Assembly (NCBI GenBank): GCA_035550135.1
Contig: DASZQB010000107.1
Coordinates: 12,064-76,063, forward strand
Length of the DNA stretch: 64,000 nt
Source of the DNA: Verrucomicrobiales bacterium
Lineage (GTDB): Bacteria; Verrucomicrobiota; Verrucomicrobiia; Verrucomicrobiales; V1-33
Direction: 5' to 3'
Shown here: piece by piece, positions 1-64,000 of the stretch
Position numbering within the stretch: position 1 is the stretch's first letter
How the letters are laid out: each line of letters begins with the position of its first letter
Program-made: the position numbers and the translations under genes
Notes under the pieces: generated by a model
Databases searched by the model: none
What the model saw: only the letters and a program-made list of their open reading frames with translations
Told to the model about the DNA's origin: nothing

Positions 1-1149
1 GTATCCGCCGCCACCACCGCCGCGCATGCCTCTTCCACCGCCCGGACCACCCGGCCGGCGGCCAGCGCCGGGGCCATCCGGCGGAGGCGGCGGGGCATCG
101 GCGGGACGGGCTTCCGGAGCGGCATTGGGAGCAGGCGGGGCTGAAGGCGCGGTCCATGCGGTCTTGCCGTCCGCCGCGTTGAGGCAGAACAATTCATTCC
201 TGGCGCTCAGGCCATAAACGAAACCATCCTTCAATATCGGAGAGTTGAATTGCACGGACACGTCGGGATTTTTCCAAAGCTCTTTGGCGGCATAACCATC
301 GCCTTCCTTTTCCAGTTTCACGGCAGTCGTGCCGCGGTTGGAACCGGTATAAATAATCGTCTGACCGCTCACGATGGGGGTGGCCGCATTGTAGCCGCGG
401 CCTTCGACCTTGAAGGGTGCCTCCCACACCAGTTTGCCGTCCGCAGCATTGAGCGCGACCATCTTCGTCTCCGTTTGGGCCACGACGAGTTTGGCATCGC
501 CAATGGTCATCAGCACCGGCGAGGCGTAGGCCGGAGCATCACCCGTCCATTTCCACTTTTCATCCCCTTTGGCAAGGTCGTAGGCCACGATGCCGCCTTT
601 GTCCCGGCCTCCGACCTGGGCGATACACATGCCATTGAGAATGACCGGCGACGCCGAAGTGTAAAAGCGCGGAAGCGCGCCGGGAAAATCGTCCTTCCGC
701 CATGCCACTTTGCCGGTGGCCGCGTCCAGACACACCAATGCGCCTCTCACTCCGAGCACCACCACCTTTCCTTCAGCAACCGCCGGCGAACAACGCGGAC
801 CGGAGAAACTCCCGGCCGGTCCGTCTGCGCCCTGCGCGTCGTATTTCTCCTTCCAGATTTCATCACCTGTCGCGGCGTTGAGGCAGCGGATGATTTCACC
901 GCCCTCCTGGCGCGCGAAGACATAGAGCTTGTCGCCGACAAGGGAGGGAGTGGCTACGCCGTCGCCAACGGTGACTTTCCATTTTTGAGTCAGCGCTTTT
1001 GGCCATGTTTTGGGAGCCGTAAAGACGGCGGCTTTGCCGTCGCGATTGGGACCGCGCCATTGCGGCCAGTCCTGCGCCTGCACACTGCCGGCACCGCCTG
1101 CGAGCACCGGCCCGGAAATGATAAACATAATGCGCGAAAGCGTTTTCAT
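1..1149 (-). CDS. PQQ-like beta-propeller repeat protein (BamB/PQQ-repeat family), partial: C-terminus lies beyond the window start
   Basis: Absent from the ORF track because the frame has no stop inside the window. My translation of the minus strand from the ATG at 1149-1147 gives MKTLSRIMFIISGPVLAGGAGSVQAQDWPQWRGPNRDGKA... It shows recurring blade motifs (CLNAATGDEIW, CLDAATGKVAW, ALNAADGKLVW, CLNAADGKTAW) and a Pro/Gly-rich tail. The frame is open for 383 codons down to nt 1. Confidence 0.8.
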   Translation of the reverse strand, partial: MKTLSRIMFIISGPVLAGGAGSVQAQDWPQWRGPNRDGKAAVFTAPKTWPKALTQKWKVTVGDGVATPSLVGDKLYVFARQEGGEIIRCLNAATGDEIWKEKYDAQGADGPAGSFSGPRCSPAVAEGKVVVLGVRGALVCLDAATGKVAWRKDDFPGALPRFYTSASPVILNGMCIAQVGGRDKGGIVAYDLAKGDEKWKWTGDAPAYASPVLMTIGDAKLVVAQTETKMVALNAADGKLVWEAPFKVEGRGYNAATPIVSGQTIIYTGSNRGTTAVKLEKEGDGYAAKELWKNPDVSVQFNSPILKDGFVYGLSARNELFCLNAADGKTAWTAPSAPPAPNAAPEARPADAPPPPPDGPGAGRRPGGPGGGRGMRGGGGGGY

Positions 1150-1250
1150 AGTGCCGGCACGGAAGGAAAAACCACCGGGACCGTCAATGAATGCTTGCGG
1201 GCATTCGCGTATGTCCGGTGCAGCTTCCGGAGGGCGTTACCCATTCCTCA

Positions 1251-3758
1251 CTATTCCTGCCGCCCTATCCTCTTCAGCAGACCCGCTCGCAGGCTTTCGG
1301 ATATGGGAGCATTGGTAATGGCGGCGAGGGCTGCGGACTTGTCCAACCCGCGCCATGCGTCCGCGGCGGTGCGGATGGCTTGCTCACGCTTTTCTGTGTC
1401 GGCTATGCTCAAGGCCCATGTGAAGGCGCTCTCGGGATCGGCAATACAAATGCCCTGGCAAAGCGCGGCGGCGGCGGCATCGCGGCTGTCTCCGGCGGAA
1501 AGCTGCTGCACCCATGCGCTGGCGGCCACGGGATCCATATTCGACCATTGACCGGCGATCACACCTGCAGCGTCTTCGCGCGCGGGACCTTCCGGCAGTT
1601 GGGCGACCCAATGGGCGCTGGCATCGGGATCCTGTTGAAACCATGTCTGTGCCAATTGGGAAACGGCGGAGGTGAGCGCCACAGGAAGCTTTTCACCGTT
1701 CTGCGCCGCAAGCATTCCGGAGACCACTTTGGCGCTCTCCGCCGGATCGTTAGCGGACTTTGCCAGAGAAGCCTTGAGCAACGCGATTTCGCGCTCCGCA
1801 CCCTCCGCGGTGGCAGCCCAGGCCATAAGGGCGTCCGGGTCCTGACCCGCCCAGATATCGATGATGCCGTTCATGGCGGACTTCTGCGTCTCGCCATCTG
1901 TCAGGGTCAGCGCCTGAACCATCGCCGCACCAGGATCATTTTCAGCCCAGGTTCTGAGCGTTTCCTGAACGGACTGCCGGCGGGCCGCGGGCGACTCGAT
2001 AGACTGAGCCCATGCGAACGCTGCCGCGGGATCATCGTTCGCCATACTGGTGGCGGTGTCTGCCCAAAGATCCGGCCGGTCCGTGAGGGCGGGCGTTTCC
2101 GCCAGCAGAGCCTTCATTTCCGCCGGGCTTGAATTGGACCAATTGAAGTTGGTGTCGCGCAGCACCGCGGTGCGATCGCTCTCCGGCAGCGTGCGCATCC
2201 ATTGCAGCATTTCGTCGGGCACGCCGCCAAAGGGATCGGATACCATGTTCTTGATGGCGTTGATCCGCATGGCCTGGCCGGGTATTTCGTTGAGGATGGC
2301 GGTCAGTTCCGCGGGACTGCTGAATCCCGTGCTGGTTGCGCAGGAGGCCAATGCCATGGCGCGCTCCCGCGGATTTTCGATGGTGCGTGCAAACGCCAGC
2401 GCTCCCCCGGGTTCATTGTACGCCCACGTGCCGACGAGCGTTTGAAGATGATCGCGCTGCATGTCCGCCGGAAGACCCCGCCATGCAGCGAGGGCTGCCT
2501 GACCTCCCTGGGTGCCGAGAACCCCGAGAACACAGCCGATAGCGTTTGACTGGCTTCGGCGGGAGGGCAATTCTTTGGCCCACTGCAGCGCCGCCGCCGG
2601 GTCCTGCTGCGCCCATGCCTGCGCCACATTCGCATAGCCACTGCTTTTCTGAGCCGGGGAAAGGGACGAGTTGCGAAGGGATGCTGCAGCGGCCAGAGGG
2701 TCCTGTGTGGCCCAGGTTTGATAGATGGTATCGATGATTCCCCGACGGGTTGCGTTCTGCGGCATAGCCTCGACGGCATGCAGCGCAGCCATTGGGTCGG
2801 CCTGGGTCCAGTGGTAAATGACGGAATTCATCGCTGCGTTCCGGTCGCCGGTATTTGTCAGGGCCAGAGCTGCCGCATGCGCTTTGGCGGGATCTTCCTG
2901 AGCCCATACCGAAAAGACCGTGGCCACGCTGTGATTCTTTATGCTGCCCTCCGTCGGAAGACCCAGCGCGAGAGTGAGCGCTCCCCGCGGGTCGCTGGCG
3001 GCGCGCACACTCATTACGGCCTGAATTGCCAGACTGCGACTTCCCCGCGGCAGTGACAACGCCCGCTGCCACGCCTCCTCCGGATCACGCAGCGCCCACG
3101 CCCGGAATACCGTGGCGTGATGGCCATCGACCCGGTTAAGGCCGAGCGACTCAAGTATCTCCAGAGCCTGCTCCGGATCGGTTTCGGAAAGCACCGGCGT
3201 CAGAGTGGTAATGGCATTTCTCCGCTCAAGATGATTGGTGATGGTGCGCAAATGCGCGACCGCCTTTTGCGGATCATCGGCGGCGAGCTGCTCCAGAATC
3301 TCCATGCGCGCGCGAGAGGCACGGTTCCTGGGCAGGCCCGCCGCCCATTTGAAGGCCGCTGGCGCATCCTTCTCCGCCCAAAGCTGCAGCAGGGTATGGT
3401 GCACCGCGTCCTCGTACCACTCCAAAACAGACTTTTTTGGGAACTCCGCCATCAGTGTGGCAATCTGCGCCGACGGCGCCTCCTGCAATGCCGCGGCCAG
3501 GTGTCGCCGCGCCCGCGACCGTGAACGCGCCGCCTTTGCCATGCGATACAGCCCGTCCAGCGAGCCATCAAAAGCCAAACCCTTCGCCCCCTTTCCCGTC
3601 GTTACCGTCACCGGTGCGTTTGATGCCGCCGGAGATTCCTTCGATTTGTCAGTGCCGCCGGAAGCGGAAGCGGGCGGTGCAAGGAGCCGCTGTGTGAAAA
3701 CCCCGCCTCCAAAGACGGCGGCATAAGTGAGAAGGCGCAGAATCGGAACGGGCTTCAT
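1251..3758 (-). CDS. N-terminally anchored helical-repeat protein (HEAT/ARM-like 'W-x-x-x-DP-x-x-A-x-x-W...LP' repeats), paralog 1
   Basis: The 846-aa track ORF starts at a TTG (3791). I prefer the ATG at 3758 (MKPVPILRLLTYAAVFGGGVF, a hydrophobic anchor). More than 15 degenerate repeats such as WAEKDAPAAFKWAAGLP, WAQEDPAKAHAAALAL, WATQDPLAAAASL, WAQQDPAAALQWAKELP and WFQQDPDASAHWVAQLP. Confidence 0.75.
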   Translation of the reverse strand: MKPVPILRLLTYAAVFGGGVFTQRLLAPPASASGGTDKSKESPAASNAPVTVTTGKGAKGLAFDGSLDGLYRMAKAARSRSRARRHLAAALQEAPSAQIATLMAEFPKKSVLEWYEDAVHHTLLQLWAEKDAPAAFKWAAGLPRNRASRARMEILEQLAADDPQKAVAHLRTITNHLERRNAITTLTPVLSETDPEQALEILESLGLNRVDGHHATVFRAWALRDPEEAWQRALSLPRGSRSLAIQAVMSVRAASDPRGALTLALGLPTEGSIKNHSVATVFSVWAQEDPAKAHAAALALTNTGDRNAAMNSVIYHWTQADPMAALHAVEAMPQNATRRGIIDTIYQTWATQDPLAAAASLRNSSLSPAQKSSGYANVAQAWAQQDPAAALQWAKELPSRRSQSNAIGCVLGVLGTQGGQAALAAWRGLPADMQRDHLQTLVGTWAYNEPGGALAFARTIENPRERAMALASCATSTGFSSPAELTAILNEIPGQAMRINAIKNMVSDPFGGVPDEMLQWMRTLPESDRTAVLRDTNFNWSNSSPAEMKALLAETPALTDRPDLWADTATSMANDDPAAAFAWAQSIESPAARRQSVQETLRTWAENDPGAAMVQALTLTDGETQKSAMNGIIDIWAGQDPDALMAWAATAEGAEREIALLKASLAKSANDPAESAKVVSGMLAAQNGEKLPVALTSAVSQLAQTWFQQDPDASAHWVAQLPEGPAREDAAGVIAGQWSNMDPVAASAWVQQLSAGDSRDAAAAALCQGICIADPESAFTWALSIADTEKREQAIRTAADAWRGLDKSAALAAITNAPISESLRAGLLKRIGRQE

Positions 3759-3849
3759 TTGCGAAAAATATAGCACTCCCGTCACTGACAATGCCAGACG
3801 AATTCAGGAAAGCATGTTAGCGCCCGGCCCGGCGCCCTCCGGTGGAGAA

Positions 3850-4830
3850 CTACTTGTCCTTTACGCCAAACATCTTCGCTCCCATTTCCATCTGCATCTT
3901 TACCATGTTTACCTGCTGTTCCTGGCTCTGGCGAAAGATCTCCAGTTGCGCCGGCGAGAGGATGCTCGAAGCGCGCGCGGCAATTTTTTCGTTCAATTGC
4001 CCGTACTCCTGGTGGAACCGCTCCGTGTTTTCCTCCGTAAAGCGCGCAAGGTCTGTATTGCGCTGGTCGATATAACTGCTGGCGAAGGGAAACTTCTGCC
4101 GCTCCTGATACATGGCGTCCATCAGCTTCGCCTCCGTCGCCTCGTCCATGCCCAGTTCTTTGCTGGTAAGCATATTGTTGAACGTCTTGAGCTGCATGCG
4201 CTCCATCGTCGAGTCTTCGTAGCGCTTCACCTTGTCATAGTCCTCCTTGCCGAGCAGGTCTTTGATCTGCTGCTCGATCTCCGCGACCTTCGTCTTTACC
4301 TCCTCCGCCGCCGCTTTTTTCTCCTCTTTCGTTTTGTCCCCGGCCATCATCGCAAAACCGGCTTCCATTCCCGCTGTGGCTTTGTCCGTGATCAGCTTTT
4401 CAAACTTCGAGCGCTGCGGCTCCTTGAGGTCAAGGAGGTCAAAAAGATCGCGATACACCATATCGATTCCCATCCGCGCCTGATTCTTCATCATATCCCG
4501 CATTTTCGGGTCCGTCATCATCTTCGCCAGGTTCTCCGCCATCGCCGCTCCGGCGTCCGTTTTCTTTTTCGCGGCCGAACCACCCGTGGTTTTCGCATCG
4601 TTTTCCGCAGTGGCGGCAACGGTCCTTTCCTCGATCTTCTTTTTCAGCGCCTGAACCTCATCCACCAATTTTCTGTTGGAGGCCTGGCCCTTCGCCGACT
4701 GAGTGATGGCCGCGGCCTCCAAATCAGCCACCTGCCCCTCAAGCTGGGTGCGCTGCATATGTTCCCACACAGCCCACGCTCCCAGTCCGAGAGAGGCCAC
4801 CGCCAGCAGCAGGATGGAAATACGATTCAT
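3850..4830 (-). CDS. signal-anchored Met/Lys/Glu-rich coiled-coil protein, function unknown
   Basis: ATG at 4830. N-terminus MNRISILLLAVASLGLGAWAV, then long charged helical sequence. Clean ORF co-directional with its neighbours. The 411-aa plus-strand ORF opposite it is Arg/Leu-rich nonsense. Confidence 0.7.
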   Translation of the reverse strand: MNRISILLLAVASLGLGAWAVWEHMQRTQLEGQVADLEAAAITQSAKGQASNRKLVDEVQALKKKIEERTVAATAENDAKTTGGSAAKKKTDAGAAMAENLAKMMTDPKMRDMMKNQARMGIDMVYRDLFDLLDLKEPQRSKFEKLITDKATAGMEAGFAMMAGDKTKEEKKAAAEEVKTKVAEIEQQIKDLLGKEDYDKVKRYEDSTMERMQLKTFNNMLTSKELGMDEATEAKLMDAMYQERQKFPFASSYIDQRNTDLARFTEENTERFHQEYGQLNEKIAARASSILSPAQLEIFRQSQEQQVNMVKMQMEMGAKMFGVKDK

Positions 4831-4908
4831 AAGGCACAGAGACGCGGGGTTGCGCGCGCCGGATTTACCGGTTCACGAACAAACCCGGATCTGCAACGGC
4901 GGATCAAG

Positions 4909-6807
4909 TCAGCGCGGCGGGGCGCCGTCCCGCAGCCGGTAGAAGCGCCGCGGGCCATTTAACGGTGCGGTGAAATTCTGTGAAGGCGTCGTCGCCAGTT
5001 CGCCCCATGGTCCAGCAGGGCTGGTGGCTGTAAAGATGCGGAAGGGGGGCGTGCCGCCGGTCCACTGAAGCTTTATGCCGGCGGGGTCGGACATGATGTT
5101 GAATCCCTCGAGCGCGGGTGACGGACTCACGGTGGCCAGCGTGGCCGAAAACGGAGTGGTGACATCCTGAACGTTAAACTGCCGGTAGGTGGCGGCTGCG
5201 GTCACTCTGCCCAACTCCTCCTGAGTCAAATGAAGTGCGGTCAGATCAAACGTGAATTCACCGTCCTCCGGATTGATATCCCACTCACTGTCCACTTCCC
5301 ACGTCCCAAGAAACGAACGTCCCTGTGGATTCGGCGGAGCCTGAGCCAGCCCATATGTGTCCGCAATGTATAAATCGATAAACGGGCCCTTCACATCATC
5401 GCTCTCTTTCTTCGGTTGCGCGCGTCCTGACAAAAAGTTGACCGTGGAGATTGGATCAATCGTCACCGCGGGCAACGTGGGATCGGCCATGACATCGGCA
5501 TACAGCAGTGAGGCCGCCACCGGGGCCGTGGTGGTATCCAATGGAATGCCGCCGAAGTTGTTGACGAGTTCGTTGCGGCGCACACTGATCGCCGCGGGCT
5601 TGCTTTCCCCATCGTTGTTGTTGTTATGCCATCCGATGAAGCTCCCCCCAAGGCCGTGGATGTGGTTTCCCTCGTTGGCGTCGCCCGTGCCATTCATATC
5701 CGAGCCGATGCGCACGCTGGAATTTTTGCGCACGCTCACCAAATGCGTCGCCGGCAAACTGAAGGCCGGCAGCCCGTCGATCCCCATACCCACATAGTTG
5801 CCTGCGAACACCACGCCCGGCGATGAGCCCCAGAATTCCACCACGGTATCATAGACCACCGGTCCGATGATGTTTCCTTCGTCAGCATCACCGGTGCCAT
5901 TGCCGTCCGTGCCTATGATCATTCCGGTTCCGTCGCCGTTTTCGATTGCCTCCATGGAGCCGTCCTCAAGTGCCAGGCCCTGCGTGGCCGGGTTCAGCAT
6001 CGTGCCGTCGGGAAACACATTGAACCAATTGCCGGAAACGCGCACCGCAGGCGTTTGCAAATGCACCGCCAGCCGTTGAGCCACGCAGAGATTTCCTTCG
6101 CCGCGGTCGCCATTACCGTCCCCGTCATTGCCGAAAACGAGTCCCGCGCTGTTGAAAGTATCCCATTTGAAAGAAGCGATTGCACTGCGCGCCCCATACA
6201 CACCCGCCACTACTCCGTTTTCCCCCGGCACCCAGTTGGGCATCCCAGGATCGAGACCAAACCAGCAGCCCTGCACCTTGGAGCCGGAGCATTCCTTGAT
6301 CATCGCGATATTATAGACATACGCATCCGCCGAATTATCCATGCCCGCCACGCCGATAAAGGCCAGACCGCGGATGCGCGTCCCGTGCGCGTCCATGAGT
6401 CCCAGCACGCAACTCTCGGAGGTGCCAAAGCCCGGAAAATCGATCACCCGCCGCTTCGCCCCCGCCGTTTCCGTACGGCTGTCGAGCACGATTTGCAGAA
6501 TCGCGTTGTTATGTTCGCGCAATCCCGCTGTATTGGCCGACGATCCGGGCTGCGAATAGCCATCGATAAAAACACCGTTTTTCTCGATGAGCGGATAGCC
6601 CGCGTCAGGCGTCACGATGTAATGCGGCCCCACCCCGGGGATGTTGAAGGAGATCGTCTCTCCGTCCGTTACGTTGGTCAGGGCTTCGAGGAGAGACGTT
6701 TGTCCGTCCGCCGCGGTGCTGTTATTATCCGCCGTGGTGACCACAGCGGCGCGCAGGGGCAGGGCGCAGAACACAAGTCCCGCAAAAGCAAATGGTAGGC
6801 TTTTCAT
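4909..6807 (-). CDS. secreted right-handed beta-helix-like protein with Asp/Gly/Asn-rich repeats
   Basis: The track ORF (951 aa) over-extends across the opposite MBL gene. The real start is probably MKSLPFAFAGLVFCALPLRAAV (ATG 6807; alternative MPHM at 6816). N-terminal TSLLEALTNVTDGETISFNI resembles CSLREA-type beta-helix starts. Repeats include GNDGDGNGDRGEGN, GTDGNGTGDADEGN and GSDMNGTGDANEGN. The C-terminus ends ...RRFYRLRDGAPPR. Confidence 0.7.
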   Translation of the reverse strand: MKSLPFAFAGLVFCALPLRAAVVTTADNNSTAADGQTSLLEALTNVTDGETISFNIPGVGPHYIVTPDAGYPLIEKNGVFIDGYSQPGSSANTAGLREHNNAILQIVLDSRTETAGAKRRVIDFPGFGTSESCVLGLMDAHGTRIRGLAFIGVAGMDNSADAYVYNIAMIKECSGSKVQGCWFGLDPGMPNWVPGENGVVAGVYGARSAIASFKWDTFNSAGLVFGNDGDGNGDRGEGNLCVAQRLAVHLQTPAVRVSGNWFNVFPDGTMLNPATQGLALEDGSMEAIENGDGTGMIIGTDGNGTGDADEGNIIGPVVYDTVVEFWGSSPGVVFAGNYVGMGIDGLPAFSLPATHLVSVRKNSSVRIGSDMNGTGDANEGNHIHGLGGSFIGWHNNNNDGESKPAAISVRRNELVNNFGGIPLDTTTAPVAASLLYADVMADPTLPAVTIDPISTVNFLSGRAQPKKESDDVKGPFIDLYIADTYGLAQAPPNPQGRSFLGTWEVDSEWDINPEDGEFTFDLTALHLTQEELGRVTAAATYRQFNVQDVTTPFSATLATVSPSPALEGFNIMSDPAGIKLQWTGGTPPFRIFTATSPAGPWGELATTPSQNFTAPLNGPRRFYRLRDGAPPR

Positions 6808-6972
6808 GTGCGGCATCGTAACCGGCAATGCCGCGCTATCAAGTGCCCCGTCCGGTGTCTGCGCTCCCATTCCCCGCCTTCCGCACGCCTTCGCATTTCC
6901 CCCGGTTGCCTGCCAACCCCGTTGCAAGGCCCCGGAATTGCATGGAAGGTGTACCATCCTCATTGCCCTCTC

Positions 6973-7959
6973 ATGGCCGACCGCCCCGAGAAACACCCAG
7001 TCACCCGCAAAGAATCTCCCCAGCCGAACGGAGAATCGCTCATCGTTCTTCCGGGCGAAGAAAACCACCGGGGACAGCGGGTTGGGTTGAAACCCGTAAA
7101 GGGCTGGAGCCGCCGGAATTACCACTTCGTGCGTCACATCATGCTCCCGCAGATGTTTTCCCTGCGCACCGGCACGCCGCTCCGGCCCGACCTCCTCTCC
7201 CATGCAGGACCGGAATTTCAGGTCACTTGGATCGGGCACGCTTCGTTTTTGATCCAAACGGAGGGGATCAACTTTCTCGTGGACCCGGTGTGGTCGAACT
7301 GGCTCGGACCGCTCAAACGCGTGCGCCATGCGGGACTCGCCATTGAGGACCTGCCGCCCATCCACGCGGTGCTCATCACGCATGCGCATTTCGATCACCT
7401 GCATCTGCGCGGTCTGAAACGCATCGGGCAGGGACAGCCGATCATTGTGCCGCGCGGCGTAGGACGGCTGGTCAGGAGTTCCGGATTCGGTGAGGTCGTG
7501 GAGATGGATCTTTGGGAAAAAGTGGAGTGCGGCCCGCTGGAAATCACTTTCACGCCCTCCAAACACTGGGGCGCCCGCACCGTGCACGATACCCATCGTG
7601 GCTTTGGCGGTTATCTCATTCGCAACCAATCGGGCCGCACTGTTTATCATTGCGGTGACAGCGCTTATTTTGACGGTTTTATCAAAATCGGCGAACACAG
7701 CTCCATCCATCTCGCCATCCTTCCCATCGGTGCCTATGGCGCGATGAGCGGCCGGCAGGTCCATATGAATCCGGAGGAAGCCCTAACCGCTTTTGGCGAC
7801 CTGCGCGCCGGCCACATGGTGCCCATGCATTACGGCACGTTTCCTCTCGGCTGCGAACCCATGGACGAACCCCTGCGCCGTCTCCGCGCCGCCAGTTCGG
7901 AACGCGGCCTCGACGCCTCCCTAACTATCCTGACGGAAGGCCATCCGGCGACATTTTGA
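6973..7959 (+). CDS. MBL-fold metallo-hydrolase (NAPE-PLD-like subgroup)
   Basis: HxHxDH motif (ITHAHFDHLH), plus downstream HCGDSAY and PMHYGTF motifs typical of the beta-lactamase fold. The start is uncertain: I chose the ATG at 6973 (MADRPEK), while the track start at 6808 overlaps the divergent gene. Confidence 0.8.
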   Translation: MADRPEKHPVTRKESPQPNGESLIVLPGEENHRGQRVGLKPVKGWSRRNYHFVRHIMLPQMFSLRTGTPLRPDLLSHAGPEFQVTWIGHASFLIQTEGINFLVDPVWSNWLGPLKRVRHAGLAIEDLPPIHAVLITHAHFDHLHLRGLKRIGQGQPIIVPRGVGRLVRSSGFGEVVEMDLWEKVECGPLEITFTPSKHWGARTVHDTHRGFGGYLIRNQSGRTVYHCGDSAYFDGFIKIGEHSSIHLAILPIGAYGAMSGRQVHMNPEEALTAFGDLRAGHMVPMHYGTFPLGCEPMDEPLRRLRAASSERGLDASLTILTEGHPATF

Positions 7960-7963
7960 TTTG

Positions 7964-8593
7964 ATGAACTCCCGGATCCTGTTTTCGATTGCTGTGTGGC
8001 TCTGCGGAATTTCCGCTTCCTTCGCTCAGGAAAAGACCGTGCCTGCGCCGTCACCTTCCGCGGCCCCCGCCGTTTCACCCCCTGCCGCGCAAAAACGAAC
8101 TTTTGTCAGGCCTAACGTGCCCGCCGCTCTTTTCACACCGGAAAAAACCGCTCTTCTTGAACCGGAATGTGAGCGCATCGCCTCTTTTCTCGCGCGCTAT
8201 GCCGCTGAAAAGTATACGGCCGGCGTTCTGCGCGGTGAAGCCACCGCCGTCTCTCAGGGCCGTCTGTTCCTCACCATTTCCCTGCATCTCCAGCCCCTGA
8301 ATGCCTCCGCCGTCCATTGCACCACCCGGTGGATCGATGGCAAGGAGCCATCCCTTCCTGCACCGGGCGATAACCTGCGCGTCTTCTCCGGATTTCTCCT
8401 TTCCGCCGCCAAACGTCAGGCGGATAAATCCACACCGGCCCGCGAAGCCCTCGGGCGCATCCTCACCCGCCTCGCCGCCGATCTCGATCCCGGAAACGAA
8501 GATGCCGTTTACGCCAGCGAAATCCAGGATCGCGATGATAAGACCCCGCCTCTCAAGGAACTTCTCAGCGGCACGCTGGGACGCGGCTGGTAA
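7964..8593 (+). CDS. hypothetical secreted protein
   Basis: The track start is a TTG at 7961. The ATG at 7964 gives MNSRILFSIAVWLCGISASFAQE, a signal peptide. It begins 5 nt after the MBL stop. Confidence 0.6.
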   Translation: MNSRILFSIAVWLCGISASFAQEKTVPAPSPSAAPAVSPPAAQKRTFVRPNVPAALFTPEKTALLEPECERIASFLARYAAEKYTAGVLRGEATAVSQGRLFLTISLHLQPLNASAVHCTTRWIDGKEPSLPAPGDNLRVFSGFLLSAAKRQADKSTPAREALGRILTRLAADLDPGNEDAVYASEIQDRDDKTPPLKELLSGTLGRGW

Positions 8594-8603
8594 GCGTCAT
8601 TTG

Positions 8604-10211
8604 TTAGACACCTGCTGTGGCTGAAACGCTTCCTGCTGCCAGCGGCAGGCTTAGAATCATGGTCGTCCGCCCGCGATCCTTGTCGGCCAGCACCAGACTG
8701 CCTCCATGCGCCGTGGCGATCTCGCGCGCCAAACTCAATCCCACGCCAAGTCCCTTGCCTCCGCCCGTGCCTCCTGCATTCGCACCGCGCATAAAGCGCT
8801 CGAATATCCTTTCCCTCTCACCTTCCGGCACCGTTTCACCCGTATTGGAAATCGTTAGGATCGCACGTCCCGCCGATTCCGTCAGGCGGCAGTCGATCTC
8901 GCCTCCATCGATGTTGTAGGCGACGGCATTGCGGAGGAGATTGTGAATGCACCGGTAGAGCAGCACGGGATCGGCATGAATCGTTAGCCCCGGCGTCAGA
9001 GACGTATGCAGTGTCAAATGATGCTCCTCCGCCATGAGCCCCGCATCCTCCACCAGCGGCTGCATCCACGCGGAGAAATCCAGCGTTTCGCGATTCGTTG
9101 CCAGTCTTCCCGCATCCGCCCGCGACAGTAGAAGCAGACTCTCGATAATCGCCTGGAGCTGATCGATCTCATCCAGCAGTCCCGAAAACGTGCGCTGCTC
9201 TGCGGAACCATCCGGGCATTCCCGCAGTCCCTTCTCCACTGTCGCGCGCATTACCGCCAGCGGCGTTTTGAGTTCATGCGAAGCGTCCGCACTGAAACGG
9301 GTCGCCTGGCGGTAACTGCGCTCCAGCCGGTCGAGCATCGCGTTGTAGGCGCCGATGATCCCGTTGAATTCCGTGTCGGCACTATTGGGATCGAGACGCT
9401 CATTGGCGTTGCCCGGATCGAGCGTCTCAATTTTTTCCGACAATTGCTTTACCGGCGCAAGTCCGCGACGCGCCGCGAACCAGGCGCCCGCCGCCACCAG
9501 CAACAGCGCCCCGGGCAAAGCGAGCCCAAACGCCCGTGCCGTAGCGGCCAGATCCGCGGCGAACACGTCCACGTCCAATCCAAGGTGAATGGTGATCCCG
9601 CTGCGGGCATTTCCAAACACGCCCAGACGCCACGTCCTGCCATCCGCCTGCACGGTGGAAAACACGGGCTTGAACAACTGCGGTCTGCCGAAGCCTTCGC
9701 GCGGACCGCCGGGGCCGCGCTCCCGCGGGCCGTCGCGGCGGGGAGGGGCGTCGTCAAAAAACTCGTCAGGCGGCGGCCCCCTGCCAAAATCCCCGCGCGG
9801 CCCTCCTCCCTCGCGGCGCGGCGGCCGGTCACGATCCTCGAATCCCCCCGGCGGCATATCACGCGTGATCAATTCCGTGCCGGGCGGATATTTATGAGGG
9901 TCAATCGCCTTCGGCCACTGCGCCGAACGCTGCGGCTCCTCCCCGTTCCTTGTCACCGCATAGATCCATCCCGCGGCCCGGTCCTTGCCAAACCGCTCGC
10001 CGAGCCGCGTCTCCACCGCAGTCGCCGGCGGATTCCAGCGCGCCGACTGCGCCAGTAAATGCCCGGCATCCTCGATCTCCTGATCCAGCGCGGCCATCCG
10101 CGCCTCACGCAGCTTCCACCACGCCGCCCCGGCAAATGCCGTTAGGATCACCGCCGACGTCAGCACCGAAATCAATGCCACGCGCAGCCGTGATGACCGC
10201 AACACTCTCAC
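8604..10211 (-). CDS. sensor histidine kinase, heavy-metal (CusS/CzcS)-like, with a low-complexity periplasmic insert
   Basis: H-box FSADASHELKTPLAVM, N-box LLRNAVAYN, G-boxes ISNTGETVP and GLGVGLSLAREIATAHGG. Two TM segments flank a periplasmic region. The GTG start overlaps the stop of the upstream regulator (GTGA). Confidence 0.9.
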   Translation of the reverse strand: MRVLRSSRLRVALISVLTSAVILTAFAGAAWWKLREARMAALDQEIEDAGHLLAQSARWNPPATAVETRLGERFGKDRAAGWIYAVTRNGEEPQRSAQWPKAIDPHKYPPGTELITRDMPPGGFEDRDRPPRREGGGPRGDFGRGPPPDEFFDDAPPRRDGPRERGPGGPREGFGRPQLFKPVFSTVQADGRTWRLGVFGNARSGITIHLGLDVDVFAADLAATARAFGLALPGALLLVAAGAWFAARRGLAPVKQLSEKIETLDPGNANERLDPNSADTEFNGIIGAYNAMLDRLERSYRQATRFSADASHELKTPLAVMRATVEKGLRECPDGSAEQRTFSGLLDEIDQLQAIIESLLLLSRADAGRLATNRETLDFSAWMQPLVEDAGLMAEEHHLTLHTSLTPGLTIHADPVLLYRCIHNLLRNAVAYNIDGGEIDCRLTESAGRAILTISNTGETVPEGERERIFERFMRGANAGGTGGGKGLGVGLSLAREIATAHGGSLVLADKDRGRTTMILSLPLAAGSVSATAGV

Positions 10212-10888
10212 GACGAGGCTCCTCCTTTGAAACGATAACCCGCGCCGCGCACCGCCTCGATCACCTGCGGTCCGCCGGGCGTTTCGATCTTCCGCCGCAG
10301 ACGTCCCACCGCCACATCCACCATGTTAGTGCCCGTGTCGAAATGCAGATTCCACACGTGCTGGCCAATCTGTGAGCGCGCCAGCACACGTCCCGGCGAA
10401 CGCATGAAATACTCCAGCAGTGCAAACTCCCGCGCGCTCAACTCGATGACTTCACTCCCCCGCCGCACTTCGCGTGTCGCTACATTCAGCGACAAATCAC
10501 CCGCTTTCAGGAGACTGACCGGAGCGCCGCCGGACCGACGCAGCAGCGCGTGCATTCGCGCCACCAGTTCCTCGACGTAAAACGGTTTGGTCAGATAATC
10601 GTCCGCGCCTGCATTGAGTCCCTCCACGCGCTCGTTCAATTCCCCGCGCGCCGTCAAAAGCATTACCGGCAGCGTAATTCCTTTCTGCCTGAGGCTGCGC
10701 AAAATGCTCAGCCCGTCGCGGCCAGGCAGCATGACGTCCAGAACGATCGCATCATAAGACTCCGTGGTCGCATTGAAAAAACCGTCTTCACCGGTGTGGC
10801 AAACATCCACGGCAAATCCGTTCTCGCGCAATCCCTGCTCGATAAAGGCGGCGATCTTTTTCTGATCTTCAATAACAAGAATGCGCAT
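10208..10888 (-). CDS. OmpR-family response regulator, CusR/CopR-like
   Basis: MRILVIEDQKKIAAFIEQGLRENGFAVDV...LDVMLPGRDG receiver domain and a winged-helix C-terminus (LSAREFALLEYFM...VDVAVGRLRRKIE). I chose the ATG at 10888 rather than the track start at 10918. Confidence 0.9.
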   Translation of the reverse strand: MRILVIEDQKKIAAFIEQGLRENGFAVDVCHTGEDGFFNATTESYDAIVLDVMLPGRDGLSILRSLRQKGITLPVMLLTARGELNERVEGLNAGADDYLTKPFYVEELVARMHALLRRSGGAPVSLLKAGDLSLNVATREVRRGSEVIELSAREFALLEYFMRSPGRVLARSQIGQHVWNLHFDTGTNMVDVAVGRLRRKIETPGGPQVIEAVRGAGYRFKGGASS

Positions 10889-10956
10889 GGTCCTGCGTGT
10901 CCGTGAATGTGAACACACAGTGAACGCATTTTGGCCTCCGGAAAAGGCCGCAGGCG

Positions 10957-10998
10957 AAAAATGACAGCGCTGTCATCTTTCTGTCATCGCACTGTCAG
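10957..10998. promoter_or_regulatory. CusR-box-like inverted repeat ATGACA-N4-TGTCAT plus two extra TGTCA half-sites in the divergent intergenic region
   Basis: AAAAATGACAGCGCTGTCATCTTT contains a perfect 16-bp palindrome at 10961-10976. It is followed by CTGTCAT (10981-10987) and CTGTCAG (10992-10998). It lies about 70 nt upstream of the regulator gene and about 180 nt upstream of the EF-hand gene. Confidence 0.5.
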
Positions 10999-11158
10999 CC
11001 GGGGTGCAGTGACCGGGTCAAAGAGCCGTGAAGAATGACACGGACGTCATGAAAGCGTCACGGGGCAGTTACGTCCGCGTGCTTTTATATGCACGAAGCT
11101 TTTACCGGCTTCCCGCATGGCTCTGCCAGGCGGAACCCCAACCAAAGAAACCAAATCA

Positions 11159-11740
11159 ATGAAAAACAGGAAACTGAATCTCATCGTCGCAGCGCTCGCC
11201 GCCAGCGGTTCCATCGCATTCGCAGGTCACGGCGGAGGCGCTGGTGCCGCCGCCCGCGGGGGTCATCATCTCCCGCCCCAGCGCGGGATTCCCGCCGAAG
11301 TGCTCGCCCAATTCGATGCCGATGGCGACGGCGTCCTGAGCGACGAAGAAAAGGCCGCATGGAAAGCCGCGGAGGCCGCCGCCCGCGCCGAGTTCATCGC
11401 CAAGTACGACGCCGACGGCGATGGCGTCCTCAACGCCGAGGAGCGCGCCGCCGCCAAAGCAGACCAGGAAGCCGCCCGCATCGCGGCATTGACGGAAAAA
11501 TTCAATGCGCTCGACACGGACGCCAGCGGCGGGCTCTCCGCTGAGGAATACGCCGCCGGCGCCGCCGCGGACGAAGACGCCGAAAAAGTCGCCGCCCGCT
11601 TTGCGCGCCTCGACGCCGACTCCGGCGGTTCCGTCACCCTTGAAGAGTTCACCGCCGCCAAGGCCAATTGCGCTCCGCGCGTCCCCAAAGGCGGCAGCAG
11701 CAGTGGTGGCACCGCCGCAGCCGCGAAAGTGAGACGCTGA
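11159..11740 (+). CDS. secreted protein with four EF-hand-like calcium-binding loops
   Basis: Signal peptide MKNRKLNLIVAALAASGSIAFA (ATG 11159). Loops are DADGDGVLSDEE, DADGDGVLNAEE, DTDASGGLSAEE and DADSGGSVTLEE. The overlapping 197-aa minus ORF is a shadow frame. Confidence 0.8.
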   Translation: MKNRKLNLIVAALAASGSIAFAGHGGGAGAAARGGHHLPPQRGIPAEVLAQFDADGDGVLSDEEKAAWKAAEAAARAEFIAKYDADGDGVLNAEERAAAKADQEAARIAALTEKFNALDTDASGGLSAEEYAAGAAADEDAEKVAARFARLDADSGGSVTLEEFTAAKANCAPRVPKGGSSSGGTAAAAKVRR

Positions 11741-11832
11741 CCGCCTCACGACTCATGACGGCTGGACCGGACGCGAACATCCCCGGTCCTGCCGTCCCTC
11801 CTCTCTATCTCAATTCAACAAATCTCCACCCC

Positions 11833-12915
11833 ATGAATTCTTCAGTCCTCCGCCAGGCAGCCATTCGCTTCTTCGTCCCCGTTGCCACCTTTATGGCGGG
11901 ATGGAGCCTTCATACCGCTGCGCCGAATGACGCCGTCTCTTCGGTTTCCGCCGCTTCCCCCCGACTTCGCCCTGGCAACTTCCGCTCTCTTCACGCTGCG
12001 GCAAACCCTCGCGCTGCTGAACCGGAAGTCCTCACTCTGAGTAAACGCCCTGGACCGGCGGGCCGCATCGCATCGCTCCTTCTTCATGCCGAAACGCTCG
12101 ACGCCCCCGGCACTCTCGCCGCCCTCAAAGCTCTCGATCTCCAGTCCCCCGGCACCGACATCCGCACCGCCCGCCAAATCCTTCTCGCCCGCTACGCCGA
12201 TCTCGATCCCGAAACAGCCCTAACGTACGTCGATACCCTTTCCGCCGAAGACCGCACCGCCTCCGCGCTAACCATCATGAACGCCTGGGCTGCCCGCGAT
12301 CCCCGCGCTGCTGCGGCCCACCTTGAAACCGGCATCGGCAGTTTCGGACTCAGCGAAGAGGACGCCGCGCTCAGCGCCGCCGGCATCGCTGCCGCATGGG
12401 CCGCGCAGGACATGGCGGCCGCCACGCAGTGGGTCGGTGGACTCTCCGAAGACTTGCGCGCCGCCGCCATTCCAGCCCTCACAGGCACGCTCGCTGCCAC
12501 CGATCCCGTGCGGGCCGCCGCTCTCGCTGCCGCACTTCCTGCCGGATCCGAACAAGCCGCCGCCCTTTCCTCCGTCGCTCTCCAATGGGGCCAGACTGAT
12601 CCACGCTCCACCGCTTCCTGGATCCGAACCCTGTCCGATTCATCGGCACAAACAGCTGCCGCCTCCAGCCTCGTCACCGCATGGATGCAAAGCGATCCCT
12701 CTGCCGCCTCGCAGTGGGTGAACACGCTTCCCAACGGTGCTCTTCGCGATAATGCCATCGTCGCCCTCACTCAATCTCCCGCCATCCGCAACGACGCCGA
12801 AAGCACCGTCGCATGGGCCTCCTCCATTAAGGACGTTCAGTTGCGCGAATCCACGCTCGCGCCTGCCCTGCAGCGCCGGCAGTATCAACAGATACGTATT
12901 GCCGCGCAGCGCTGA
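11833..12915 (+). CDS. N-terminally anchored helical-repeat protein, paralog 2 of the 'W..DP..A..W' family
   Basis: The ATG at 11833 (MNSSVLRQAAIRFFVPVATFMAGW) is preferred over the track start at 11668, which overlaps the EF-hand gene. Repeats include WAARDPRAAAAHLE, WAAQDMAAATQWVGGLS, WGQTDPRSTASWIRTLS and WMQSDPSAASQWVNTLP. Confidence 0.7.
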   Translation: MNSSVLRQAAIRFFVPVATFMAGWSLHTAAPNDAVSSVSAASPRLRPGNFRSLHAAANPRAAEPEVLTLSKRPGPAGRIASLLLHAETLDAPGTLAALKALDLQSPGTDIRTARQILLARYADLDPETALTYVDTLSAEDRTASALTIMNAWAARDPRAAAAHLETGIGSFGLSEEDAALSAAGIAAAWAAQDMAAATQWVGGLSEDLRAAAIPALTGTLAATDPVRAAALAAALPAGSEQAAALSSVALQWGQTDPRSTASWIRTLSDSSAQTAAASSLVTAWMQSDPSAASQWVNTLPNGALRDNAIVALTQSPAIRNDAESTVAWASSIKDVQLRESTLAPALQRRQYQQIRIAAQR

Positions 12916-12918
12916 CGC

Positions 12919-13683
12919 TCACATTTCCGCCGCATAGGCCGTCAGTTCCGGCACATCGCCGCGGGCCAGTACTTCCGCGCAGGTGCCGCAGGCAAGAAGC
13001 TGCCCGCTTTCCTCACGGGCGGCAACAAAGGCAACGCGGTCGCACACCTTGCGCGCCTGACGTAGATTATGCGTTACGAGCACGATCGAATGCTTCGTTT
13101 TGAGCCGAAGAATGAGTTCCTCGATTGCCTCTGTGCTGCGCGGATCAAGGGCGCTCGTGGGTTCATCCATCAGGATTACCTCCGGCCGCGACGCGAGCGT
13201 GCGGGCCAGGCACAGGCGCTGCTGCTGACCGGTGGAAAGCCTCCCCGCCGGTTGCTTGAGCCGGTCTTTCACCTCGTCCCACAATGCAGCGGAACGCAGT
13301 GCCTCCTCAGCCACTGTCGGCCACTCTGCAGACGGGATGCGCCCAAGATGCCGCACACCAAAGAGCACGTTGGCGAGGATGCTTTTCGGAAACACCACCG
13401 GCTGCTGAAACAGCATGCCGATGCGCGTGCGCAGGTCGTCGCCATTCACACCGCTTGCATAAATTTCGCTGCCCTGAAAACGAATCTGCCCGCTCACCCG
13501 CAGCCCGGGCGTCAGCACGATGAGCCGGTTCAAACACTTGAGCAGCGTGCTCTTTCCAGCCCCGGACGGCCCAATGAGCCCGAATACGCCGCCAGGCGGG
13601 ATATCAAAGGAAACTCCGGACAACAGTTTCCGCGGACCGGCGGTTACCGTAAGGTTGCTGATTTGAAAAACGGGCGCGGACAT
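12919..13683 (-). CDS. pstB: phosphate ABC transporter ATP-binding protein
   Basis: Walker A GPSGAGKST, ABC signature LSTGQQQRL, Walker B VILMDEPTSALD. It is last in a pstS-C-A-B gene order. Confidence 0.95.
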   Translation of the reverse strand: MSAPVFQISNLTVTAGPRKLLSGVSFDIPPGGVFGLIGPSGAGKSTLLKCLNRLIVLTPGLRVSGQIRFQGSEIYASGVNGDDLRTRIGMLFQQPVVFPKSILANVLFGVRHLGRIPSAEWPTVAEEALRSAALWDEVKDRLKQPAGRLSTGQQQRLCLARTLASRPEVILMDEPTSALDPRSTEAIEELILRLKTKHSIVLVTHNLRQARKVCDRVAFVAAREESGQLLACGTCAEVLARGDVPELTAYAAEM

Positions 13684-13693
13684 GGCAAGCGGC

Positions 13694-14548
13694 TTAACCA
13701 GGACGGGCTTCCTCGTGAATTTTCAATCTCGCTGGCAGGGCAATCAAATTCAGAATGAATACAACCGCGAGCAACGACAGTGCCGTGCCCCACACCTTGG
13801 AACCAACCGACGGATCGAAACTGTCCTGAGCGAGAATAAAAATATGATAGGGCAGCGACAGCACCGGGTTCTCTTTGATGCCGCCGGGAATCGTAGCTCC
13901 CGCAAAAATGGTTGCCGTAAACATGATCGGCGCAGTTTCACCCGCCGCGCGCGCCAGCCCCAGCAATGAGCCGGTGATCAGCCCGCTCACACTTTGCGGC
14001 AGGATCACGGACCGCACGGTCTGCGATTGAGTCAACCCAAGCGCAGCGGCGGCTTCCACGTATTGCCGCGGCAGACTCGCAATGCGCTCCATCAGCGCCA
14101 CTGTGACCGTCGGCAGGATCATAAACCCCAGAAGCATGCCGCCGGAAAGCCAGCTCTTTCCCCATCCGAGCCACTGCACAAAAACGATCATGCCAAAAAT
14201 CCCGAATAGAATGCTGGGTACTCCATTCAAAACATAAAGCACGACGGTGAGCTTGTCCCGGTGACGGCTGTGCTGCCAGTAAACCCCGTGCATCAGCGCG
14301 ATGCCCGTGGCCAGTGGCGCGCTCACCGCCAGCGCCGTCAGCAGCAGGATGCCCGTACCGATAAGATTGTAAAAAATGCCGCCTGCCGCCCCGACGAGCC
14401 GAATCTGCTCCGTAAAAAACTGCCAGCTGATCGCCGGCCAGCCGCGCACCCAAATAGCCCATACGATGATCGCCAGCACACTGCACGCACACACCGCACA
14501 CAGTGCGGTGACCAGTCGCAGAAGATGGTGGATCAGCTTACGTCGCAT
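13694..14548 (-). CDS. pstA: phosphate ABC transporter permease PstA
   Basis: Polytopic permease with the EAA-like loop (YVEAAAALGLTQSQTV). The ATG at 14548 (MRRKLIHHLL) overlaps the pstC end by 11 nt. The track start at 14581 appears to be a TTG. Confidence 0.9.
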   Translation of the reverse strand: MRRKLIHHLLRLVTALCAVCACSVLAIIVWAIWVRGWPAISWQFFTEQIRLVGAAGGIFYNLIGTGILLLTALAVSAPLATGIALMHGVYWQHSRHRDKLTVVLYVLNGVPSILFGIFGMIVFVQWLGWGKSWLSGGMLLGFMILPTVTVALMERIASLPRQYVEAAAALGLTQSQTVRSVILPQSVSGLITGSLLGLARAAGETAPIMFTATIFAGATIPGGIKENPVLSLPYHIFILAQDSFDPSVGSKVWGTALSLLAVVFILNLIALPARLKIHEEARPG

Positions 14549-15437
14549 GACGGGAGGAGATGCGTTGCAGCCAAACGCCAAGGATGGTCACCACGACCGC
14601 CAGCGCCAGCAACAGAAGGCCAAGGCCCACCATCGCCCCCCAATGCAGCGGCTCACCGTAGGCAATGTTCGTCTCAGATCCGCCCAGTTTCGTGGTGAGC
14701 GTTTGCCCGGCCTCGATGAGCGGCTTCAGTGACAGCAGGGATTCCGGCCACTGATTGTCCTGACGGCCCACAATGAGAAACACCGCAATCGTCTCTCCCA
14801 GCGCGCGTCCTGTTGCCAGCAGGATTGCGGCCAGCATTCCGGGCAGTGCCTGCGGCAGCACCGTGAAGAGCACGCATTCGCCGGCATTGAGTCCCAGTGC
14901 GCGCGACGCCAGACGCTGAGTGGACGGCACACCGCGCAGCGCATCGTCCGCCAGCGTTACGACGGTGGGCAGTATCATCACCGCCAGCAAAATTCCTGCC
15001 GTGAGCAGCGTGTCCCCGCTGAGCGGCTCATAGGCTTCCAGCGCTTCATAGACCCAGTCGCGCAGCAGCAAAATACCCAGCAATCCATAAACCACCGATG
15101 GAATCCCCGCGAGCAACTCGATGCTTCCCTTCACCAGCAATCGAAACTGCCTGGGCAGGAACTCCGAAATAAAAACAGCGGCACCCATTCCGAGAGGGGC
15201 CGCCAGCAGCAGCGCGATCGCCGCCACCGCCACCGTACCGTAAATCATGGGCGCGGCCCCGAATTTGCCGTCGCGATAAAACCACTCGGTTCCCGTCACG
15301 AATCCACTGCCTTCATGGCGCCACACCGGCAGGCTCTGAATGACGAACAGAGCCACCATGCCCACAGCCGCCGCGAGCGCGACAAGGGTGAAAACATAAC
15401 TCGCCACTTTCGTGGCGCTCCATCTCCGGCGCAGCAT
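14538..15437 (-). CDS. pstC: phosphate ABC transporter permease PstC
   Basis: Polytopic permease (…QRLASRALGLNAGEC… EAA-like loop), located between pstS and pstA. Confidence 0.9.
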   Translation of the reverse strand: MLRRRWSATKVASYVFTLVALAAAVGMVALFVIQSLPVWRHEGSGFVTGTEWFYRDGKFGAAPMIYGTVAVAAIALLLAAPLGMGAAVFISEFLPRQFRLLVKGSIELLAGIPSVVYGLLGILLLRDWVYEALEAYEPLSGDTLLTAGILLAVMILPTVVTLADDALRGVPSTQRLASRALGLNAGECVLFTVLPQALPGMLAAILLATGRALGETIAVFLIVGRQDNQWPESLLSLKPLIEAGQTLTTKLGGSETNIAYGEPLHWGAMVGLGLLLLALAVVVTILGVWLQRISSRHAT

Positions 15438-15440
15438 CCC

Positions 15441-16304
15441 TTACTTTTTCTCAGGGGTGGCCGGCTTCAGTTGCGCCAGAGCAAGGTAGCCATGCTTCTT
15501 CACCAGTTCCTGGCCGCGGTCGCTTAACATAAAGTCCACCATCGTCTTCGCATCTCCGGCAGGTTCACCATTAGTTAGGATAAACAACGGACGGCTCATC
15601 GGATACTTGCCCGTGGCGATATTCTCCGTCGCCGGCGCGATATCCTTCCCCTCGACCTTAAGGCTCAACGCAAACACCTTTTGGTTGTCGGCCCAGGATG
15701 ATGACAACTGCGAAAGCGCCCCCTTGGTGGACGCCACCTTGTTTCGCGTCTCCTCATTGCCCCCCACCTCGGGGAAACTCACCGCCGGAGCCTTTTTAGG
15801 ATCGCCATAGATCCAATGCACAAACACCTCCCAGGTCCCGCGCCCAGGCTCTTTGTTGAAGAACGCAATCCGCCGGTTCGGCCCGCCCACGTCCTTCCAA
15901 TTCTTGATCTTTCCCTCATAAATCCCCGCAAGCTGCTCTTTTGTTAGCGACTTCACACCCCCGTCCCACACGTCTTTGGAAACAATCATCGCCACCGCAT
16001 CCGCGCCGATCTGAATTTCCTTGTATTTGCACGCCAGAAACTTCGCGCGGTCCGCCTCGCTGACGTGTTTGGAAATCATCCCGATCTGCACCAGTCCCTC
16101 ACCCAGCATCGAAATCCCGCCGGAACTTCCGCCCTGCGTGTCCACCTGAATTTCCATCTTCTTCTCGGCCCTCAAAATCTCAGACGCCTCCGCCACCGGC
16201 AGATTCACCGTCGTGGAGCCGTTGATCTTCAGAACATCCGCACGCAGCGACAAACCGCCCAGCAGCACCGTGGAGGCAAAAATTATCAGTAGCCGTTTTT
16301 TCAT
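15441..16304 (-). CDS. pstS: PstS-family phosphate-binding periplasmic protein
   Basis: Signal peptide MKKRLLIIFASTVLLGGLSLRA (ATG 16304; the track start at 16328 is further upstream). INGSTTV and GGSSGG motifs of PBP type-2 phosphate binders. First gene of the pst operon. Confidence 0.85.
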   Translation of the reverse strand: MKKRLLIIFASTVLLGGLSLRADVLKINGSTTVNLPVAEASEILRAEKKMEIQVDTQGGSSGGISMLGEGLVQIGMISKHVSEADRAKFLACKYKEIQIGADAVAMIVSKDVWDGGVKSLTKEQLAGIYEGKIKNWKDVGGPNRRIAFFNKEPGRGTWEVFVHWIYGDPKKAPAVSFPEVGGNEETRNKVASTKGALSQLSSSWADNQKVFALSLKVEGKDIAPATENIATGKYPMSRPLFILTNGEPAGDAKTMVDFMLSDRGQELVKKHGYLALAQLKPATPEKK

Positions 16305-16403
16305 ATATGCCCGTTCATGCATGTGCACGATTTGGCATACAAGAAAAATCTTTTGCGTCTTCCCGTCCCGCCGCGAACCAAAATCCGATCGTCTGGCGCG
16401 CGA

Positions 16404-19400
16404 TTAATAGCCCATCCAGGGACTCATCCATTTTTCCATCGCCTCCACGGTCATTCCTTTTCTCCGGGCGTAGTCTTCGATCTGATCCTTCTGAAGATCT
16501 GAGATCATGAAATAGTGGCTTTCCGGATGGCTGAAATACAGCCCGCAAACGGCCGATCCCGGATGCATCGCCATCGATTCCGTCAGCGTCACACCGGTCT
16601 GGGCGGTGGCATCGAGCAGATCGAAAAGAATCGTCTTCTCTGTGTGATCCGGTTGCGCAGGATAGCCCGGTGCAGGCCGAATTCCCCGATAGTTCTCCTT
16701 GATCAACTGTTCCGCATTGAACTCGTTAGGCCTCTCATAGCCCCACGCCACCCGCGCCCGGTGATGCAGCAGTTCCGCAAACGCCTCCGCCAGCCGGTCA
16801 CCAATCGCCTTTACCATGATGGCGCCATAGTCGTCATGCGCCTTCTTCAGTTCCCCCGCAAACTCGTCCGCGCCGTGAATGCCCACCACAAAGGCGCCGA
16901 TGTAATCAGGCCGCGCGCTTTCACCTTGCGGCGCCACATAGTCGGCAAGCGCCTCATTTGGCCGCTGCGCTTCAGTACCACTCTTCTCAATTTGCTGCCG
17001 AAGGGTGTGAAAAGTGTATCTCACCTCAGATCGGGACTCATCCGTAAACACATCGATATCATCCCCGCGGCTGTTGGCCGGAAAGAAGCCGTATGTCCCG
17101 CGCGCGACCAGCCGTTTCTCCGCAATGATGCGCTCCAGCCATTCCAGCGCATCCGCGTGCAGTTTCATCGCCTGCTCCACCACTTCCGGATTCGATGACT
17201 TGAATCGATCCTCCCCATAAACCCAAACACCGCGCAGTTCCCAACTGTGGAAAAAGGGCGTCCAGTCAATATAGGTCGCCAGTTCCCGCAGCGACTGATC
17301 CTTGATCACCCGTGTTCCCAGAAACTCCGGAACAGCAATGTCCACGGTGTCCCAGGCGGTCTGCACCGCATTGGCGCGCGCGGCCTCAAGGCTGATCACC
17401 GGTTTCTTTTGCCGGTTGGCAAACTGTTCCTTCAACTTCACATGCCGCGCCTCGTTATCGAGAACAAACTGCTCCCTCTGATTGTCGCTCAGCAGCGCCG
17501 TGGCCACCGGCACACTGCGGCTGGCATCGAGCACGTGAACCACGCTTCCTGAATATTTGGGCGCGATCTTAATCGCAGTATGCGGCGCGCTCGTCGTCGC
17601 CCCGCCAATTAGCAGCGGCGTTTTGAAACCCAGCCGCTCCATTTCAGACGCCACATGCGCCATTTCATCGAGACTCGGAGTAATCAGTCCTGACAAACCA
17701 ATAATGTCCGCATTCACCTCCTTCGCCTTCTCCAAAATCTTCTCGCACGGCACCATAACACCCATGTCGATGACCTCGAAATTATTGCACGCCAGCACTA
17801 TGCCCACGATGTTCTTGCCGATGTCGTGAACATCCCCTTTCACCGTCGCCAGGACGATAACCCGCGCACCTGCTTTCTCCTGAGCAGGAATCAGGACGAC
17901 TTCTGAGGAGACGGTTCCTCCATCAGGCGTGAGGTCTGGTTTTCCGCTGCTTTGCGGAGAACCTGCTCGGTGTCGTCCACCAGCCTCCGCTGGAAGCTGT
18001 CCATTTCGGACTTTGTTTTCTGTTTCCGAACCGCCGCCTCCGTGAGAGCTTCCAAGGTTCCGTTCTGGATTTCCTGAAACTTCGCTGCTATATCCGGACT
18101 CAGGTCCGGTCGAAAGGCTCTCCAAGTCTGTGTTTGATCCGGTTCCATGAGATAACCCTCTCGGCCTTATACGCGCACGTTCAAGCGCTTCCTGTTTCAC
18201 GCGCTCTTTCTCGGCTGTCATGAAAGGCTCCAGCCACGCCACGCTCTTCTTCATCACGCGCGCGCTCTTCACCACTTGCGGGAGAAACATTTTGCCGGCG
18301 CCAAAAAGGTCGCCCACGACGCTCATTCCGTCCATCAGCGGTCCTTCAATCACCTTCAGCGGCGCTCCGTATTTCAACCGCGCCTCCTCGGTGTCTTCGT
18401 CCACAAAATCCGTTAGGCCCTTGAGCAGTGCATGCTTCAGTCGCTCCTCCACCGGCCCGTCCCGCCAGGCGAGGTCCGCCTCCACTTTCTTCCCAGCCAC
18501 GCCGCGGAATTGCTCCGCATAGTCCACGAGAATTTCCGTGGCATCCGGCCGGCGGTTCAACAGGACATCTTCGACCTTTACCAAAAGTTCCGCCGGTATT
18601 TCCTCATACACCTCCAGCATGCCCGCATTCACGATGCCCATATCCATGCCTGCCTTGATGGCGTGATAAAGGAACGCCGAGTGCATCGCCTCGCGCACCA
18701 CATTGTTCCCACGGAAACTGAAGCTGATATTGCTCACGCCGCCGCTAACCTTCGCAAACGGCAGGTTCCCTTTGATCCACCGCGTGGCCTCGATGAAGTC
18801 CACCGCGTAATTGTTATGCTCCTCGATGCCCGTCGCCACGGTGAGGATGTTGGGATCGAAAATAATATCCTCCGGCGGAAAACCTACCTCATCCACGAGA
18901 ATGCGATAGGCCCGTTCACAGATGCGAATCTTATCCTCCCGCGTTGCGGCCTGCCCCTGTTCATCAAACGCCATCACCACCGCCGCCGCACCGTAGCGCA
19001 GGACGAGGCGCGCCTGCTCCTTGAACTTCTCCTCCCCCTCCTTCAGCGAGATGGAATTTACAATCCCCTTGCCTTGGATACACTTCAAACCGGCTTCAAT
19101 GACAGACCATTTCGACGAGTCGATCATGATCGGCACCTTCGTGATTTCCGGCTCCGCCTGGATGAGCAGGAGGAATTTCGTCATCATCGCCTCCGAATCG
19201 AGCAACCCTTCGTCAAAGTTGATATCGATGACATTCGCACCGTTCTCCACCTGCTGGCGCGCCACGGCCAGCGCCTCGTCCAGCTTGCCCTCTTTCACCA
19301 GCTTCGCAAACCTCGGCGAACCGGTGACGTTCGTCCGCTCGCCAATCATCAGAAAATTCGAGCCGGCGCGCAGATTGTATGGAAGTGCTCCGGAGAGCTG

Positions 19401-20498
19401 CATTTCATGGCTGGCGGACGGCACCGGACGCGGGGCGTGCCGCTCTACCGCTTTTGCAATGGCGGCGATGTGCTCCGGAGTGTTCCCGCAGCAGCCGCCC
19501 ATGAGGTTCAGCATCCCTCCGCCGGCAAATTCATCGGCAAACCGCGCCATATCCTCCGGGTGTAAATCGAAGCCGGTGGCTGACAGCGGATTGGGCAGAC
19601 CGGCATTTGGATAGGCGGAAACAAAGCAGTCCGCCTTCCGCGCCAGTTCTTCGAGATCCCCGCGCATCTGGGCCGGACCGGCACAGCAATTCATCCCGAT
19701 CGAAAGCGGCTTCACATGCCGCATGGCGTTGAGGTACCCTTCGACGGATTGAGCGGAGACCATCGTGCGCCCGTTAACCACGGCGGCAGAGATCATCACC
19801 GGCAGCCGGTAATTTCCGGCCGCAAACGATTCCTCAATCGCCATGAGGGCCGCTTTCGCATTCAGCGAATCGAAAATCGTTTCCACCAGCAGGATATCCA
19901 CGCCGCCGGCTACCAGCGCATCCGTCTGCTCTCGATAGGCGCGTTTTGCCTGGTCAAATGTGATAGGGCGAAAGGCCTGATCCTCCGGCTCGATGGGAAA
20001 ATTGAGCGACACCTGCATAGGGCCGATGGCCCCGGCCACATAACGCTTTCGCCCTGTTTCGTTGCTGTAACGATCCGCCCACTCCCGGCAAAGCCGGGCG
20101 GACTGAAAGTTGATGTCGCGGGCCACTTCGATCAGGAACGGATCGTCGAGCACGTTCTGAAAAAACTCCGGATCTTTTCGCCCCCCGTGATCCCGCGGGT
20201 CATCCCGGAAAAAGTCACTCAGCGCCAGCGAGGTGCCATTAAAACTGTTCGTTTCAATAATGTCCGCTCCCGCCTCCAAAAACCGGCGATGAATATCCCC
20301 GATTACGTCAGGGCGGGTCAGGCTGAGGAAGTCTCCATTGTTTTTCAGATCCTTGCCCGCATTGGCAAACCGCTCCCCGCGGACGTCCCTCTCCGTCAGC
20401 TTATACTCCCGAATCGTCGTTCCCATCGCTCCGTCGATCACAAGGATACGATTCGCGAGAGCGGCGCGGAGTTCGGCGGTCTGGTCGGGTTGAGGCAT
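16404..20498 (-). CDS. metH: cobalamin-dependent methionine synthase with an atypical ~120-aa linker insertion
   Basis: All modules are present. Hcy-binding domain: VIDGAMGT...GGCCGT. Pterin-binding domain. Cap plus B12-binding domain: [22 protein letters not shown]. AdoMet activation domain: [13 protein letters not shown]. It is 1364 aa, versus 1227 aa for E. coli MetH. Confidence 0.95.
17891..18148 (-). CDS. 85-aa alternate-frame ORF nested inside the metH linker insertion (hypothetical; expression unproven)
   Basis: ATG at 18148 with purine-rich GAGAGGG 7 nt upstream (plus-strand CCCTCTC at 18156-18162). The translation [85 protein letters not shown] looks like a folded helical protein, unlike the Gly/Ser/Pro-rich metH-frame reading of the same DNA. 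Confidence 0.3.
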
Positions 20499-20580
20499 TG
20501 CGGACCAAGATTTCCCGAGGCGACTCCGGATTGCAAGAGGAATCCATCATTGAATCAAGATATGTTGATGCGAATACCCC

Positions 20581-22365
20581 TCATTCCGCCACCGCGTGCA
20601 GCCGACAGAAGGCGCGTACCGTCGCAGGTCCGGGTAGGGAAACCGTCACGACACTCCCTTCCTCTCCCACGAGCACTCCCGGCGTCTCCGCCGTCCAGCT
20701 ACCGGCGCCGGGCGCGCGTCCGGCCAGCGGCATCCACGTGCCCAACTCCGTAGAATACTCCACCGTCAGCCGCACTCCGGGGGTCACAGAAGCGGGAGCG
20801 AACCGCATACGGGGCGGGTCGTCGGCAACCGCCGTTGGGAGAGCCGCCGTATCCGTCGAGGTGAGCGGATCAGTGCCCAAAACGTGCTCCATCAGGTTAT
20901 CCAGGCCATCATGATCGGCATCCGCATTCGGCGCTGCGTCCGCCGTCTGCGCTCCCGCAGGCCCGAACCGGTCCACGCGCCACTGGTCGAACGGATGATC
21001 CTGGATAGTTAGGGCCGCGGTGATCGTGGGAGCAGAAGCCGGGAACGTGGCAGGACCATCGAGCGTGCTCAGGGTCAATGAAAAGGTTTCGTCGCCCTCC
21101 GGTTGGTGATCGTTCGCCAGCGGAATCACGATGGTTTTCTCTGCCGGATCATTCGCCGCCCACGTCAGAGTCCCGCTCGCGGCAGTGAAATCCGCGGCGG
21201 TGGCCGTGCCCGGCGCGGTTTGATATTGCACACTGAGCGCCTGATCGAGGCTCGCTCCGGAGCGGCGCACGGTGACGGTCACGCTCCCTGCACTCTCGTT
21301 CGCACTGTATGCAGCCGCGCTCAACAACACTGAGCCGAGAGGAATATTAGCACTGTCCCCCAGGTGTGGCGCCGCCGTGGGGGAAGCACTGAGTTGCACC
21401 GGCGGATTCGCCGTCTGATTCGTGTTAGGGTTGTAGCTGACGCTCATGCCTTGTAGCGCGGCTTCTGTCAGTGCGGCCGGCGGACGCTTCAGCCGGAAGT
21501 AGTCCACCTCGGAAACGAGATCAGGCTGCCCAGGGCCCGGCGGCGCGTAGTTCGCATGAAACGACGTCTGCACCCCTCCGTTGCTGAAAGGCTCGCCATT
21601 GGGCCAATCCGTATAAGCCGTAATGCCCACCTGGAGCGTCGGCCCGAACGCCGGGAACGGATGATCCGGATTTGGATAGCGGTTCTCCACCAGCCACGGC
21701 CCCGCCTCGGAATACTTGCGCAGGCACACCACGGTATTCCCCACGCGCACCATCTGCATCCACGCCACATTGCTGGATTGATCGATCCCCGTGGCACCGA
21801 AATAGAGAATCGAGTTGCTGTTCCGCGTGGTCTTGATCTCAAACTGCCGCGTGCCCGGGTTGCCCGCCGACCCGAAACTGAGGAAGATGTAATTTTCTGT
21901 ATTGGGAACGTAATCACTGCCAAAAGCCGCCGGCGGCCACACCGCATCTGTGCGGTACGGATTCGGGGCCGCATGCGTGATGTAAGGCCGCGGCTCGTGA
22001 ATGAAGATGCCGGTTAGCGAGAAACTGCGGTTGGGCACTTCCAACGGGTTCGCCGGATTGTGCCGGCTGAACACGCGCAGCCGCGTCGTGGCAATGAAGT
22101 CGCCCGTCACTTCTTTAAAAAACAGCACGCCGCGCAAATGCATGTACCACCCAAGGGCAATAGGCACGATCCGAAAATGGCCAGGCGTCGTCGTGTTGAT
22201 GTCTGCTGCTTCATCAGTGGACGCCACCCAGCCCTCGACGACATCGATATCCTGCCACCGCGGGAACGTCGCGGCGTCGTTGAATTCATCCCCGAGCGGC
22301 TGCAGCGTGTCAGCCATCGCGGAGGAGAGAAGACATAATGAGGTAACAAGGGATGCAGTTTTCAT
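20581..22365 (-). CDS. secreted protein: ConA/LamG-like N-domain, Calx-beta domain, TSP3-like motif and C-terminal tail
   Basis: The ATG at 22365 (MKTASLVTSLCLLSSAMA) overlaps the upstream stop (ATGA). Calx-beta-like segment DFTAASGTLTWAANDPAEKTIVIPLANDHQPEGDETFSLTLS. DADHDGLDNLMEHVLGTDP motif. Ends ...VRAFCRLHAVAE. Confidence 0.75.
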   Translation of the reverse strand: MKTASLVTSLCLLSSAMADTLQPLGDEFNDAATFPRWQDIDVVEGWVASTDEAADINTTTPGHFRIVPIALGWYMHLRGVLFFKEVTGDFIATTRLRVFSRHNPANPLEVPNRSFSLTGIFIHEPRPYITHAAPNPYRTDAVWPPAAFGSDYVPNTENYIFLSFGSAGNPGTRQFEIKTTRNSNSILYFGATGIDQSSNVAWMQMVRVGNTVVCLRKYSEAGPWLVENRYPNPDHPFPAFGPTLQVGITAYTDWPNGEPFSNGGVQTSFHANYAPPGPGQPDLVSEVDYFRLKRPPAALTEAALQGMSVSYNPNTNQTANPPVQLSASPTAAPHLGDSANIPLGSVLLSAAAYSANESAGSVTVTVRRSGASLDQALSVQYQTAPGTATAADFTAASGTLTWAANDPAEKTIVIPLANDHQPEGDETFSLTLSTLDGPATFPASAPTITAALTIQDHPFDQWRVDRFGPAGAQTADAAPNADADHDGLDNLMEHVLGTDPLTSTDTAALPTAVADDPPRMRFAPASVTPGVRLTVEYSTELGTWMPLAGRAPGAGSWTAETPGVLVGEEGSVVTVSLPGPATVRAFCRLHAVAE

Positions 22366-25300
22366 GGGGTCACGAGGCGGAATTCCAAACGGTAATAGGC
22401 ACGGGAGGAGTCGTGCGGATCGATGCGAAAACGAATCTGCTGCATGGGGAACTCCGTGGATGCCGGTTCGGCACTCACTACCGCGCCGTCCATCGAAAAC
22501 CGGCTCCACGTTAGGAGATCGTCACTGCGCCACGGAATGGCGAGAAGATCAAATGCATCCGCGCGATAGCGGGCGACGGGATCTCCGGACGCCGTAAGCG
22601 CTGGGGCAGGGAAGGAGTCTGCCTTCGCGGGGTTCAATCCCGCAGCATATTCCTCAATGAGCGTGAGACCGTCCCCATCGTTGTCTGACCCGGGGATTGC
22701 CGGCACGCCATGGGCTGCTGCCCACGCAGCGAAGTTTTGCCGGAGCGGGGCAGGAGACTCGGGACGCCCATCGAGTTGCAGCAGATACGCGCGAAGTTGC
22801 TCCTGTGCCGCCGCCGGAAGGGAAAGAACCTGACGGTGCGGAAGCGCCGCCGCCAGATCATCAGCCGTGGAAATAAGCACATCATCGATTCCCACCCCCG
22901 GCCAATTGCCAGTGACGGAAAATGTCAGGGTATTCACACTGCCGGCGTTAAACGGCACGTTTTCAAGCCGCACCTGCCGCCAGTTGGTTTGCCGCCACAC
23001 CGGAAAATTGCCGGTGTTGGGCGTAGCCATGGTTCCAGCCGCTACGCCGTTCACACTCACATTAACCGCGATGAAGTTGCCGCCCGTGCTGTAACGGATC
23101 TCAATCGCGCCCGTCCCGCCGCTGCCGCCATTCACGCCGGTTAGGGTGAGCGTCTGACCGCTGGCGCTGAGATTCGCATACGCCCGGCCATGAACCGTGT
23201 CGTCATTGTTCAGATTGACGTAAGTGTTCGTAATGGACGCCCCGGCCGAAGGCATGCCCGTCTCAGCCGGGATGACTTTCCCGCCCGAGATGCGAAAGAC
23301 ATCCGCCAGCGTCGCTGCGGAGCCATCGTGAAAATAAGGTGTCGTGTCCCAGAGACCCTGCAACGAAGGCGCATCGATCCCCGCAAGTGGCTGTCCCAGT
23401 CTTTTGCCGGAAGTCGTGCGCAGCGTGCCAACATTCACCAAAGGATTCGTGGCCAGTGCCTCAGTGCGGTGACAGATGGCGCAATTCAAGCTGTCATAGA
23501 TGGCCTTTCCGGCGATCGCGGAGGAAGTCATCGCACCATCCGCCTGACGGTGCGGACTGCGCGGAATCGACTCCTGGCCAAGCGAACTCACATATGCCGC
23601 GAGCGCGTCGAGGTCTGCGCTGCGTCCGGATTTGGGCGCACCCAACGGCGTGTTAGCGGCAGCGAAATCCACGTCACTTAAAAACCCGCTGCCGCCAAAC
23701 GCCGTACGAATGTCATGCTCGAAGTCCTGGATCTCATCGAAATTCCCGGACCAGTGCACCCGCCCCTGAGCCATGCCGCTCCGGCCTTGCAGCGTCGTGG
23801 TGTTGCGCAACCCCTCACCGCGTCCGGTAAAGTCCCATACGCGCCCGTCGTGGCCCCCATCCAGGTGACACGTCGCACAGCTGATATATCCCTCGGCGCT
23901 CATGCGCCTGTCCCCGGCATTGTAGAAAATTCGCTTCCCCGTGAGCACCGCGGGCGGCAGCTTTTCCGCGCTGACCGTCGAAGTCTCCGTGGCAGCAGGA
24001 ATGTGACCACCCGTGCGGAGAAAGGTGTCCATCTCCAGTACCGAGACACTGCGACCCAGCAAATTACTCAGCCAAACCCGTTGTGTCGCCGGGTCGGCGG
24101 CCAATCCCTGCGGCGCGCTGCCAACGGCCAGCCTCCTCTCCACTGCGCCAAGCCCGGCGGACATCGCAATCGACAGTGCATCGAAGACCATGATCTGATT
24201 ATTGCCCTGAAGCGAAACAAAAAGCCGGTCGCCCAGCGGTGAAAACGCAACCGCCGAAGCCGAATCGGAGTTGTCCAGATCGATGGCACCCGCAACCGTC
24301 GAACTGGTTAGGTCAATCCTGGTGAGGATGTTGCGCACCGTGTTGTCCTGGTCCAGGTCTTCGGCGAAAAGCAGCCCGCGTTCCGTATTCACCTTTGTCG
24401 AAGCCACATACGCCGTAGTGCCATCCGGGCTAATGGCGATTGCCGCGAGCGCATTCGCCACTCCCCTGCCGGACGCCGTGCCGTCACGGTTCGCGTCGTC
24501 CCCGAATTTCGGAATGACGATGGTGCGGGTTAACGTGAAGGAACTTGTGTTGACGTCCCAAACCTCCGCGTGATTCAGCGGCGAGAGAAACCGCGTGACC
24601 AGCAGACGTGAACCATCGCCCGTCAGAGCGAGCGCCCGCGGACCAGGTCCCAGCGCCAGACTGCCTGTCTCTGCACGTGTTGCGGTGGAGAAGCGCTTAA
24701 CGGTTCCTCCACCGAAACAGCTAACATAAGCATGCTGACCATTCGGTGAGAGGACGATGCCGAACGGCGCGCTTCCGTGTCCCGTGAAGATACGATGCAG
24801 CGTTCCGCCGCTGGCGGCGTCAAGCACATCAATGCAGTCGCCACCGTGACACACCACCCATAACCTCCCCTGCGCATCCAGCGCCAGCGAACGCGGATCG
24901 CCGCCCACCGGCACCTCCTGGAGTTTATCCCGTGTATCCGCATCCAGCGCCGTGACGGTGTCACTGTCCGGATTGACGACCCACACCCGGCGCGATGCGG
25001 GATCAACTGCAATTTGTGAATGTTGTCGCGGCAGCGAACCCGCGGGTGGCGCGATGACAGTCACAGTGAATGCCCGTGTCACCACGACACCCGATGGGTC
25101 CCGCACCTGCACCTTCGCCTGATAGTGACCGGCGCCGGCGTAAGCATGCAGCGTCGCCGCTGTCGCGCCCCATTCCGTCCTGGGCGAACCATCCCCAAAA
25201 TCGAAACGCATTTCCACCGTATCCCCATCCGGATCGGATACCGCCGCCGTAAAGGTCACGTTCTGACCGGGGTTCACCGGATACGGCGCTGCCATGAAGG

Positions 25301-26738
25301 AGTCCACCACCGGCGGACGATTTCCGGACAGTGTCCCGCCGGTCGAAAAGGTGAACGCATACGGCACCATGCCATTCCCCGCCGCATCCTGAATCCCGTG
25401 CGTAAATACAACTTCATAAGTTGTATCCGGCACCAGAGACTGATCCGGCGTAAACGTGAGCGTGTCGTTGAAGGAAAAGAACAACGATCCCTCCAGGTGG
25501 ACCGTGCTTCCCGCCGGCCTGACAATGAATGTGGAACCATTCACGAGCGTCGCCGTTTCGAGCGTCTCGTGAATCAGGGCACTGATCGCCGCCGTGCGCG
25601 GATAGCCCGTCTGCCCTGCCCGCGGAATGTGATAGCCCACCGACGGCCCGCGCGTGTCCGGCGCAGCCTGGTGCGCCCAAATGGCCATCCCCTGGTTCGG
25701 CCCTGCACCTCCTGTCACAAGCAAATTCCCCACCGGCAAAGCGAACTGACTCGTATCAATCCCGGTGCCGCCATCATTTGTCCTAACGGTTGTTGAGCCG
25801 CGGAGATTCAGCACGGATTGAAACGTGCGCAGGTCCACCTTATGGCTGCCGGTGAATCCGTATTCATCCTGACATTGCAGATACATGCACTCGTCACCGG
25901 GCAGCGGCACATCCGCAATGAACTGCAAATTCGCGGGATCGGTCGCATCCACCACGCGGATGCCGTTTCCGCCTTCCCGGTAGGGAAACACAATCAGCAG
26001 CCGTCCGTCTCCTCCCCAAACCTCCGGCCAGTAGCCGCCGGCACCGCCGGTCTTCAGCACATCAAGCAGCACCGGTTTCGCCGGATCGGAAATATCGTAC
26101 GTCGCCACCCCGGTGCGGCTCTGATCCGACGCATAAATCAAAAGGTTTCCCAGCATGATCGGGTGCCCTATCACTCCTGTTAGGCCAAGGTGATCCCACT
26201 CCGCCAGCCGCACACCATCACGCCAGATCGTCGCGTCGCCCTCCACACTTTCGTAGCTCCAATAGGTCTTCCCAAAAAAATACGGCTGATAGAGAGATCC
26301 GCGCCCGTTGGTGTCTGCACGGGTGAAAAACGTCGTGCGCTGGATTTGTCCGGGTGGCCCCATATCGCGAAACGCCCATGGTGATTCCGGCGGCCAGTTG
26401 GTGCCCAGCATCAGATACTCTCCGCTGTTCCAATAGCCGTGCGCATTCACCGGATGCGCCGTCGGCCCCAGTTGCGCCGTGACCACCGGCTGCGCCGGAT
26501 TGCTGATGTCCCACGTCCGTACAATTACGTCAGAGTTAGGCTGACTGGACGGGCTTTCCGGAACGGTGAAGAGCACTCCATTGTGCCATGCAATCACCGC
26601 CGTGCGTCCCTGCTGCGGCGCATTGAGCCCTGACAACAATTGGCCCGGTGTCCGCGGCACGTTGGGAAAACCCGCACCGTCACACAGGGCTGGCGAAAGT
26701 GTCGCAATCACACGAATGACTGACCGAAAATGGTTCAT
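22362..26738 (-). CDS. 1458-aa multidomain protein: beta-propeller, Ig-like and PKD domains, YVTN-type propeller, di-haem cytochrome c peroxidase-like module, sugar-binding-like region, TSP3 motif and tail
   Basis: PKD-like VTFTAAVSDPDGDTVEMRFDFGDGS. YVTN-like VVNPDSDTVTALDADT...GDPRSLALDAQGRLWVV. Two CxxCH sites (CATCHLDGGHDGRVWDF and CAICHRTEAL). DNDGDGLTLIEEYAAGLNP motif. Ends ...RAYYRLEFRLVTP. The start ATG overlaps the kinase stop (ATGA at 26735-26738). Confidence 0.85.
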   Translation of the reverse strand: MNHFRSVIRVIATLSPALCDGAGFPNVPRTPGQLLSGLNAPQQGRTAVIAWHNGVLFTVPESPSSQPNSDVIVRTWDISNPAQPVVTAQLGPTAHPVNAHGYWNSGEYLMLGTNWPPESPWAFRDMGPPGQIQRTTFFTRADTNGRGSLYQPYFFGKTYWSYESVEGDATIWRDGVRLAEWDHLGLTGVIGHPIMLGNLLIYASDQSRTGVATYDISDPAKPVLLDVLKTGGAGGYWPEVWGGDGRLLIVFPYREGGNGIRVVDATDPANLQFIADVPLPGDECMYLQCQDEYGFTGSHKVDLRTFQSVLNLRGSTTVRTNDGGTGIDTSQFALPVGNLLVTGGAGPNQGMAIWAHQAAPDTRGPSVGYHIPRAGQTGYPRTAAISALIHETLETATLVNGSTFIVRPAGSTVHLEGSLFFSFNDTLTFTPDQSLVPDTTYEVVFTHGIQDAAGNGMVPYAFTFSTGGTLSGNRPPVVDSFMAAPYPVNPGQNVTFTAAVSDPDGDTVEMRFDFGDGSPRTEWGATAATLHAYAGAGHYQAKVQVRDPSGVVVTRAFTVTVIAPPAGSLPRQHSQIAVDPASRRVWVVNPDSDTVTALDADTRDKLQEVPVGGDPRSLALDAQGRLWVVCHGGDCIDVLDAASGGTLHRIFTGHGSAPFGIVLSPNGQHAYVSCFGGGTVKRFSTATRAETGSLALGPGPRALALTGDGSRLLVTRFLSPLNHAEVWDVNTSSFTLTRTIVIPKFGDDANRDGTASGRGVANALAAIAISPDGTTAYVASTKVNTERGLLFAEDLDQDNTVRNILTRIDLTSSTVAGAIDLDNSDSASAVAFSPLGDRLFVSLQGNNQIMVFDALSIAMSAGLGAVERRLAVGSAPQGLAADPATQRVWLSNLLGRSVSVLEMDTFLRTGGHIPAATETSTVSAEKLPPAVLTGKRIFYNAGDRRMSAEGYISCATCHLDGGHDGRVWDFTGRGEGLRNTTTLQGRSGMAQGRVHWSGNFDEIQDFEHDIRTAFGGSGFLSDVDFAAANTPLGAPKSGRSADLDALAAYVSSLGQESIPRSPHRQADGAMTSSAIAGKAIYDSLNCAICHRTEALATNPLVNVGTLRTTSGKRLGQPLAGIDAPSLQGLWDTTPYFHDGSAATLADVFRISGGKVIPAETGMPSAGASITNTYVNLNNDDTVHGRAYANLSASGQTLTLTGVNGGSGGTGAIEIRYSTGGNFIAVNVSVNGVAAGTMATPNTGNFPVWRQTNWRQVRLENVPFNAGSVNTLTFSVTGNWPGVGIDDVLISTADDLAAALPHRQVLSLPAAAQEQLRAYLLQLDGRPESPAPLRQNFAAWAAAHGVPAIPGSDNDGDGLTLIEEYAAGLNPAKADSFPAPALTASGDPVARYRADAFDLLAIPWRSDDLLTWSRFSMDGAVVSAEPASTEFPMQQIRFRIDPHDSSRAYYRLEFRLVTP

Positions 26739-28549
26739 GGCGCCATCCTCCGGTCGAGGACCAATCGAAAACCCAGCGCGACGCCTCGCAATGTCCGGAC
26801 GTAACTGCGGATCGGAAGCACCTCATCGTCCGGCTTCGTTTCCTCCGCCCAGCTCCGTCCGCAAACGAGCCGATGCTGCGCATTCGGGCCTAACGTGGAA
26901 GTCCATTCCGCAACGTTGCCGTCCAGGTCACGCACCGCGTCTGCCGGCATCATCACCACCGGCACAGGGCCGGTTCTTTCGGGCGATGGGACAACAGAGG
27001 CGGATAATTTCACTTGATAGGCCTCCAGTCCGCCCGTGCGGCCGGTGGCCGTGAGCCATTCATCGACGGTCGGCAATCGATACCGCTCCCGCGATCCCAG
27101 TCTTCCGGCAGCGCGCTCCTGCGCGGTCAGCCAAAGGCAAAACGCCTCGGCTTCCATCTGATCCACCGCCACTACAGGATGATCCGGGCTTTGCGCGGGC
27201 AGGCCTGGAGGCGTTTCCCACGATCCCGGTTCGGCGGTCCAGCTGGTGTCGTTAGGAACCATCACGTCCCCTTCCCCCGCCGGCCCCTTCGCCCTGACAA
27301 ACGCCTCGAAATCCCGCCGCCTCACTTCTCCCACCGCCATCAGCACTCCCGGCGTGCCCGTCGGCAACAGCGTAATGCCGAGTCCATTGGTCACGGGGAC
27401 GTCCATAGAGGGAGCCGCCGCATTCCCTGGTCGCATGGGATTCTCCTCTTTTGCATTGTTTGGCCATTTCGTCCAAATCCACGCGGCCCCCGCGGCAAGC
27501 GCCAGAAGGCCACCGGCCTTCCACCACACGCCCCTGTTCCCAGGCACAGACGCCTTATCCACTTCGCTCTTCACTTCGGCGGCGTGTTGATAGCGCTTCT
27601 CAGGCTCCTCCTGCATCGCGCGCTCCACCACGCGGTCGAGCGCTTCACCCGTGCCCGCCCTGCGGCTTGGCGGCTCGAATGCTCCGCAGGGCACCCGGCC
27701 CGTGAGCATCTCGTAAAACATCACTCCGAGACTGTAAATATCCGCGCGGTGATCCACTGGCCGGTCGCCACGCCGCTGTTCCGGCGCCACGTAATCCGGC
27801 GTGCCCACCACGCTGCCCGTCATCGTCGGCGTGGGCTCGTCCGGAACGTCGGAATGCTCCGGCATCAGTTTCGCCAGACCAAAGTCCGACACCTTCACGC
27901 GGCCCTGAGCATCGACGAGAATGTTCGACGGCTTGATATCCCGGTGCACGAATCCCTGACCGTGCGCGAACTCCAGCGCATCACAAACCTGCCGCACGAT
28001 ACTCAGCGCCTCCGGCACCGGCAGCCGACCCTCACGAATGAGCCGGTGCAGGTCCGCTCCCTCCACGTATTCCATCACAAAAAAGAACGTCCCATCCCTC
28101 GTCTCGCCAAAGTCATGGATACTCACGATATTGGGATGATTCAGCCGCCCCAGCGCCCGCGCCTCGCGGCGAAACCGTTCCGCCGCCGCCGGGTCCCGGC
28201 TCAATTCCGCCGGCAGAAGTTTCAGCGCCACCCGCCGGTCGAGCGTGATTTGCGTCGCGGAATAAACCGCGCCCATCCCTCCCCGGTTGACGAATCTCAC
28301 ATCCTCAAATCCCGGAAAAAGCACCGCGATTTCATCAGGGTCCGGTGCCGCCCAGGCCACTGGACCTTCCGCCGGCCAGGATGACGAACCCTCGCCCAGT
28401 ACTCCACGCATCACTCCCGCCGGATCGAGACCGTTCAACTCACGGGACGATGGGGGAGGGTCGGACATTGCCGCAACATACGGCACCGGTCCGGGAGGTG
28501 GCAAAGACTGATTCATTCGATGCGTTCTAAGGCATCGCGAACGGGACAT
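26735..28549 (-). CDS. Ser/Thr protein kinase, one TM segment, C-terminal FGE-sulfatase (SUMF1-like) domain
   Basis: Kinase motifs GGMGAVYSA, VALKLL, HRDIKPSNILV, DFGLAK and VAPEQ. TM segment WWKAGGLLALAAGAAWIW. FGE-like YRLPTVDEW and DLDGNVAEWTS. The start is uncertain: ATGs at 28549, 28516 and 28468. The track start at 28675 overlaps the upstream gene. Confidence 0.85.
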   Translation of the reverse strand: MSRSRCLRTHRMNQSLPPPGPVPYVAAMSDPPPSSRELNGLDPAGVMRGVLGEGSSSWPAEGPVAWAAPDPDEIAVLFPGFEDVRFVNRGGMGAVYSATQITLDRRVALKLLPAELSRDPAAAERFRREARALGRLNHPNIVSIHDFGETRDGTFFFVMEYVEGADLHRLIREGRLPVPEALSIVRQVCDALEFAHGQGFVHRDIKPSNILVDAQGRVKVSDFGLAKLMPEHSDVPDEPTPTMTGSVVGTPDYVAPEQRRGDRPVDHRADIYSLGVMFYEMLTGRVPCGAFEPPSRRAGTGEALDRVVERAMQEEPEKRYQHAAEVKSEVDKASVPGNRGVWWKAGGLLALAAGAAWIWTKWPNNAKEENPMRPGNAAAPSMDVPVTNGLGITLLPTGTPGVLMAVGEVRRRDFEAFVRAKGPAGEGDVMVPNDTSWTAEPGSWETPPGLPAQSPDHPVVAVDQMEAEAFCLWLTAQERAAGRLGSRERYRLPTVDEWLTATGRTGGLEAYQVKLSASVVPSPERTGPVPVVMMPADAVRDLDGNVAEWTSTLGPNAQHRLVCGRSWAEETKPDDEVLPIRSYVRTLRGVALGFRLVLDRRMAP

Positions 28550-28602
28550 TACAGACCCGGGTAAATTTTTTCCGAATCCGGCGAAACTTTCCCTCCACAC
28601 CT

Positions 28603-29511
28603 CTACTTGACCTCCACACTCAACGAGAAAAACCCTCGAATCCCGTCGCTCAACGGCACCGTGGCCTCGTGCCACTTGGCGTCTTCCGGTGCCTCGAGAG
28701 CATAAAATTTCTCCTGCGGCGCGGCGGGATCAGGTCTTGTCAGGACGATGTAATTGCGATTCGCGAACACCGGGCCGAATCGGAAATGGAATCCCTCCGG
28801 GGTGATCTCCAGCGCCTCCAGACGCAACAGATCATTCGCATCCATCGGATCGGTGCCCGCGGTCCACTCTCCCAGGTTGTTCGCCCCGTCCGCGTCAGCA
28901 TCAGCATCCGGCCCCGCCGGCAGATCGAGGTCTCCATCACCATCAATGTCAAAATGTTCGAACTGCCACGCGTCCGGTACCCCATCACCCGCAACAGGAC
29001 CGAAATTGTCGGGCATGGAATTGCTCACCGTCACCGGCCCATCGATTTTGTTTCCCGCCACGACAGCACGCACCACCGCGATCGTATCCTCCCAGACGGC
29101 TCCCGTGGTTGCCAGCCCGGACGATGATATGGAAACGACTGGACCACTAACGACTTCCCAGACCACAGGTCCGGCCTGCGCCCCGGGGAGCGTTGTCCCG
29201 TCGTCCAATGCGACACTTACGCTCAACTGCGCTGCGGAGGTTTCCGGAACCGGTGAGGGGTTGGCAGTCACCGCCCCACCGGTCACATCGTAGAGCTGTC
29301 CTGCAAATCCAAAACGCGCCATGAAGTGGGCACTCTGCGCCGCGCCGCCCGCCGGTGAACACGCAGTGTCCGCCGCAAAGTGCGCCGAACTCAACCGCGC
29401 CCGCCCGGGCGCCTCCGCCTCCGCGAGCACAGTGCAGGAACCGGATTCACGCACCGCAGCCGATACGGCTCCCGCACTGATCAAAGCAAAAATAGAAACC
29501 AATGTTTTCAT
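28603..29511 (-). CDS. secreted protein with Big_2-like Ig domain, TSP3-like motif and C-terminal tail
   Basis: Signal peptide MKTLVSIFALISAGAVSA. Ig-like segment ...VVWEVVSGPVVSISSSGLATTGAV... DIDGDGDLDLPAGPDADADADGANNLGEWTAGTDP motif. Ends ...IRGFFSLSVEVK. Confidence 0.7.
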   Translation of the reverse strand: MKTLVSIFALISAGAVSAAVRESGSCTVLAEAEAPGRARLSSAHFAADTACSPAGGAAQSAHFMARFGFAGQLYDVTGGAVTANPSPVPETSAAQLSVSVALDDGTTLPGAQAGPVVWEVVSGPVVSISSSGLATTGAVWEDTIAVVRAVVAGNKIDGPVTVSNSMPDNFGPVAGDGVPDAWQFEHFDIDGDGDLDLPAGPDADADADGANNLGEWTAGTDPMDANDLLRLEALEITPEGFHFRFGPVFANRNYIVLTRPDPAAPQEKFYALEAPEDAKWHEATVPLSDGIRGFFSLSVEVK

Positions 29512-29539
29512 GATGTTCGTTTGTTAGGGATTGAGAAAC

Positions 29540-30961
29540 TCATTCTGGGATGCCCAGCCGCACCAGCCCCAGCGGAGCATCGAGACGGAGGCGTTTGTTG
29601 ATTGTGCCGGTCCAGTTGCTGTCACCGGCCTTGAGTCGAAGACGCGTGTTAGGCTGCGCCTTTGTGACGGCATCGCCAAAACCGGTCCATGGAGAGTTGT
29701 ATCCGCCAAGCCCGTCGGGCAGCGCCCGGTCCGTCATCTGCACCCACACCCCGTCGGAGGAGGCGTCCGGCCAGCTCCAGTGATTGCCCGGACCGGCATT
29801 AATCAAATCGTTGATCGTCGTTTTAAGATCAGCAATCGGCACCTGATCGCCATTCAGGTCGTTTACCCAGCGTTTGTTGATAAAAATAAACAGCACTGTC
29901 CCATCGCTGCGGCGATAGAGTTCCGTCTGCATTCCGCGCAGGGCGCCGCCGTGATTTTCAGAATCCGGCGGATTCAGCTGACCAATGTCAGGATAATCCA
30001 GACAATAGTGGTTACCCAGCGCCAGCATGGTGGGCGCTGAGGCAATCAGACCGCCATGAGCCATCAGCATGGGCATGTTGAATTGCCCGCCGTAATTGAC
30101 ATCGACCTCCTCTACCGGATCAGTGTTGTCAAAAACACTGGGACCATCCCCGCCGCCGCGATACCACGGCTCGCGGGCATTGCGGCTGATACGTTCGGTC
30201 AGACCGCCTTCCAACTCGCTTTGCGGCACCCACATTTCCGGTGTGAAGACCCGCTCGTGCAGAAAGTTGACGTAACTCATTCCCGAAACCTGCTGGATGA
30301 TTTCCCCCAGCACCAGGTATCCGAAGTTGGAGTACTCGTAGTTGTCCCCCGGGTCATGCCGCAGCGCCTGACCCAGCATCCATCGGATCACATTCGTCCG
30401 GCTCGGTGGTGATGGCACGCCCATATCGGCAGCGATGTCCCGCGCACGAAACACCGGATCGCCCGGCCCTCCGGCCTCGGCCGCATTGCGCGGAAAAAAT
30501 CCGCCTTTGTGCTCCAGCAGATGGCGAACGGTGATATCGGCCAGCCTCGCGTCTCCAAGCGAGGGAAACGGCGTCACGTTGATCAAGCCGTTGTTGGAGA
30601 CGCCGTTGGTGGAAATCCGAAACGCCCTGCGCTCCAGTCCTTGCGCGCCCAGCACCCCGTCCGCCGCGAGCATCCGTATCGCCGCCGCCGTGGCCGGCTT
30701 CGTGGCGCTGGCTTGGCGCACCATCGCGTTCTCCGGCATATTCACTCCGGCATCCATCGACCCGAAGCCGCGCAGATAAACGACGCGGTTCTCACGCATG
30801 ATCCCCACCACAGCGGCCTCCACATTCCATTGCTCCATGAATTGAGTCACCGCGGAGTCGAAGGCGTTCATCGTGGGCACGGGACGGCCGCTTATAGGAA
30901 TGGCCGCCGGCGAAAGAGCCGCGGTCAACAGAACGGCTATTGTTAAACAGATACTTTTCAT
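29540..30961 (-). CDS. serine hydrolase of the class C beta-lactamase / PBP-like family with an extra C-terminal domain (tandem paralog B)
   Basis: The ATG at 30961 (MKSICLTIAVLLTAALSPAA) is preferred, because the track start at 31156 overlaps the upstream paralog. SxxK motif (SATK), YxN motif (YSN). C-terminal ...LRLKAGDSNWTGTINKRLRLDAPLG... Confidence 0.85.
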   Translation of the reverse strand: MKSICLTIAVLLTAALSPAAIPISGRPVPTMNAFDSAVTQFMEQWNVEAAVVGIMRENRVVYLRGFGSMDAGVNMPENAMVRQASATKPATAAAIRMLAADGVLGAQGLERRAFRISTNGVSNNGLINVTPFPSLGDARLADITVRHLLEHKGGFFPRNAAEAGGPGDPVFRARDIAADMGVPSPPSRTNVIRWMLGQALRHDPGDNYEYSNFGYLVLGEIIQQVSGMSYVNFLHERVFTPEMWVPQSELEGGLTERISRNAREPWYRGGGDGPSVFDNTDPVEEVDVNYGGQFNMPMLMAHGGLIASAPTMLALGNHYCLDYPDIGQLNPPDSENHGGALRGMQTELYRRSDGTVLFIFINKRWVNDLNGDQVPIADLKTTINDLINAGPGNHWSWPDASSDGVWVQMTDRALPDGLGGYNSPWTGFGDAVTKAQPNTRLRLKAGDSNWTGTINKRLRLDAPLGLVRLGIPE

Positions 30962-30980
30962 GACTTGAGGCGGTTGGAAG

Positions 30981-32387
30981 TTAGGACCCAAAACCGATGC
31001 GCACCTGACCCAATGGCGCATCCAGCCTGAGCCGTTTGTTGATCGTCCCTGTCCAGTTAGTGTCCCCCGCCTTAAGTCGGAGTCGGCTGTTCGGCAGCGC
31101 CTTTGTGATCGCGTTGCCAAAGCCGTTCCACGTTGAGTGATATCCTCCCAGGCCATCCGCCGCAGCGCTGTTGACCCTCACCCAAAAACCGTCGCAGGAA
31201 GCGGTGGGCCAGACATTGTTCGCGATGCCATTGATGATCGGGTCGAGGATACCGCGGAACTGCGAAGCATAATTGTTGCTGCCGGCCAGGTCCTTGTTGA
31301 AAAACGCAAAACCCACAATGCCATCCGTGCGGTGCCAGAGGATGGTGTTCGTTCCCGGCAGCCCGCCATTGTGCGATTCGCTGGTCGTCAGCGGATTGTC
31401 GGCATCGATGGGAAGCCCGATGAACTGTCCGGCGCCTGACGTGTTTCCCACATTGATGTGATAGGTATTGCCCAGTGCCAGCATGGCGGCGGCCGAGGCC
31501 GCGACGCCTCCATTACCGATCCTAACCTCCATCGTCCGCTGGCCTCCATAGGCGTCGTCAAGCATCGGTGCATCGTCCGACGGGTCGGAGGCGGAAAGCG
31601 CCGTATTCGTGCTGCGATACCATGGCTCCCGGGCATCGCGCAGATTGCGCGCCGTGCGGGCCTGTATCACTTCGCTCGCCGGCACCCACAGATTGGGCGT
31701 GAATACCCGCTCGTGCAGAAAAGTCATGTGCGCCGTGAAGTTTCCGGCCACCATCAGACTGAGGGCAAAGTAACCTTCGTTCGAGTAACGGGCATCGGTG
31801 CCAGGGCTGAACCACAGGCTCTTTCCTGTAATCCAGCGCAGCAAATTGGTGCGCCCCGGTGCTCCTGGCAGATCCATATCCCGCGATGCCCTCCGCTCCT
31901 CTGCCATCAGATCACCCAGAGGATCAGTGTTGCGGTCCCATCCAGCGGCGTGCTGGAGCAGGTTTCGCACGGTGATGTTGCCATAACGGGTATCGCCCCA
32001 GCCTGGGAACGGTGTCACATTGAGCACCCCGTTGTTGCCATTTCTTAAAAACGCCGCCTGCCCCAGTGTAAAGGCACCGTCTTCTATCCGCCAGCGAATC
32101 GCCGCAGCCGTGATGGGTTTCGTACAACTCGCGAGGCGCACGATTGCGTTCTCCGGCATGTCCGTATCCGTGTCGGGATCGAGCGAGCCAAATCCGCGCA
32201 GGTAAATCACCACCCCGTTTCTCATCACGCCGAGCACTCCGGCTTCGATGCCGTTGGCATCCATATAATCTCCCATCGCATCGTCGAAGGCCACCAGCGC
32301 CGGCACGGGCCGTCCGCTAATCGCGGGATTTCCGTGAGCGTTACCGGCAATCGCAATCATTGCCGTGCTCAATAAGAGTCGTTTCAT
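30981..32387 (-). CDS. serine hydrolase of the class C beta-lactamase / PBP-like family with an extra C-terminal domain (tandem paralog A)
   Basis: Signal peptide MKRLLLSTAMIAIAGNAHG. SxxK motif (SCTK), YxN motif (YSN). C-terminal ...LRLKAGDTNWTGTINKRLRLDAPLG... Confidence 0.85.
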   Translation of the reverse strand: MKRLLLSTAMIAIAGNAHGNPAISGRPVPALVAFDDAMGDYMDANGIEAGVLGVMRNGVVIYLRGFGSLDPDTDTDMPENAIVRLASCTKPITAAAIRWRIEDGAFTLGQAAFLRNGNNGVLNVTPFPGWGDTRYGNITVRNLLQHAAGWDRNTDPLGDLMAEERRASRDMDLPGAPGRTNLLRWITGKSLWFSPGTDARYSNEGYFALSLMVAGNFTAHMTFLHERVFTPNLWVPASEVIQARTARNLRDAREPWYRSTNTALSASDPSDDAPMLDDAYGGQRTMEVRIGNGGVAASAAAMLALGNTYHINVGNTSGAGQFIGLPIDADNPLTTSESHNGGLPGTNTILWHRTDGIVGFAFFNKDLAGSNNYASQFRGILDPIINGIANNVWPTASCDGFWVRVNSAAADGLGGYHSTWNGFGNAITKALPNSRLRLKAGDTNWTGTINKRLRLDAPLGQVRIGFGS

Positions 32388-32395
32388 GACGGCAG

Positions 32396-34252
32396 TTATT
32401 GAAGAGTCACGAGAACGAGCACCAGACCGCGGCCTTCTTTGAGACCGCTCATGGCCTTTCCAAGAATCGCCCCTTGGGCGCGCATGCCATTCTTCACCTT
32501 CATCGCGTGACCCGGAATGCCGGAAGTGGTCAGCAAATCACCCGGAACAATCGGGCCGTTACCGGCATCGGCGGAAACATACACGCGACCTGTTAGTGCC
32601 ACCTTGCGTCCGCCGCTGTTGATACCCTTTTGTTCAAGCGAAAGCCCTGGCTGAATGCCCCCCGCACCGCTGATGATGCCCGCCACGCGGGTATCGTAGG
32701 GGTTGGTGCTTTGCGTTAGGCGACCCGGGTGCGCATCATCGATTACCACAACCGTTCCCGGCTCCAGTGACGGATCGGCGAGGTCAAACGGCTCCGCCAA
32801 ATCCGCCCCGCCGGTAATGGTTAGCGTCCTCACGGTAACATCGTTCGTCATCTGTACCGTGCCGCCCATCAGCACATTTCCGGCAACGACCGCGGACCCG
32901 GCGACCGTGAGATTGCTCTGCGTCACCAGATTGCCGCTGAACTGCCCGAATCCCGACGCTGTCACGTGACGGATCGAACCCACATCACCGTCTCCATCGA
33001 CCGTCATCACATTCTTTCGCACCCCGTTATCCGTGCCGCCGCCAACGACAAAATAGGCATCGGGAGTAATCGTGTTCCACGCACCCACCACTGTCTGGCG
33101 CGTGCGACCGGTCCGCAATTCATAGCCGATCGCCGCTGAATGATCGTGCAGAGCCTGACTGTTTTGCCCCATCGCAAACGAACGGCCTCCCGACGCGGTA
33201 TTCCCCTGCCCTGCTGCGAACGCCGCAATACCTGTCGCCTCTGTGCTCCAACCGAGGGCCATCGCGTGACTGCCCGTGGCCTCCGTGGCTTCGCCCACCG
33301 ACAGCGACGCATATCCTGAGGCCAGTGGATTCACCCCCATCGCTATCGAGTAGCGTCCGATCTGCGGCTCATCCCAAATCCCTGCTCCGAAGAGCGCAAG
33401 ATCCGTAATCTCCCCGACACGAAACGCACGCTCGGCGGAAAACCACATCATCCGCGCTCCCTTGCCCTGCGCTGGAATGTTCCCCGCATTGAGTGGACCG
33501 CCCGCCACCAAAAATCCGTCCTCCGGCGGCAGCGCCCCTAGCAGCGCGTCCGCCGTGCGGGCGTGCAGCGCGTACGGAACAGATTCGAGCGCCTGATGCG
33601 GCAGCAACTCTTCAAAGACATCGCTCTGCGGCACTGACTTGAACCAAATGCGCAGAAACATTTTCGAGTCCGGCGGCGGTGTCAGGTCCGCCGGCAGCGC
33701 CGCCATATTGGGCAGCGCCGTATCACCGAGCGCAACGGAATAGAGCCCGTTGGTCACCGGCACACTAACAGCCGCTGGCGGCAGGCTGAGCATTCCCGGC
33801 AGCGCCAGCCCGATGCTGTTGGACCAGCGATTGCTCATGATCACCCCTCCCGCCAAAGCCACCTCCACCTGCGGAGGCACCACATAACCGCTGCCGCCGG
33901 ACGTGACCGTGATGCTCGTCACCCGCTGGCCACTGATCACCGCCGTGGCTGTCGCCGTCGTTCCGCCTCCTTTCGGTGCACCAATCGCAACCGTGGGTGC
34001 CGCAGCGTATCCCGAGCCTCCATGCACCACCGTGATGGCCGTCACCTTTCCGCCGCTCACCGTCGCTACCGCCTGCGCCGGATCGAGCGCACTCGCCGCC
34101 GTATAAAGCCGGAACTTGAATTCACCATTGCCGGTGAAATTGACACCATCGACCGCAATGCGGCCCTGGTGAGCGACCGTCCGCGGCACCTCTGCACGCA
34201 GCGGCAAAGTCACCAGCGAAGTTAGGCAAAGAACGAAGATTGGTATTTTCAT
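32396..34252 (-). CDS. secreted adhesin / tail-fibre-like protein with YadA-head (Hep_Hag)-like repeats
   Basis: Signal peptide MKIPIFVLCLTSLVTLPLRA. Repeats SIAMGVNPLASGYASLSVGEATEATGSHAMALGWSTEATGIAAFAAGQGNTASGGRSFAMGQNSQA. The C-terminal ...AILGKAMSGLKEGRGLVLVLVTLQ resembles the terminus of tail-fibre-domain proteins, from my memory of that family. Confidence 0.75.
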   Translation of the reverse strand: MKIPIFVLCLTSLVTLPLRAEVPRTVAHQGRIAVDGVNFTGNGEFKFRLYTAASALDPAQAVATVSGGKVTAITVVHGGSGYAAAPTVAIGAPKGGGTTATATAVISGQRVTSITVTSGGSGYVVPPQVEVALAGGVIMSNRWSNSIGLALPGMLSLPPAAVSVPVTNGLYSVALGDTALPNMAALPADLTPPPDSKMFLRIWFKSVPQSDVFEELLPHQALESVPYALHARTADALLGALPPEDGFLVAGGPLNAGNIPAQGKGARMMWFSAERAFRVGEITDLALFGAGIWDEPQIGRYSIAMGVNPLASGYASLSVGEATEATGSHAMALGWSTEATGIAAFAAGQGNTASGGRSFAMGQNSQALHDHSAAIGYELRTGRTRQTVVGAWNTITPDAYFVVGGGTDNGVRKNVMTVDGDGDVGSIRHVTASGFGQFSGNLVTQSNLTVAGSAVVAGNVLMGGTVQMTNDVTVRTLTITGGADLAEPFDLADPSLEPGTVVVIDDAHPGRLTQSTNPYDTRVAGIISGAGGIQPGLSLEQKGINSGGRKVALTGRVYVSADAGNGPIVPGDLLTTSGIPGHAMKVKNGMRAQGAILGKAMSGLKEGRGLVLVLVTLQ

Positions 34253-34456
34253 GGGATGTGGAGTTTGAGGTTCACTCCCGTCCTAAGGCATCCCCCGTCA
34301 CGCATTACACACTCACCAAAAATTCTTGCGGCATCACTTCATTCCGGAGACACGCTCGAAGACCGCGGCAGATCATTTTACCATTATGTGAGGCGCGACG
34401 AAGCAAAGGCCGGAACCGAATGGCGCTACGATTAGCCCTCCAATCGCTGCTGCGCA

Positions 34457-34557
34457 GAACCGCAGCGCGGTTCCCTGTGAATAGCCAGGGGTGAGCGAGG
34501 CATGAGCGAACCCCTGGATAATCACCCCACAAATCCTCCACCACAGCGTGGTGGCCC
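34457..34557 (+). repeat. dispersed three-hairpin repeat element, copy A
   Basis: GAACCGC-AGC-GCGGTTC (34457-34473). CCAGGGG...CCCCTGG (34485-34491 / 34511-34517). CCACCAC-AGC-GTGGTGG (34538-34554). Homologous to 44458-44553 in the same orientation. Confidence 0.6.
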
Positions 34558-34704
34558 AAGGTGCCACGGCAGCGAGAGCATTGAGGATGAGAGCCCGGGG
34601 TTTCCACCGCTTTTAGCAGATTACGAGGCTTACCCCGCACCGGCCAACGGGCGGATCCAACATAGCCTGGCTCGTCAGGCCCAGGACCAGCCGCAAGAGA
34701 ATTG

Positions 34705-34727
34705 GACAAGCGCCAAAGGCGCGTGTC
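34705..34727 (-). terminator. possible intrinsic terminator just after the ECF sigma gene
   Basis: On the minus strand, GACACGCGCC-TTT-GGCGCTTGTC forms a 10-bp GC-rich stem with one mismatch. It starts 15 nt after the sigma stop and is followed by CAATTCTCTT, a weak U-tract. Confidence 0.4.
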
Positions 34728-34741
34728 ACGCCTCAATCCAA

Positions 34742-35494
34742 TCAAGCCAACGCCGCCAGCAGCGCCCGCATTTCATCCTCGATCACTGCCGCATCTTCAT
34801 TCTCCAGCGTCGCCGCCACCTGATCCTGCAATACCTGACGATAGCGATGCCGAAGCCGGTGCACCGCCACCCGCGTCGTATTCACCGGCCACCCCAGCAC
34901 CTCCGCTGCTTTGTTATAATCCGTCTCTCCACTCGCCCCTGAAGCATCCAAAAACGGTCTCAACACCGCCAATTCCTCCGCCCGCCCTGCCGCCGCCCGC
35001 TCCGCCTCCAGCACCTCCATCGCCCGCTGCAGCATAGTTAGGGCCCACCGCCGGTGGAACAACCGTTCCGGCGTCGCCTCATCCAGCGGTTCCGCCGCGT
35101 AACGCTCCTCCGCAATTACCGCATCGAACGACACAATCTCCGCCCGTCCGCCGCGCCGCCACGTCTGCTGCCGGTCACGGGCGTCCGCCAGGAAATATTT
35201 GAACGACGCCAGCAAAAACGTCCGCAACCTCCCCCGCTCCCTGTCCGCCGCTCCCAGCGATTCCTTCTCAATCAACCGCGCAAAAAATCCCTGCGTCGCA
35301 TCCTGTGCATCCTCGATCCCCAGCATCTGCCGCCTCGCAAATGCATAGAGCGGATACCAATAATGCCGGCAAATCGCAGCCATTGCCTCCTCCGCCCGCG
35401 GCGCATCCTCCGCCCGATGCCGCACCGCCGAGATCATACTCCAGCGTGTCTCCGGAAAATTCACCCGCTCTGGTTCGTGGCCGGCCATAACCAT
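34742..35494 (-). CDS. ECF-type sigma-70 family RNA polymerase sigma factor
   Basis: N-terminal FPETRWSMISAV, region 2-like YWYPLYAFARRQMLGIEDAQDATQGFFARL, region 4 HTH-like NKAAEVLGWPVNTTRVAVHRLRHRY. No adjacent anti-sigma candidate is seen. Confidence 0.85.
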   Translation of the reverse strand: MVMAGHEPERVNFPETRWSMISAVRHRAEDAPRAEEAMAAICRHYWYPLYAFARRQMLGIEDAQDATQGFFARLIEKESLGAADRERGRLRTFLLASFKYFLADARDRQQTWRRGGRAEIVSFDAVIAEERYAAEPLDEATPERLFHRRWALTMLQRAMEVLEAERAAAGRAEELAVLRPFLDASGASGETDYNKAAEVLGWPVNTTRVAVHRLRHRYRQVLQDQVAATLENEDAAVIEDEMRALLAALA

Positions 35495-35537
35495 CCCGTC
35501 AGGTTATCCGCCTCCTGTGTCAAGCGCCGCGCAAGTC

Positions 35538-36264
35538 TCACCCGCGAACCGGCCCGCTCTGCCTCACTTCTTCACCGGCCTCAGCATCACCGCCCTCAAA
35601 TCCATCACCGCCGCCCCCGGGTTTCTTCAACGCCCTTACACTCAGCGCGCACATTCCCCTCTCCAGCGAAACCCTTCCGATCACCCGCGCCTTCAAATTC
35701 TGAAAATACCCCGTGTCCTCCACGGTGTACGTCAGCCCTCACTGCCTGCGCTCACCTCCACCACCGCACCCCCGCTCCCTGTGCCGCATCCCTCGAGCAC
35801 CTGCACCTCATAGACCTCCTTCTGCGCCGCACCGACATCAGCTCCCTTCCGTTTCCCCAGCGCCACGAGAATCGCATTCATCGCCGCCTCTATGCCACCC
35901 GCCCCGCTGCTAACGGGAATATAAAGCGGCTCCTCACCGAAAAACTTCTCCAGCACTCCAGGTTTGGTTCCATTCAGCGAAAGCGGAAGACCGGATATTT
36001 TCCCTTCCCTCGCTCGTCCCGGATTTTGAGAGCATGGGTCAATTCCTCTCCCATCCACTTTGACTGAAGACCATCCGTGCTAACAACAACGGCATAAGCC
36101 GAAGCCGCCTCTATCGCCCGCTGAATTTCCATCCAAAGCGGATCACCTCCGCGCAACTCCCGCGAATCAATCCATCCGTCTTGCCCTTGGTCTGCAAGCG
36201 CCTCACGAAGACGGCGCACGAAATCGTCGTCCGCCGAACTGTGAGAAATGAATAATTTGCCCAT
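35538..36264 (-). pseudogene. TIR-domain protein gene disrupted by two frameshifts
   Basis: Frame 1 (36264-35974): MGKLFISHSSADDDFVRRLREALADQGQDGWIDSRELRGGDPLWMEIQRAIEAASAYAVVVSTDGLQSKWMGEELTHALK... then a stop. TIR-like sequence continues in a second frame (...LPLSLNGTKPGVLEKFFGEEPLYIPVSS...) until the stop at 35732. A third frame then runs LTYTVEDTGYFQNLKARVIG... to 35538. Confidence 0.7.
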
Positions 36265-36613
36265 GACTCGTTAAATTTCCTGCCCCTGCCAGAACATAGA
36301 TCTGTTGACCAGAGGAAAATCCCCGAAAACCGCCGCAAAGAAGCGAAATCGGATGCCAAACAACCGCCAGGAAAAAAACGCTCACTTAAAACCCCATCGT
36401 TACGTTTTCGTTGGTAACGATACACCGGGAAATTGCCCAATTTCACTCATCATCGCTTTCCTGATTTCCTCCTCAAAACCCCAACCCTAACCACTCGTCC
36501 GCCCCACCCCGTCAACGCCAGCGCCGCGCCCTCTCCCGGCTCCTCACTGCGCCCAATACGCTATGACGCACACCGATTCACCGATGCGCACCTCCCTGCG
36601 GCTGTGTTCCACA

Positions 36614-36660
36614 TCGTCATTCGTCATTCCTTCGTCATTCTGATTTCTGATTTCGTCATT
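36614..36660. repeat. short tandem repeats (TCGTCAT(T) x4 interleaved with TGATTTC x2)
   Basis: The sequence reads catcgtcattcgtcattccttcgtcattctgatttctgatttcgtcatt and lies in the AT-richer intergenic region upstream of 36764. Confidence 0.7.
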
Positions 36661-36763
36661 CCGCCCTCCCTTACAAAACCATTTGACACCGCCCCCTCTT
36701 AATCACCGCCATATCTAAATTCACGAAAAACATCTTATCTCATAAATCTTACCTCTTACCTTT

Positions 36764-37495
36764 ATGTCCTGTCCCGGAAAAATCGCCCGCCTTCCCCGCG
36801 TCCTCCGCGAGGAACTCAATCGCCGCCTCGAACGCAACGTCCCCGCCCGTCTTCTCGTCGAGTGGCTCAACGCTCTGCCCGAAGTCCAGGAAATCCTAAC
36901 CAATTTTTTCAACAGCAACCCCATCAACGAACAAAACATCTGCAACTGGCGCCGCTCCGGTTTCGCCGAATGGCAAACCCGCCAGGACTTCCTCGAACAC
37001 CTCCGCGAATTCACTGCCGATGCCGCCGAGATCGATGCCGCGGCCCCCTCCATGGCCGATCACGCCGCCAACCTCCTTTCCATCCACTTCGCCGTCACCC
37101 TCCGCGAACTCTCCCTCCCTCCTCGTCCTACTCCTACTCCCACTCCTCCTCCCTCCGAACCCGCCTGTTCAACGATTCACGATTCAACGATTCACGATTC
37201 ACCATTATCCTCCTCCTCCCACTCATCCACTATCCATTCTCCATTATCCAAACTAAAACCCCTCTTCGCCATCAGCCGCGCCGTCGCCTCTCTCCGCCGC
37301 GGAAACCAGACCGCCGCCCGCAAACCCTCCTCTCCTCCCCACCGGCAAATCAAGCCAAATCAAGCCATTTCAACCCTGAGATCCCCGCTGCTTATTCCGC
37401 CCCTCCCTAACCAAATCATTCCTCAATTCTCCACCCGCTCATCTCCCCCTTTCCGCTGTGGAACGAACTCACGCAGTGAACAGGCGAACTCATAA
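36764..37495 (+). CDS. hypothetical protein: plausible folded N-terminal ~115 aa, then low-complexity and repeat-encoded C-terminal half
   Basis: The N-terminus MSCPGKIARLPRVLREELNRRLERNVPARLLVEWLNALPEVQEILTNFFNSNPINEQNICNWRRSGFAEWQTRQDF... looks protein-like. The C-terminal half is encoded by (CCTACT)n, a 15-mer duplication and AATCAAGCC repeats, so the true 3' end is uncertain. Confidence 0.5.
   Translation: MSCPGKIARLPRVLREELNRRLERNVPARLLVEWLNALPEVQEILTNFFNSNPINEQNICNWRRSGFAEWQTRQDFLEHLREFTADAAEIDAAAPSMADHAANLLSIHFAVTLRELSLPPRPTPTPTPPPSEPACSTIHDSTIHDSPLSSSSHSSTIHSPLSKLKPLFAISRAVASLRRGNQTAARKPSSPPHRQIKPNQAISTLRSPLLIPPLPNQIIPQFSTRSSPPFRCGTNSRSEQANS
37127..37202. repeat. (CCTACT)-type hexamer tract (37127-37153) and tandem 15-mer AACGATTCACGATTC x2 (37171-37200)
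   Basis: Read directly: cctactcctactcccactcctcctccc ... ttcaacgattcacgattcaacgattcacgattcacc. Confidence 0.75.
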
Positions 37496-37550
37496 AATCC
37501 ACACCATCTGAGCCAATGGCAGCGCTGTCATCCGCCCCGGCTGCTTATTT

Positions 37551-37847
37551 TCATATGCCCTGCGCACGGCGTTGTCTCCGGCTCCGCCAATTCTCACGAA
37601 TCCGGGATAGCCCCGCCAAAAATTCTGCGCCCAGCTTTTCTGCCCACATGAACTCTGTGCCCAGCAACAGAATGCCCACCGGGATTACCAAAAACGCGGG
37701 CCCCGGCATCACGATCATGAGGACTCCCACCAGAACGACGGTCACTCCAAGGAGAGCCACCACGACTTTCCGCACGGGCGACGGCAGCTTTTCGAGCAGC
37801 AGCGCTCTCCTTACCCGGTGTCCCCAATGGCTGGTTTGCGGATTCAT
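37551..37847 (-). CDS. small PGPGW-motif transmembrane protein
   Basis: VVVALLGVTVVLVGVLMIVMPGPAFLVIPVGILLLGTEFMWAEK: two TM helices around a PGP motif, as in the PGPGW family. Confidence 0.7.
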   Translation of the reverse strand: MNPQTSHWGHRVRRALLLEKLPSPVRKVVVALLGVTVVLVGVLMIVMPGPAFLVIPVGILLLGTEFMWAEKLGAEFLAGLSRIRENWRSRRQRRAQGI

Positions 37848-37942
37848 GCCTGAAATTCTGCACGAGGCAGACCAGAGAATCGTTCATTCCGCCCCCGGGG
37901 GCTTAGACCATGGCACGGCTCCAGCAAATACCCCCGAAAGCC

Positions 37943-38245
37943 ATGAAAACGACCACCATCTATTCTTTGTTCGGCGCCGCGATCGCCTTCACTTTGTTGC
38001 CTGCCTGTGACTCCAAAGAGGAGGACCGCCGGGAGAAAGCCTTGGAGCGTCAGGCGGACACTCTCGAAGATCAGGCCAAAACCGCACGCGAACGTGGCGA
38101 GAAGGTCGCCGACGCCATTGAAAAGAGCGACCCCGGACCAAACTCCGCCGCAACTGAGCGCGATGCCAATGCCGTCCGCAGAGAAGCCGAAAAAAAGGCC
38201 GACCAGCTCGAAGACAAGGCGGATACACTGCGCGACAACAAGTAG
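37943..38245 (+). CDS. small charged lipoprotein
   Basis: The ATG at 37943 gives MKTTTIYSLFGAAIAFTLLPAC with a lipobox (LLPAC), followed by a Glu/Lys/Asp-rich helical sequence. Confidence 0.65.
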   Translation: MKTTTIYSLFGAAIAFTLLPACDSKEEDRREKALERQADTLEDQAKTARERGEKVADAIEKSDPGPNSAATERDANAVRREAEKKADQLEDKADTLRDNK

Positions 38246-38259
38246 CAAACCCCTCCGCC

Positions 38260-38285
38260 GGAGCCGCCCTTCTCAACGGGCGGCT
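38260..38285 (+). other. GC-rich hairpin between two small lipoprotein genes (possible terminator or attenuator)
   Basis: GAGCCGCCC-ttctcaac-GGGCGGCTC, a perfect 9-bp stem, with no clear U-tract. Confidence 0.3.
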
Positions 38286-38309
38286 CACGGCGCTCCTGGA
38301 AAAAATCCC

Positions 38310-38519
38310 ATGAACACCGCACTCTGCCGGATCGGTTTGGCGGGCGGATTTTTCGCTCTCCTCGCCGGCTGTGATACTACGGTGAAAACGGAAACCCTCC
38401 GGCCCGGTGTCCAGCAAACAACAACGACCACAGGCCAGGGATGGACTCATGATGAACCGACCACACGCCCTTCGGAACGAGCCGGGCACGAGGGAGCCGT
38501 GAGGATACCCACGAGATGA
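38310..38519 (+). CDS. small Thr-rich lipoprotein (69 aa)
   Basis: An internal ATG at 38310 in the 170-aa track ORF gives MNTALCRIGLAGGFFALLAGC with a lipobox (LLAGC). The upstream part of the track ORF overlaps the previous gene and looks non-coding. Confidence 0.45.
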   Translation: MNTALCRIGLAGGFFALLAGCDTTVKTETLRPGVQQTTTTTGQGWTHDEPTTRPSERAGHEGAVRIPTR

Positions 38520-38553
38520 ACCCAAACCGGAAGAGAATGGTTTGTAGCACTGA

Positions 38554-38569
38554 TTATAAATATTTATAA
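38554..38569. promoter_or_regulatory. perfect 16-bp all-A/T palindrome TTATAAATATTTATAA upstream of the PEP-CTERM gene
   Basis: Read directly. It sits about 65 nt upstream of the ATG at 38636, in an otherwise GC-rich context. Confidence 0.35.
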
Positions 38570-38635
38570 ATAATCTTGCTTTCCTGAATATCTGGTGAAT
38601 TTTGGGATACGCCTGAGTCCTATGGCGTTTCTCCA

Positions 38636-39433
38636 ATGTCCGGATCGAACTACGCCCTTGCCGTCCTTAAACGGGTCCTCGCCTTCCCTCTCCTGGTTGG
38701 CACCGCCTCCGCAGAAGGCATTACCGTTTACCTCTCGCCAAACGACGCGGAATCCGCCGAAAACAGCGGCATCCTCGGTGCCACCCCGGAGCAGGTCTTC
38801 ACGGAAAGTTTCAATGCCGTCCCCACCGGTACGCTGCTTGACTACTTCTCGCCTGACATCCAGGTCGATTACACCTCCGGCGCGGGCGGTCAGATTTACC
38901 CGAACGATGTCAACGGTGGCTTCGACCAGGGCAACTATCTCGGCATCGACGCCGGTTCCCAGGTGACGCTCAATTTGAACAATCCCTCTCAGTACTTCGG
39001 GATCTACGTCACCGCTGCGGAACCCTTCAGTGGTATCGACATTTACAACGGCGATGACCTGATGTTGCAATTCTCCCTCTCCACCCTGCTCAGCCTCATC
39101 CCCAATGATGGCCAGTCCGTGGTGACCGCGCTCAACGGAGCGACCTATCTCACAGACGACTACTATGGACAGCCGGCCACCGGGGACAACATCGGCCAGC
39201 CTTACGCCTATCTGCACTTTACCACCGACGGTACCGACGTCTTTGACCGCATTGTTCTTCACCACAGCGATTCCCAAATCTTCGAGAGCGATAATCACAG
39301 CATTTTGGCCGACCTCCCTGTCATTCCGCAGTCTTTCGTGCTGGTTCCGGAAGCTGCGGCGCCCGCGCCGGAACCGTCCACCGCACTTCTTCTCGGCGGC
39401 ATGGGCCTTTTCCTCCTCCGCAGGAAACGTTAG
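38636..39433 (+). CDS. PEP-CTERM sorting-domain secreted protein
   Basis: Signal peptide ...VLAFPLLVGTASAEG. The C-terminus PEPSTALLLGGMGLFLLRRKR has the PEP motif, a TM segment and a basic tail. The 322-aa minus ORF opposite it is a shadow frame. Confidence 0.85.
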   Translation: MSGSNYALAVLKRVLAFPLLVGTASAEGITVYLSPNDAESAENSGILGATPEQVFTESFNAVPTGTLLDYFSPDIQVDYTSGAGGQIYPNDVNGGFDQGNYLGIDAGSQVTLNLNNPSQYFGIYVTAAEPFSGIDIYNGDDLMLQFSLSTLLSLIPNDGQSVVTALNGATYLTDDYYGQPATGDNIGQPYAYLHFTTDGTDVFDRIVLHHSDSQIFESDNHSILADLPVIPQSFVLVPEAAAPAPEPSTALLLGGMGLFLLRRKR

Positions 39434-39591
39434 GCGGGAATCCGGTGTTTTGCAAAACGGTCGCGCAAAACGCCCCGGCAAAGGTCCATGAAACAGAGTC
39501 CGCCGCAGGCCGGTAAACTTCGCTTTACGCACCGGAGACGCGGCGTCATGGATTGATCAGCGGCGCTCTTTCGCCCCGCTGGTCCGCCTGC

Positions 39592-40659
39592 ATGAGTTCC
39601 GCTGTTTCCGTTTTCGACCCGTCCGATACCTTCCTTTCCCCGCTGATTGATTATCTCCGGGGTCATCCGAAGCGGATCGTTTTTCCTGACGGAAACGATC
39701 CCCGCGTCCTCCGCGTCGCCTCCGAACTGGTTAGGCTCGAAGTCGTGGCTCCCATTCTTCTCGGCAAGCGGGCGGACATTCAATCCACCGCCCGCAAACT
39801 GGACATCAAACTCGATTTCATAGGCATCATTGAGCCGGAGCAGAGCGCGGACTTCACCCTCTTCTGCGAACGATTCCGCAAAGTGGAGCGCTACCGCCGC
39901 GTGAAAGTGGCGGACCCCGCGGAAGTCATGGCCAAACCCGCTTATTACGGCGCGATGATGCTTCAATACGGCTACGCAGACGGCCTGGTCGGCGGAAACC
40001 TCACGCTGCCCTCCGCGTTTTATCGGGCGCTGTTTTACATGCTCAAGCGAATGCCCGGCCTCGACAGCGCGGGCAGTTGCACCGCCCTCAGCATGCCGCA
40101 TCGCCCTGACCTCGGCACGCGCGGCACTTTGTTCCTCGCGGATTGCGCGGTTATTCCTTCGCCTTCGGTAACGCAACTCTCCATGCTCGCTGTCGAAACC
40201 GCACGTGTGGCCGGCGCGCTTTTGAATGAAACCCCGCGTGTCGCCATGATCAGTTTTTCCACCCGCGGCAGCGCGCAAAATCCAGCCACTCAGCGCGTCG
40301 TCGCCGCCACCGGACTTGCCCGCGAGCGCGCCCGCAAGGAGCGCGTGGCCATGGAAATCGATGGCGAGATGGCCGTGGATGCCGCCATCGATCCCGCCTC
40401 CGCCGCCATCAAATCGCCTAACAGCATCCTCGGCGGGCGCGCCAACGTCCTCATCTTCCCGGACCAGAATGCCGCCCACGCCTCGTACAAGCTTCTCGAA
40501 CACGCTGCGGGCGCATGGCCCGGCGGTCAACTCATCCTCGGCCTCGTGCGCCCCGCCGCTAAAGTCTCCCGCTTCGCCTCGGAGCGTACCATCTTCCGCG
40601 CTGCCGTCGCCACCGCCGTCCGCTCCGTGGCCTACCGCGCCATCATCGAAAGTGAGTAA
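39592..40659 (+). CDS. pta: phosphate acetyltransferase (PTA_PTB family)
   Basis: IVFPDGNDPRVLRVA..., GYADGLVGG, ...EIDGEMAVDAAIDP...GRANVLIFPDQNAAHASYKLLEH, all typical of Pta. I chose the ATG at 39592. Confidence 0.8.
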   Translation: MSSAVSVFDPSDTFLSPLIDYLRGHPKRIVFPDGNDPRVLRVASELVRLEVVAPILLGKRADIQSTARKLDIKLDFIGIIEPEQSADFTLFCERFRKVERYRRVKVADPAEVMAKPAYYGAMMLQYGYADGLVGGNLTLPSAFYRALFYMLKRMPGLDSAGSCTALSMPHRPDLGTRGTLFLADCAVIPSPSVTQLSMLAVETARVAGALLNETPRVAMISFSTRGSAQNPATQRVVAATGLARERARKERVAMEIDGEMAVDAAIDPASAAIKSPNSILGGRANVLIFPDQNAAHASYKLLEHAAGAWPGGQLILGLVRPAAKVSRFASERTIFRAAVATAVRSVAYRAIIESE

Positions 40660-40755
40660 ACCACCCTCCGTCCCGCGTATCCCACGGAAATGGGAGTGGA
40701 CTTTTCCTGCCCTTGGAGGCAGGAAAGAACTCCCCATTTCAAGCCCCGCCACCTT

Positions 40756-43700
40756 ATGCCTGACTCAGTTTTTCCTGGTTACTCTCTGCTCTCCAAAAGA
40801 TGGCTGCGGCCCGGAGCGGTGTGCGCCGCTCTCGCCGCGATTCCTTCACCGCTCCTGGCACAGCGGGACTTGAAGGAAATCCCCTCGACCGATCCCGCCG
40901 TCGAGCTAGCCTCCTTCAAACTCGCGCCCGGCCTGGAGGCCAATCTGTTTGCCCAGGAGCCGCTGATTCACAAACCCATCCAGATGGCGTGGGACGAGCG
41001 CGGCAGATTGTGGGTGGCCAGCAGCGCCATTTATCCTCACATCAAGCCGGGTCAGGAGCAGAAGGACCAGATCGTCATCCTGGAGGACACGAACGGCGAC
41101 GGCAAAGCCGACAAAAGCACCGTGTTTTATGAGGGCCTCCTCATTCCCACCGGCATCCTGCCCGGCGACGGCGGAGCCTACATCGCCAACAGCACAGAAC
41201 TCCTCTTCATGAAGGAAGGCCCGGATGGCAGGGCTGGAGAGACCAAGGTCCTGCTCAGCGGATTCGGCACCGAGGACACGCACCACATCCTGCACGGCTT
41301 TAAGCGCGGGCCGGATGGATGCCTCTATCTCATGCAGAGCGTGTACATTCACGCGCACCTCGAAACGCCGTTCGGCGTGCGCCGCCTCATGGGCAGCGGC
41401 ATCTGGCAGTACCGTCCGGAGACGGGACGGGCGGAAATTTTCACCATGGGGCAAATCAATCCCTGGGGACACATCTTTGACAAATGGGGGCAAAGCTTCA
41501 CCACTGACGGAGCCTACGGCGAAGGGATCAACTACGCTTTCCCCGGTGCAACTTACCGCTGTCTGCCAGACCAGCGCCCGCGCATTTTGAAAGGCCTCAA
41601 TCCCGGCCAGCCGAAGCATTGCGGTCTGGAAGTCATCAGCGGGAGACATTTTCCGGACGACTGGCAGGGCGATCTCATCACTAACGACTTCCGCGGTCAT
41701 CGTGTGAACCGTTTTAAAGTAAGCGATCAGGGCAGCGGTTTCGCGTCGCGTCAGGTGGAAGACGTGATTCGCAGCAACCACGGCTCCTTCCGCCCCGTGG
41801 ATGTGAAAATGGGGCCGGACGGCGCGCTCTACATCGCCGACTGGTACAACCCTATCATTCAACACGGCGAGGTGGACTTCCGCGACGAACGCCGCGACCA
41901 CGCCAATGGTCGCATCTGGCGCGTGAGCGTAAAGGGTCGGGAGAAGTCTCCAAAGGTCGATTTTGCAAAAGCTTCCACGGAGGAGCTTATCAAATTGACC
42001 AGCGTTCCGGAGGCATGGGTGCGCCTCGAAGCCAGCCAGGAAATCAAACGGCGGGTAAAAAACGGTTCGGCGGAAGACTTGTGGCAGGCAGTCTCCAAAG
42101 CGGCAATGCGCCCGCCCGGTGGTGATCCATTCCTTGATCTATGCGCCGCTCAGGCGGTTTACGACGTCATGTCAAACCGGCCTAACGAGCTGGAACCCGG
42201 CCACAGCGAAGCTCACGCCGCTCTGCTCTCCTATACGGGCCTGCTAACCAATAAGGACGCGAGAGTCCGTGCATGGGCTGTGCGGATGATCACCCAGGGT
42301 TCATCCAAAGGGGTGAAGGCAAAGGAAATGGGCCTTGCCATGATGATCAACCAGCCGGGCACTTCGCTCGTTGAAGACTCTTCGGCCCGGGTGCGCCTTG
42401 AGATGGTCAACGGGTTGCGGCAGTTTGGAACAGCGCGCTGTGTCGAACTCGCCTGCAAGGTCCTCGATCACCCGATGGATGAAAATCTGGACTTCGCCCT
42501 GTGGCTGACGTGCAGCGAACTCGCCGATACATGGCTCCCTGCCTTCCAGAAAGGCGAGATCACTTTTGGAGGCAACATTGCGCACATCGCCTTCGCGCTC
42601 AAAGCCGCCGATAAACCGGAAGCCGCCGGCGCTTTGCTCACCATGGTTAACGAGGGCAAAGTCAGCGGCGACCGCGTGAAGGACGTCATCGGCCTCGTCG
42701 GCACCCTCGGCGGCAAAGCCGACCTGGTCAAGTTGCTCGCTCTCGCCGCCAAACCGGAGATGCAGTCCGCCGTTTTCGATGCTCTCACCACTGCCGCTCA
42801 GCAGCGCAATCTGAAGCCGGACGGAGGCGCCGAACAAATTGTTGGCATTCTCAAGCAGGACACCGGCGACTCCAGAATCGCCGCCGCAAAACTTGCCGGT
42901 GCATGGAAGCTCGAGGACGCCCGCGGAGCTCTTCAGCACCTCGCAGAATCGCCCGCAAATCTCGACCTTGGCGCTGCCGCGCTCCAGGCCCTCAGTGCTC
43001 TCGGCGGGTCGAGCGGCGGATTCTTCCGCCATCTGTTGCACGAACGTCTCACCTATGTGAGCCGGCACACCGGAGAAATCCTCGCAGCGTGGGCACGCTT
43101 GAATCCCCAGGAGGCTTCGGCGGACGCCGCCGAGTTCCTTGCCGGCGGCAAATGGAAGGAAGGGTCTGAATCCGGCATGGTCCCGGCCGCCGGACGGGTG
43201 TTGGATGCTTACCTCGCTCTGAAGAATGGCCCCTCCATTCTTGCTGCTGCCCTCAAAGACAAAAAGATCCCCGCCGCTGTCGCCAGTGCCGGAATGCAAA
43301 AAGCCAGCGTCGTGGGCGGAAATACAAAACCTCTCATCGAAGCTCTCACCGTCGCCGGCGGCCTCCAACCCGTCGTCGCCCTCACGCCTGCCGAACTCAC
43401 TCAAATGATGGCCGATGTGAAATCCCAGGGCGACCCCGCCCGCGGAGAACTCATCTTCCGGCGCCAGGCGCTGCTTTGCCAAAACTGTCATGCCATCAGC
43501 GCCGTCGGTGGCATTGTCGGGCCGGACATGGTTAGCATTGGAGCCAGCGCCCCGGTCGATTACATCATTGAGAGCCTCCTCGAACCTTCGAAGAAAATCA
43601 AAGAGGGTTACGCTACCACATTGGTTAGCACCAAAGACGGACTCAGCTATACCGGCACTCTCCTGCGCGAGGACGCCCGCGAAGTCCTCCTGCGCAATCC

Positions 43701-44313
43701 CTCCGGATTGGTCGATTCGATTCCGGCTTCCAAAGTCGCGAAGAAGGAAAACATCCCCATCTCGCTCATGCCCATCGGCCTCACCGCCATGCTCCGCCGC
43801 GATGAACTGGTGGACCTCGTCCGCTTTCTTTCCGAACTCGGCAAAGAAGGGGCCTACAAGGTTCAGGAGGACGGCACTCTTCGCCGCTGGCGCACCGCGC
43901 AGCCTGTTCCTGACATGTGGCGATGGATGAATCTCAAAGGCAATCGCGGCTTTGCCGAAGCCCGCGACGAACTGACATGGCTCCCGCTCTACAGCCACGT
44001 CAACGGCACCATCCCCGGCGAAGAAGCCCCCCTCATCAAAGTCGGCAATAACGAATGGCGCGCCATCGAATCCGAAATCGAAGTCTCCGCCGCCGGCAAA
44101 GTCGGCCTCCGCCTCAACGATCCCGCGAATCTTCAAATCTTCATCGCCGGGAAAGAAGTCCCCGCCGCGTCCGAAATTCAAACCAGCGTCCCCGCCGGCA
44201 AAGTCCGCATCACCGTCCTCTTCGACACCACGGTCCGCAAAGCTCCCATCAAAGTCCAGGTCTTCGACCTCCCCAACTCTCCCGCCCGCACCAAAGCCGT
44301 CTCCGGAATTTAA
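40756..44313 (+). CDS. PVC-type putative membrane-bound dehydrogenase domain, HEAT repeats and CxxCH haem-binding domain protein
   Basis: N-terminal propeller-like domain (WDERGRLWVASS, PDGALYIADWYNPIIQHGE), a central helical-repeat region, a haem site (LLCQNCHAISAVGG) and a C-terminal beta-domain. I chose the ATG at 40756. The long minus ORFs opposite it are shadow frames. Confidence 0.85.
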   Translation: MPDSVFPGYSLLSKRWLRPGAVCAALAAIPSPLLAQRDLKEIPSTDPAVELASFKLAPGLEANLFAQEPLIHKPIQMAWDERGRLWVASSAIYPHIKPGQEQKDQIVILEDTNGDGKADKSTVFYEGLLIPTGILPGDGGAYIANSTELLFMKEGPDGRAGETKVLLSGFGTEDTHHILHGFKRGPDGCLYLMQSVYIHAHLETPFGVRRLMGSGIWQYRPETGRAEIFTMGQINPWGHIFDKWGQSFTTDGAYGEGINYAFPGATYRCLPDQRPRILKGLNPGQPKHCGLEVISGRHFPDDWQGDLITNDFRGHRVNRFKVSDQGSGFASRQVEDVIRSNHGSFRPVDVKMGPDGALYIADWYNPIIQHGEVDFRDERRDHANGRIWRVSVKGREKSPKVDFAKASTEELIKLTSVPEAWVRLEASQEIKRRVKNGSAEDLWQAVSKAAMRPPGGDPFLDLCAAQAVYDVMSNRPNELEPGHSEAHAALLSYTGLLTNKDARVRAWAVRMITQGSSKGVKAKEMGLAMMINQPGTSLVEDSSARVRLEMVNGLRQFGTARCVELACKVLDHPMDENLDFALWLTCSELADTWLPAFQKGEITFGGNIAHIAFALKAADKPEAAGALLTMVNEGKVSGDRVKDVIGLVGTLGGKADLVKLLALAAKPEMQSAVFDALTTAAQQRNLKPDGGAEQIVGILKQDTGDSRIAAAKLAGAWKLEDARGALQHLAESPANLDLGAAALQALSALGGSSGGFFRHLLHERLTYVSRHTGEILAAWARLNPQEASADAAEFLAGGKWKEGSESGMVPAAGRVLDAYLALKNGPSILAAALKDKKIPAAVASAGMQKASVVGGNTKPLIEALTVAGGLQPVVALTPAELTQMMADVKSQGDPARGELIFRRQALLCQNCHAISAVGGIVGPDMVSIGASAPVDYIIESLLEPSKKIKEGYATTLVSTKDGLSYTGTLLREDAREVLLRNPSGLVDSIPASKVAKKENIPISLMPIGLTAMLRRDELVDLVRFLSELGKEGAYKVQEDGTLRRWRTAQPVPDMWRWMNLKGNRGFAEARDELTWLPLYSHVNGTIPGEEAPLIKVGNNEWRAIESEIEVSAAGKVGLRLNDPANLQIFIAGKEVPAASEIQTSVPAGKVRITVLFDTTVRKAPIKVQVFDLPNSPARTKAVSGI

Positions 44314-44324
44314 CCCCGGCGCTT

Positions 44325-44385
44325 CCTACTCCTACTCATACTCCTACTCCTACTCTCTTCGGTTCGAGTATGAGTATGGGGGTAG
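44325..44385 (+). terminator. (CCTACT)n tract forming an imperfect hairpin just after the stop codon; possible terminator
   Basis: cctactcctactcatactcctactcctactc...gagtatgagtatgggggtagg. TACTCATACTC (44333-44343) pairs with GAGTATGAGTA (44366-44376). No strong U-tract. Confidence 0.3.
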
Positions 44386-44457
44386 GCGCTTTGACACGAA
44401 CAAGCCTGCGAAGTTGTTATAACGCAGGACAATACACAATCCCAGCGCGAGCATGCC

Positions 44458-44553
44458 GGACCGCAGCGCGGTCCACTGTGAATAGCCCGGCGTGAAGCGC
44501 AGCGAACGCCGGGTTAAACACCTGGAAACGCATCCACCACAGCGTGGTGGCCC
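44458..44553 (+). repeat. dispersed three-hairpin repeat element, copy B
   Basis: GGACCGC-AGC-GCGGTCC (44458-44474). CCCGGCG...CGCCGGG (44486-44492 / 44507-44513). CCACCAC-AGC-GTGGTGG (44534-44550). Shares CTGTGAATAGCC and the 3' hairpin exactly with copy A. Confidence 0.6.
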
Positions 44554-44635
44554 TGACACATGGGCAATCCCGCAGCCAGTCTACGCCGTTGGGATGGATG
44601 CTTTCAGAGTGCCTGCCTGTTGTCCCCGGCCTTGC

Positions 44636-45037
44636 CTACAAAGACTTCGCCTCCAGCATCCCTTTCAACAAATGCCGGTGACAGTGCTTCTCATCACTCG
44701 CACAATTGCACAAAAGAGTTACCTGCTGGCTCCCCGCAAGGCGCTTCAGCAACCGAAGCGTAAACTTCTGACCGCTATTCCGAATGCGTGGGTTATTCGC
44801 CTCCTTGGCATCCTGCCCCATTTGCTCAGCTCTGTAACGGCGTGAGAATTCATCCCACGTGATTTTACCTCCGAGAAACGCCTTCAGCAGTCGTTCGCTC
44901 GGGCCCAGATTTGCCATCCAAATGTCGTAATCTTTTTTGGGACAGCCGCGCGGAATATACCGCGTCGCCAGAATGCGCAGCCCATCCTCCCGGGAATCGA
45001 ATTTATCCCAAACGCATTTGGTTTTGATGGCGGGCAT
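44636..45037 (-). CDS. DUF488-family protein
   Basis: The ATG at 45037 gives MPAIKTKCVWDKFDSREDGLRILATRYIPRGCPKKDYDIWMANLGPSERLLKAF...VTLLCNCASDEKHCHRHLL, which matches the DUF488 pattern from memory. Confidence 0.75.
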   Translation of the reverse strand: MPAIKTKCVWDKFDSREDGLRILATRYIPRGCPKKDYDIWMANLGPSERLLKAFLGGKITWDEFSRRYRAEQMGQDAKEANNPRIRNSGQKFTLRLLKRLAGSQQVTLLCNCASDEKHCHRHLLKGMLEAKSL

Positions 45038-45247
45038 ATCAGACTCTACCGGCTCCGGCGGATCTGGCAACCTCCGCCCTCCATTGTTGTGGCGCGGTTT
45101 GTGCAAATCGGCGGATGAACTATGCCGCTCTCCCCCGCCTCCTCTTCACGCCCGGGCGCGATTCGACGTCCGGAGCAGAGCCGCGCATTTCCTTTGACGC
45201 ACGCCCCCGGGTCCGTCTCGTGCTCCCCGGGTTCAACCCCGGCCATT

Positions 45248-46663
45248 ATGTCCGACGTCAAAACATCGAAGGCAAACATCCGCGTGGAGCGCGATTCATT
45301 CGGAGAAATCGAGTGTCCCGCCGACAAATACTGGGGAGCGCAAACGCAGCGTTCGTTGGAAAATTTTAAGATCGGAGGCGAACGTATGCCGCTTCCCCTC
45401 ATTCGAGCCCTCGCGCTCGTGAAGAAAGCAGCAGCGCTAACAAACATCCAGCTCGGCTCCCTCGACACCCGCATCGGGAACGCCATCATCCAAGCGGCGG
45501 GTGAAGTGCTCACCGGTTCCATCGGCTGCGAACATTTCCCCCTCGTCGTATGGCAGACCGGCTCCGGCACGCAGACGAACATGAACATGAACGAGGTGCT
45601 TTCCAATCGCGCCATCGAAATCCTCGGCGGCGCGATGGGAAGCAAAACCCCGGTGCACCCTAACGATCACGTCAATTGCGGTCAGTCCTCCAACGACACC
45701 TTTCCCGCCGCGATGCACGTCGCCGCCGTGCTCGGGATCGAACGCCATCTGCTGCCCGCGCTGCACCGGTTGCACGAGGCGCTGAAAACAAAGGAGCATG
45801 AATTTGCGGACATCGTCAAAATTGGCCGCACCCATCTGCAGGACGCCACGCCTCTCACGCTCGGACAGGAGTTCTCCGGCTATCGCACGCAGATTGGTTA
45901 TGGCATCGAGCGCGTGCGCGCGTGTTTTCCCGCCCTCCTGCGTCTGGCTCAAGGCGGCACCGCCGTCGGAACGGGCATCAATACGAAAAAGGAATTCCCG
46001 GAAAAGTTCGCGACGAATTTGGCGGAAATGACAGACCTCCCGTTTGTCACCGCGGACAACAAATTCGAGGCCCTCGCCGCGCATGATTCCATCGTTGAAT
46101 GTTCCGGCGCACTCAATGTGCTGGCGGTGAGTCTCATGAAGATCGCTAACGATATCCGGCTCCTCGGCTCCGGTCCGCGCTGTGGTTTTGGAGAACTCAG
46201 TCTTCCGGAAAACGAACCAGGCTCATCCATCATGCCTGGAAAGGTCAATCCCACCCAGGCGGAGGCGCTCACCATGGTTTGCGCTCAGGTCTTCGGGAAT
46301 CACACCGCTATCACTTTCGCCGGCGCCAGCGGGCATCTCGAACTGAATGTGTTCAAGCCGGTGATGATCTATAACCTCCTGCAATCCATCGATCTTCTTG
46401 CCGGCGCCGCACACAGTTTTGCTGAGCACTGTGTGGACGGCATCACCGCAAACGCCGATCACATCGCAAAACTCCGGAACGAAAGCCTCATGCTCGTCAC
46501 CGCACTGAATCCGCACATCGGCTACGACAACGCTGCCCGCATCGCAAAGAAGGCGCATCACGAAGGCACTTCATTGAAGCAGGCCGGAATCGAACTCGGC
46601 CTCCTCACTTCCGATCAGTTCGACCAGTGGGTGCGCCCGGAAAAAATGATTTTCCCCGACTAA
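45248..46663 (+). CDS. fumC: class II fumarate hydratase
   Basis: [13 protein letters not shown] and the [13 protein letters not shown] signature. The ATG at 45248 ([21 protein letters not shown]) gives a typical ~471-aa length. Confidence 0.95.
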
Positions 46664-46679
46664 CAAACACCGCAAAGCC

Positions 46680-46928
46680 ATGCACTCAGAACAGCAATTC
46701 ACCGTAACCTCCCCGGATACCGAACCCTCCATCTGCCTTGATCTGATGAAGGGCCGCCTGCACTTCGAACTCGCGCCTAACACCTCCCCGGAACGGGCGC
46801 AGGAAATCGCGGATTATCTGAACCTCGTCATCCAGGACGTCAGCTTCTCCAGAACCGAAAGCATCGTCCCGGACCTCGAAAGGCTGAATGAAGAGCAGCC
46901 CATATCAGAAGCGGTGACGCACGTTTAA
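46680..46928 (+). CDS. small hypothetical protein (82 aa)
   Basis: A clean ORF 16 nt after fumC with non-repetitive acidic sequence. No family recognised. Confidence 0.45.
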   Translation: MHSEQQFTVTSPDTEPSICLDLMKGRLHFELAPNTSPERAQEIADYLNLVIQDVSFSRTESIVPDLERLNEEQPISEAVTHV

Positions 46929-47331
46929 TTCACGTCCGTCGCCGCACGCGCTCAAAAGCGTAAATCCGGCGAGCGACGAGGACGGAGGACAGTTCCGGAA
47001 TGGCGGAGAAATATTCCCGTTCACCCGGTTGGAACGGCGCATTCGTCCTCCCTATGGTCGGAGTAGTGATAAAGCGGAAGTTCGAAGGACGGACACGCCC
47101 CGCCCCTTCGTGCGCCTGCGAGCGGAGAGGGAGTAATTTCGCCGAATGCCGCCATTCCGGGGAGAAAACGGCGAAATCAACGAAACAACAGTATCTCGTT
47201 CCAACGGCGTTGATGACTGCAGCGCCGTCGCGGGAAAAACCCGGGCGAATTCCCAGGAGGGTGTCTTCCCGCCTTCGCGGGAGAAAGAACCCCTGCCCTT
47301 CGCCGCTTATCGTTTAATGTTCCTGCAGCAT

Positions 47332-48558
47332 ATGTTGACAACGACCAGAAAGAAAACCGCACTCATTGCATCCGGCTGGGCCGCGTGCACCGCTTTGGCC
47401 TTTTGGGCCGGGACCCATTGGCGTGGAGAAAACTCCGATGCGACAGAAAGGGCGAAACGGGCGGCACTTTTGCAGAGTGGATTAAACACAGGTGAAGCGA
47501 AGGGAAGCGGGCGCATCGGACAGACGCCGGACGGATCCCCGGCCAAAGACGCGGCGGTCATCGGAGCAAAGGCCATCCGCGAGCTGACGCCGGAGCAAAC
47601 CGCCGCGCGGACGAAAGAGATTTTCGCGATGGAGGACATGCAGCAGCGCACCGAGGCGTTTCTGGAAATGTTGAAAGGTCTCCACGGCAATGAGCAAATC
47701 TCAGCCGCCATGGAGGCGATGACCGAAAACGGCTACAACAACCGCGAGCGCGGCCGGGAGTTTTCCATGCTCATGACGCGGTGGGCCAAAGAGGACCCGG
47801 AAACCGCCCTCGCATGGACCCAGAAACACGGAGACTGGCGCAATCGCTGGGGCGCTCAGACGGCACTGGCCGTGTGGAGCCAGAATGACCCTGACAAGGC
47901 TGTCGCGTGGGCCCTGGCGCACCCTAATAAAGACAAGGAGGAGGGGAACCATAACATGGTCGGGGTCATCAACGGCCTAACGAAAACGAATCTCGATCTC
48001 GCGGCGCAACTGGCACAGAACATGGACCGCAGCAATGCCCGCGGAGAGGCCATGGAGCGCGTGCTCGAACAGTTTTTCAAACAACGGGGCCCGGACGCCG
48101 CCAAGGAGATGGTGATGGGTTTACCCGATGGTCCTTACAAAAACGGCGCCCTCGGACGCCTTGCGGACCGGCTGGCCGATTCCGATGCCAAGTCCGCAGC
48201 AGTCTGGGCCGCCGCTCTTCCCGACGGCGAAGCGAAACCTGGTGTCGTCGCACAGGTGGTTGATGAGTGGGCGGGAAAGAATCCCAACGACGCCGGCAAC
48301 TGGCTCAATGCCCTTCCGCAGACGGCAGCCATGGATGAATCCCGGGAACGCTTCGCTTTCAGAGTCCAGGAGAAGGATCCCGAGGCCGCCATCGCGTGGG
48401 CCGGCACCATCACCGACGAAAACCGCCGGAACAAGACCTCCTTCCGGCTGGTCCGGGAATGGATGAGCCGCGAACCGGACAGTGCCAAAGCCTGGGTGCG
48501 GAACAGCCAGTTGCCCGCGGATATGAAGGAGCGGCTCATCAACCGCCGCAGAGGGTGA
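47332..48558 (+). CDS. N-terminally anchored helical-repeat protein, paralog 3 of the 'W..DP..A..W' family
   Basis: The ATG at 47332 (MLTTTRKKTALIASGWAACTALAFWAG; alternative 47317) is preferred over the track start at 47146. Repeats include WAKEDPETALAWTQKH, WSQNDPDKAVAWALAHP and WAGKNPNDAGNWLNALP. Confidence 0.7.
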   Translation: MLTTTRKKTALIASGWAACTALAFWAGTHWRGENSDATERAKRAALLQSGLNTGEAKGSGRIGQTPDGSPAKDAAVIGAKAIRELTPEQTAARTKEIFAMEDMQQRTEAFLEMLKGLHGNEQISAAMEAMTENGYNNRERGREFSMLMTRWAKEDPETALAWTQKHGDWRNRWGAQTALAVWSQNDPDKAVAWALAHPNKDKEEGNHNMVGVINGLTKTNLDLAAQLAQNMDRSNARGEAMERVLEQFFKQRGPDAAKEMVMGLPDGPYKNGALGRLADRLADSDAKSAAVWAAALPDGEAKPGVVAQVVDEWAGKNPNDAGNWLNALPQTAAMDESRERFAFRVQEKDPEAAIAWAGTITDENRRNKTSFRLVREWMSREPDSAKAWVRNSQLPADMKERLINRRRG

Positions 48559-48567
48559 TTTCCCGGT

Positions 48568-49308
48568 TCACGGCTTCCCCGGGCCCGTCAGATTCCAGCT
48601 TTCTTTCCAGTCGTCACCCGTCGGCTGGATTCGGTGATACCAGGATTCCGGCGGCCATTTACTTTCATTCAGGGGTTTGGCAGCAAACAACTGAACATCG
48701 TCGACCGGGACGGCTGCAAAATTCGTCCACTTGTTGTCGAAGATCGTTTGCAGCAGCCGCCTGCTGCAAAGAGTGGTCCCGCGTGATCCGATGGGCTCAT
48801 TCTCCCGGTACGGCAGCAAGTCCGACCCGTCCCAACTGGCCTTAAGCGGGATTCTCTGAACGAACCGGGCATGGCCGGGGGCCTGCCTTGCTTCATGTTC
48901 CAGCACTTCTGAAATGAACTCCATTTTTCCCGCTTCATTTTCCCCCGTGAAGTAGCGCAGAAGGAAGGTGAGCGGCCTGCCGCGCGGCACCATCACATAG
49001 TAATTGCCGGGAAGTGCGGGTACGAGACCCGTGCGCGTGAATTTCACCTCCCGGAAATCCACCCCTTTAAAGGGGTGGCGGCCGATCTCCTCTGCTGCCG
49101 GCTCTGAAACGACCAGCGGCGCGGAACTACTGAAGGCATTCAGGCAATCCCCCCAGGTGCGGCCTTTCGATACCTCCGCGCGCGCCGGACGGGTGGACTC
49201 CATGATAGTTTCGGTCGCCGGTTGAAGATCTGTGATCATAACGGCACCGCGTGCCCCGTGCCGGTGAAGATTAAATATCGGTATTTCCTTCAAACTGGAT
49301 TCAGACAT
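48568..49308 (-). CDS. hypothetical protein; candidate immunity partner of the upstream toxin-like C-terminus
   Basis: The ATG at 49308 (MSESSLKEIPIFNLH...) lies 17 nt after the stop of the 2572-aa gene, on the same strand. The track start at 49344 is a TTG overlapping that gene. No family recognised. The immunity call rests on position only. Confidence 0.55.
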   Translation of the reverse strand: MSESSLKEIPIFNLHRHGARGAVMITDLQPATETIMESTRPARAEVSKGRTWGDCLNAFSSSAPLVVSEPAAEEIGRHPFKGVDFREVKFTRTGLVPALPGNYYVMVPRGRPLTFLLRYFTGENEAGKMEFISEVLEHEARQAPGHARFVQRIPLKASWDGSDLLPYRENEPIGSRGTTLCSRRLLQTIFDNKWTNFAAVPVDDVQLFAAKPLNESKWPPESWYHRIQPTGDDWKESWNLTGPGKP

Positions 49309-49325
49309 GTCAGCGGGGTAACGGC

Positions 49326-52300
49326 TTACGGAGTGAATTCCCAATCGATGGATTTGGCCTCGAAATTCATAGTTTTACCAACCAATTTTTCTTTGAAAGC
49401 CTCGATTTCCGGAAGTGTGGCATTCGGGTTCAGCGCCCTCCATCGTTCCCACTGATAATTGAACGCGTTTCCAGTCTCGCCGAACCCTGTCAGGCCTTTT
49501 CCATTCACGATGTAGTGGAAGTCTGCGGGGAGCCAGCGGCCCGAGTTGGTGCCTTCATGGACATCGATGCCTCTTTTGGCAAAGTACTCCTCCATGTCCT
49601 GGGGATAGTCATGATGCGCCACCGCCGGGCGGGTCTCAGCCCAGTGCGGCTTGTCACCCAGCCTTCTGCCCAGCAGAGCACTGCCTTTCGTCGTACCTGA
49701 CTGTGTTATTCCCATCTTCCAAAGATCCTCCAGGTTCTGTCTTGTGATCCTGCCGTCCGCGATCATCGGGCGCAGTTCGACGAAGAGCGCACTCCGGTAA
49801 TCATGTTTGCGGGTGGCTACGTCGAGGGCGGCTATCATGGCTTCCTTGATCTCCGCTCTGCCGCCGCCCGGGAGCTTCAGAACCAGTTTTTTAATGCGCC
49901 CGGCCTTGAATTGTTTGTGGAGCGTGCGGGCCATGGACCCGCCTTTTACCGTCAGAAGCGTAACAAAGAGGCTTACGGCACCCGCCTTGGCATCACCTTC
50001 GGAGATGGCTTTGGCACCGTCATAGGACATGACCATGACGCCGACGCTCATGTAGTAGATGGACAGTGACTCCGCAAAGGAGCGCCCGAACGCGGAGAAG
50101 GATCCTGAGACGGCGTCTTTCAATCCCTGCTGCCAGAGACGTATAAACTCCTCCTTGCTCGTCGTTCCGTCCGCCATGCGGTTGCCCAGATCCTCCCAGA
50201 AGGAAGGCTCGATGCGGAGAGTCGACCTTACCTTCGCGGGGCTTTTTGCCATCTCCTGCAGTTCCACCAGTGCTTCGGCCAGCCCCTGCACCGCCTTCTC
50301 AAGAGTGGGCAACTCCTTGCGGCTGAGCCACAGAGTAGGGGTCTTATCAGGACGCAGTATCGCATCGTAGCCTGAGATGTAATCCCAGTACCAGTCCCAG
50401 GGATCGCCCCACCAGGCCGTCTCGTTAATCTTGATGGCCAGACCCTGATTTTCGTACCACTCGAGCACCTCCGCTGCGCCTGGACCGTTCAGGAGCCCAA
50501 ACATCATTCTCACGTCCTCGAAGGTGTAGGGGCCGCCGGGGTTGACATACGGATCGTCGGCAGGAGGCGGCTCCTCGGTCGGGGTACTGACGCCGGTCGT
50601 GTGTCGCGACTCCTCCAACATTTGGACGGCGGAAGCTGCCTGCAGCTGTTCCAACTGCAATTTGGTCACCGCCGGATTGAGACAATAATTTGCGGAAAGT
50701 TTGGAATTCGCCGCAAAAATGGACAGTTCGCCCGTTGGCGCAGTGACATAGAGTTGATCGAAGAGAGGATCCACCGGCGGAAGGTCGCCGGTGGGAGAAG
50801 TCTTCAGGATCACCGGCACGCCGTTCATCTTCGGTGTCATGCCGTTCAGGGGGGTAAAAGTCGGGGCGGCGAGCTTGGGCACGGTCAATCTCAGCGCAAA
50901 CGGCGTGGCTTGCGGAGGATCCTCTATGTCCGTTCCCGGGTCAGTGATGACAGTATCGATAACCCTCAGGGCTTCCGATGCCGGCAGCATGGCACCGGAA
51001 TCGACGCAGTTGAAGAGGCGCGTGCTGCCTCCGGTTTCCTGCCAGGTCCCCAGGACCGCCGTGGTCGAGGTGGGCGATCTGATTTCCAGACGGGCTGAAA
51101 GATAACGCGCTGTCGCGGAGGGTGGATCAAGGGTGCGGAGATTGAGACCGTAGGTGGTATTCTGGGCCGTGGTGTACTCAAAATACAGGCCGTCATAGTG
51201 GCCCACGGGTTCCTGCAGCGTGGCGGTGATGCCGCCGCTCAGGGTCACGGAATTCCGCACGCCGTTGGACGGCTCTCCTCCCACGAAGAAAATGCTCACC
51301 GGACTGGGGGGCGGCACGTTCACGGGCTCGTAGCTCACACGGTCCAGCACCACAGTGGCGTCCGCCCGCCCCCGCTTTTCCGCCGCGTTTTTCCGGGTAA
51401 CAAATCCCAGCGACACCGGCTGGGGATCCGTGACCTGAATGGTAAAGGATCCCTGGAACTGACATTCGGAGCGGGATTTTTCCCATGGTGCCTTCAACGC
51501 GCCCCCCTGATTGATGAGCGTCCCGGTCGCCGTCGTCTTGAGGACGCCGTTCACGTAGATGTCCAGCAGGTTGGCCACGGAGGCACTGCCGGTCATCTCC
51601 GCATGAATGTCGCGCGCCTTCGCCGTGTAGCTCACGGTCACCAGCTTCGTGGGCGAGATGGTCGAGGACACGGTGGTGAGCGTCACCGTGGGACTCAGCG
51701 GGGAGTGGGGGATGGACCCCCCCAGATTGGAAAAGACTCCTGTGATCGGGTCTCGGGATATTGCATCAACCCTCACCGGCATCAGAAGCATAGGATTGGT
51801 GTGATCCGCCCACGCCAAAATCACGCCGTTCTGATTGATGTCGGTACAATTGGACAACATCGATGGTCCGGGAACCGTGAGAGATTTACGGATCTTACTA
51901 AACGAGTTGTTTTGATGAACGTCGAAGTCGTCATGGTCATCGGACCAAAAGATGCCCATCCCCTGATTGTTCACCTTGGTCCAGGCCCATGTGAGAAAGC
52001 CCCAGTCCACCCCGCCCTTTCTAGTCGCTTTTTCCCAGGCGGGAGTTTGCAAGGCGTCATTCCATGCATACACGGTAAAGCCCTCCTGTGCGAGCGGGCC
52101 TGACCCATGGATCGCGGGCTTCATGGAATTGATCCATGATCCCGACTCGGGGCCGGAGGCCTTGTCGTGCCATCCGCCGCCGGCGTCGCGGTTCCAAATT
52201 TTCATCACGTCGCCGTCTTCGTCTCTGGTGCGTGACAGAAGCCAGTATTCATCGCTTCGGACCAGTGATACGGGAGCATTCCCCGGTTCCGCCCAGAATC

Positions 52301-55300
52301 CTCCGGTTCCCCAATCGAGTGCGTCAGTGCTGTCTAAAAACACGTCGCCGTTTGCACCGGGGCGCAGCAGCAAAGCCCGCCTGAACTTCGGCGGGAGCTG
52401 TCCTCCTTGTGGCAGGACCACGTCTTTAAAGGTCAGCGATCCAGTTTCCGGGACGAACAGGTAGGCTCCGTCATTCTCCAGATTTTGGTCCCAGTAGTAC
52501 AAATCCAGCAATGCCCGGCCTTCGTCGTCAAAGTCCAGAACCGTACCGGAGTAATGGCCCGTTCCTTCGGCCGTCAGGACTTGCTTCGTTGAGGCAATCC
52601 ATACTTTAAATTTCACGTCATCGGCTCCAGGAGGGTCCGGTACTGAAAACAGCACATCTCCGCGGTTGTTGAGAGCCAGCGGCTTTCCTTCCACGCGGTC
52701 ACCTGAGGCCGTTGTCAGGAACATCGGGACGTAACGGACCGTCGGCGTACGAAAGAATTTGAGTTCCTTGCTGTTCGGAACTGCATCATTGCTGTCCATC
52801 ACGCCATCCCCGTCGAAATCCCTGAGGTGCCCCAGGCCCGCGGCTTCAGAATCACAGCGGCCGTGCCAGCCATACCAGCGGGTTGTCCATTCCGAAGGAT
52901 CCAGGCCCAGACGGATTTCCTCCAAATCGGTGACACCGTCCTCGTCGGTATCGGTCTTCGGCTGCGCGGCATCCGGTTTGCCGGGATCTCCCGCGGCGTT
53001 GAACAGATCCTTCAGTTTATAACCGCTCCCCTCCATTCGACTGTCCGGAGTGACCGTCGCGAAGGAGGTAAACGCGTCATTGGGGCTGAGGTTGATGACG
53101 TAAAGTTCGAACCAGTCTGGCAATCCATCGGGTTGGGGGTCTGAGTCCACCCATTCGTCGCAGCCGGCCTCGATACTGGATCCCGGACGCGGTTCGAGGT
53201 CAAAATCATAACTGCGGGTGCGTTTGGCGCCTGCGGGCCGCTCCACCGCCAGTCCGGTATGAGCGGGATTCGCGCCCCCTAAAAGATGTACCACTTCCGG
53301 CGGCAGGGGCGCGGCAATGTGGATGCCGTCGAAGGCCAGGGTCGGACGGATGCTCACGCCGCCGGGAAGAGTTTGCTGAGAATTATTGCCGGCGGCAGCG
53401 AGGGTTCCCTCCGGGCTGAAAACCTGGGTCAGAGCGGGAGTGTTGAACCATGTGATATTGTTGAAGAATTGGGCATCCCCCGAAGCATAGATTGCGCCCC
53501 CTTCACCGGCGCCTGAGTGATTTCCGGTGAGAGTGCAGTGGACGATAATGCCGTCAGGATAGGAATCGCCCTCCGAACCGCCCACAAAGACTCCGCCACC
53601 GACAGCTCCGGCGGTATTTCCACGAATGGCACAGTTCGCCAGACGCGGGACGCTGGGAACGCCGGCGGGCGTGTTGGGAGGTGAAGTTCCATTGACAGTG
53701 AAAAATCCCGGGCCGACACCCCGGACATAGATCGCGCCGCCTCTCTCCGCAGCCTCATTATCATGGAAGTCACTGCTGAAAACGGAGGGACCGCCGACCG
53801 CTGTGACGAAGAGAGCGCCTCCCTGGGACGACCCATCGAGCGACTCCGCGATATTGCCGGTGAAGCGGCAACCATGAAGATCCGTATTGCAGCCGTTGAG
53901 CACCACTCCACCGCCCTCACTATGGATCGACAATACGGGATGGGCGACATTTTCAGCGAATACGCAGTTGGCGAGGACATTGTCAAAAACACTGACGGGA
54001 ACGGTCGCGTTAGTGTAAAACTCGCCGCTGAAGGTGGAATATCCCGTCAAACTGTTAAGGGACGCACCGCCGCCTGAGCCGGCGGTATTGCGAAAGAAAA
54101 CGCAGCCATTGAGATTCAGGCCCGCCCCAGGGCCGACGCAGTAAACCCCGCCCCCAACGGCGGCGGCATTATAGGCGAAGGTGCAACCGGCAGCGGAAAA
54201 CCGGGCGGTGGAACCGCTGTGGACCGCACCTCCAAGGCTGGTAGCTTCGCAGCCTTGGAACACGCAGTTCGTAAGTTGAAAGCGGCGTCCGGCGGATCCC
54301 GGCGACGATTGATAGGAAATGGCACCCCCGTTTACAGCCTTGCAGCCGGTAAACGTGCAGTCGTAAACCATCAGCCCCTGAGTGTAGCCTTGCCAAAAAA
54401 ACACACCGCCGCTGCCTCCGGCGGGGGCAAGCCCGTGACGGAATTCGATTCCCCGGATGGTCCACTCCGGAGAACCGTAATAGGAGGAACTTGTTAGGAA
54501 CCGCCTCCGCACACCTTTTGCGTCCTCCAGTTCGATCACCACGCTCCCTGGGCCATTGAGGCTCTTGAGCGTAAAGGCAATAGTGCCGGAAACCATGAGG
54601 GACGGCGTTGACAGGTCCCGGTTTAAGTTGCCGGAATAGGTTCCGTCGCGCAGGCAAATGCGATTACGGGTATTCGGAACCAGGAGCTGCAGAGCCCGGC
54701 TTATCGTGCGAACGGGGGAACTTATGTAACCATAGTTGGCGTCGTTGGCGGAGATCCCTGCCGCATCTACAAAAATGCAAACACTGGATTCATAGCCGGG
54801 GTAGCGGGGATCGGAACCGTTGGCGTATTCTTCAATATTGGTAAAGCCGTCCTGATCGGCATCCTTGTCGCCATCCGCTTTGTCGTTCGGATTTAACTGG
54901 TACTTGATCTCCCATGACGAAGGCATGCCATCGCCATCGGTATCGGCAAAGGCAAAGGCTCCCCGCTGGGCGAGTTGAGGCACCGGGAGACGGGGGACAC
55001 CTTCGATATCCGTCGCGGGACGCGGAGGATTCTGATTCGGATTCGGATTGGCTGCAGAGGGCACCGTGGCGTAACGGAGGATCGGGGTTCCGGAAAGGAA
55101 ATTCGGGTTGTTCGCGTCGTTGCCACTACCCGGAAGGATGACAGGCGGAGCCGTGGCGGATTCGACGGTGCAGTAAGCGGCGCTCCACAGCGCCGTTCCG
55201 TTCACCTGACTTTTTACCCCCCCGCTTATCCGGTTGTCCCACAAAATGCAGGAGTTGAGGGTAATCGTTCCGCCGGCATTGCCGTTAAAAAGCCCCCCCG

Positions 55301-57044
55301 ATTCTGTCCTGGCTGTATTACTCAGGATCGTGCAATAGCTGAGAGAACCGGTAACGCCCCCGGCGAACCCAACGGCTCCCCGGCCGGTTGTGTTGATAAA
55401 GTTAGAGCCGATGTAGCAATTCTCAATTTCGCAGGAGCCCCCTTGAAAAAAAAGTGCAGGTCCGTCGCCATTGGTCGTATAATTGGACGTGAATCGGCAA
55501 CGCCGGATCTTCACTGCCGATTGTTGCGCATAGCACGCGCCGCCATGGTATCCTGACTGGCAGGTGCTGAAGGTGCAGTCCTCAGCCGTTAGGGGCGCGC
55601 CGTTGACGAACACGCCACCTCCGAGACTGGAGGCAAAGCAGGCGGAAATCGTGCACCGCCGGATGGTAACGGGAACGCCATCCGAAAAAATCGCGGCGCC
55701 CCTTTGACCGAAACCCTCACGAAATGACGTGATGGTTAGTCCCTCCACGACGAAAGGGCCTGCGGACGGAGCGGTCGTGTAAAAACAGGAGTGTGTCGGA
55801 TCTCCAACGATCGTGGCGCCTTGCGTTCCAACAATCGTTACGGGTTTGAGCACCTGAATACTCTGGTTGCCGGTGCCGATGAAAACATTGCCGCCGCCCT
55901 GCAAAACCACCCGTCCGCCAGCCGGCACGGCAGCGATGGCGCTCGTAATGTTCGCAAACGGCTGGTCGAAGGTGCCGAGGAAGGGCGCTACCGCATTCGC
56001 TCTCGCATAAACCACCGTACTCGAAGCAGTACCTGCGTTAAGAGACGGGTCGTTCGGGTTGGTCTGTGCTGTAAATTCCTCGGAATTCGTGTAGCCGTCG
56101 AGATCAAGGTCCACGTCTTTGTCCGACGCCGAGGCTGGATTGAGAGCGTAATAGTATTCCCAGCCATCGAGCATGCCGTCGTCGTCGGAGTCGTCGTCGT
56201 TCGCTTTCGTTCCCAGCAGGTATTCTGTGATGTTCGTCACCCCGTCGTAGTCTTTGTCGCTCTCCCGGTCGTCAGCGCTGGCATTGAGGTAATTATCGTA
56301 CTCCCAGGAATCCGGCATCGCATCCTTGTCGGCATCCGCGTAGAGCGGGTGAGTGTCGCCCGTTTGGAAATCGTCGATGAACGTGTATTTACCAGTGGCT
56401 GCCCGGACCACAAAACTGCCGGAGGCGGGCGAATTCGGAGGGTGATTGATCACCTCAAGCTTTCCATTGATCCATAAGTCTGAGATCGTCGCTGCAGGAT
56501 CCGTCCGGAGGGTAAGGCGCAGCCAATTTTTGAGATATGATCCGTTCTCAATGAAAAGCGCGGGACCGGTAGCCGTCCATGTGCCCCCGCCCGCCGGCGA
56601 ATACATATACAGCCGGGCTGTCGTGGCGGAGCCAACCTGCACGATCATCGCCGGAACCGAATCAATGACGAGCTGCGCTTCAGCTACTGTCCATGACGGA
56701 ACGGTATTCACAGGAATCGTCTTGCCCACAGGCAAACGCAGGGAGACGTCTAGGAAACGCACTCCGCTTCCCGCCGCTGCCGCATGCGAAAGCGTGCCGG
56801 CGGCGCTGCTCGAGGTGAACTTGAGCGACTGGTCCCCCGAGACACTTAACGCCCTTGAAACTTCCAGCGCCCCCCCGCTGAAACTCCATCCTCCGGGAGG
56901 ATTCTTTTGAGAAACCGTTCCGACCTGCCAATTATTTGGAGCATTGGGGCGGGTTTCGAATTCATCTGCTTGATTGGCGGCACGGCTGGAACGGAAGCCG
57001 CAGAAGAAACAAAGGAGAGCAGCAACGCTGGGGACTATTTTCAT
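49326..57044 (-). CDS. 2572-aa secreted giant protein: LamG-like region, TSP3-like repeats, two Pmp-like beta-helix blocks, a long uncharacterised trunk and a C-terminal AHH-type nuclease-like tip
   Basis: Signal peptide MKIVPSVAALLCFFCGFRSSRA. Asp-rich TSP3-like motifs (DKDYDGVTNITEYLLGT, DLDLDGYTNSEEF, DQDGFTNIEEYANGSDP, DTDEDGVTDLEEIRLGLDP). Many GGA[ILV]/GGGV plus FxxN pairs (GGAIYASGDAQFFNN, GGAIYVRG, FHDN, FAYN, FFRN). C-terminal ...AVAHHDYPQDMEEYFAKRGIDVHEGTNSGRWLPADFHYIVNG... Confidence 0.85.
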   Translation of the reverse strand: MKIVPSVAALLCFFCGFRSSRAANQADEFETRPNAPNNWQVGTVSQKNPPGGWSFSGGALEVSRALSVSGDQSLKFTSSSAAGTLSHAAAAGSGVRFLDVSLRLPVGKTIPVNTVPSWTVAEAQLVIDSVPAMIVQVGSATTARLYMYSPAGGGTWTATGPALFIENGSYLKNWLRLTLRTDPAATISDLWINGKLEVINHPPNSPASGSFVVRAATGKYTFIDDFQTGDTHPLYADADKDAMPDSWEYDNYLNASADDRESDKDYDGVTNITEYLLGTKANDDDSDDDGMLDGWEYYYALNPASASDKDVDLDLDGYTNSEEFTAQTNPNDPSLNAGTASSTVVYARANAVAPFLGTFDQPFANITSAIAAVPAGGRVVLQGGGNVFIGTGNQSIQVLKPVTIVGTQGATIVGDPTHSCFYTTAPSAGPFVVEGLTITSFREGFGQRGAAIFSDGVPVTIRRCTISACFASSLGGGVFVNGAPLTAEDCTFSTCQSGYHGGACYAQQSAVKIRRCRFTSNYTTNGDGPALFFQGGSCEIENCYIGSNFINTTGRGAVGFAGGVTGSLSYCTILSNTARTESGGLFNGNAGGTITLNSCILWDNRISGGVKSQVNGTALWSAAYCTVESATAPPVILPGSGNDANNPNFLSGTPILRYATVPSAANPNPNQNPPRPATDIEGVPRLPVPQLAQRGAFAFADTDGDGMPSSWEIKYQLNPNDKADGDKDADQDGFTNIEEYANGSDPRYPGYESSVCIFVDAAGISANDANYGYISSPVRTISRALQLLVPNTRNRICLRDGTYSGNLNRDLSTPSLMVSGTIAFTLKSLNGPGSVVIELEDAKGVRRRFLTSSSYYGSPEWTIRGIEFRHGLAPAGGSGGVFFWQGYTQGLMVYDCTFTGCKAVNGGAISYQSSPGSAGRRFQLTNCVFQGCEATSLGGAVHSGSTARFSAAGCTFAYNAAAVGGGVYCVGPGAGLNLNGCVFFRNTAGSGGGASLNSLTGYSTFSGEFYTNATVPVSVFDNVLANCVFAENVAHPVLSIHSEGGGVVLNGCNTDLHGCRFTGNIAESLDGSSQGGALFVTAVGGPSVFSSDFHDNEAAERGGAIYVRGVGPGFFTVNGTSPPNTPAGVPSVPRLANCAIRGNTAGAVGGGVFVGGSEGDSYPDGIIVHCTLTGNHSGAGEGGAIYASGDAQFFNNITWFNTPALTQVFSPEGTLAAAGNNSQQTLPGGVSIRPTLAFDGIHIAAPLPPEVVHLLGGANPAHTGLAVERPAGAKRTRSYDFDLEPRPGSSIEAGCDEWVDSDPQPDGLPDWFELYVINLSPNDAFTSFATVTPDSRMEGSGYKLKDLFNAAGDPGKPDAAQPKTDTDEDGVTDLEEIRLGLDPSEWTTRWYGWHGRCDSEAAGLGHLRDFDGDGVMDSNDAVPNSKELKFFRTPTVRYVPMFLTTASGDRVEGKPLALNNRGDVLFSVPDPPGADDVKFKVWIASTKQVLTAEGTGHYSGTVLDFDDEGRALLDLYYWDQNLENDGAYLFVPETGSLTFKDVVLPQGGQLPPKFRRALLLRPGANGDVFLDSTDALDWGTGGFWAEPGNAPVSLVRSDEYWLLSRTRDEDGDVMKIWNRDAGGGWHDKASGPESGSWINSMKPAIHGSGPLAQEGFTVYAWNDALQTPAWEKATRKGGVDWGFLTWAWTKVNNQGMGIFWSDDHDDFDVHQNNSFSKIRKSLTVPGPSMLSNCTDINQNGVILAWADHTNPMLLMPVRVDAISRDPITGVFSNLGGSIPHSPLSPTVTLTTVSSTISPTKLVTVSYTAKARDIHAEMTGSASVANLLDIYVNGVLKTTATGTLINQGGALKAPWEKSRSECQFQGSFTIQVTDPQPVSLGFVTRKNAAEKRGRADATVVLDRVSYEPVNVPPPSPVSIFFVGGEPSNGVRNSVTLSGGITATLQEPVGHYDGLYFEYTTAQNTTYGLNLRTLDPPSATARYLSARLEIRSPTSTTAVLGTWQETGGSTRLFNCVDSGAMLPASEALRVIDTVITDPGTDIEDPPQATPFALRLTVPKLAAPTFTPLNGMTPKMNGVPVILKTSPTGDLPPVDPLFDQLYVTAPTGELSIFAANSKLSANYCLNPAVTKLQLEQLQAASAVQMLEESRHTTGVSTPTEEPPPADDPYVNPGGPYTFEDVRMMFGLLNGPGAAEVLEWYENQGLAIKINETAWWGDPWDWYWDYISGYDAILRPDKTPTLWLSRKELPTLEKAVQGLAEALVELQEMAKSPAKVRSTLRIEPSFWEDLGNRMADGTTSKEEFIRLWQQGLKDAVSGSFSAFGRSFAESLSIYYMSVGVMVMSYDGAKAISEGDAKAGAVSLFVTLLTVKGGSMARTLHKQFKAGRIKKLVLKLPGGGRAEIKEAMIAALDVATRKHDYRSALFVELRPMIADGRITRQNLEDLWKMGITQSGTTKGSALLGRRLGDKPHWAETRPAVAHHDYPQDMEEYFAKRGIDVHEGTNSGRWLPADFHYIVNGKGLTGFGETGNAFNYQWERWRALNPNATLPEIEAFKEKLVGKTMNFEAKSIDWEFTP

Positions 57045-57064
57045 CGTGGCGTATGGGTTGGAAT

Positions 57065-57397
57065 TCAGGGTTCTTCCTTGATTACTGGCACCGGTGGCGG
57101 GGCATGTTCCGGGGGGAGCGTTGTCAATTCGCCGGACTGGAGCTGACGGCGGATTTCAGAAAACTGATCCACTTTTTTCTCACCTTTTGCGACAATGCCG
57201 GCAGCCACCGAAGGAGCGGATGGAACGGGAACAGCTTTGGTTCCTTCGCGCAGGGCATTCGATCCTTTACCCGTCACATCGGCTGCCGGCGGCCTTTCAG
57301 GTTCTCCTTTTGGCCACCAAAACCAAATCGCAATTCCGGCAAATACCGGGACGATTCCTAATACGAACAGGCGGCGGGGACGGGCCGGGGTCTGCAT
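57065..57397 (-). CDS. small single-pass membrane protein upstream of the giant gene
   Basis: MQTPARPRRLFVLGIVPVFAGIAIWFWWPKG, then a Pro/Ala-rich tail. It ends 20 nt before the giant gene start. Confidence 0.5.
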   Translation of the reverse strand: MQTPARPRRLFVLGIVPVFAGIAIWFWWPKGEPERPPAADVTGKGSNALREGTKAVPVPSAPSVAAGIVAKGEKKVDQFSEIRRQLQSGELTTLPPEHAPPPVPVIKEEP

Positions 57398-57757
57398 AAT
57401 TTCGGAACGCTAGCAAGTTGGCGTGCCTGACTTCAAGCACAATTTTTAAAATAATTTTAATGGGAGCGGCCGCGACTGCGCTTTGCCCGGAAATTCGTGG
57501 CCGGCAGCGCCTTTCTGAAATCTACCTTCTTCAAGCCGTCTGCCTGAAATTATCGCTCCACTTTCCGGGAATTGAACACCGCGGCGGGGCCTGCAGTCTT
57601 TATTGGCGGGGAATTTCCCCTGCCTGCATCCATCCGCCCGGGACCTGCGTTTTACCATTCCCGGCAATTTCTCTTGCTTCTTTCCCGCCCGGTCCATACA
57701 ATCCGCGCCCCACCAAAGGTCCCAAGCCGGTCTTTGCTTTCCGCCACATCCTTCCCC

Positions 57758-58681
57758 ATGCGAGTGTATTCCAAAGCATCCGTCCTCATTGCAGCCCTCC
57801 TTTCCTGCGGTATTTCCGTTTCCGGGGCGCAAACCACGAAAAAAGACAAACCGTCCGCTTCCAAGGCGACAACCACCCAGGCCAGCAATCCAGCGACAGC
57901 TCCCGGTTCCACCACCGGGGCCAAAGGGATCGTGGGCGCCGTGGCTCCCCTGCCCCGGGTTTATGCTCCCACCCGCCCGCGTGAAGTGGCTCCGAAATAC
58001 CCGTGGCGGAGGAACATCCCCACCACCATTTTCTGGATCGGCGAGTCGCCCTCCGAGAACAATCCCACTCCGAACCACGCCAGTTCATGGGACGTAAACT
58101 GGCAACTGAACTACGGCGGATTCGACGATCCCAACAAAGATAACCGCACCTGGGATTTCCGCCCCAAGGCTTTCACACCGGGTCTCAATCCGTTTTACAT
58201 CGCCCTCCCTTTTAATGACCTTACCTGTCCGGAGGTCGCCAAACTGATTCCGTGGTATAAGAAGAGGAAGGCGGAAGGGGCCAAAAGCGTGTGCCAGAGC
58301 ATGTGGGTGGCAGTGAGGTTCGGCAACAAGACGTGCTTTGCCCAGTGGGAGGACTGCGGACCGTTCACCACCGAAGATCACAACTACGTCTTCGGCGGAA
58401 AACCGCCCGCCACCAAAGGCAACGGCGGCGCCGGCCTCGATATTTCCCCAGCGGTCCGCGACTTCCTTGGCGCCAGCAGCGGTGCGCTGTGCGACTGGCG
58501 GTTCTGCACTGAAGAGGAAGTGACCGACGGCCCGTGGAAGCGTTTTGGAAAGAACAACACTTTCCTATCCAAAGATCAGCGGGAAAATGAAGCCCTGCGC
58601 AAGCGGTATGAAGAACTGGTCCGCCGCCGCGAGGAATGGCTCAAAAAGCAGGCGACCCAGGTGTCGGTGCGGGTGCAGTAG
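57758..58681 (+). CDS. secreted hypothetical protein
   Basis: The ATG at 57758 gives signal peptide MRVYSKASVLIAALLSCGISVSGA. This is followed by a Thr/Ala/Pro linker, then a Trp/Cys-containing globular domain and a charged C-terminal helix. The track start at 57572 looks over-extended. Confidence 0.7.
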   Translation: MRVYSKASVLIAALLSCGISVSGAQTTKKDKPSASKATTTQASNPATAPGSTTGAKGIVGAVAPLPRVYAPTRPREVAPKYPWRRNIPTTIFWIGESPSENNPTPNHASSWDVNWQLNYGGFDDPNKDNRTWDFRPKAFTPGLNPFYIALPFNDLTCPEVAKLIPWYKKRKAEGAKSVCQSMWVAVRFGNKTCFAQWEDCGPFTTEDHNYVFGGKPPATKGNGGAGLDISPAVRDFLGASSGALCDWRFCTEEEVTDGPWKRFGKNNTFLSKDQRENEALRKRYEELVRRREEWLKKQATQVSVRVQ

Positions 58682-58766
58682 CAGCGGGGCAGGAATTTCA
58701 CTGGCGTTCAGAAGAGCCGCAGATTATTAGCGGAGCCCGGGCTTTCCCGCCCGGGGAACGCGTGTC

Positions 58767-60260
58767 ATGAGCAAGAATCTGAAAGGCCTGAAAGGCAAAA
58801 GTTATAACGAAGTGATGAACGAATGGGCTGCCCAGCAGTCCTTTCTGCGGCGGGCAAGTTCAGGGCTCCTGCGGCCTGGTTATGATGTCACGGGCTACGC
58901 GCGGCTGTGGGGATGGCTTTGGCGGATGCTGATTCTCACGGGCGTTCCGCTGCTGCTTTATATGGGCGTGCTGCGGGTGTACGGCAAGGGTCCGGCTTTC
59001 AACACTCAAATGACCGCCGAAGTGAAGCGGTTTCTAGGAGCGGAAAATGTGGTTCTCGGGGCGACGCGCTGGGACCTGAACGGGGAACTGAGGATTGCGT
59101 CCATGAAAGTGCAGGGCAAGTCGGCCAACATTTTCCAGGATTTGAAGGCGGAGAATCTCAGCACGTGGATCACGGTGCCTAACGTTTTCAAATCCGACTG
59201 GCACCTGAAATCCGTCGATTCGGTAAAAGCCTCTATTTCCCTCCGCCCCGGCGGCTCTCCGAAGGTGGCTTCCGGTTCGCCGGAAAGCGGTTCGAAACTG
59301 CTCACCGCCGGCTGGGGTATCAAACCGGATTTTTCCCTGCTGACGGTGGACCAATACAAGTCCGACAGTCTCACCCTGACGTGGGGCGGCAATCCGGCGA
59401 CCACGGGTGAACTCACGGGCAGCAATGCGACGCTCACACACAACGGGGCGGATTGGGACCTCCTGCTCGCCGGCGGCACTTTCCGTCAGGGATGGTTTGA
59501 CCAGATCCGCGTGCTGAACGCGAAAGTGAAGATCACCCCTGAGCGCGCGGTGTTTGAAAAAGGGGAGTTCGCCATTGCCGGCGGCGGCAACGGAACGCTG
59601 ACAGGAAACATTGCGCTGGGTGAGTTTCCGGAGGTGGACCTCACCATCAATGTCGAGAACACGCCGTTCCATCCATTCCTGCCGGAGTTCTTCCAGAACT
59701 ACGTCAAGGCACTCAGCAAAGGAACCATCAAGCTGAGCGGTTCCACCAACCGCAGCACCGGCATTCTGATGGACTGCAATTTTGATCTCCTGTCAGGCAA
59801 AATTATCGGTGTTCCGGTGTTTCGCGCGCTGGAACTGGCCACGGAGGAAACGCACGTGGCGCAGCCGGAAATCAAAGGCGGACACGTTCGATTCACCAGT
59901 CAGGGCACGCAGGAAAACGGCGGATTCCTGCTCGAAGCCAGTGACGTGGTGCTGGACTGCGGAGCGAATCTCAAGATCGGCCTGACGATCCGGCACGAAC
60001 GCAAGGAGGTGCAGGCCAGCAATGCCCGTGAGGCGGCGGCTGCCACCGGCGACAGCGTGTCCCTAACGACTGTCGGCACTATCCGCATCGGCCTGCCGCC
60101 GGAAACCTTCACCAAGCTGAAACCCGCCATCCGTCAGGAGTTCTTCACCCGGGAGGACCAGGGCCTGCACTGGATGGAGGCTCCCTATCGCATGGAGGAT
60201 GGGGAGTTCACCAAAGATACTGCGGACCGGATCATCGCGCTGCACAACGGCGGCAAGTAG
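58767..60260 (+). CDS. membrane-anchored hypothetical protein
   Basis: One TM segment (LWGWLWRMLILTGVPLLLYMGVL), then ~420 aa of beta-rich sequence. Clean ORF. Confidence 0.7.
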   Translation: MSKNLKGLKGKSYNEVMNEWAAQQSFLRRASSGLLRPGYDVTGYARLWGWLWRMLILTGVPLLLYMGVLRVYGKGPAFNTQMTAEVKRFLGAENVVLGATRWDLNGELRIASMKVQGKSANIFQDLKAENLSTWITVPNVFKSDWHLKSVDSVKASISLRPGGSPKVASGSPESGSKLLTAGWGIKPDFSLLTVDQYKSDSLTLTWGGNPATTGELTGSNATLTHNGADWDLLLAGGTFRQGWFDQIRVLNAKVKITPERAVFEKGEFAIAGGGNGTLTGNIALGEFPEVDLTINVENTPFHPFLPEFFQNYVKALSKGTIKLSGSTNRSTGILMDCNFDLLSGKIIGVPVFRALELATEETHVAQPEIKGGHVRFTSQGTQENGGFLLEASDVVLDCGANLKIGLTIRHERKEVQASNAREAAAATGDSVSLTTVGTIRIGLPPETFTKLKPAIRQEFFTREDQGLHWMEAPYRMEDGEFTKDTADRIIALHNGGK

Positions 60261-60273
60261 AACGCGCCTTCGG

Positions 60274-63200
60274 TTATTTGCCAGGCTGGTTCAAGTCCCA
60301 GCGCAGGATGCAGCCGTGACTGTCTCCGGAGAAAAGAGTGCCCGTTCTGTGATCGAAGGCGGCCACGCTGCCGCTGAAAAGCGAATGCGGCTTCCACGTC
60401 AAACGCCGTTCGTTTGCCGGACCATCGGTGCGTTCCACCGTGACGCCGTCTCCCATAAAGACGCGGACTTTTGAGTTTTCGCCGGACGTAAACTCTCCCC
60501 ATGCCGGCGAGCCCCGCGGACGATTGGGGCGCTGGAGGGTGAAATCCGGCACAGACTTTCCGTCTTTGGCCAAGTCCGGAACGGGCTTGCCATCGGCAGT
60601 CGAGAACACGCGAAACAGCAGGGATTCCACGGCAGCGCCGGAGGCGTCATATGTCTGGGCCCGCCTCGAAAATACGAGACGCGAACCATCGTCCGAGAAG
60701 GAGACGCCAGGATTGTAGTCTCCCGACCAATCCCTGAGATTGAGGGAGGGTCCGGCCGTGACTTTGCCGTCCTTCAGTTTCCAAAGCGACCATGAGAAAT
60801 GGCCGGCCACAGCGATTGCGCTCCCGTCCGGGGCGCAGGCAAGAACTCTTTCCTCCCGTTGAAACCGGTGGAGTGTTTTCGGCTCTCCCTCACCCGGAAT
60901 GCGCATGAGGTCTCCCTGTTCGGTGACGCACAAAATGTCCGAAGGGCTGATGAACTCCATCCAGCGAATGGCCGCGGGCAGCGTGGCACACGTCCTGTTA
61001 TTCGATCCGTCGGACTGACATCTGACAACTTGTCCATGAATGCTGCCGGCGGCTACCTGCGAACCATCGGAGGAAAGCGCGATGGCCGTGATCCCCATTG
61101 AAGTTCCGCCGATGGTGCGCACCGGCCATGGCGGAGGCGCGGTCTGCGGAAGCTCCACCAGATGCCAGTCGCAGGTGGAAACCGTTACCTTCGCCGGCGT
61201 GCCCACCGGACCAAGAGACGGCATGAATTCGAGCCGCACACGGAGCTTGGGTGCATAACGATAACCGTCCGGGGGAGTTATGTCCCTCGCTCCGCTATCC
61301 ACAAAATACCATGCGCCATCCGACGCATTGACCGTATAAACCATGAGCCGGATCGGAACCGGATCGGGAGCGGGTTCGCCTTCCAGCACGGCCTGCAAAT
61401 GTCCCTGAGTGCCGGCCACGCGAACCCAGCCGGTGAATTGATAGCGCCTCAAAGGCTCGAAGGGAACTTCCGGACTGGCGATGGAAAGCGAGTCACCGGT
61501 GCGCGCTTCGACGGTGGCGGAATAACCAAATGCACCCGGGCGGTCCTCCGGGGGCAGCGCTTTCCAGATGACTTCCTTCGGTGTGGAGATCCATGATTCT
61601 TTTCGGTTAGGATCAGGAACAAGGATGGAGGCGGAGGGCGGCGCCGCACGCAGCAGAGCCCGGCCATTGCGCATCACGGCGTTGAATTCGGACTTCCCGT
61701 CGTGGCGGCGCTGAGTCCTGACAAAATCCGCGCGGGGGAGTGTCAGAGAGCCGGCGAGCGGCACAGCTTTGGTGGAAGGACCTTCATTCCACGAAACGCC
61801 ATCACCGCTGGTGAAGGAAAGCAGTTCTCCGGCGGGCGGCAGAGCGGCCCGGTCCGCAGGCCATGTCAGGAGCGGAGCCGGCGGACGAAGCGAACGGTCT
61901 CCCGTGTTAGGATTTCCGGGCCGGAGGCCGCAGCGGTGCCAGCACAGAAGCAGCGAATCGTTTTCCCCCGGCGCGAGCCATGTCAGGAATTCGCCGTCCG
62001 AAACCTTTCGCTGTCCAACGGCCAGTTGGGCCTCCATATCGGCAAGAGGGGGATTGAAAGAAGAGGTTTGCGCCTCAGGCACTTTGCGCAGAAGGGCGAT
62101 GTCCGCGGCCGCCTCGTCCCAGCGTTTTGCAGCAAGGCATATCCTGACCCACTGGGCGCGGGTGTACGCATCCCGCCCGACGGATTTCTCCGGAGGCGGC
62201 ATCGACGCGAGCCAGCGCCGGCCTGTAGTGAACAGAAAATTCTGCAGGTCCGGAAGCGCTGGCGATTGTGCTTTCCGCCAGAGTTCGGCGGCGGTGCGCG
62301 CCAGTCCTTCCGCGTCCCTGCCGGCGGCGAACGCGTCGAGCAGGGGCATGTTTTTGCGGAGGGCGGCGGCAGCCTCCTCCGCCATGCCGTGGTCCAGCAT
62401 GTGATTGAAAGTGACTATAAATTCGTCAGGGTAAAAACGCGATTGGCCATCAGACGGGCGCTTTGCCGCAGCCTCCCATTGGTCCTGGTGTCCGGCCATG
62501 CGCAGCCGGAGAATGTCCTGCACCAAAGGCGTGTCTTTGTTTTCCAGGGCCAGCGGGAACGCGTGCTTAAGCACGTCCCATGGATATGCGTGCTGCGCAT
62601 TCGGCCCGCTGCGGGACGTCACCGCCTGCAGATGGAATTTTGTCAGGAAACGGAAATAGGCCAGCGGGTCAGCGCCGGGCAGCGCAGTCATCAGATCGAA
62701 ACTGATCGTTCCGCCGCCGGTCGTGAACGCTTCGAGTTTTGCCGGTGTGCTTGAGGGCTCGCGAACGCATTCCGCGATCAAAAGCAATTGTCGAATGATA
62801 GAGGCGGGAGCCTGTGCCCGCCCTGCCCCTTCGATCTCGGCGCGCGCCCTTTCCACCAAAGGGGTGGAGAGATTCTGTTCATGCAAAAACTTGATGATCT
62901 CCACTTCGGCAATGACCTTTTTCCCATCGACGCCGGAGAGAATGAAGTACTGAAAAAGACCCGGACAACCCTCGAGGAACTTTCGGCGGCGCGGAAAATC
63001 CACGGCATCCGCCGGAAGAACCAGTTCCGCCGGCGCCAGTTTTTCAAGGAGGATCTGAGCGGTCTCCGGAAGCATGCTCAACTCACTGGAGAGATCCTTG
63101 ATCGCGACGAACAACGCCGCGCCCGTATGACTGGAAAGAGGCAGGACTTTCAGAAGAGCCGGAAACAGGCGCTTTGCATCGCTGTCCGCGCCCGCTTTGT

Positions 63201-64000
63201 GGAGTGCACTAACATACTCCATGAGAGCCTGTGAATAGTCAGGACTCAACGATGGGGGATTGCTCCTTGCCTCCATTTCCCTGCAATACGAGATGCAGAG
63301 GTCCGTGAAGGCGCTCAGCTTGCCGGCCTCTTTCAGCGCCGGAATGATGGACTTTTCCGACACGCCCGCAATGGCCTGGAGCGGCGACATCTTCATGAGG
63401 AGATACTGCAGATTGCCAACCTCCTTTAGACCGGACGGTTGCAGGTGAAGCTGGTGCATCAGCCCGGAGATCACGTCGGGAGGAGCAGTTCCATTCCGCA
63501 CCAAATGGCGGGCGTAACGAATCGATCGGGCCGCAGCGCCGGATTTTGATTCCTTATCGCCGGGCACTCCATACCGATACATCGTGTAAAGATTGTGCGG
63601 GATGGGAACATTTTTCGGGTCGCGGGCCATGTCCGCCTCCATGCCGGCAAGTTCGGCCTCCCAGAGCTTTTCTTTCTGAAGCATCCCGGCCACTGCGGAT
63701 TTCACCTGAGGCTGGGAATCATTGAATGGCCGCCGCAGAATGGCGCGGGCCAAACGCACCGCTTCCTCCTTTTCCGCGGGACCTGCCTGCATCAGGCGGT
63801 CCATGCGCACCGCGTCCACCATGTCCTGATGCGCAGTCCGTGCCTCCGGCGTTGCCCCTTCCGGAAGAGCCGGCAAGTCCAGCCGGAATTGCTGTGGCGG
63901 CGGAAGCGCCTTGTCGGATTCCGGAAAGACATGCAGAGCCTGAGGCGATGCTGTCCCGGCAACACCGCTTCCATATCCTCGCGCAGCAAAAACCTCCTGG
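60274..64000 (-). CDS. large helical-repeat protein with a C-terminal WD40-like propeller, 5'-partial (N-terminus probably beyond the window end)
   Basis: The track start at 63876 is a TTG. My translation upstream of it (QEVFAARGYGSGVAGTASPQALHVFPESDKALPPPQQFRLD...) has no stop up to nt 64000. The C-terminal region has propeller-like segments (ALSSDGSQVAAGSIHGQVV, ACAPDGSAIAVAGH, SFSDDGSRLVFS). Confidence 0.8.
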   Translation of the reverse strand, partial: QEVFAARGYGSGVAGTASPQALHVFPESDKALPPPQQFRLDLPALPEGATPEARTAHQDMVDAVRMDRLMQAGPAEKEEAVRLARAILRRPFNDSQPQVKSAVAGMLQKEKLWEAELAGMEADMARDPKNVPIPHNLYTMYRYGVPGDKESKSGAAARSIRYARHLVRNGTAPPDVISGLMHQLHLQPSGLKEVGNLQYLLMKMSPLQAIAGVSEKSIIPALKEAGKLSAFTDLCISYCREMEARSNPPSLSPDYSQALMEYVSALHKAGADSDAKRLFPALLKVLPLSSHTGAALFVAIKDLSSELSMLPETAQILLEKLAPAELVLPADAVDFPRRRKFLEGCPGLFQYFILSGVDGKKVIAEVEIIKFLHEQNLSTPLVERARAEIEGAGRAQAPASIIRQLLLIAECVREPSSTPAKLEAFTTGGGTISFDLMTALPGADPLAYFRFLTKFHLQAVTSRSGPNAQHAYPWDVLKHAFPLALENKDTPLVQDILRLRMAGHQDQWEAAAKRPSDGQSRFYPDEFIVTFNHMLDHGMAEEAAAALRKNMPLLDAFAAGRDAEGLARTAAELWRKAQSPALPDLQNFLFTTGRRWLASMPPPEKSVGRDAYTRAQWVRICLAAKRWDEAAADIALLRKVPEAQTSSFNPPLADMEAQLAVGQRKVSDGEFLTWLAPGENDSLLLCWHRCGLRPGNPNTGDRSLRPPAPLLTWPADRAALPPAGELLSFTSGDGVSWNEGPSTKAVPLAGSLTLPRADFVRTQRRHDGKSEFNAVMRNGRALLRAAPPSASILVPDPNRKESWISTPKEVIWKALPPEDRPGAFGYSATVEARTGDSLSIASPEVPFEPLRRYQFTGWVRVAGTQGHLQAVLEGEPAPDPVPIRLMVYTVNASDGAWYFVDSGARDITPPDGYRYAPKLRVRLEFMPSLGPVGTPAKVTVSTCDWHLVELPQTAPPPWPVRTIGGTSMGITAIALSSDGSQVAAGSIHGQVVRCQSDGSNNRTCATLPAAIRWMEFISPSDILCVTEQGDLMRIPGEGEPKTLHRFQREERVLACAPDGSAIAVAGHFSWSLWKLKDGKVTAGPSLNLRDWSGDYNPGVSFSDDGSRLVFSRRAQTYDASGAAVESLLFRVFSTADGKPVPDLAKDGKSVPDFTLQRPNRPRGSPAWGEFTSGENSKVRVFMGDGVTVERTDGPANERRLTWKPHSLFSGSVAAFDHRTGTLFSGDSHGCILRWDLNQPGK

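Follow-up and report, generated by a model that had tools for sequence, protein, structure and literature searches.

The metH gene of the window (the whole 64,000-nt stretch of DNA analysed here, from contig DASZQB010000107.1 of a Verrucomicrobiales bacterium) raises the question of why a methionine synthase carries an additional stretch of about 300 bp in the linker between its cap and B12-binding domains, and which reading frame of that stretch is the coding one. The gene (16404–20498, minus strand) encodes a cobalamin-dependent methionine synthase of 1364 aa, and its frame is called f0 below. The analysis of the 99%-identical P0001 showed all five MetH Pfam domains (PF02574, PF00809, PF02607, PF02310 and PF02965), with the Hcy-binding, pterin-binding, cap, B12-binding and activation modules present in order. 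The GDVHDIG motif is kept in the window MetH, and the cap and Cob domains on both sides of the insert fold confidently in the AlphaFold2 model.

The insert (17874–18170, minus strand) follows the last helix of the cap and precedes strand beta1 of the B12 domain, and in the MetH frame it reads as 99 aa rich in Gly, Ser and Pro, from IRPRGLSHG to LIPAQEK. The linker up to GDVHDIG is 137 aa long in the window and 32–39 aa long in many close relatives and in other phyla, which leaves about 100 extra residues; the in-frame extra stretch described in the original prediction is thus real. Ordinary MetH proteins, with a linker of 32 aa in L023 and in many Verrucomicrobiaceae, share with the window protein the flanks of this site (on the AWLxPFMxAEK side) and have all MetH modules intact, whereas the additional part of the window linker is disordered and, as argued below, probably dual-coding. 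Residues 779–877 were modelled as coil with a pLDDT below 50 (AlphaFold2 model of MetH residues 646–1037), and the f0 reading of the insert is predicted to be a disordered spacer.

The atypical codon usage that had been noticed in this segment was confirmed. The third-position GC content (GC3) in the MetH frame is 0.42 in the insert and 0.71 ± 0.07 over the remaining gene, and the insert has the lowest in-frame GC3 among the 25 long ORFs of the window; by f0 codon position, its GC content is 0.64, 0.60 and 0.42. The same dip was found in the tails of the modules that three relatives carry at this site (see below), and in each of the four metH genes tested, GC3 was lowest in the tail. The rare MetH-frame codons can be regarded as a by-product, because the constrained frame of this DNA is the +1 frame.

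In the +1 frame (f1) of the same strand, the insert contains an ORF of 85 aa followed by a TGA stop (17891–18148, minus strand), which has the extent and the upstream GAGAGGG originally reported and is here called ORF85. It is a member of a family of conserved nested ORFs. Its candidate translation start (18146–18162, minus strand) consists of the SD-like GAGAGGG (18162–18156), a 7-nt spacer and the ATG (18148–18146), and a TAA lies in the same frame six codons upstream of the ATG. The conserved core, residues 7–39 (18032–18130, minus strand), carries the family motif WRxFxPxL...A..F..I..GTLEAL..A in the codon alignment. It is followed by a segment specific to the window, residues 40–72 (17933–18031, minus strand), which is absent from the relatives and stands opposite a gap in alignment A3, and then by the conserved C-terminal end and the stop (17894–17932, minus strand), which align with the ends of the relatives' peptides, SRVMETSEEPPMKRP, GRVQEATPEDPPMKRP and similar, each directly before its stop. 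The f1 stop lies 41–71 nt upstream of GDVHDIG in 11 of 11 genes. Compared with the relatives, ORF85 lacks the N-terminal third and the family ATG and has gained about 33 codons. The extra segment may have arisen by duplication of the core helix and later divergence: residues 44–72 gave p = 0.003–0.065 against the core of the relatives, but the self-comparison was not significant. The full module is present in Prosthecobacter strains such as P. algae, P. fusiformis and P. vanneervenii relatives, and FREIEEGTLEALR would be an example of a +1-frame peptide expected there.

Many of these relatives, which are Verrucomicrobiaceae, carry an in-frame module of about 1 kb at the same cap/B12-linker site, in about 45 MetH genes altogether, and the linkers in the group are either 32–39 aa or 358–440 aa long. 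The long-linker relatives matched PF06414 at 34 bits (cut-off 22.3), and the profile built from the module inserts matched PDB 6eph_B (ng_zeta1) with E = 2e-7. The AlphaFold2 model of the module reached a pLDDT of 80, with a disordered tail, and its best Foldseek matches were 6epg and 6eph (E of about 1e-11, TM 0.62–0.66). The module of the relatives is an ng_zeta1-like zeta-toxin kinase domain followed by a disordered tail, both in the MetH frame. A zeta-toxin-type kinase placed in-frame in the MetH cap/B12 linker across a bacterial family was not found in the searchable literature.

In the tree based on the MetH core, P0002, a bearer of the full module with its kinase domain at linker residues of about 30–300, is the sister of the window sequence. 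No zeta-like domain was detected in the window (best tblastn E = 0.46 within the window, and nothing in the insert with Pfam). Judged by homology, the insert corresponds to the surviving 3' tail part of the module of about 1 kb, and the kinase part has apparently been lost. In two other forms with a deleted kinase, L092 and L093, the +1 ORF is no longer present. The sole other genome with the form found in the window, L002, has an identical insert, so that no change per frame can be counted within the species.

Taken by itself, an open alternate frame does not exceed what chance would give: in 23% of codon shuffles it stays open for 91 codons or more, and the 25 genes of the window have 70 alternate-frame stretches on the same strand that are open over at least 85 codons. 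The conservation of this frame in the relatives is above chance. All 10 module-bearing relatives for which DNA could be read have the ORF uninterrupted, at 59–72 aa, compared with 85 aa in the window. When the +1 peptides of the relatives were compared with the whole window by tblastn, the sole match was at 18151–18011 on the minus strand, with E = 7e-13, 9e-9, 1e-8 and 2e-8. Likewise, Smith-Waterman comparison of the window f1 with the f1 of the relatives gave z = 11–13 against shuffles, while the window f0 compared with the f0 tails of the relatives was not significant (z = 2.4, -0.5 and 0.5). In the core, the window and L001 differ at 45 of 99 nt and share 18 of 33 residues in f1 and 8 of 33 in f0; neutral simulation of the f1 core identity gave a mean of 9.0 ± 1.9 and a maximum of 17 in 20,000 runs (p < 5e-5). 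All residues of the 33-codon core block that are invariant among five relatives are kept in the window.

The distribution of substitutions over codon positions moves by one base in the tail. Fitch parsimony steps by f0 position were 62/29/25 in the tail (p = 2e-5), in comparison with 19/15/93 in Cob, 13/15/94 in the cap and 8/7/33 at the zeta P-loop, which served as in-gene controls. Counted by f1 position, the tail steps of the relatives alone were 17/17/44 (p = 9e-5), and those on the window's own branch were 13/10/18, which is not significantly uneven (p = 0.3). Based on the Nei-Gojobori method, the dN/dS of the tail is about 0.1–0.4 in f1 and mostly above 1 in f0, and its amino acid identity is 0.48–0.88 in f1 versus 0.15–0.70 in f0. 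Moreover, the f1 GC profile (0.56–0.80, 0.36–0.56 and 0.73–0.91 at the three positions) is that of normal genes. These patterns indicate that, for the tail, the frame evolving under coding constraint is +1 and not that of MetH. The ORF85 family very probably represents a genuine, selected +1 coding sequence, and it is likely, at a lower level of confidence, that the ORF is still functional in the window genome. The earlier view of the alternate frame as the better coding frame agrees with these results: third-position wobble and low dN/dS lie in that frame, it is the +1 frame and not the metH frame that is conserved, none of the 10 relatives has a stop in it, and the 85-aa product has homologues among the relatives' +1 peptides, with E values down to the 7e-13 given above.

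The comparisons in the MetH frame gave a different picture. The HMM test of the window f0 insert against the tails of the relatives was negative (p = 0.44 and 0.16), as were the comparison of the N-terminal half of the insert with the relatives in f0 and the search for an f0 internal repeat. The pairwise f0 test against the tails was positive for the C-terminal half only (p = 0.0007–0.03), and this similarity can be explained as a by-product of the homology of the underlying DNA.

The possibility that ORF85 is the MetH-frame kinase of the relatives read out of frame was considered and rejected. An HMM based on 28 full inserts was compared with three frames and gave 0.8–1.4 bits for ORF85, a score equalled by 17.5% of shuffles, and Smith-Waterman comparisons with 16 inserts gave p = 0.16–0.97. 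A 19-nt blastn match (LVDDTEQ versus VVDNTEH, E = 0.05) is best taken as chance.

The database searches with ORF85 returned little. A phmmer search of 1.84 billion proteins found just two spurious repeat proteins, and the ORF85 family had no match in Pfam, NCBIfam, PHROG, PADLOC or PDB. Few database homologues would be expected for ORFs nested in metH, which gene callers skip; only one of eight nested peptide sequences tested, from six loci, had ever been called as a gene. The search of the insert, alone or with its flanks, against 5.8 billion proteins gave nothing useful and missed even P0001, so it is uninformative. The scan of genome contigs was flooded with ordinary MetH.

The ATG of the +1 ORF is conserved in 10 of 10 relatives and always arises from an xAT-GAA codon pair of f0, while T-ending codons make up just 26–61% of the His, Asn and Asp codons in the core. 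No SD-like sequence precedes this ATG in 8 of the 10 relatives, and SD-like tetramers occur in the other 2. A promoter scan found no sigma-70-like promoter for ORF85. ORF85 may be translated from its own start.

Several other explanations of the locus were weighed against a selected +1 ORF. A chance ORF, with the insert no more than a disordered linker left over from the relatives' module and ORF85 accidental and without a coding role, is very unlikely. The abundance of long same-strand ORFs in alternate frames and in codon shuffles, the two spurious phmmer matches and the negative profile tests of ORF85 against the MetH-frame insert of the relatives would all agree with chance; however, the comparison that matters is that of +1 with +1, which is highly significant. 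In addition, the +1 phase shift is confined to the block, as seen against the three in-gene controls, the contrast in dN/dS between f0 and f1 runs in the direction of f1, and conservation extends to the ATG and to the length of the ORF. Programmed +1 frameshifting of the MetH ribosomes would yield, beside full-length MetH, a truncated MetH N-terminal protein (together with the kinase in the relatives) ending in the conserved helix, and we consider this quite improbable. It would account for the SD-like sequence missing at the ATG of most relatives and for the fact that f1 conservation begins exactly where f0 conservation ends, between ...LF and SP... in the relatives. The switch point is CTC-TTT-C in the relatives and C-CTT-TCG after GGAGAG in the window, both of which we take to be slip-prone after the example of prfB-type sites. 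Nevertheless, no stop and no known stimulatory element follow the putative slip site, the ATG is present in all 10 relatives despite the bias against T-ending codons, the length counted from it is constant at 59–72 aa, and at the deletion junction the window has gained a new ATG and an SD-like sequence before it. The stand-alone plasmid toxins described below also have ATG-started nested ORFs, of 66–67 aa.

It is also rather unlikely, though a more serious possibility, that the +1 ORF is real in the relatives but lost its function with the kinase in the window lineage and has stayed open by luck. Such decay would be compatible with the long window branch (45% nucleotide divergence in the core block), with changes on that branch that are not significantly phase-biased, with the loss of the N-terminal third and the family ATG and the insertion of about 33 codons, and with the other kinase-deleted forms, which are without the ORF. 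On the other hand, 85 codons are still open, the invariant core residues of the relatives are all kept at an identity twice the neutral expectation, the new ATG and SD-like sequence stand exactly at the junction, and the third-position GC of ORF85, 0.73, follows that of the genome, 0.71. The recent capture of foreign coding DNA, or of a small mobile element, in the linker, which was the source originally proposed for the segment, is hardly credible. Apart from the atypical composition, it could be based on the junctions. The 5' junction (18151–18178, minus strand) contains GTGCGCG (18178–18172) and GGTTATC (18157–18151), and both 7-mers recur side by side (17869–17863 and 17862–17856) at the 3' junction (17856–17888, minus strand), where the MetH-frame homology to the relatives resumes. 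They flank the insert like a duplicated target (p of about 0.005); of random window pairs, 0.5% share two 7-mers in colinear order. The 3' junction also includes a small hairpin (CCTGCT, 17888–17883, and AGCAGG, 17874–17869) directly past the ORF85 stop, with no T-run and no terminator call. However, the insert is homologous to the tail of the relatives' module, which it matches in both site and register, the sister lineage P0002 included. It has no terminal inverted repeats, and the mobile copies that the idea called for were not found: neither the window nor the viral and metagenome contigs contained a second copy of its DNA, and the two contig sets contained no relative of ORF85; a 22-mer search of the metagenome contigs gave one unrelated chance match. 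Nor was there a structured RNA in the insert, with no Rfam match at E <= 1 and a fold z-score of -1.49, which is not significant. The original prediction is supported for an insertion relative to ordinary MetH and for a nested gene, and not for a recent, isolated foreign capture; the DNA is instead the 3' remnant of a module present at the same site in many Verrucomicrobiaceae.

With regard to the selected +1 ORF, its possible role can be approached through the zeta toxins. The kinase of the relatives is closest, by profile and by fold, to ng_zeta1 of the ng_epsilon1/ng_zeta1 system of Neisseria gonorrhoeae, which is carried on conjugative plasmids (PDB 6epg/6eph; PMC5923241), and it keeps the P-loop Lys and the invariant Asp of ng_zeta1 at matching spacing (K124/D63 versus K115/D56). 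The antitoxin ng_epsilon1, a peptide of 61 aa, is extended and non-globular when bound (PMC5923241), and in its size and its non-globular, helical type it resembles the nested ORFs. The two systems differ in that the Neisseria antitoxin is encoded by a separate upstream gene, whereas in the relatives the small ORF is nested in the +1 frame of the stretch that encodes the toxin domain. This domain is fused in-frame into MetH in the relatives, and the window lacks the kinase.

Stand-alone plasmid zeta toxins of the same ng_zeta1 subclass also contain a +1 nested ORF, of 66–67 aa, in the same place, and a hand count showed complementary f0/f1 conservation there. Such an ORF nested in stand-alone toxins of this subclass was not found in the searchable literature. 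The profile of the plasmid nested ORFs matched ng_epsilon1 modestly with hhalign (E = 2.7e-4, probability 42%). The ORF85 family had no detectable sequence similarity to epsilon antitoxins or to the plasmid nested ORFs: its alignment A3 compared with the epsilon1-containing alignment A6 gave E = 0.0085 at a probability of 4.7%, and pairwise BLASTP of the nested ORFs and epsilon1 gave no match in any combination. The Burkholderia pBPSE01 toxin has a nested ORF, and no conserved small ORF was found upstream of the Burkholderia toxins. An antitoxin-like role of the +1 product can be suggested tentatively from these sequence comparisons. It is more doubtful, and offered as speculation, that solitary proteobacterial plasmid toxins and the copy inserted in the essential-pathway enzyme MetH of the Verrucomicrobiaceae have in common an ng_zeta1-type toxin-antitoxin-like module, with the antitoxin in the +1 frame of the toxin over its disordered C-terminal linker, of which the window would have deleted the toxin and kept an orphan antitoxin gene.

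Given the module homology, the phase shift of selection, the conservation of the ORF, its start and its length, and the disorder of the f0 reading, we consider it probable that the insert as a whole is the 3' remnant of a MetH module with a selected, dual-coding small ORF in the +1 frame. The MetH frame of the full module would encode the kinase of the ng_zeta1 subclass and then the disordered tail. Over the last part of the kinase and the tail, the +1 frame of the module would specify a second, small protein of about 65 aa. In the window genome, the kinase part would have been deleted and the small ORF kept as 85 aa with its own ATG, SD-like sequence and extra internal segment. MetH ribosomes would read the stretch as a flexible spacer of about 100 aa that needs only to stay open, and the +1 frame of the same DNA would encode a helical small protein under purifying selection. 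This product may be a partner or neutraliser of the zeta-type kinase, orphaned by the loss of the latter.

Same-strand, out-of-frame nested small genes include comS in srfAB of Bacillus subtilis, Rz1 in Rz of phage lambda and gndA in gnd of E. coli; Rz1 shares the +1 frame with ORF85, and comS shares its setting within the gene of a large multidomain enzyme. Like them, ORF85 would encode a small protein in a shifted frame wholly inside a larger gene of the same strand. It has no sequence relationship with these genes; its host is metH, where it overlaps a linker or tail that is disordered. Unlike them, ORF85 is known from comparison alone (substitution phase and dN/dS), and it belongs to an inserted toxin-like module and not to the host gene's own evolution.

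Long same-strand overlapping genes of bacteria are few and often disputed, and ORF85 has unusually clean comparative support, as the phase moves one base over a defined block and back, with in-gene controls and in 11 genomes. For annotation, the case shows that a hidden frame can be marked by foreign-looking codons where a linker is disordered. Should the peptide prove to be an antitoxin, the module would be a new toxin-antitoxin wiring, because recombination cannot separate the pair, and the nested ORF in stand-alone toxins would explain the restraint of apparently solitary zeta toxins. It would also raise the question of what role a kinase of cell-wall precursors has inside MetH in the Verrucomicrobiaceae.

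The metH gene of the window (16404-20498, minus strand) encodes a protein of 1364 aa whose linker up to GDVHDIG is 137 aa long; many close relatives have 32-39 aa there, and other Verrucomicrobiae have 32. The predicted insertion of about 300 bp in this linker is real. In the MetH frame it is read as a Gly/Ser/Pro-rich stretch of 99 aa (18170-17874) that joins the final helix of the cap to strand beta1 of the B12 domain. The ORF of 85 codons in the +1 frame (ORF85; 17891-18148, minus strand) and the GAGAGGG located 7 nt 5' of its ATG were both present as described. The unusual codons of the insert were also confirmed: its in-frame GC3 of 0.33-0.43, against 0.71 ± 0.07, is the lowest among all long ORFs in the window. 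The 5' junction (18151-18178) holds the two 7-mers GTGCGCG and GGTTATC with 14 nt between them (TATAAGGCCGAGAG), and the 3' junction (17856-17869) has them again, side by side. Two colinear shared 7-mers were observed in about 0.5% of random pairs; the repeated 7-mers could be a trace of a kinase deletion or of re-insertion of the ORF. The neighbourhood (8604-16328 and 20581-28675) contains pstS-pstC-pstA-pstB-like genes and a phoR/phoB-like two-component pair 3' of metH, while a Calx-beta protein, a 1458-aa Big_5/PKD/lactonase/di-haem peroxidase protein and a Ser/Thr kinase-FGE-sulfatase fusion lie on its 5' side.

The nearest MetH proteins belong to Verrucomicrobiaceae (Prosthecobacter and allies), and among the best 120 matches the linker at this exact site falls into classes of 32-56, 67, 143-168, 234-254 and 358-440 aa. 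The long form scores 34 bits against Pfam Zeta_toxin (cut-off 22.3). Many Verrucomicrobiaceae possess MetH proteins of 1582-1671 aa with an in-frame kinase between the cap and B12 domains (P0002, P0004-6, P0011, P0013-14, P0018-19, P0025, P0029 and others; DNA loci L001 6001-10749, with the insert at ~8250-9290, L003, L004 and L085-L091). This kinase resembles ng_zeta1, the plasmid toxin of Neisseria gonorrhoeae, in its profile (6eph_B in PDB, E = 2e-7) and in its predicted structure. The AlphaFold2 model, built with a 17-sequence alignment, showed a pLDDT of 80 over residues 1-286 and <50 over the last ~50, and its first Foldseek neighbours were 6epg/6eph (E ~1e-11, TM 0.62-0.66), followed by AvrRxo1, PezT and zeta. 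The P-loop Lys K124 and the putative catalytic Asp D63, 61 residues N-terminal of it, are invariant in the module kinases and match K115 and D56 of ng_zeta1 (PMC5923241). No literature linking methionine synthase to zeta toxins, or describing an in-frame kinase in MetH, was found.

A neighbour-joining tree of MetH core sequences places the window, with the 99%-identical P0001, as sister to P0002, which carries the full module; long, partial and short linker forms are interleaved throughout. The linker forms look like an old presence/absence polymorphism swapped by recombination rather than the result of many independent deletions. Among P0030-P0119 of the best matches, the short-linker alleles of the Prosthecobacter clade all have one 32-aa linker (EK.ANP.QRSAGK), and long-module alleles are their very shallow neighbours, e.g., P0049 (382 aa) beside P0060 (32 aa). 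The window metH differs from L002 954-5048 (JGI contig Ga0501080_0006759) at 102 nt, in patches at gene positions 122-227, 1346-2003 and 3323-3765 separated by long runs of identity, which suggests recombination among closely related strains.

By comparison of reading frames, ORF85 belongs to a family of nested +1-frame ORFs that is conserved, had no earlier annotation and is linked to kinase domains of the ng_zeta1 type. When the tails of the relatives were translated in all three frames, the window +1 frame matched their +1 frame with Smith-Waterman z = 11-13, while the MetH frame gave z = 2.4, -0.5, 0.5 and no match. All ten module-bearing relatives with available DNA have an open +1 ORF of 59-72 aa. 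The nested ORFs share the motif WRxFxPxL...A..F..I..GTLEAL..A and akin C-terminal ends (...EEPPMKRP* in relatives, ...EEPSPQKSS* in the window), with the stop 41-71 nt 5' of GDVHDIG. The +1 peptides of L001, L003, L088 and L004 had a sole tblastn match in the whole 64-kb window, at 18151-18011 on the minus strand (E values 7e-13 to 2e-8); a fifth query, from L091, gave no match.

Parsimony changes in a 33-codon ungapped block of six genes were distributed over MetH codon positions as 62/29/25 (p = 2e-5) and, in relatives only, over +1-frame positions as 17/17/44 (p = 9e-5). The same genes gave 19/15/93 in the B12-binding domain (Cob), 13/15/94 in the cap and 8/7/33 in the zeta P-loop; therefore, the wobble is shifted by one base in the tail block only. 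The Nei-Gojobori dN/dS puts the constraint in the +1 frame, with ratios of ~0.1-0.4 there and mostly >1 in the MetH frame; L001 compared with L003 gave 0.09/0.84 for +1 and 0.33/0.02 for the MetH frame. Amino-acid identity in the tail was 0.48-0.88 in the +1 frame, always above the 0.15-0.70 of the MetH frame. Although the window and L001 differ at 45 of 99 nt, the +1 frame retains 18 of 33 residues and the MetH frame 8 of 33, against a neutral expectation for the former of 9.0 ± 1.9 (maximum 17 in 20,000 simulations). In every genome, the GC profile of the +1 frame is that of ordinary coding sequence, and the MetH frame looks foreign because its third position coincides with the second position of the +1 frame, the constrained one.

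The original prediction of captured foreign DNA is rejected in the sense of a recent capture, since the segment corresponds by homology, in both place and register, to the module in relatives' MetH. Its suggestion of a genuine nested gene fares better, as the conserved open frame and low dN/dS point to a coding +1 frame. A rival reading is that ORF85 is an accidental open frame in a disordered remnant. An open second frame is unremarkable taken alone, alternate-frame ORFs being common in this genome; ORF85 has no homologue among 1.84 billion proteins and no match to the relatives' MetH-frame insert. The C-terminal half of the MetH-frame insert weakly resembles the relatives' tails (p = 0.0007-0.03), the GC3 dip is shared with the tails of three relatives (the metH minimum falling in the tail in all four genes), and MetH residues 779-877 are disordered in the AlphaFold2 prediction. 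However, the chance reading is contradicted by the frame-specific conservation seen when +1 frames are compared with +1 frames. In the MetH frame, the stretch is a tolerated disordered spacer. It is also possible that the +1 product arises by programmed +1 frameshifting from MetH, as eight of the ten relatives lack an SD-like sequence and a slip-prone site occurs where the conservation changes frame, but the constant ORF length and the conserved ATG speak against it. In all ten relatives this ATG arises where an xAT codon (His, Asn or Asp) meets a GAA codon (Glu) in the MetH frame, within a conserved kinase helix. The T-ending share among such codons in gene cores is 26-61%, and the product of these fractions is 3e-5, a value overstated since the lineages are related.

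In the window, the family ATG is gone together with the kinase, and a new ATG is found at the deletion junction, preceded by a TAA six codons away in the frame of ORF85. ORF85 carries ~33 extra codons relative to relatives; judging from their similarity to the core helix (p = 0.003-0.065), they may be a copy of it that has diverged. Changes on the window's own branch (13/10/18) show no significant phase bias, so function is less certain in this genome than in the family; that ORF85 is here a relic without function is rather unlikely. L002 is identical across the insert and hence uninformative on selection. In L092 and L093, two forms with a deleted kinase and linkers of 145 and 162 aa, respectively, the +1 ORF is lost. 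The MetH frame of L093 (P0042, P0072) gives ...EVRAKFQEWLEARRVLGVE..., which recalls the +1-frame motif AKFQEI..TLEAL; the nested peptide may have been joined to MetH through a deletion that changed the frame.

The kinase also has stand-alone homologues, carried on plasmids of Burkholderia, Paraburkholderia, Sphingobium, Moraxella and Neisseria (ng_zeta1 included). In the Burkholderia/Paraburkholderia and Sphingobium toxin genes, +1-frame ORFs of 66-67 aa occupy the same relative position over the linker after the kinase core (L094 3165-3365; L095 3201-3401, alternative start 3177; L096 2201-2401; L098 1937-2140), each with an ATG from a toxin-frame xAT-GAA pair. By hand count, L094 and L095 are 70% identical in the toxin frame and 35% in the +1 frame over the 5' 20 codons, and 34% and 70%, respectively, over the 3' 46 codons; their nucleotide differences by +1 position, also counted by hand, are 4/10/7 (5') and 10/7/15 (3'), too few for significance. 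L097 contains a 75-codon +1 ORF with a TTG start (1775-2002, plus strand) at roughly the same place inside ng_zeta1 (1141-2346), which has a separate upstream epsilon1; its basic sequence is unlike the other nested ORFs. In Moraxella plasmids (H8-H12), the kinase sits inside genes annotated as zincin-like metallopeptidase or DUF5710, so it may be fused to hosts besides MetH.

The MetH-borne nested peptides matched no family in Pfam, NCBIfam, PHROGs, PADLOC or PDB and are nearly unannotated (of eight sequences from six loci, a single one turned up, as one call on a contig of 1.5 kb). The antitoxin ng_epsilon1 is encoded by a 61-aa CDS immediately 5' of ng_zeta1 and forms an extended, non-globular helical peptide over the ATP site (PMC5923241). 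The profile of the four plasmid nested ORFs aligned with it in hhalign (E = 2.7e-4, probability 42%; stretches WIQQGMKGIKEMHENEATRRKVADKLF and MIKEACEKNRRMMTDEAFRKEVEKRLY), the resembling part being their C-terminal half. BLASTP among the nested ORFs and epsilon1 gave no match, and the MetH-borne family showed no significant similarity to either the plasmid nested ORFs or ng_epsilon1. The two plasmids of the Burkholderia group that were checked (L094, L095) showed no conserved antitoxin ORF upstream. Based on the analogy of position, frame and length, the lack of a conserved gene neighbouring the relatives' metH and the co-occurrence of the nested ORF with an intact kinase in all ten sampled relatives, we tentatively propose that the nested product might be antitoxin-like.

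Follow-up and report, generated by a model that had tools for sequence, protein, structure and literature searches.

The window, which is the whole stretch of 64,000 nucleotides that was analysed, contains a giant gene on its minus strand, followed by a smaller gene on the same strand and by a convergent gene on the plus strand. The features of the locus are as follows.

49326..57044, minus strand: giant gene, 2572 aa and stop (ORF list and translation)
56979..57044, minus strand: putative signal peptide MKIVPSVAALLCFFCGFRSSRA/ANQ, the most hydrophobic segment of the 2572-aa protein
51798..56978, minus strand: variable N-terminal part (residues 23-1749), in which Pfam finds TSP3 calcium-binding repeats and beta-helix/PMP-like repeats
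49725..51797, minus strand: conserved pre-tip module, residues 1750-2440 (phmmer and tblastn; no Pfam family)
49947..50069, minus strand: hydrophobic, helical-hairpin-like stretch, residues 2326-2366 (second Kyte-Doolittle rank in the protein)
49743..49775, minus strand: LRPMIADGRIT motif, residues 2424-2434, with the consensus LRPxIxxGxIT, better conserved than any other motif of the pre-tip region
49329..49652, minus strand: toxin tip, residues ~2465-2572, a predicted DNase of the DUF2380/SitA6 type, AHH-like (Pfam, NCBIfam, AF2)
49611..49619, minus strand: A2476-H2477-H2478, end of strand 1 of the tip (codons, alignment, AF2 model)
49503..49517, minus strand: H2510-x3-N2514, helix after strand 2 of the tip (alignment A1, secondary structure of the model)
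48568..49308, minus strand: candidate immunity gene, 246 aa (conserved linkage; no signal peptide)
47146-48558, plus strand: convergent ORF, ending 9 nt from the stop of the 246-aa gene

The ORF list and the translation agree with the preliminary description in the outline of the locus. ORF 49326-57044 on the minus strand encodes 2572 aa with the C-terminal sequence ...RPAVAHHDYPQDMEEYFAKRGIDVHEGTNSGRWLPADFHYIVNGKG..., and the AHH codons placed at 49611-49619 are GCG CAT CAT, read from 49619 to 49611 on the minus strand. The 246-aa ORF (ATG at 49308, stop at 48568) begins 17 nt past the TAA of the giant gene on the same strand, and the convergent gene with its stop at 48558, said to close the locus, is the plus-strand ORF 47146-48558. 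No promoter-like site is found between the giant gene and the 246-aa gene.

The 2572-aa protein would be a Sec-exported, adhesin-like surface protein that bears the toxin tip and is displayed or released as a large molecule. Its signal peptide looks like a type I peptide, with a cleavage site read by eye, and no canonical lipobox is seen when the N-terminus is read in the same way. Outside the tip, Pfam and NCBIfam find only DUF1565, bacterial TSP3, Chlamydia-PMP repeats and, in part, Amuc_1099. RHS, LXG, PT-HINT and haemagglutinin domains, whose markers had been reported as absent, are indeed not found by Pfam, which also finds no T5SS, T6SS, T7SS, Rhs or HINT delivery element, and the Pfam/NCBIfam search yields no recognised trafficking or processing element (Rhs, PAAR, LXG, TPS/FHA, PT-HINT, MuF and others). 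Between this protein and other tip-bearing proteins, the N-terminal parts show hardly any homology or none, and identity to the closest relative over this part is 0.22-0.40. Residues 1750-2572 are colinear in phmmer with tip-bearing proteins of 600-2200 aa, and the pre-tip module is matched by tblastn in loci L004, L007, L008, L009 and L012. An AF2 model of residues 2163-2572 has no significant match in the PDB.

The hydrophobic stretch that had been noticed upstream of the tip is present at residues 2326-2366, ~110-150 aa ahead of AHH, which is 206-246 aa ahead of the C-terminus. Its Kyte-Doolittle value, 1.37 over 19 aa, is second only to that of the signal peptide and lies under typical transmembrane strength. 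AF2 pLDDT is <50 across the stretch, and relatives show similar Gly/Ala-rich hydrophobic stretches; it is a candidate element that may interact with membranes or take part in translocation. Alignment A4 shows that, in the LRPxIxxGxIT motif that follows, L2424 never varies and P2426 and G2431 hardly vary.

On profile evidence, the tip is, at the margin, a divergent member of the Pfam DUF2380 / TIGR02269 family, the SitA6 polymorphic-toxin nuclease family. It scores 24.8-25.5 bits against PF09533 (DUF2380; E 1e-5 to 1.7e-5), just below the gathering cutoff of 26.3 bits, with a match that spans only model positions 100-174 of 187, and 20.8 bits (E 2e-4; cutoff 85.75) against TIGR02269, ‘SitA6 family polymorphic toxin lipoprotein’. 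For the consensus of its relatives, the DUF2380 score rises to 41.3 bits; 30 of the 33 aligned tips match this family (best E 6e-31), and the Pfam DUF2380 cutoff is passed by all ten distant relatives tested. An exhaustive HMMER search with the tip retrieves 42 proteins, and the tip is C-terminal in every full-length match. As is characteristic of polymorphic toxins (Zhang et al., 2012), the toxin domain here lies at the extreme C-terminus of a large protein with a signal peptide. The tip had been described as an AHH-type nuclease. What stands of that proposal is a toxin-type domain with the AHH signature that belongs marginally to DUF2380/SitA6; the Pfam AHH profile (PF14412), against which the C-terminus was to be checked, has no match to the tip at E <= 10, and solved His-Me-finger structures are not significantly matched either. 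Among the relatives, PF14412 weakly matches three of 33 (best E 0.005), one of them in register over HH...H (E 0.038).

In alignment A1, which contains 33 tips, H2478, F2488, H2510 and W2532 are invariant and H2477 is nearly invariant. Since profile E values also reach 1e-5 with the window sequence alone, the AHH motif is beyond chance. H2477 and H2478 are the predicted catalytic and metal-binding histidines, and H2510 and N2514 are predicted metal ligands. The nuclease-core histidines (HH ... H-x3-H) are present at H2477/H2478 and H2510, with Asn2514 instead of His at the fourth position. Of the signature [AG]HH, N, H, H, Y, the tip has AHH and H2510, its second His being Asn, and the Asn between HH and H does not form a conserved column across the 33 tips. 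In the AF2 model of the tip (pLDDT 95.8), a strand-helix-strand-helix arrangement surrounds the His residues; the HH pair ends strand 22-26, and H58 is in helix 55-61, directly past strand 50-54. Foldseek finds no significant match for this model in the PDB (best E 3.4) or BFVD (best E 0.37), with HNH endonucleases among the matches only below threshold, and hhalign of the tip family against the ColE7 DNase is not significant. Because no solved His-Me-finger structure is significantly matched, the His-Me-finger fold of the tip is a prediction.

The Asn at the last position of H-x3-H, the Pfam score under threshold and the Foldseek result would also suit a tip that is an inactive, degenerate or repurposed His-rich domain, for example one that binds a metal or a ligand, in which case the 246-aa protein would be an accessory protein or a chaperone. 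Relative L006 has an in-frame TGA within the tip and relative L004 has no tip, which suggests that the tip is dispensable. However, other His-Me-finger nucleases accept Asn as a metal ligand. Most relatives have His at position 2514, but the two closest ones share the Asn and have otherwise intact domains. The conservation of the HH pair and H2510 extends over diverse tips, including those of Rhs and HINT toxins, and the partner gene is retained in six further loci. It is highly improbable that the tip is inactive or repurposed.

As the preliminary description had it, the 246-aa protein is of no recognisable family, and none is found in Pfam, NCBIfam or PADLOC. From its neighbourhood and its pattern of divergence, its gene is probably the cognate immunity gene, the antidote of the tip. 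Homologues adjoin the tip gene in L003, L005, L006, L007 and L008, and in L010 the homologue is the second gene downstream of it, which makes six further independent loci. The homologue is tandem-duplicated in L007 (two copies), fused to DUF7003 in L006 and followed by a SUKH-1 gene in L008. An HMM of the family gives 0 false positives among 907 ORFs. Family identities of 77/43/31/19 %, versus 77/55/41/37 % for the tip, indicate that the partner diverges faster. Pfam and NCBIfam have no match, Imm11 included, to the 246-aa protein and five relatives; the family consensus has Imm11 (PF07791) as its sole Pfam match, over 28 residues, at 20.7 bits (E 2.9e-4) and below the cutoff of 22.1 bits. No CXXCG motif is present in the 246-aa protein, and neither PF09535 nor TIGR02264 (double-CXXCG) matches it, but two such motifs are found in each of the distant family members L008_d1 (CGICG, CDECG) and the L010 ORF (CSGCG, CPECG). 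The protein looks remotely like the Imm11 / double-CXXCG immunity proteins. The conserved neighbourhood, the faster divergence, the tandem copies in L007 and the faint Imm11 signal together support the linked immunity gene that had been proposed, and the position of this candidate, immediately downstream of the toxin gene, is that of immunity genes in polymorphic toxin systems (Zhang et al., 2012).

The tip and its neighbour had also been regarded as an exchangeable module on a conserved trunk, in DNA that was judged more AT-rich from ~50700 downward. On this account, the last ~700 aa and the 246-aa gene would form an AT-richer cassette that was recently grafted by recombination, as in the tip swapping of CdiA and Rhs proteins. 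Some features of the family are in line with such mobility. DUF2380 tips are swappable on other carriers, since they stand behind Rhs repeats in two proteins, P0039 and one from a Ralstonia solanacearum megaplasmid (DUF2380 E 1.7e-13), and behind PT-HINT ends in P0028 and P0038. A stand-alone tip ORF of 108 aa lies beside an integron-integrase-like gene in L014, elsewhere a 126-aa tip has a 250-aa neighbour and no giant carrier, and in the truncated L004 protein, homology ends directly past the LRPMIADGRIT motif, 37 aa ahead of AHH. The tip core also has a local dip in GC. This dip is confined to the last 300 nt of the giant gene (0.527, under the 5th percentile of 0.543) and the gene junction (0.51), however, and the GC of 48568-50700 as a whole (0.576) equals that of the trunk, 50701-57044 (0.587), with an sd of 0.019 for windows of that size; the value for the whole window is 0.601. 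The AT-richer region thus dissolves into these two short dips, and the drop in identity and GC that was to be sought at a fixed junction is not seen either, the closest relatives being 0.87-0.90 identical just ahead of the tip and 0.83-0.86 within it, with no composition break.

The gradient of conservation is in fact opposite to that of an exchangeable tip on a conserved trunk. Proteins with unrelated N-terminal parts are colinear over their last ~820 aa, tip included, and identity across relatives is 31-41 % in the tip, 24-28 % in the pre-tip module and far lower in the N-terminal part, so that conservation is highest in the tip with its preceding ~700 aa, and the N-terminus varies. Different tips on conserved N-terminal regions with a sharp junction, another mark of polymorphic toxins, were not encountered in the tip-seeded searches, and no alternative tip was found on the pre-tip module by these searches, which would miss tips of other kinds. 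The convergent downstream gene holds its place in relatives L001 and L002, and the window contains no orphan cassette array. A recent graft is an unlikely origin for this locus.

The conservation of the nuclease together with its long preceding module, neither being polymorphic, invites a different view of its function, in which the tip is a surface-anchored or secreted DNase for nutrient scavenging or for the remodelling of extracellular DNA or biofilm, not for killing. The Sec signal peptide as sole export signal and the lack of a Pfam-recognised delivery element would fit such an enzyme, and the 246-aa protein, having no signal peptide, would be an intracellular inhibitor that acts before export, as in NucA/NuiA or barnase/barstar. 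But every characterised or annotated context of the domain is that of a toxin (SitA6, pMF1.20, Rhs and PT-HINT tips; PMC8546572, PMC6091211), and the partner gene is immunity-like in its tandem copies, domain fusion, SUKH neighbour and rate of divergence. Moreover, Sec substrates cross the membrane unfolded, which lessens the need for a stoichiometric inhibitor unless the toxin re-enters cells. A scavenging or remodelling role is rather unlikely.

The preferred reading, to which we give a probability of about 0.7, is that the locus encodes a nuclease toxin and an immunity protein, with a Sec-exported, adhesin-like carrier and a conserved ~820-aa C-terminal module. It is likely to be a toxin-immunity pair of a known nuclease family on an unannotated carrier. 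The Sec signal peptide would export the 2572-aa protein, which would then be displayed or released as an adhesin-like molecule. The last ~110 residues would form a metal-dependent DNase, AHH-like and of the DUF2380/SitA6 type, with H2477/H2478 at the end of the first strand and H2510/N2514 in the following helix. Once inside a neighbouring bacterium, the tip would degrade DNA, and the cytoplasmic 246-aa protein would bind and block it, shielding the producer and its kin; this role of the 246-aa protein is suggested by the conserved linkage and the faint Imm11 / double-CXXCG resemblance. The ~820-aa module would comprise an Ig-like region, an alpha/beta domain, the hydrophobic hairpin, LRPxIxxGxIT and the nuclease. 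In Verrucomicrobia-type bacteria, the module appears to be combined with variable adhesin parts at the N-terminus; in contrast to classical polymorphic toxins, the tip is apparently no recently swapped cassette here, and the module may, speculatively, itself provide delivery or translocation. A more far-reaching form of this idea, which is doubtful, is that the module is a self-contained device for toxin delivery and translocation, confined to Verrucomicrobia-type bacteria and paired with a new Imm11-like immunity family. It would then mediate contact-dependent inhibition without T5SS, T6SS, T7SS, Rhs or outer-membrane exchange, and the N-terminal adhesin would set target specificity.

The interbacterial toxins of Proteobacteria, Firmicutes and myxobacteria are well mapped, and those of Verrucomicrobia have, to our knowledge, hardly been studied. 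If the assignment holds, the SitA6/DUF2380 nuclease family reaches the giant Sec-exported surface proteins of Verrucomicrobia, and family-less proteins of ~250 aa, probably remote Imm11 / double-CXXCG relatives, gain a name and a testable role in immunity. The conserved, unannotated ~700-aa pre-toxin module would become a candidate new means of delivery or import. In its chemistry the toxin would not be new; it would be a familiar weapon, known from myxobacterial and Rhs toxins, on an uncharacterised carrier.

Among known systems, SitA6/SitI6 of Myxococcus xanthus gives the best and only meaningful profile match of the tip, the shared toxin region covering model positions ~100-187. SitA6 toxins are described as AHH nucleases, and they are small lipoproteins with an escort domain that are delivered by TraAB outer-membrane exchange (PMC8546572); SitI6 immunity proteins are of the double-CXXCG family, Imm11 clan (PMC8546572, PMC12077181). 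In both systems a gene for an immunity protein of ~250 aa, a candidate here, lies directly downstream, and the SitI6 likeness extends to the paired CXXCG motifs of distant 246-aa family members and to the weak Imm11 match of the family consensus. Unlike SitA6, which combines a type II signal peptide with the escort domain, the tip here ends a 2572-aa Sec-signal protein of a Verrucomicrobia-type host, with no lipobox and no escort-domain match, and unlike SitI6, the 246-aa protein has no CXXCG and is missed by both double-CXXCG models.

The plasmid pMF1 of Myxococcus fulvus encodes pMF1.20, a DUF2380 protein with DNA-cleaving activity in vitro and toxicity in E. coli, and the co-transcribed pMF1.19 neutralises both; within the literature searched, it is alone among DUF2380 members in having DNase activity, toxicity and neutralisation by the neighbour demonstrated (PMC6091211). 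The shared features are the DUF2380 protein and its neighbour of ~30 kDa, and the sequence similarity of pMF1.20 to the window tip is at profile level only. In contrast to the tip on its giant carrier, pMF1.20 is a single-domain lipoprotein, read as part of a plasmid post-segregational killing system.

Rhs and PT-HINT toxins with DUF2380 tips, such as that of the Ralstonia solanacearum CFBP2957 megaplasmid (L013, 2862-5303), have the same tip at the extreme C-terminus and a small gene directly downstream. Their carrier, however, is an Rhs cage or a HINT autoprotease, elements that the 2572-aa protein lacks, the tip begins right after the DPxG or HN junction, and the downstream gene is of another family (DUF1963-like, 97 aa). 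Tox-AHH (PF14412) has the signature [AG]HH, N, H, H, Y, an HNH/EndoVII fold and Imm11 as partner, and Verrucomicrobia are among its phyla (Zhang et al., 2012, PMC3482391). The window tip shares its [AG]HH motif followed by a His on a helix, but it is missed by PF14412, the tip family does not conserve the Asn of the AHH signature, and the similarity of the partner to Imm11 is below threshold.

Colicin E7 DNase/Im7 differs from the pair described here in its unrelated receptor and translocation domains and in the absence of a significant profile or fold match, and an inserted helix of ~8 residues separates the two strands. The two nevertheless have in common the HH pair that ends strand 1, the H-x3-H (H-x3-N here) on the following helix and a tightly linked immunity gene, a candidate in the present case. 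CdiA-CT/CdiI differs in its TPS domain, FHA repeats and CdiB partner, none of which is present here, and in the variability of its tip, which is not seen among the relatives of the present one. Even so, the plan is shared: an exported protein of very large size, beta-helical or filamentous, ends in a nuclease (predicted here), the immunity gene (a candidate here) lies immediately downstream, and the toxin is preceded by a conserved motif, VENN in CdiA and LRPxIxxGxIT in the 2572-aa protein.

The giant gene on the reverse strand of the window encodes a carrier protein that ends in a C-terminal domain, the tip (residues ~2465-2572), and is followed closely by the gene for a much smaller partner protein. 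The locus probably represents a nuclease toxin-immunity pair, a reading given a probability of about 0.7. Its features are as follows.

49326-57044, reverse strand: giant gene, 2572 residues (ORF list and translation)
49619-49611, reverse strand: Ala-His-His (AHH) codons of the tip (translation)
48568-49308, reverse strand: partner gene, 246 residues; ATG at 49308, stop at 48568, 17 nt past the TAA of the giant gene
47146-48558, forward strand: convergent gene, 470 residues, stop at 48558

The preliminary description had named all four elements and quoted the C-terminal sequence of the giant ORF; translation gives the same end, and the AHH codons, the 246-residue ORF 17 nt downstream and the convergent stop each lie where they had been placed. 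Its remark that Rhs, LXG, HINT, FHA and secretion-system markers are absent also agrees with Pfam and NCBIfam searches of the giant protein, which match only DUF1565, TSP3, PMP-like repeats and a partial Amuc_1099. No secretion-system genes are recognised around the giant gene in the window, and no paralogues of the C-terminal module occur elsewhere in it. A PADLOC search of the tip, the partner and the convergent gene returns nothing. The convergent gene product belongs to no Pfam or NCBIfam family; inspection by eye shows a single hydrophobic segment around residue 70 and helical 'A.AW' motifs that recur. Two ORFs near the giant gene, 58767-60260 (forward, 497 residues) and 60274-63876 (reverse, 1200 residues), are also without a Pfam family, while 40690-44313 encodes a DUF7133/HEAT protein and 45122-46663 a class II fumarase.

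The sole Pfam family matched by the last 150 residues of the giant protein is DUF2380 (PF09533; E 1.7e-5, 24.8 bits, below the cutoff of 26.3), and the same residues match the NCBIfam model TIGR02269, 'SitA6 family polymorphic toxin lipoprotein'. With the Pfam AHH, LHH, GH-E, SHH, GHH and HNH models, the window tip has no match up to E 10. Searched exhaustively with HMMER, 1.84 billion representatives yield 42 proteins related to the tip, and the match is the extreme C-terminus in every full-length one. DUF2380 is matched by 30 of 33 aligned tips (best E 6e-31) and Pfam AHH, weakly, by three; all ten distant relatives tested lie above the DUF2380 cutoff, and the tip family consensus scores 41.3 bits against it. 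Together with its own score, these matches place the window tip, at profile level, as a divergent, borderline member of DUF2380. Outside the window, the domain ends the Rhs proteins P0039 and a Ralstonia solanacearum megaplasmid protein (DUF2380 E 1.7e-13) and comes after PT-HINT ends in proteins P0028 and P0038; there it is therefore a genuine polymorphic-toxin tip. The literature counts SitA6 toxins among the AHH nucleases (PMC8546572); the DUF2380 protein pMF1.20 cuts DNA and is toxic to E. coli, and the neighbouring pMF1.19 neutralises it (PMC6091211). Sequence searches of the PDB with the tip, as a single sequence and as a family profile, yield chance matches only. K-mer protein searches with the tip, the partner and the pre-tip region give one or two near relatives each, and pattern scans of genomes and metagenomes one locus each. 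The assignment to Verrucomicrobia-type bacteria draws on two loci of relatives, L002 and L005, which carry the names Verrucomicrobiales/Verrucomicrobia.

Across the 33 tips, H2478, F2488, H2510 and W2532 are invariant, and H2477, P2481, G2492 and D2494 are nearly so. The helix motif is H-x3-H in most relatives and H-x3-N in the window and its two closest relatives. In an AlphaFold model of the tip built from the 33-tip alignment (pLDDT 95.8), a strand (22-26) ending in HH is followed by a short inserted helix, a second strand (50-54, GRWLP) and a helix (55-61) that carries H58; a beta-beta-alpha-metal finger would show the order modelled here. Foldseek searches of PDB and BFVD with this model give nothing significant; HNH endonucleases are among the sub-threshold BFVD matches, which is a hint only. 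Alignment of the tip family with ColE7 DNase by hhalign has a probability of 0.4%, which is not significant, though HH is paired with HH. The His-Me finger fold first proposed for the tip is thus well motivated but stays a prediction, as Foldseek, hhalign and Pfam AHH do not support it. In the tip of locus L006, which is 55-58% identical to that of the window, an in-frame TGA (575-577) occupies the position of window Trp2534, two residues past the invariant Trp2532 (NYQWKR-stop versus NYQWERW), and homology goes on in frame beyond it; the gene could be a pseudogene or be recoded, or the TGA could be a sequencing error.

The 246-residue partner has no signal peptide and no match in Pfam, NCBIfam, PADLOC or the PDB. 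Its homologues adjoin the tip in six further loci, and a seventh (L002, 76%) sits at the edge of a contig that has no tip.

Partner homologues beside the tip in loci of relatives, with identity to the window protein
L003: 77%
L006: 43%; fused to DUF7003
L007: ~31%; two tandem copies
L005: 19%, E 6e-12
L008: distant homologue
L010: distant homologue; second gene downstream of the tip

An HMM built from the clear members detects the L008 protein (E 9e-6) and, after one iteration, that of L010 (1.4e-5), without a false positive among 907 ORFs. Divergence is faster in the partner than in the tip (identities of 77/43/31/19% versus 77/55/41/37%). In L008, the partner homologue (10315-11559, 414 residues) has two CXXCG motifs and an additional C-terminal half, and the next gene (11640-12044) encodes SUKH-1 (SMI1/KNR4), a classical nuclease-immunity family. 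The single Pfam match of the partner-family consensus is Imm11 (E 2.9e-4, 20.7 bits against a cutoff of 22.1, over 28 residues), and the two most distant members each have two CXXCG motifs. Imm11 is a listed partner of Tox-AHH (PMC3482391), and the double-CXXCG family, SitI6, falls within the Imm11 clan (PMC12077181). Each of these signals is weak; linkage, faster divergence, the SUKH-1 neighbour, the Imm11 match and the CXXCG motifs of distant members together point to an immunity protein of the Imm11 clan that would have lost its cysteines. The immunity role proposed earlier for this ORF is supported by its recurrence beside the tip and qualified by the weakness of the single signals and by loci L009 and L012, which have another partner or none.

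Several neighbours vary on this arrangement. In L006 (728-2362), one protein combines the partner domain with a C-terminal DUF7003 domain (Pfam E 1e-59), which, being fused to it, may be another immunity-type domain. The tandem copies in L007 (10421-11137 and 11261-11983; 79% mutual identity), right after a 2211-residue tip-bearing protein, resemble an immunity-gene duplication. The ORF downstream of the Ralstonia protein was compared with the partner family and is unrelated. Directly upstream of the tip-bearing gene, L008 (5129-6004) and L009 (4117-4986) have a gene for a secreted-looking protein of ~290 residues; the two proteins are homologous (E 6e-12), but a conserved upstream partner gene is ruled out, as the window has no counterpart.

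Residues ~1750-2572 of the window protein are colinear with the tip-bearing relatives; ahead of this region, the N-terminal parts of the proteins are unrelated. L004, the long relative closest to the window protein, shows an identity of 0.22-0.40 over the N-terminal part that increases to 0.75-0.84 immediately ahead of the tip; for L003 the values are 0.87-0.90 ahead of the tip and 0.83-0.86 within it (partner 77%). In distant relatives, the tip is more conserved (31-41%) than the module preceding it (24-28%). The preliminary description had pictured an AT-richer, exchangeable cassette grafted on a conserved trunk. GC is 0.576 over 48568-50700 and 0.587 in the trunk (windows of the same size over the 64 kb: mean 0.601, sd 0.019), with dips only to 0.527 in the last 300 nt of the giant gene and to 0.51 at the gene junction; because GC and GC3 equal those of the trunk, the AT-rich cassette is rejected. 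Neither identity to L003 nor the base composition of the window sequence breaks at the tip. It is the module and tip that are conserved and the N-terminal parts that vary, and the convergent gene still adjoins the partner gene in L001 and L002. Among relatives gathered by tip-seeded searches, which other tips on the same module could escape, the evidence at hand thus speaks against an exchangeable tip and partner. Since tip polymorphism is lacking, the main rival is plausible, namely a DNase, surface-bound or secreted, that acts on extracellular DNA and whose inhibitor stays inside the cell; it is less likely than a toxin-immunity pair because the other contexts of the domain family are toxins and the partner behaves like an immunity protein.

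Three loci hint at mobility. In L004, homology is lost right after LRPMIADGRIT, a conserved motif (residues 2424-2434), and AT-rich unrelated DNA follows. The L004 protein, P0005 (1415 residues), diverges 37 residues before AHH (5880-6003; compare window 49725-49745), stops after 9 codons and is followed 82 nt later by the contig end, so that the break could reflect an allele that lacks the tip, an insertion or a chimeric assembly. In L014 (1-1633, Logan SRR20820735 contig), a stand-alone tip ORF of 108 residues (1268-1594) starts 4 residues before AHH and is closely preceded by a stop codon. A gap of ~700 nt separates it from the 3' end of an upstream tyrosine recombinase gene in the same orientation. 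The integron-integrase-like product of that gene best matches the Vibrio integron integrase VchIntI4 in the PDB (2a3v, E 7e-42); the stand-alone ORF may be a mobile orphan toxin cassette. P0004 is a 126-residue tip followed by a 250-residue gene, the giant carrier being absent. The pre-tip module (residues 1750-2440) has no match among plasmids.

An AF2 model of the last 410 residues (2163-2572, window 49329-50558) is confident over 2174-2292 and 2382-2572, and the pre-tip region comprises an alpha/beta domain modelled with confidence, a hydrophobic hairpin of low confidence and a small domain that packs ahead of the tip. The low-confidence linker holds the hydrophobic stretch noted earlier, which is present at residues 2326-2366, second in hydrophobicity only to the signal peptide, but falls short of transmembrane strength. 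Foldseek finds no significant PDB match for either confident part. More speculatively, the pre-tip module could give target-cell entry. What the sequence analysis shows directly is the architecture, the profile-level family placement, the recurrent pairing of the two genes and the conservation of the histidines. In a toxin-immunity pair, the giant protein would be exported by Sec and displayed on the surface by its adhesin-like N-terminal part; the C-terminal nuclease would be released or imported into neighbouring cells; H2477, H2478, H2510 and N2514 would cut DNA in a metal-dependent manner; and the cytoplasmic partner would neutralise the tip in kin.

In its way of working, the window pair appears to resemble SitA6/SitI6, pMF1.20/pMF1.19 and Rhs-DUF2380 toxins. 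The giant protein is not a SitA lipoprotein, because lipobox, escort domain and myxobacterial outer-membrane exchange are all absent, and its tip cannot be shown to belong to Pfam AHH. The DUF2380 family and the nuclease toxin-immunity kind of system are already known. What is new is the carrier, a conserved C-terminal module of ~820 residues on variable giant adhesins of Verrucomicrobia-type bacteria, together with an unannotated partner family and a delivery route to which no recognised marker points.

Follow-up and report, generated by a model that had tools for sequence, protein, structure and literature searches.

Polymorphic toxins of the Sec-signal-only or T2SS class were catalogued in 2012, including Tox-AHH in verrucomicrobia (PMC3482391). 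For MafA-MafB, conserved lineage-specific N-terminal domains and an upstream accessory gene have been described (PMC3482391; PMC7738311), and in Neisseria the upstream-encoded MafA proved to be a dedicated outer-membrane secretion factor for MafB (PMC7738311). Among toxin domains, the DUF2380 protein pMF1.20 cleaves DNA in vitro and is neutralised by the product of a neighbouring gene, pMF1.19 (PMC6091211); the SitA6 family of polymorphic toxins corresponds to DUF2380 (PMC12077181). Repeats of the Pmp type (GGAx/FxxN) are known in more than 100 non-chlamydial species, e.g., in Phycisphaerae, Methanobrevibacter and Trichomonas, and extend to planctomycetes, archaea and eukaryotes, including organisms without an outer membrane (PMC10715098).

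The window, i.e., the whole 64-kb stretch of DNA that was analysed, contains on its minus strand an ORF with an ATG start (49326..57044) that encodes a giant protein of 2,572 aa. The stop codon of a small ORF lies 20 nt ahead of the giant's ATG, and the ATG of an immunity-like ORF follows 17 nt past the giant's stop codon (Table 1). The three genes, which code for a small bitopic membrane protein, for the giant and for an immunity-like protein, probably make up one polymorphic-toxin cassette. The leader 5' of the small gene could serve as promoter region for this three-gene operon and is listed as a candidate; a scan of 57398..57460 for consensus sigma-70 elements returned no match above chance. 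IS66 and rve transposases adjoin two homologous loci and one giant among the homologous loci is frameshifted, which fits a mobile, fast-evolving locus.

Table 1. Features of the locus in transcriptional order; aa numbers refer to the giant unless stated otherwise.
Feature	Coordinates	Strand	Basis or remark
AT-rich leader, 5' of small gene (candidate promoter region)	57398..57460	(-)	contains ATTAAAATTATTTTAAAAATTGTGCTTGAAG amid ~59% GC region
Small bitopic membrane protein, 110 aa	57065..57397	(-)	hydropathy; conserved upstream of trunk homologues
Sec-type signal peptide, aa 1-24	56973..57044	(-)	heuristic: hydropathy, Lys2, SRA/AN site
N-terminal globular domain, aa 25-235	56340..56972	(-)	conserved in P0001-P0005
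TSP3-like Asp-rich calcium-binding-type modules, set a, aa 236-340	56025..56339	(-)	DxDxD[GA], TSP3_bac, MtsD
Beta-helix block 1, aa 341-690	54975..56024	(-)	degenerate Pmp-like rungs
TSP3-like modules, set b, aa 691-750	54795..54974	(-)	DxDxD[GA] at aa 701, 724
Beta-helix block 2, aa 751-1290	53175..54794	(-)	motif-rich GGAx/FxxN rungs
Helix-capping motif D.D.E.R...GCDEW.D.D...LPDWFE and TSP3-like set c, aa 1291-1470	52635..53174	(-)	invariant columns
Beta-rich region, possibly propeller-like, aa 1471-1735	51840..52634	(-)	closes at junction MLLMPVRVDAISRDPITG
Cassette first part, all-beta sandwich-like array, aa 1736-2180	50505..51839	(-)	BLASTP, AF2
Helical pre-toxin region, aa 2181-2470	49635..50504	(-)	AF2 mainly helical; conserved in cassette family
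Toxin tip, DUF2380/SitA6-like, AHH-type His-Me-finger-like putative DNase, aa 2471-2572	49329..49634	(-)	motif, relatives, AF2
Immunity-like protein, 246 aa, no signal peptide	48568..49308	(-)	co-varies with tip

Trunk architecture and the beta-helix repeats

In the constant region of the giant, a signal peptide and an N-terminal domain are followed by two duplicated units, each made up of TSP3 modules and a beta-helix, and then by a TSP3/beta-rich region. A preliminary description of this DNA had placed a Sec signal peptide and TSP3-like Asp-rich modules ahead of the repeats, and both were recovered here. Residues 3-15 form the most hydrophobic 13-mer in the whole giant (KD 2.48), with Lys2 before and SRA/AN after it, and no lipobox was found at the giant's N-terminus. 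The N-terminal domain that follows has 23 invariant columns in alignment A6 (P0001-P0005) and matched nothing in Pfam, NCBIfam or PDB sequence searches. Eight DxDxD[GA] motifs occur in the whole giant, four of them in set a (aa 237, 263, 285 and 312) and two, as DxDxDG, in set c (aa 1365 and 1409). Tiles of the giant scored 19-21 bits against Pfam TSP3_bac (19.3 for set a, 21.1 for set b; cutoff 25), the NCBIfam model MtsD (throspo3) matched with an E value of 2.9e-9, and Amuc_1099_fam reached 44.3 bits across aa 705-747 of set b.

Homologues are rare, the named ones coming from MAGs of Verrucomicrobiota or the related PVC group, and in them residues 1 to about 1,400-1,500 are conserved. The trunk family comprises five full-length homologues from a protein search plus L011 and L012 from a genome scan, so that generalisations rest on few loci; the best relative in the genome scan was 39% identical. 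Over aa ~10-1513, P0001-P0005 are 28-43% identical to the giant; beyond that point they diverge. In the capping motif, G1294, C1295, D1296, W1311 and E1313 are invariant in alignment A4. BLASTP against P0001-P0005 stops at aa 1376-1513, and the well-conserved constant region thus closes with set c. The beta-rich region is shared with P0041 (34% identity over aa 1053-1759). It was poorly modelled (AF2 pLDDT 50-80 at model residues 45-125 and <35 at 125-298); an end of the type hhhP(V/I)xV also precedes the variable cassettes in P0002, P0003, P0005, P0041, P0042 and P0045.

The motif GG[AG][ILVMF] occurs 11 times in the giant, vs 1.6 ± 1.2 (maximum 6) in 500 shuffles, a 7-fold enrichment, and 8 of the 11 fall within aa 906-1182. 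FxxN over the whole giant was not significant (12 vs 5.9 ± 2.5, shuffle maximum 16); eight of these 12 lie within aa 956-1193, where they alternate with the GGAx motifs. Scores for the assignment of the repeats to the Pmp type, made in the preliminary description, were mixed: the block 2 tile aa 1001-1330 passed Chlam_PMP (PF02415) with 37.7 bits in 3 stretches (cutoff 20.6, E 1.3e-9), whereas the whole giant (12.6 bits, E 0.18) and the NCBIfam model POMP_repeat (TIGR01376; 10.3-12.6 bits, cutoff 15) stayed sub-threshold. The same tile scored 25.8 against Pfam Beta_helix (cutoff 25.9), and DUF1565 matched at aa 764-806 of block 2. Two long blocks rich in such motifs had been described, of which only block 2 is motif-rich; block 1 (aa ~341-690) has a single strict GGxx motif and gave no Pfam match as a tile. 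The existence of two blocks is upheld by homology, as block 1 with its preceding TSP3 module aligns to the block 2 unit (BLASTP, 24% over 455 columns, E 7e-12). Block 1 also matched a NosD-family N-terminal model (E 1.1e-4), and homologues show clean DDGGA(V/I) rungs at its place.

Rungs with GGAx/FxxN mark right-handed beta-helices in general and are not specific for chlamydiae; the missing barrel is therefore not anomalous. The Pmp middle domain (PF07548) was absent from Pfam searches with the whole giant and its tiles, even at E <= 10, and the autotransporter barrel PF03797 had no match in the giant by Pfam or NCBIfam. Considering these absences and the generic nature of the repeats, the view implied earlier, of a chlamydial type V passenger whose missing barrel is anomalous, is not supported. 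That the C-terminus lacks a beta-barrel was, by contrast, borne out by Pfam and NCBIfam scans, AlphaFold models and Foldseek against the PDB. AlphaFold rendered aa 1391-2180 beta-sandwich-like and aa 2180-2572 helical with a small alpha/beta tip; in Foldseek searches against the PDB, neither model gave a match at E <= 0.001 or a barrel.

Domain and HMM searches of the giant were likewise negative for a barrel and for secretion domains of any known kind. Pfam and NCBIfam returned no autotransporter, TpsA, T9SS, PEP-CTERM or other sorting domain in the giant, nor a TPS domain or haemagglutinin repeats as in two-partner secretion (CdiA), nor MafB-N (DUF1020), and the small ORF had no MafA-type match. 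The Por_Secre_tail, PEP-CTERM and LPXTG models did not match either, the giant's C-terminus being the toxin domain. Genes for an outer-membrane translocator, TpsB/Omp85 or T2SS were found neither among the window ORFs scanned, i.e., all but a few small ones, nor beside the homologous loci examined.

Exchangeable cassette, toxin tip and flanking genes

At the level of sequence alignment, the last ~840 aa are a mobile, exchangeable cassette on a constant trunk. Alignments of P0001-P0005 and P0041 with the giant break off at aa ~1376-1759, and the tips beyond differ: Amidase_3 in P0002 and P0005, and in P0041 a lipase-like GHSLG alpha/beta hydrolase (DUF900, 21.6 bits vs cutoff 20.5). The tips of P0001, P0003 and P0004 differ too and matched no family, and the tip of the L012 paralogue has a HEIGH (HExxH) motif. 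The cassette also occurs on other N-termini, namely in P0042, which is devoid of a beta-helix, and in P0045 and P0048 with different N-terminal regions; BLASTP aligned it with the C-termini of P0042 (55%), P0045, P0046, P0048, P0049, P0058 and P0063. Its first part was modelled with strands throughout at pLDDT values of mostly 70-93. In the pre-toxin region, for which the AF2 model is of low confidence at model residues 128-190, two hydrophobic stretches stand out (13-mers at aa 2327-2339 and 2354-2366, KD 1.69 and 2.14), with no 19-mer above 1.5.

Motifs and relatives place the giant's tip in the DUF2380/AHH-like family of putative toxins, in agreement with the nuclease-like tip noticed earlier. 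The tip reads AHHDYP...GID...FH...NYQW, and in an alignment of 27 relatives H, F, H and W are invariant, including the HH of AHH and one later His. Of these relatives, 23 match DUF2380 (PF09533; best 5.4e-31) and two match AHH (PF14412) weakly (E 0.007). The giant itself scored 18.8-25.4 bits against PF09533, best with the isolated tip and just under the cutoff of 26.3, and 15.4 bits against TIGR02269 (cutoff 85.75). In the common motif FHxxxH, the giant has Asn in place of one His. AF2 predicted the order strand(AHH)-helix-strand-helix(His) at pLDDT 79-97. Neither sequence nor Foldseek searches of the PDB found a relative of the tip, and the His-Me-finger assignment rests for this reason on motifs, family links and predicted topology. 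A domain of the same type follows the RHS core-end motif in an 813-aa ORF of Ralstonia.

The 110-aa gene upstream of the giant had been described as encoding a single-pass membrane protein, and its spacing and TM helix were found as stated. The protein has a basic N-terminus, one predicted TM helix (aa 10-28, the best 19-residue hydropathy window, Kyte-Doolittle 2.14), a low-complexity part predicted to be periplasmic, and the C-terminal motif R..L..GEL(T/S).LP...PPP. Members of its family measure 106-188 aa and have a single N-terminal TM helix; a lipobox is not conserved among them. The synteny check proposed in the preliminary description turned out positive: the small ORF co-occurs with the constant trunk in seven of seven loci. 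Each trunk homologue examined (L001, L003, L005/L013, L006, L009 and L012) has a homologue of the small gene directly upstream (alignment A5; BLASTP E 1e-4 and 4e-4), and this gene is the sole conserved neighbour around these loci. Upstream of P0042, where the same cassette occurs on a protein that lacks the beta-helix trunk, it was not found.

On the other side of the giant, sequence comparison shows the directly downstream ORF to co-vary with the tip in three loci. L010 carries an immunity-like homologue (77% identity) behind a 79%-identical tip, again with 17-nt spacing, and in L091 two tandem homologues (32% and 30%; E 1e-29 and 3e-27) stand behind the distantly related tip of P0045. The immunity-like protein matched nothing in Pfam, NCBIfam or PADLOC and no known or catalogued Imm family. 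The double_CXXCG domain (PF09535), to which the immunity proteins of SitA6 belong, was not detected in it either; it has no CxxCG motif and two Cys only. The ORF downstream of P0048 has two CxxCG motifs, yet no Pfam match. ORFs behind amidase tips possess N-terminal signal-like or membrane segments, which fits a periplasmic target.

Proposed mechanism and alternative readings

We propose that this verrucomicrobial (PVC-group) bacterium probably possesses a Sec-dependent three-gene polymorphic toxin system, with toxicity and immunity read from sequence, and regard the giant as a new trunk architecture among known polymorphic toxins rather than a broken chlamydial autotransporter. Sec would export the giant to the periplasm, from where it would reach the surface or the medium by a general (T2SS-type) or another route, to which the bitopic protein encoded upstream may contribute together with the conserved N-terminal domain. 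The beta-helices, stabilised by calcium, would form a rigid stalk that holds out the cassette. Upon contact with a neighbour, the helical/hydrophobic pre-toxin region could aid the entry of the ~100-aa His-Me-finger-like DNase, which would then degrade the neighbour cell's DNA, while the cytoplasmic immunity protein would shield the producer and its kin.

Because the small gene is present in all seven trunk loci and absent where the toxin cassette rides another trunk, and because it is the only conserved neighbour of a giant without a known secretion domain, we tentatively consider, at rather low probability, that the small bitopic protein and the ~1,400-aa constant region form a dedicated, previously undescribed route of export or surface anchoring. 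Giant Sec-dependent toxins of Verrucomicrobiota and of related bacteria in the PVC group would use such a route, a functional analogue of MafA-MafB made of unrelated parts.

It appears unlikely that the giant is instead a secreted or surface scavenging enzyme or adhesin, whose stalk displays hydrolases (DNase, amidase, lipase, protease) for nutrient acquisition or biofilm matrix remodelling and whose downstream gene encodes a self-protection chaperone or is unrelated. Every recognisable tip of the family is a hydrolase, stalks of TSP3, beta-helix and lectin-like type are frequent in adhesins and polysaccharide-active enzymes, and no orphan toxin/immunity cassettes or arrays thereof were seen 3' of the locus in the window. 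However, in three loci the downstream gene varies together with the tip, and one of these loci has it in two copies, the tip type recurs in an RHS toxin and in the SitA6 kin-discrimination toxins, and the combination of a cytoplasmic protector for a nuclease with signal-bearing proteins behind amidases is the pattern that toxin/immunity pairs would be expected to show.

Very unlikely is also a retention of the giant in the cell envelope, where the small bitopic protein would tether it in the periplasm or at the inner membrane for a function in structure or in the cell wall, and where the tips would target the envelope of the producer itself or serve DNA uptake. A DNase tip would lack a substrate in the periplasm and its protector lacks a signal peptide, although Amidase_3 would find its substrate there; a stalk of >1,400 aa with two beta-helices and eight Ca-binding-type motifs fits poorly within the width of the periplasm. 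The Sec signal without an outer-membrane route and a partner predicted to be anchored in the inner membrane with a periplasmic tail are consistent with retention, whereas tip exchange across trunks and the use in RHS proteins point to delivery into other cells.

A type V substrate with its barrel encoded elsewhere (split or two-partner), or a decayed Pmp autotransporter that lost the barrel upon cassette insertion, as might be suggested by the Pmp-type rungs scoring in block 2, the common placement of Chlamydiae and Verrucomicrobiota in the PVC group and a PATR-repeat giant near the P0001 locus, is likewise very unlikely: a TpsA domain, Pmp middle domain and PF03797 barrel were all not found, a TpsB/Omp85 gene was linked in none of the loci examined, and all seven trunk homologues are without a barrel, making this the family's normal state and not decay. 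Moreover, type V passengers precede a C-terminal barrel, whereas the giant ends in a predicted soluble toxin domain, and Pmp-type repeats are found in organisms without an outer membrane (PMC10715098).

Comparison with known toxin systems

In block 2, where a single tile passes Chlam_PMP, the giant resembles the chlamydial Pmp proteins: GGA(I/L/V)-type and FxxN motifs occur in pairs from rung to rung of a right-handed beta-helix, and a Sec signal precedes them. The giant differs from these proteins in having neither middle domain nor barrel, in repeats interrupted by TSP3 modules and in the toxin cassette at its C-terminus.

The toxin domain family links the giant to SitA6 and pMF1.20 (PF09533/TIGR02269, the giant's own scores being sub-cutoff) (PMC12077181; PMC6091211). 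SitA6 toxins are small single-domain lipoproteins moved by TraAB outer-membrane exchange (PMC12077181), whereas here the domain occupies the final ~100 aa of a protein of 2,572 aa that is no lipoprotein, and PF09535 is not in the downstream ORF. Tox-AHH (PF14412) toxins, of the HNH/EndoVII fold, are marked by [AG]HH and later N/H/H residues on a beta-beta-alpha-metal core; of these marks, the tip shows AHH, with HH and one His invariant, and a predicted strand-helix-strand-helix order, but PF14412 is matched weakly by only two of the 27 relatives and no PDB match was found. The RHS ORF on the megaplasmid of Ralstonia solanacearum CFBP2957 (L093:3862-6303, 813 aa) has a tip 33% identical over 82 aa, with the common pattern HH...GID...H...W..W...NPNAT, but its trunk is an RHS shell ending in a DPxGL core motif, with another presumed export and without the 840-aa cassette.

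The Neisseria MafA-MafB-MafI system has the same order of accessory gene, Sec-signal toxin and immunity gene, and MafB, too, combines a conserved lineage-specific N-terminus with a polymorphic C-terminus and no recognised secretion domain (PMC3482391; PMC7738311). There is no sequence relationship, and MafB is several-fold smaller than the giant. MafA is an oligomeric outer-membrane protein, whereas the small protein here has a single TM helix near its N-terminus and lacks a conserved lipobox. We treat the Maf parallel as a possible analogy at the level of mechanism only.

The polymorphic toxins of the Sec/T2SS class resemble this system in a signal peptide as the only export feature, a long repeat trunk and a tip-specific downstream gene (PMC3482391). 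The C-terminal toxin is exchanged between homologues and between trunks, and verrucomicrobia carry Tox-AHH (PMC3482391). The trunk described here, however, is built of duplicated TSP3 and Pmp-like beta-helix units plus a beta-rich part and not of RHS, FilH, ALF or tail-fibre elements, the exchange unit of ~840 aa is very large, the immunity-like protein falls outside the catalogued Imm families, and a conserved small upstream gene belongs to the giant's unit.

Constant stalk and exchangeable C-terminal cassettes

Among 5.8 billion proteins, a word-indexed search recovered only five with the same trunk as the giant protein, 28–43% identical over aa ~10–1513 and unrelated beyond. Two of these five end in Amidase_3, and a partial relative (P0041) matches the giant over aa 1053–1759 and then passes into a GHSLG alpha/beta hydrolase end. 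A further paralogue, found by genome scan on contig L012, matched no Pfam model and carries an AAHEIGHFLGL (HExxH) motif near its end; this motif suggests a metallopeptidase tip. The architecture is modular: the stalk stays constant while the C-terminus is exchanged, the layout by which polymorphic toxins are defined. The giant fits this definition in the three respects tested.

The C-terminal cassette was far more elusive. Word-indexed queries yielded one match for aa 1391–2200 and two for the last 422 aa. When the same 422 aa were searched exhaustively with HMMER, 32 proteins came back, and this search alone revealed the cassette family. According to BLASTP, the last ~840 aa (from aa ~1735) are common to the C-terminal parts of proteins with differing N-termini. 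Among them, P0042 is 55% identical in the cassette and has a signal peptide, TSP3 and a beta-rich region and no beta-helix, while P0045 and P0048 bear the cassette on other N-terminal regions. The cassette begins just past a conserved strand of the form hhhP(V/I)x(V/I) (MLLMPVRVDAISRDPITG in the giant). A similar strand precedes amidase, lipase and other cassettes, and in the DUF2380-type cassette it is followed by (D/S)F(I/V)(S/T)R(D/N)PxTG. By analogy, it may be a recombination boundary with a role like that of the VENN motif of CdiA. Many of the tip matches (P0040, P0044, P0047, P0050–P0053) are short, at 98–242 aa, and consist of the tip alone or of the tip and some pre-toxin sequence. They could be orphan toxin modules or pieces cut off at contig ends, and the contig of P0040 is a 1.5-kb fragment.

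Coordinates of the giant's operon, its parts, other ORFs of the window and related loci (plain numbers are window positions)
Feature	Coordinates	Strand	Length	Remarks
Upstream ORF, small membrane protein	57065-57397	-	110 aa	
Giant	49326-57044	-	2,572 aa	20 nt after upstream ORF
Downstream ORF, immunity-like	48568-49308	-	246 aa	ATG at 49308; 17 nt after giant
Strand before cassette	51790-51850			aa ~1725-1745 of giant
TSP3-like module	54804-54932			aa 705-747 of giant
Large flanking ORF	60274-63876	-	470-1,200 aa (range of the five)	no Pfam match
Large flanking ORF	4909-7764	-		no Pfam match
Large flanking ORF	1251-3791	-		no Pfam match
Large flanking ORF	47146-48558	+		no Pfam match
Large flanking ORF	58767-60260	+	497 aa	no Pfam match; hydrophobic segment at N-terminus
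ORF with marginal YadA_head repeat match	32396-34252	-	618 aa	predicted envelope or secreted protein
Calx-beta protein and Big_5/PKD/propeller/di-haem cytochrome c peroxidase protein	20581-26738	-	642 and 1,458 aa	predicted envelope or secreted proteins
Paralogue with HExxH motif	L012:9944-15907		1,987 aa	
Split trunk homologue P0003	L013:2942-10663			also L005
Tandem downstream ORFs behind P0045	L091:10421-11983			
ORF behind P0048	L092:8315-9559		414 aa	two CxxCG motifs
Ralstonia solanacearum CFBP2957 RHS-type ORF	NZ_CP115953.1:117576-120017 (L093:3862-6303)		813 aa	

Putative toxin tip and the ORF behind it

An alignment of the last ~130 aa with 27 relatives defined the tip family, with invariant H (of AHH), F, H and W and the consensus AHHDxP...F..RGIDIN...GRWLP..FH...HG...GGPWNYQW..FF...P.AT. 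Pfam DUF2380 was matched by 23 of the 27 (best E-value 5.4e-31) and the AHH nuclease family, weakly, by two; the giant's own DUF2380 score, 25.4 bits, fell just short of the 26.3 cutoff. In Myxococcus, the DUF2380 family is known as the SitA6 polymorphic toxins (PMC12077181), and its member pMF1.20 degraded plasmid DNA in vitro and was inhibited by the product of the neighbouring gene (PMC6091211). A tblastn search against plasmids identified an RHS-type ORF on the Ralstonia solanacearum CFBP2957 megaplasmid that ends in a DUF2380-like tip directly after the RHS core-end motif (...DPIGLNGG...NPLSYTDANGL). Thus, the tip is also used as an RHS toxin tip. The PLSDB gene table has no feature at the position of this ORF.

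In an AlphaFold model of aa 2180–2572 (24-sequence alignment, mean pLDDT 74), the tip reached pLDDT values of 79–97. AHH closes a strand; a helix and a second strand come next, and the invariant His sits on the helix after them, a predicted topology that would be consistent with a His-Me finger. No solved relative emerged from Foldseek against the PDB or from PDB sequence searches with the C-terminal 422 aa and the tip profile, and the His-Me-finger fold is therefore one that we infer.

The ORF behind the tip varies together with it. On metagenomic contig L010, a 77%-identical ORF follows a 79%-identical tip at the same spacing, and on L091 the tip of P0045, a distant relative, has two homologues in tandem behind it (E 1e-29 and 3e-27) that are 79% identical to each other, a duplicated-immunity arrangement. 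The ORF behind P0048 has two CxxCG motifs (CGICG, CDECG) and shares a WDGSD motif with the window's downstream ORF, a possible sign of kinship with the double_CXXCG/Imm11 clan; the CxxCG motifs also recall the SitA6 immunity family. None of these downstream ORFs matched a Pfam model. The window's downstream ORF has neither a signal peptide nor a TM segment. ORFs behind amidase tips possess signal-like or membrane segments at their N-termini, which would suit a role in shielding periplasmic peptidoglycan.

Beta-helix trunk and connecting region

The preliminary description had read the giant as carrying two blocks rich in the motif pairs of chlamydial Pmp repeats; one of the two, block 2, is motif-rich. 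GG[AG][ILVMF] motifs occur 11 times vs 1.6 expected from shuffles, eight of them at aa 906–1182. FxxN occurs 12 times vs 5.9 ± 2.5, on its own not significant across the whole protein; eight of the 12 alternate with GGAx motifs at aa 956–1193. The Pfam model Chlam_PMP fails on the whole giant (12.6 bits) and passes on the tile aa 1001–1330 (37.7 bits, cutoff 20.6), which also scored 25.8 bits with Beta_helix, and NCBIfam POMP_repeat remained sub-threshold on the giant. The Pmp signal thus depends on the model and on the tile scanned. Block 1 (aa ~341–690) has degenerate motifs and no Pfam match. Together with its preceding Asp-rich module it is homologous to block 2 and its module (E 7e-12), and a [TSP3 + beta-helix] unit is thus duplicated in tandem in the trunk.

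The other structural claims held. The most hydrophobic 13-mer of the giant is at its N-terminus, with an SRA|AN site and no lipobox, which on this heuristic supports a Sec signal peptide. The TSP3-like modules were confirmed by eight DxDxD[GA] motifs and by matches to TSP3_bac and throspo3, both below threshold. In one of these modules (aa 705–747) the NCBIfam model "Amuc_1099 family pilus-like system protein" came near threshold (44.3 bits vs a cutoff of 50), probably reflecting a common Asp-rich motif and not a functional link. No barrel and no sorting, secretion or anchoring domain was detected by Pfam or NCBIfam in the giant, scanned whole or in tiles, and a PDB sequence search revealed no relative for the N-terminal domain profile or block 2. 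With a Pmp score present on a tile and no barrel or secretion domain detected in the trunk, neither of the outcomes named as refuting the observation was seen. The lack of a barrel is no anomaly: Pmp-like rungs are known from many non-chlamydial organisms, some without an outer membrane (PMC10715098), and GGAx/FxxN repeats without a barrel need no flagging. The Pmp middle domain and the barrel of the chlamydial Pmp family were both tested for and are absent from the giant, which lies outside this family.

For the region between beta-helices and tip, the AlphaFold model of aa 1391–2180 (10-sequence alignment) had a mean pLDDT of 58. It is all-beta at pLDDT 70–93 over aa ~1730–2135, partly confident in the first strands after the third TSP3 set and poor over aa ~1515–1690. 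Foldseek against the PDB returned nothing at E <= 0.001 for this model, and the best matches, all weak, were to propellers and Ig-like sandwiches rather than membrane barrels. A HAF-repeat or propeller identity for aa 1471–1735 is supported by no model, and AlphaFold is poor there. Two hydrophobic stretches of 13 residues (KD 1.69 and 2.14) lie in the helical pre-tip region, which is, speculatively, a candidate membrane-interacting or translocation segment. A TM anchor in this pre-toxin region was dismissed: no 19-residue window exceeds KD 1.5, and the two stretches are too short for a classical TM helix.

Upstream gene, genomic setting and known systems

The upstream ORF has one strong TM helix (KD 2.14). 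Trunk and small gene co-occur: a gene of the same layout (N-terminal TM helix, low-complexity middle, C-terminal R..L..G.L(S/T).LP...PPP) lies directly upstream of all trunk homologues examined (L001, L003, L005/L013, L006, L009, L012), and the synteny proposed as a check on this gene thus held. P0042, with the same cassette on a different trunk, lacks such a gene upstream, and no other neighbour gene was conserved across the compared loci. IS66 and rve transposases adjoin two loci, and one giant is frameshifted. P0003 is split near its 5′ end by a frameshift or stop, with the signal peptide and first ~100 aa in a separate ORF and IS66-family transposase genes following; it would be a pseudogene unless the assembly is wrong there. 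Contigs L012 and L013 of MAG CAMDJM01, labelled Akkermansia muciniphila by the depositor, hold two paralogous small-gene and giant loci with different tips.

Named carriers are Verrucomicrobiota and related PVC-group MAGs, among them L011 and L012/L013; a Lentisphaerota MAG and Verrucomicrobium sp. BvORR106 (L082) are more distant ones. In the genome-collection scan, which picked up generic TSP3 patterns, the best relative was 39% identical, and JGI sample 3300056388 contains an identical fragment. Planctomycete-type PSCyt/PSD proteins adjoin one locus. A metagenome pattern search for further trunk loci gave nothing with a fixed pattern and, with a looser one, six short contigs lacking informative context.

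Outside the operon, the window is ordinary chromosome: Pfam scans of 29 larger ORFs matched housekeeping genes only, namely fumarase, MetH, a Pst-type ABC transporter, a two-component system, beta-lactamase-fold proteins, a Ser/Thr kinase, and Calx-beta and PKD proteins, and none of the 29 matched a secretion-system gene or partner translocator. PADLOC anti-phage defence models matched neither the tip nor the upstream or downstream ORF. An AT-rich stretch lies 5′ of the 110-aa ORF in a region of ~59% GC; a promoter and terminator consensus scan of the locus gave no signal over chance level.

In the mechanism that we propose, Sec would export the giant, and a general route (T2SS-type) or an unknown one would take it across the outer membrane. 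The cassette would be presented on a Ca-stabilised beta-helical stalk, the putative DNase tip would enter a neighbouring cell, and the cytoplasmic downstream protein would protect the producer.

Sec-signal-only polymorphic toxins are the least understood export class of diderm bacteria, and the MafA-MafB system, their sole solved case, gave a new secretion system. The giant's family provides a second, unrelated and compact test case: three genes, one of them coding for a conserved accessory protein, with no translocator linked to them. It comes from a phylum that has abundant members in the environment and the gut and in which protein export has received little study. Passage of the outer membrane is a genuine gap, made testable by this three-gene unit. 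The TSP3 and Pmp-like beta-helix stalk joins the trunks known to present exchangeable toxins, and the myxobacterial SitA6/DUF2380 nuclease domain is linked to RHS toxins and giant beta-helix toxins.

[quoted passage not shown] New here are the duplicated TSP3 and Pmp-like beta-helix stalk, the size of the exchange cassette, the unassigned immunity-like family and the conserved bitopic partner. MafA was later shown to serve MafB as its dedicated secretion factor in the outer membrane (PMC7738311). This role is the best functional analogy for the upstream small gene, although there is no sequence relationship and the small protein looks inner-membrane anchored.
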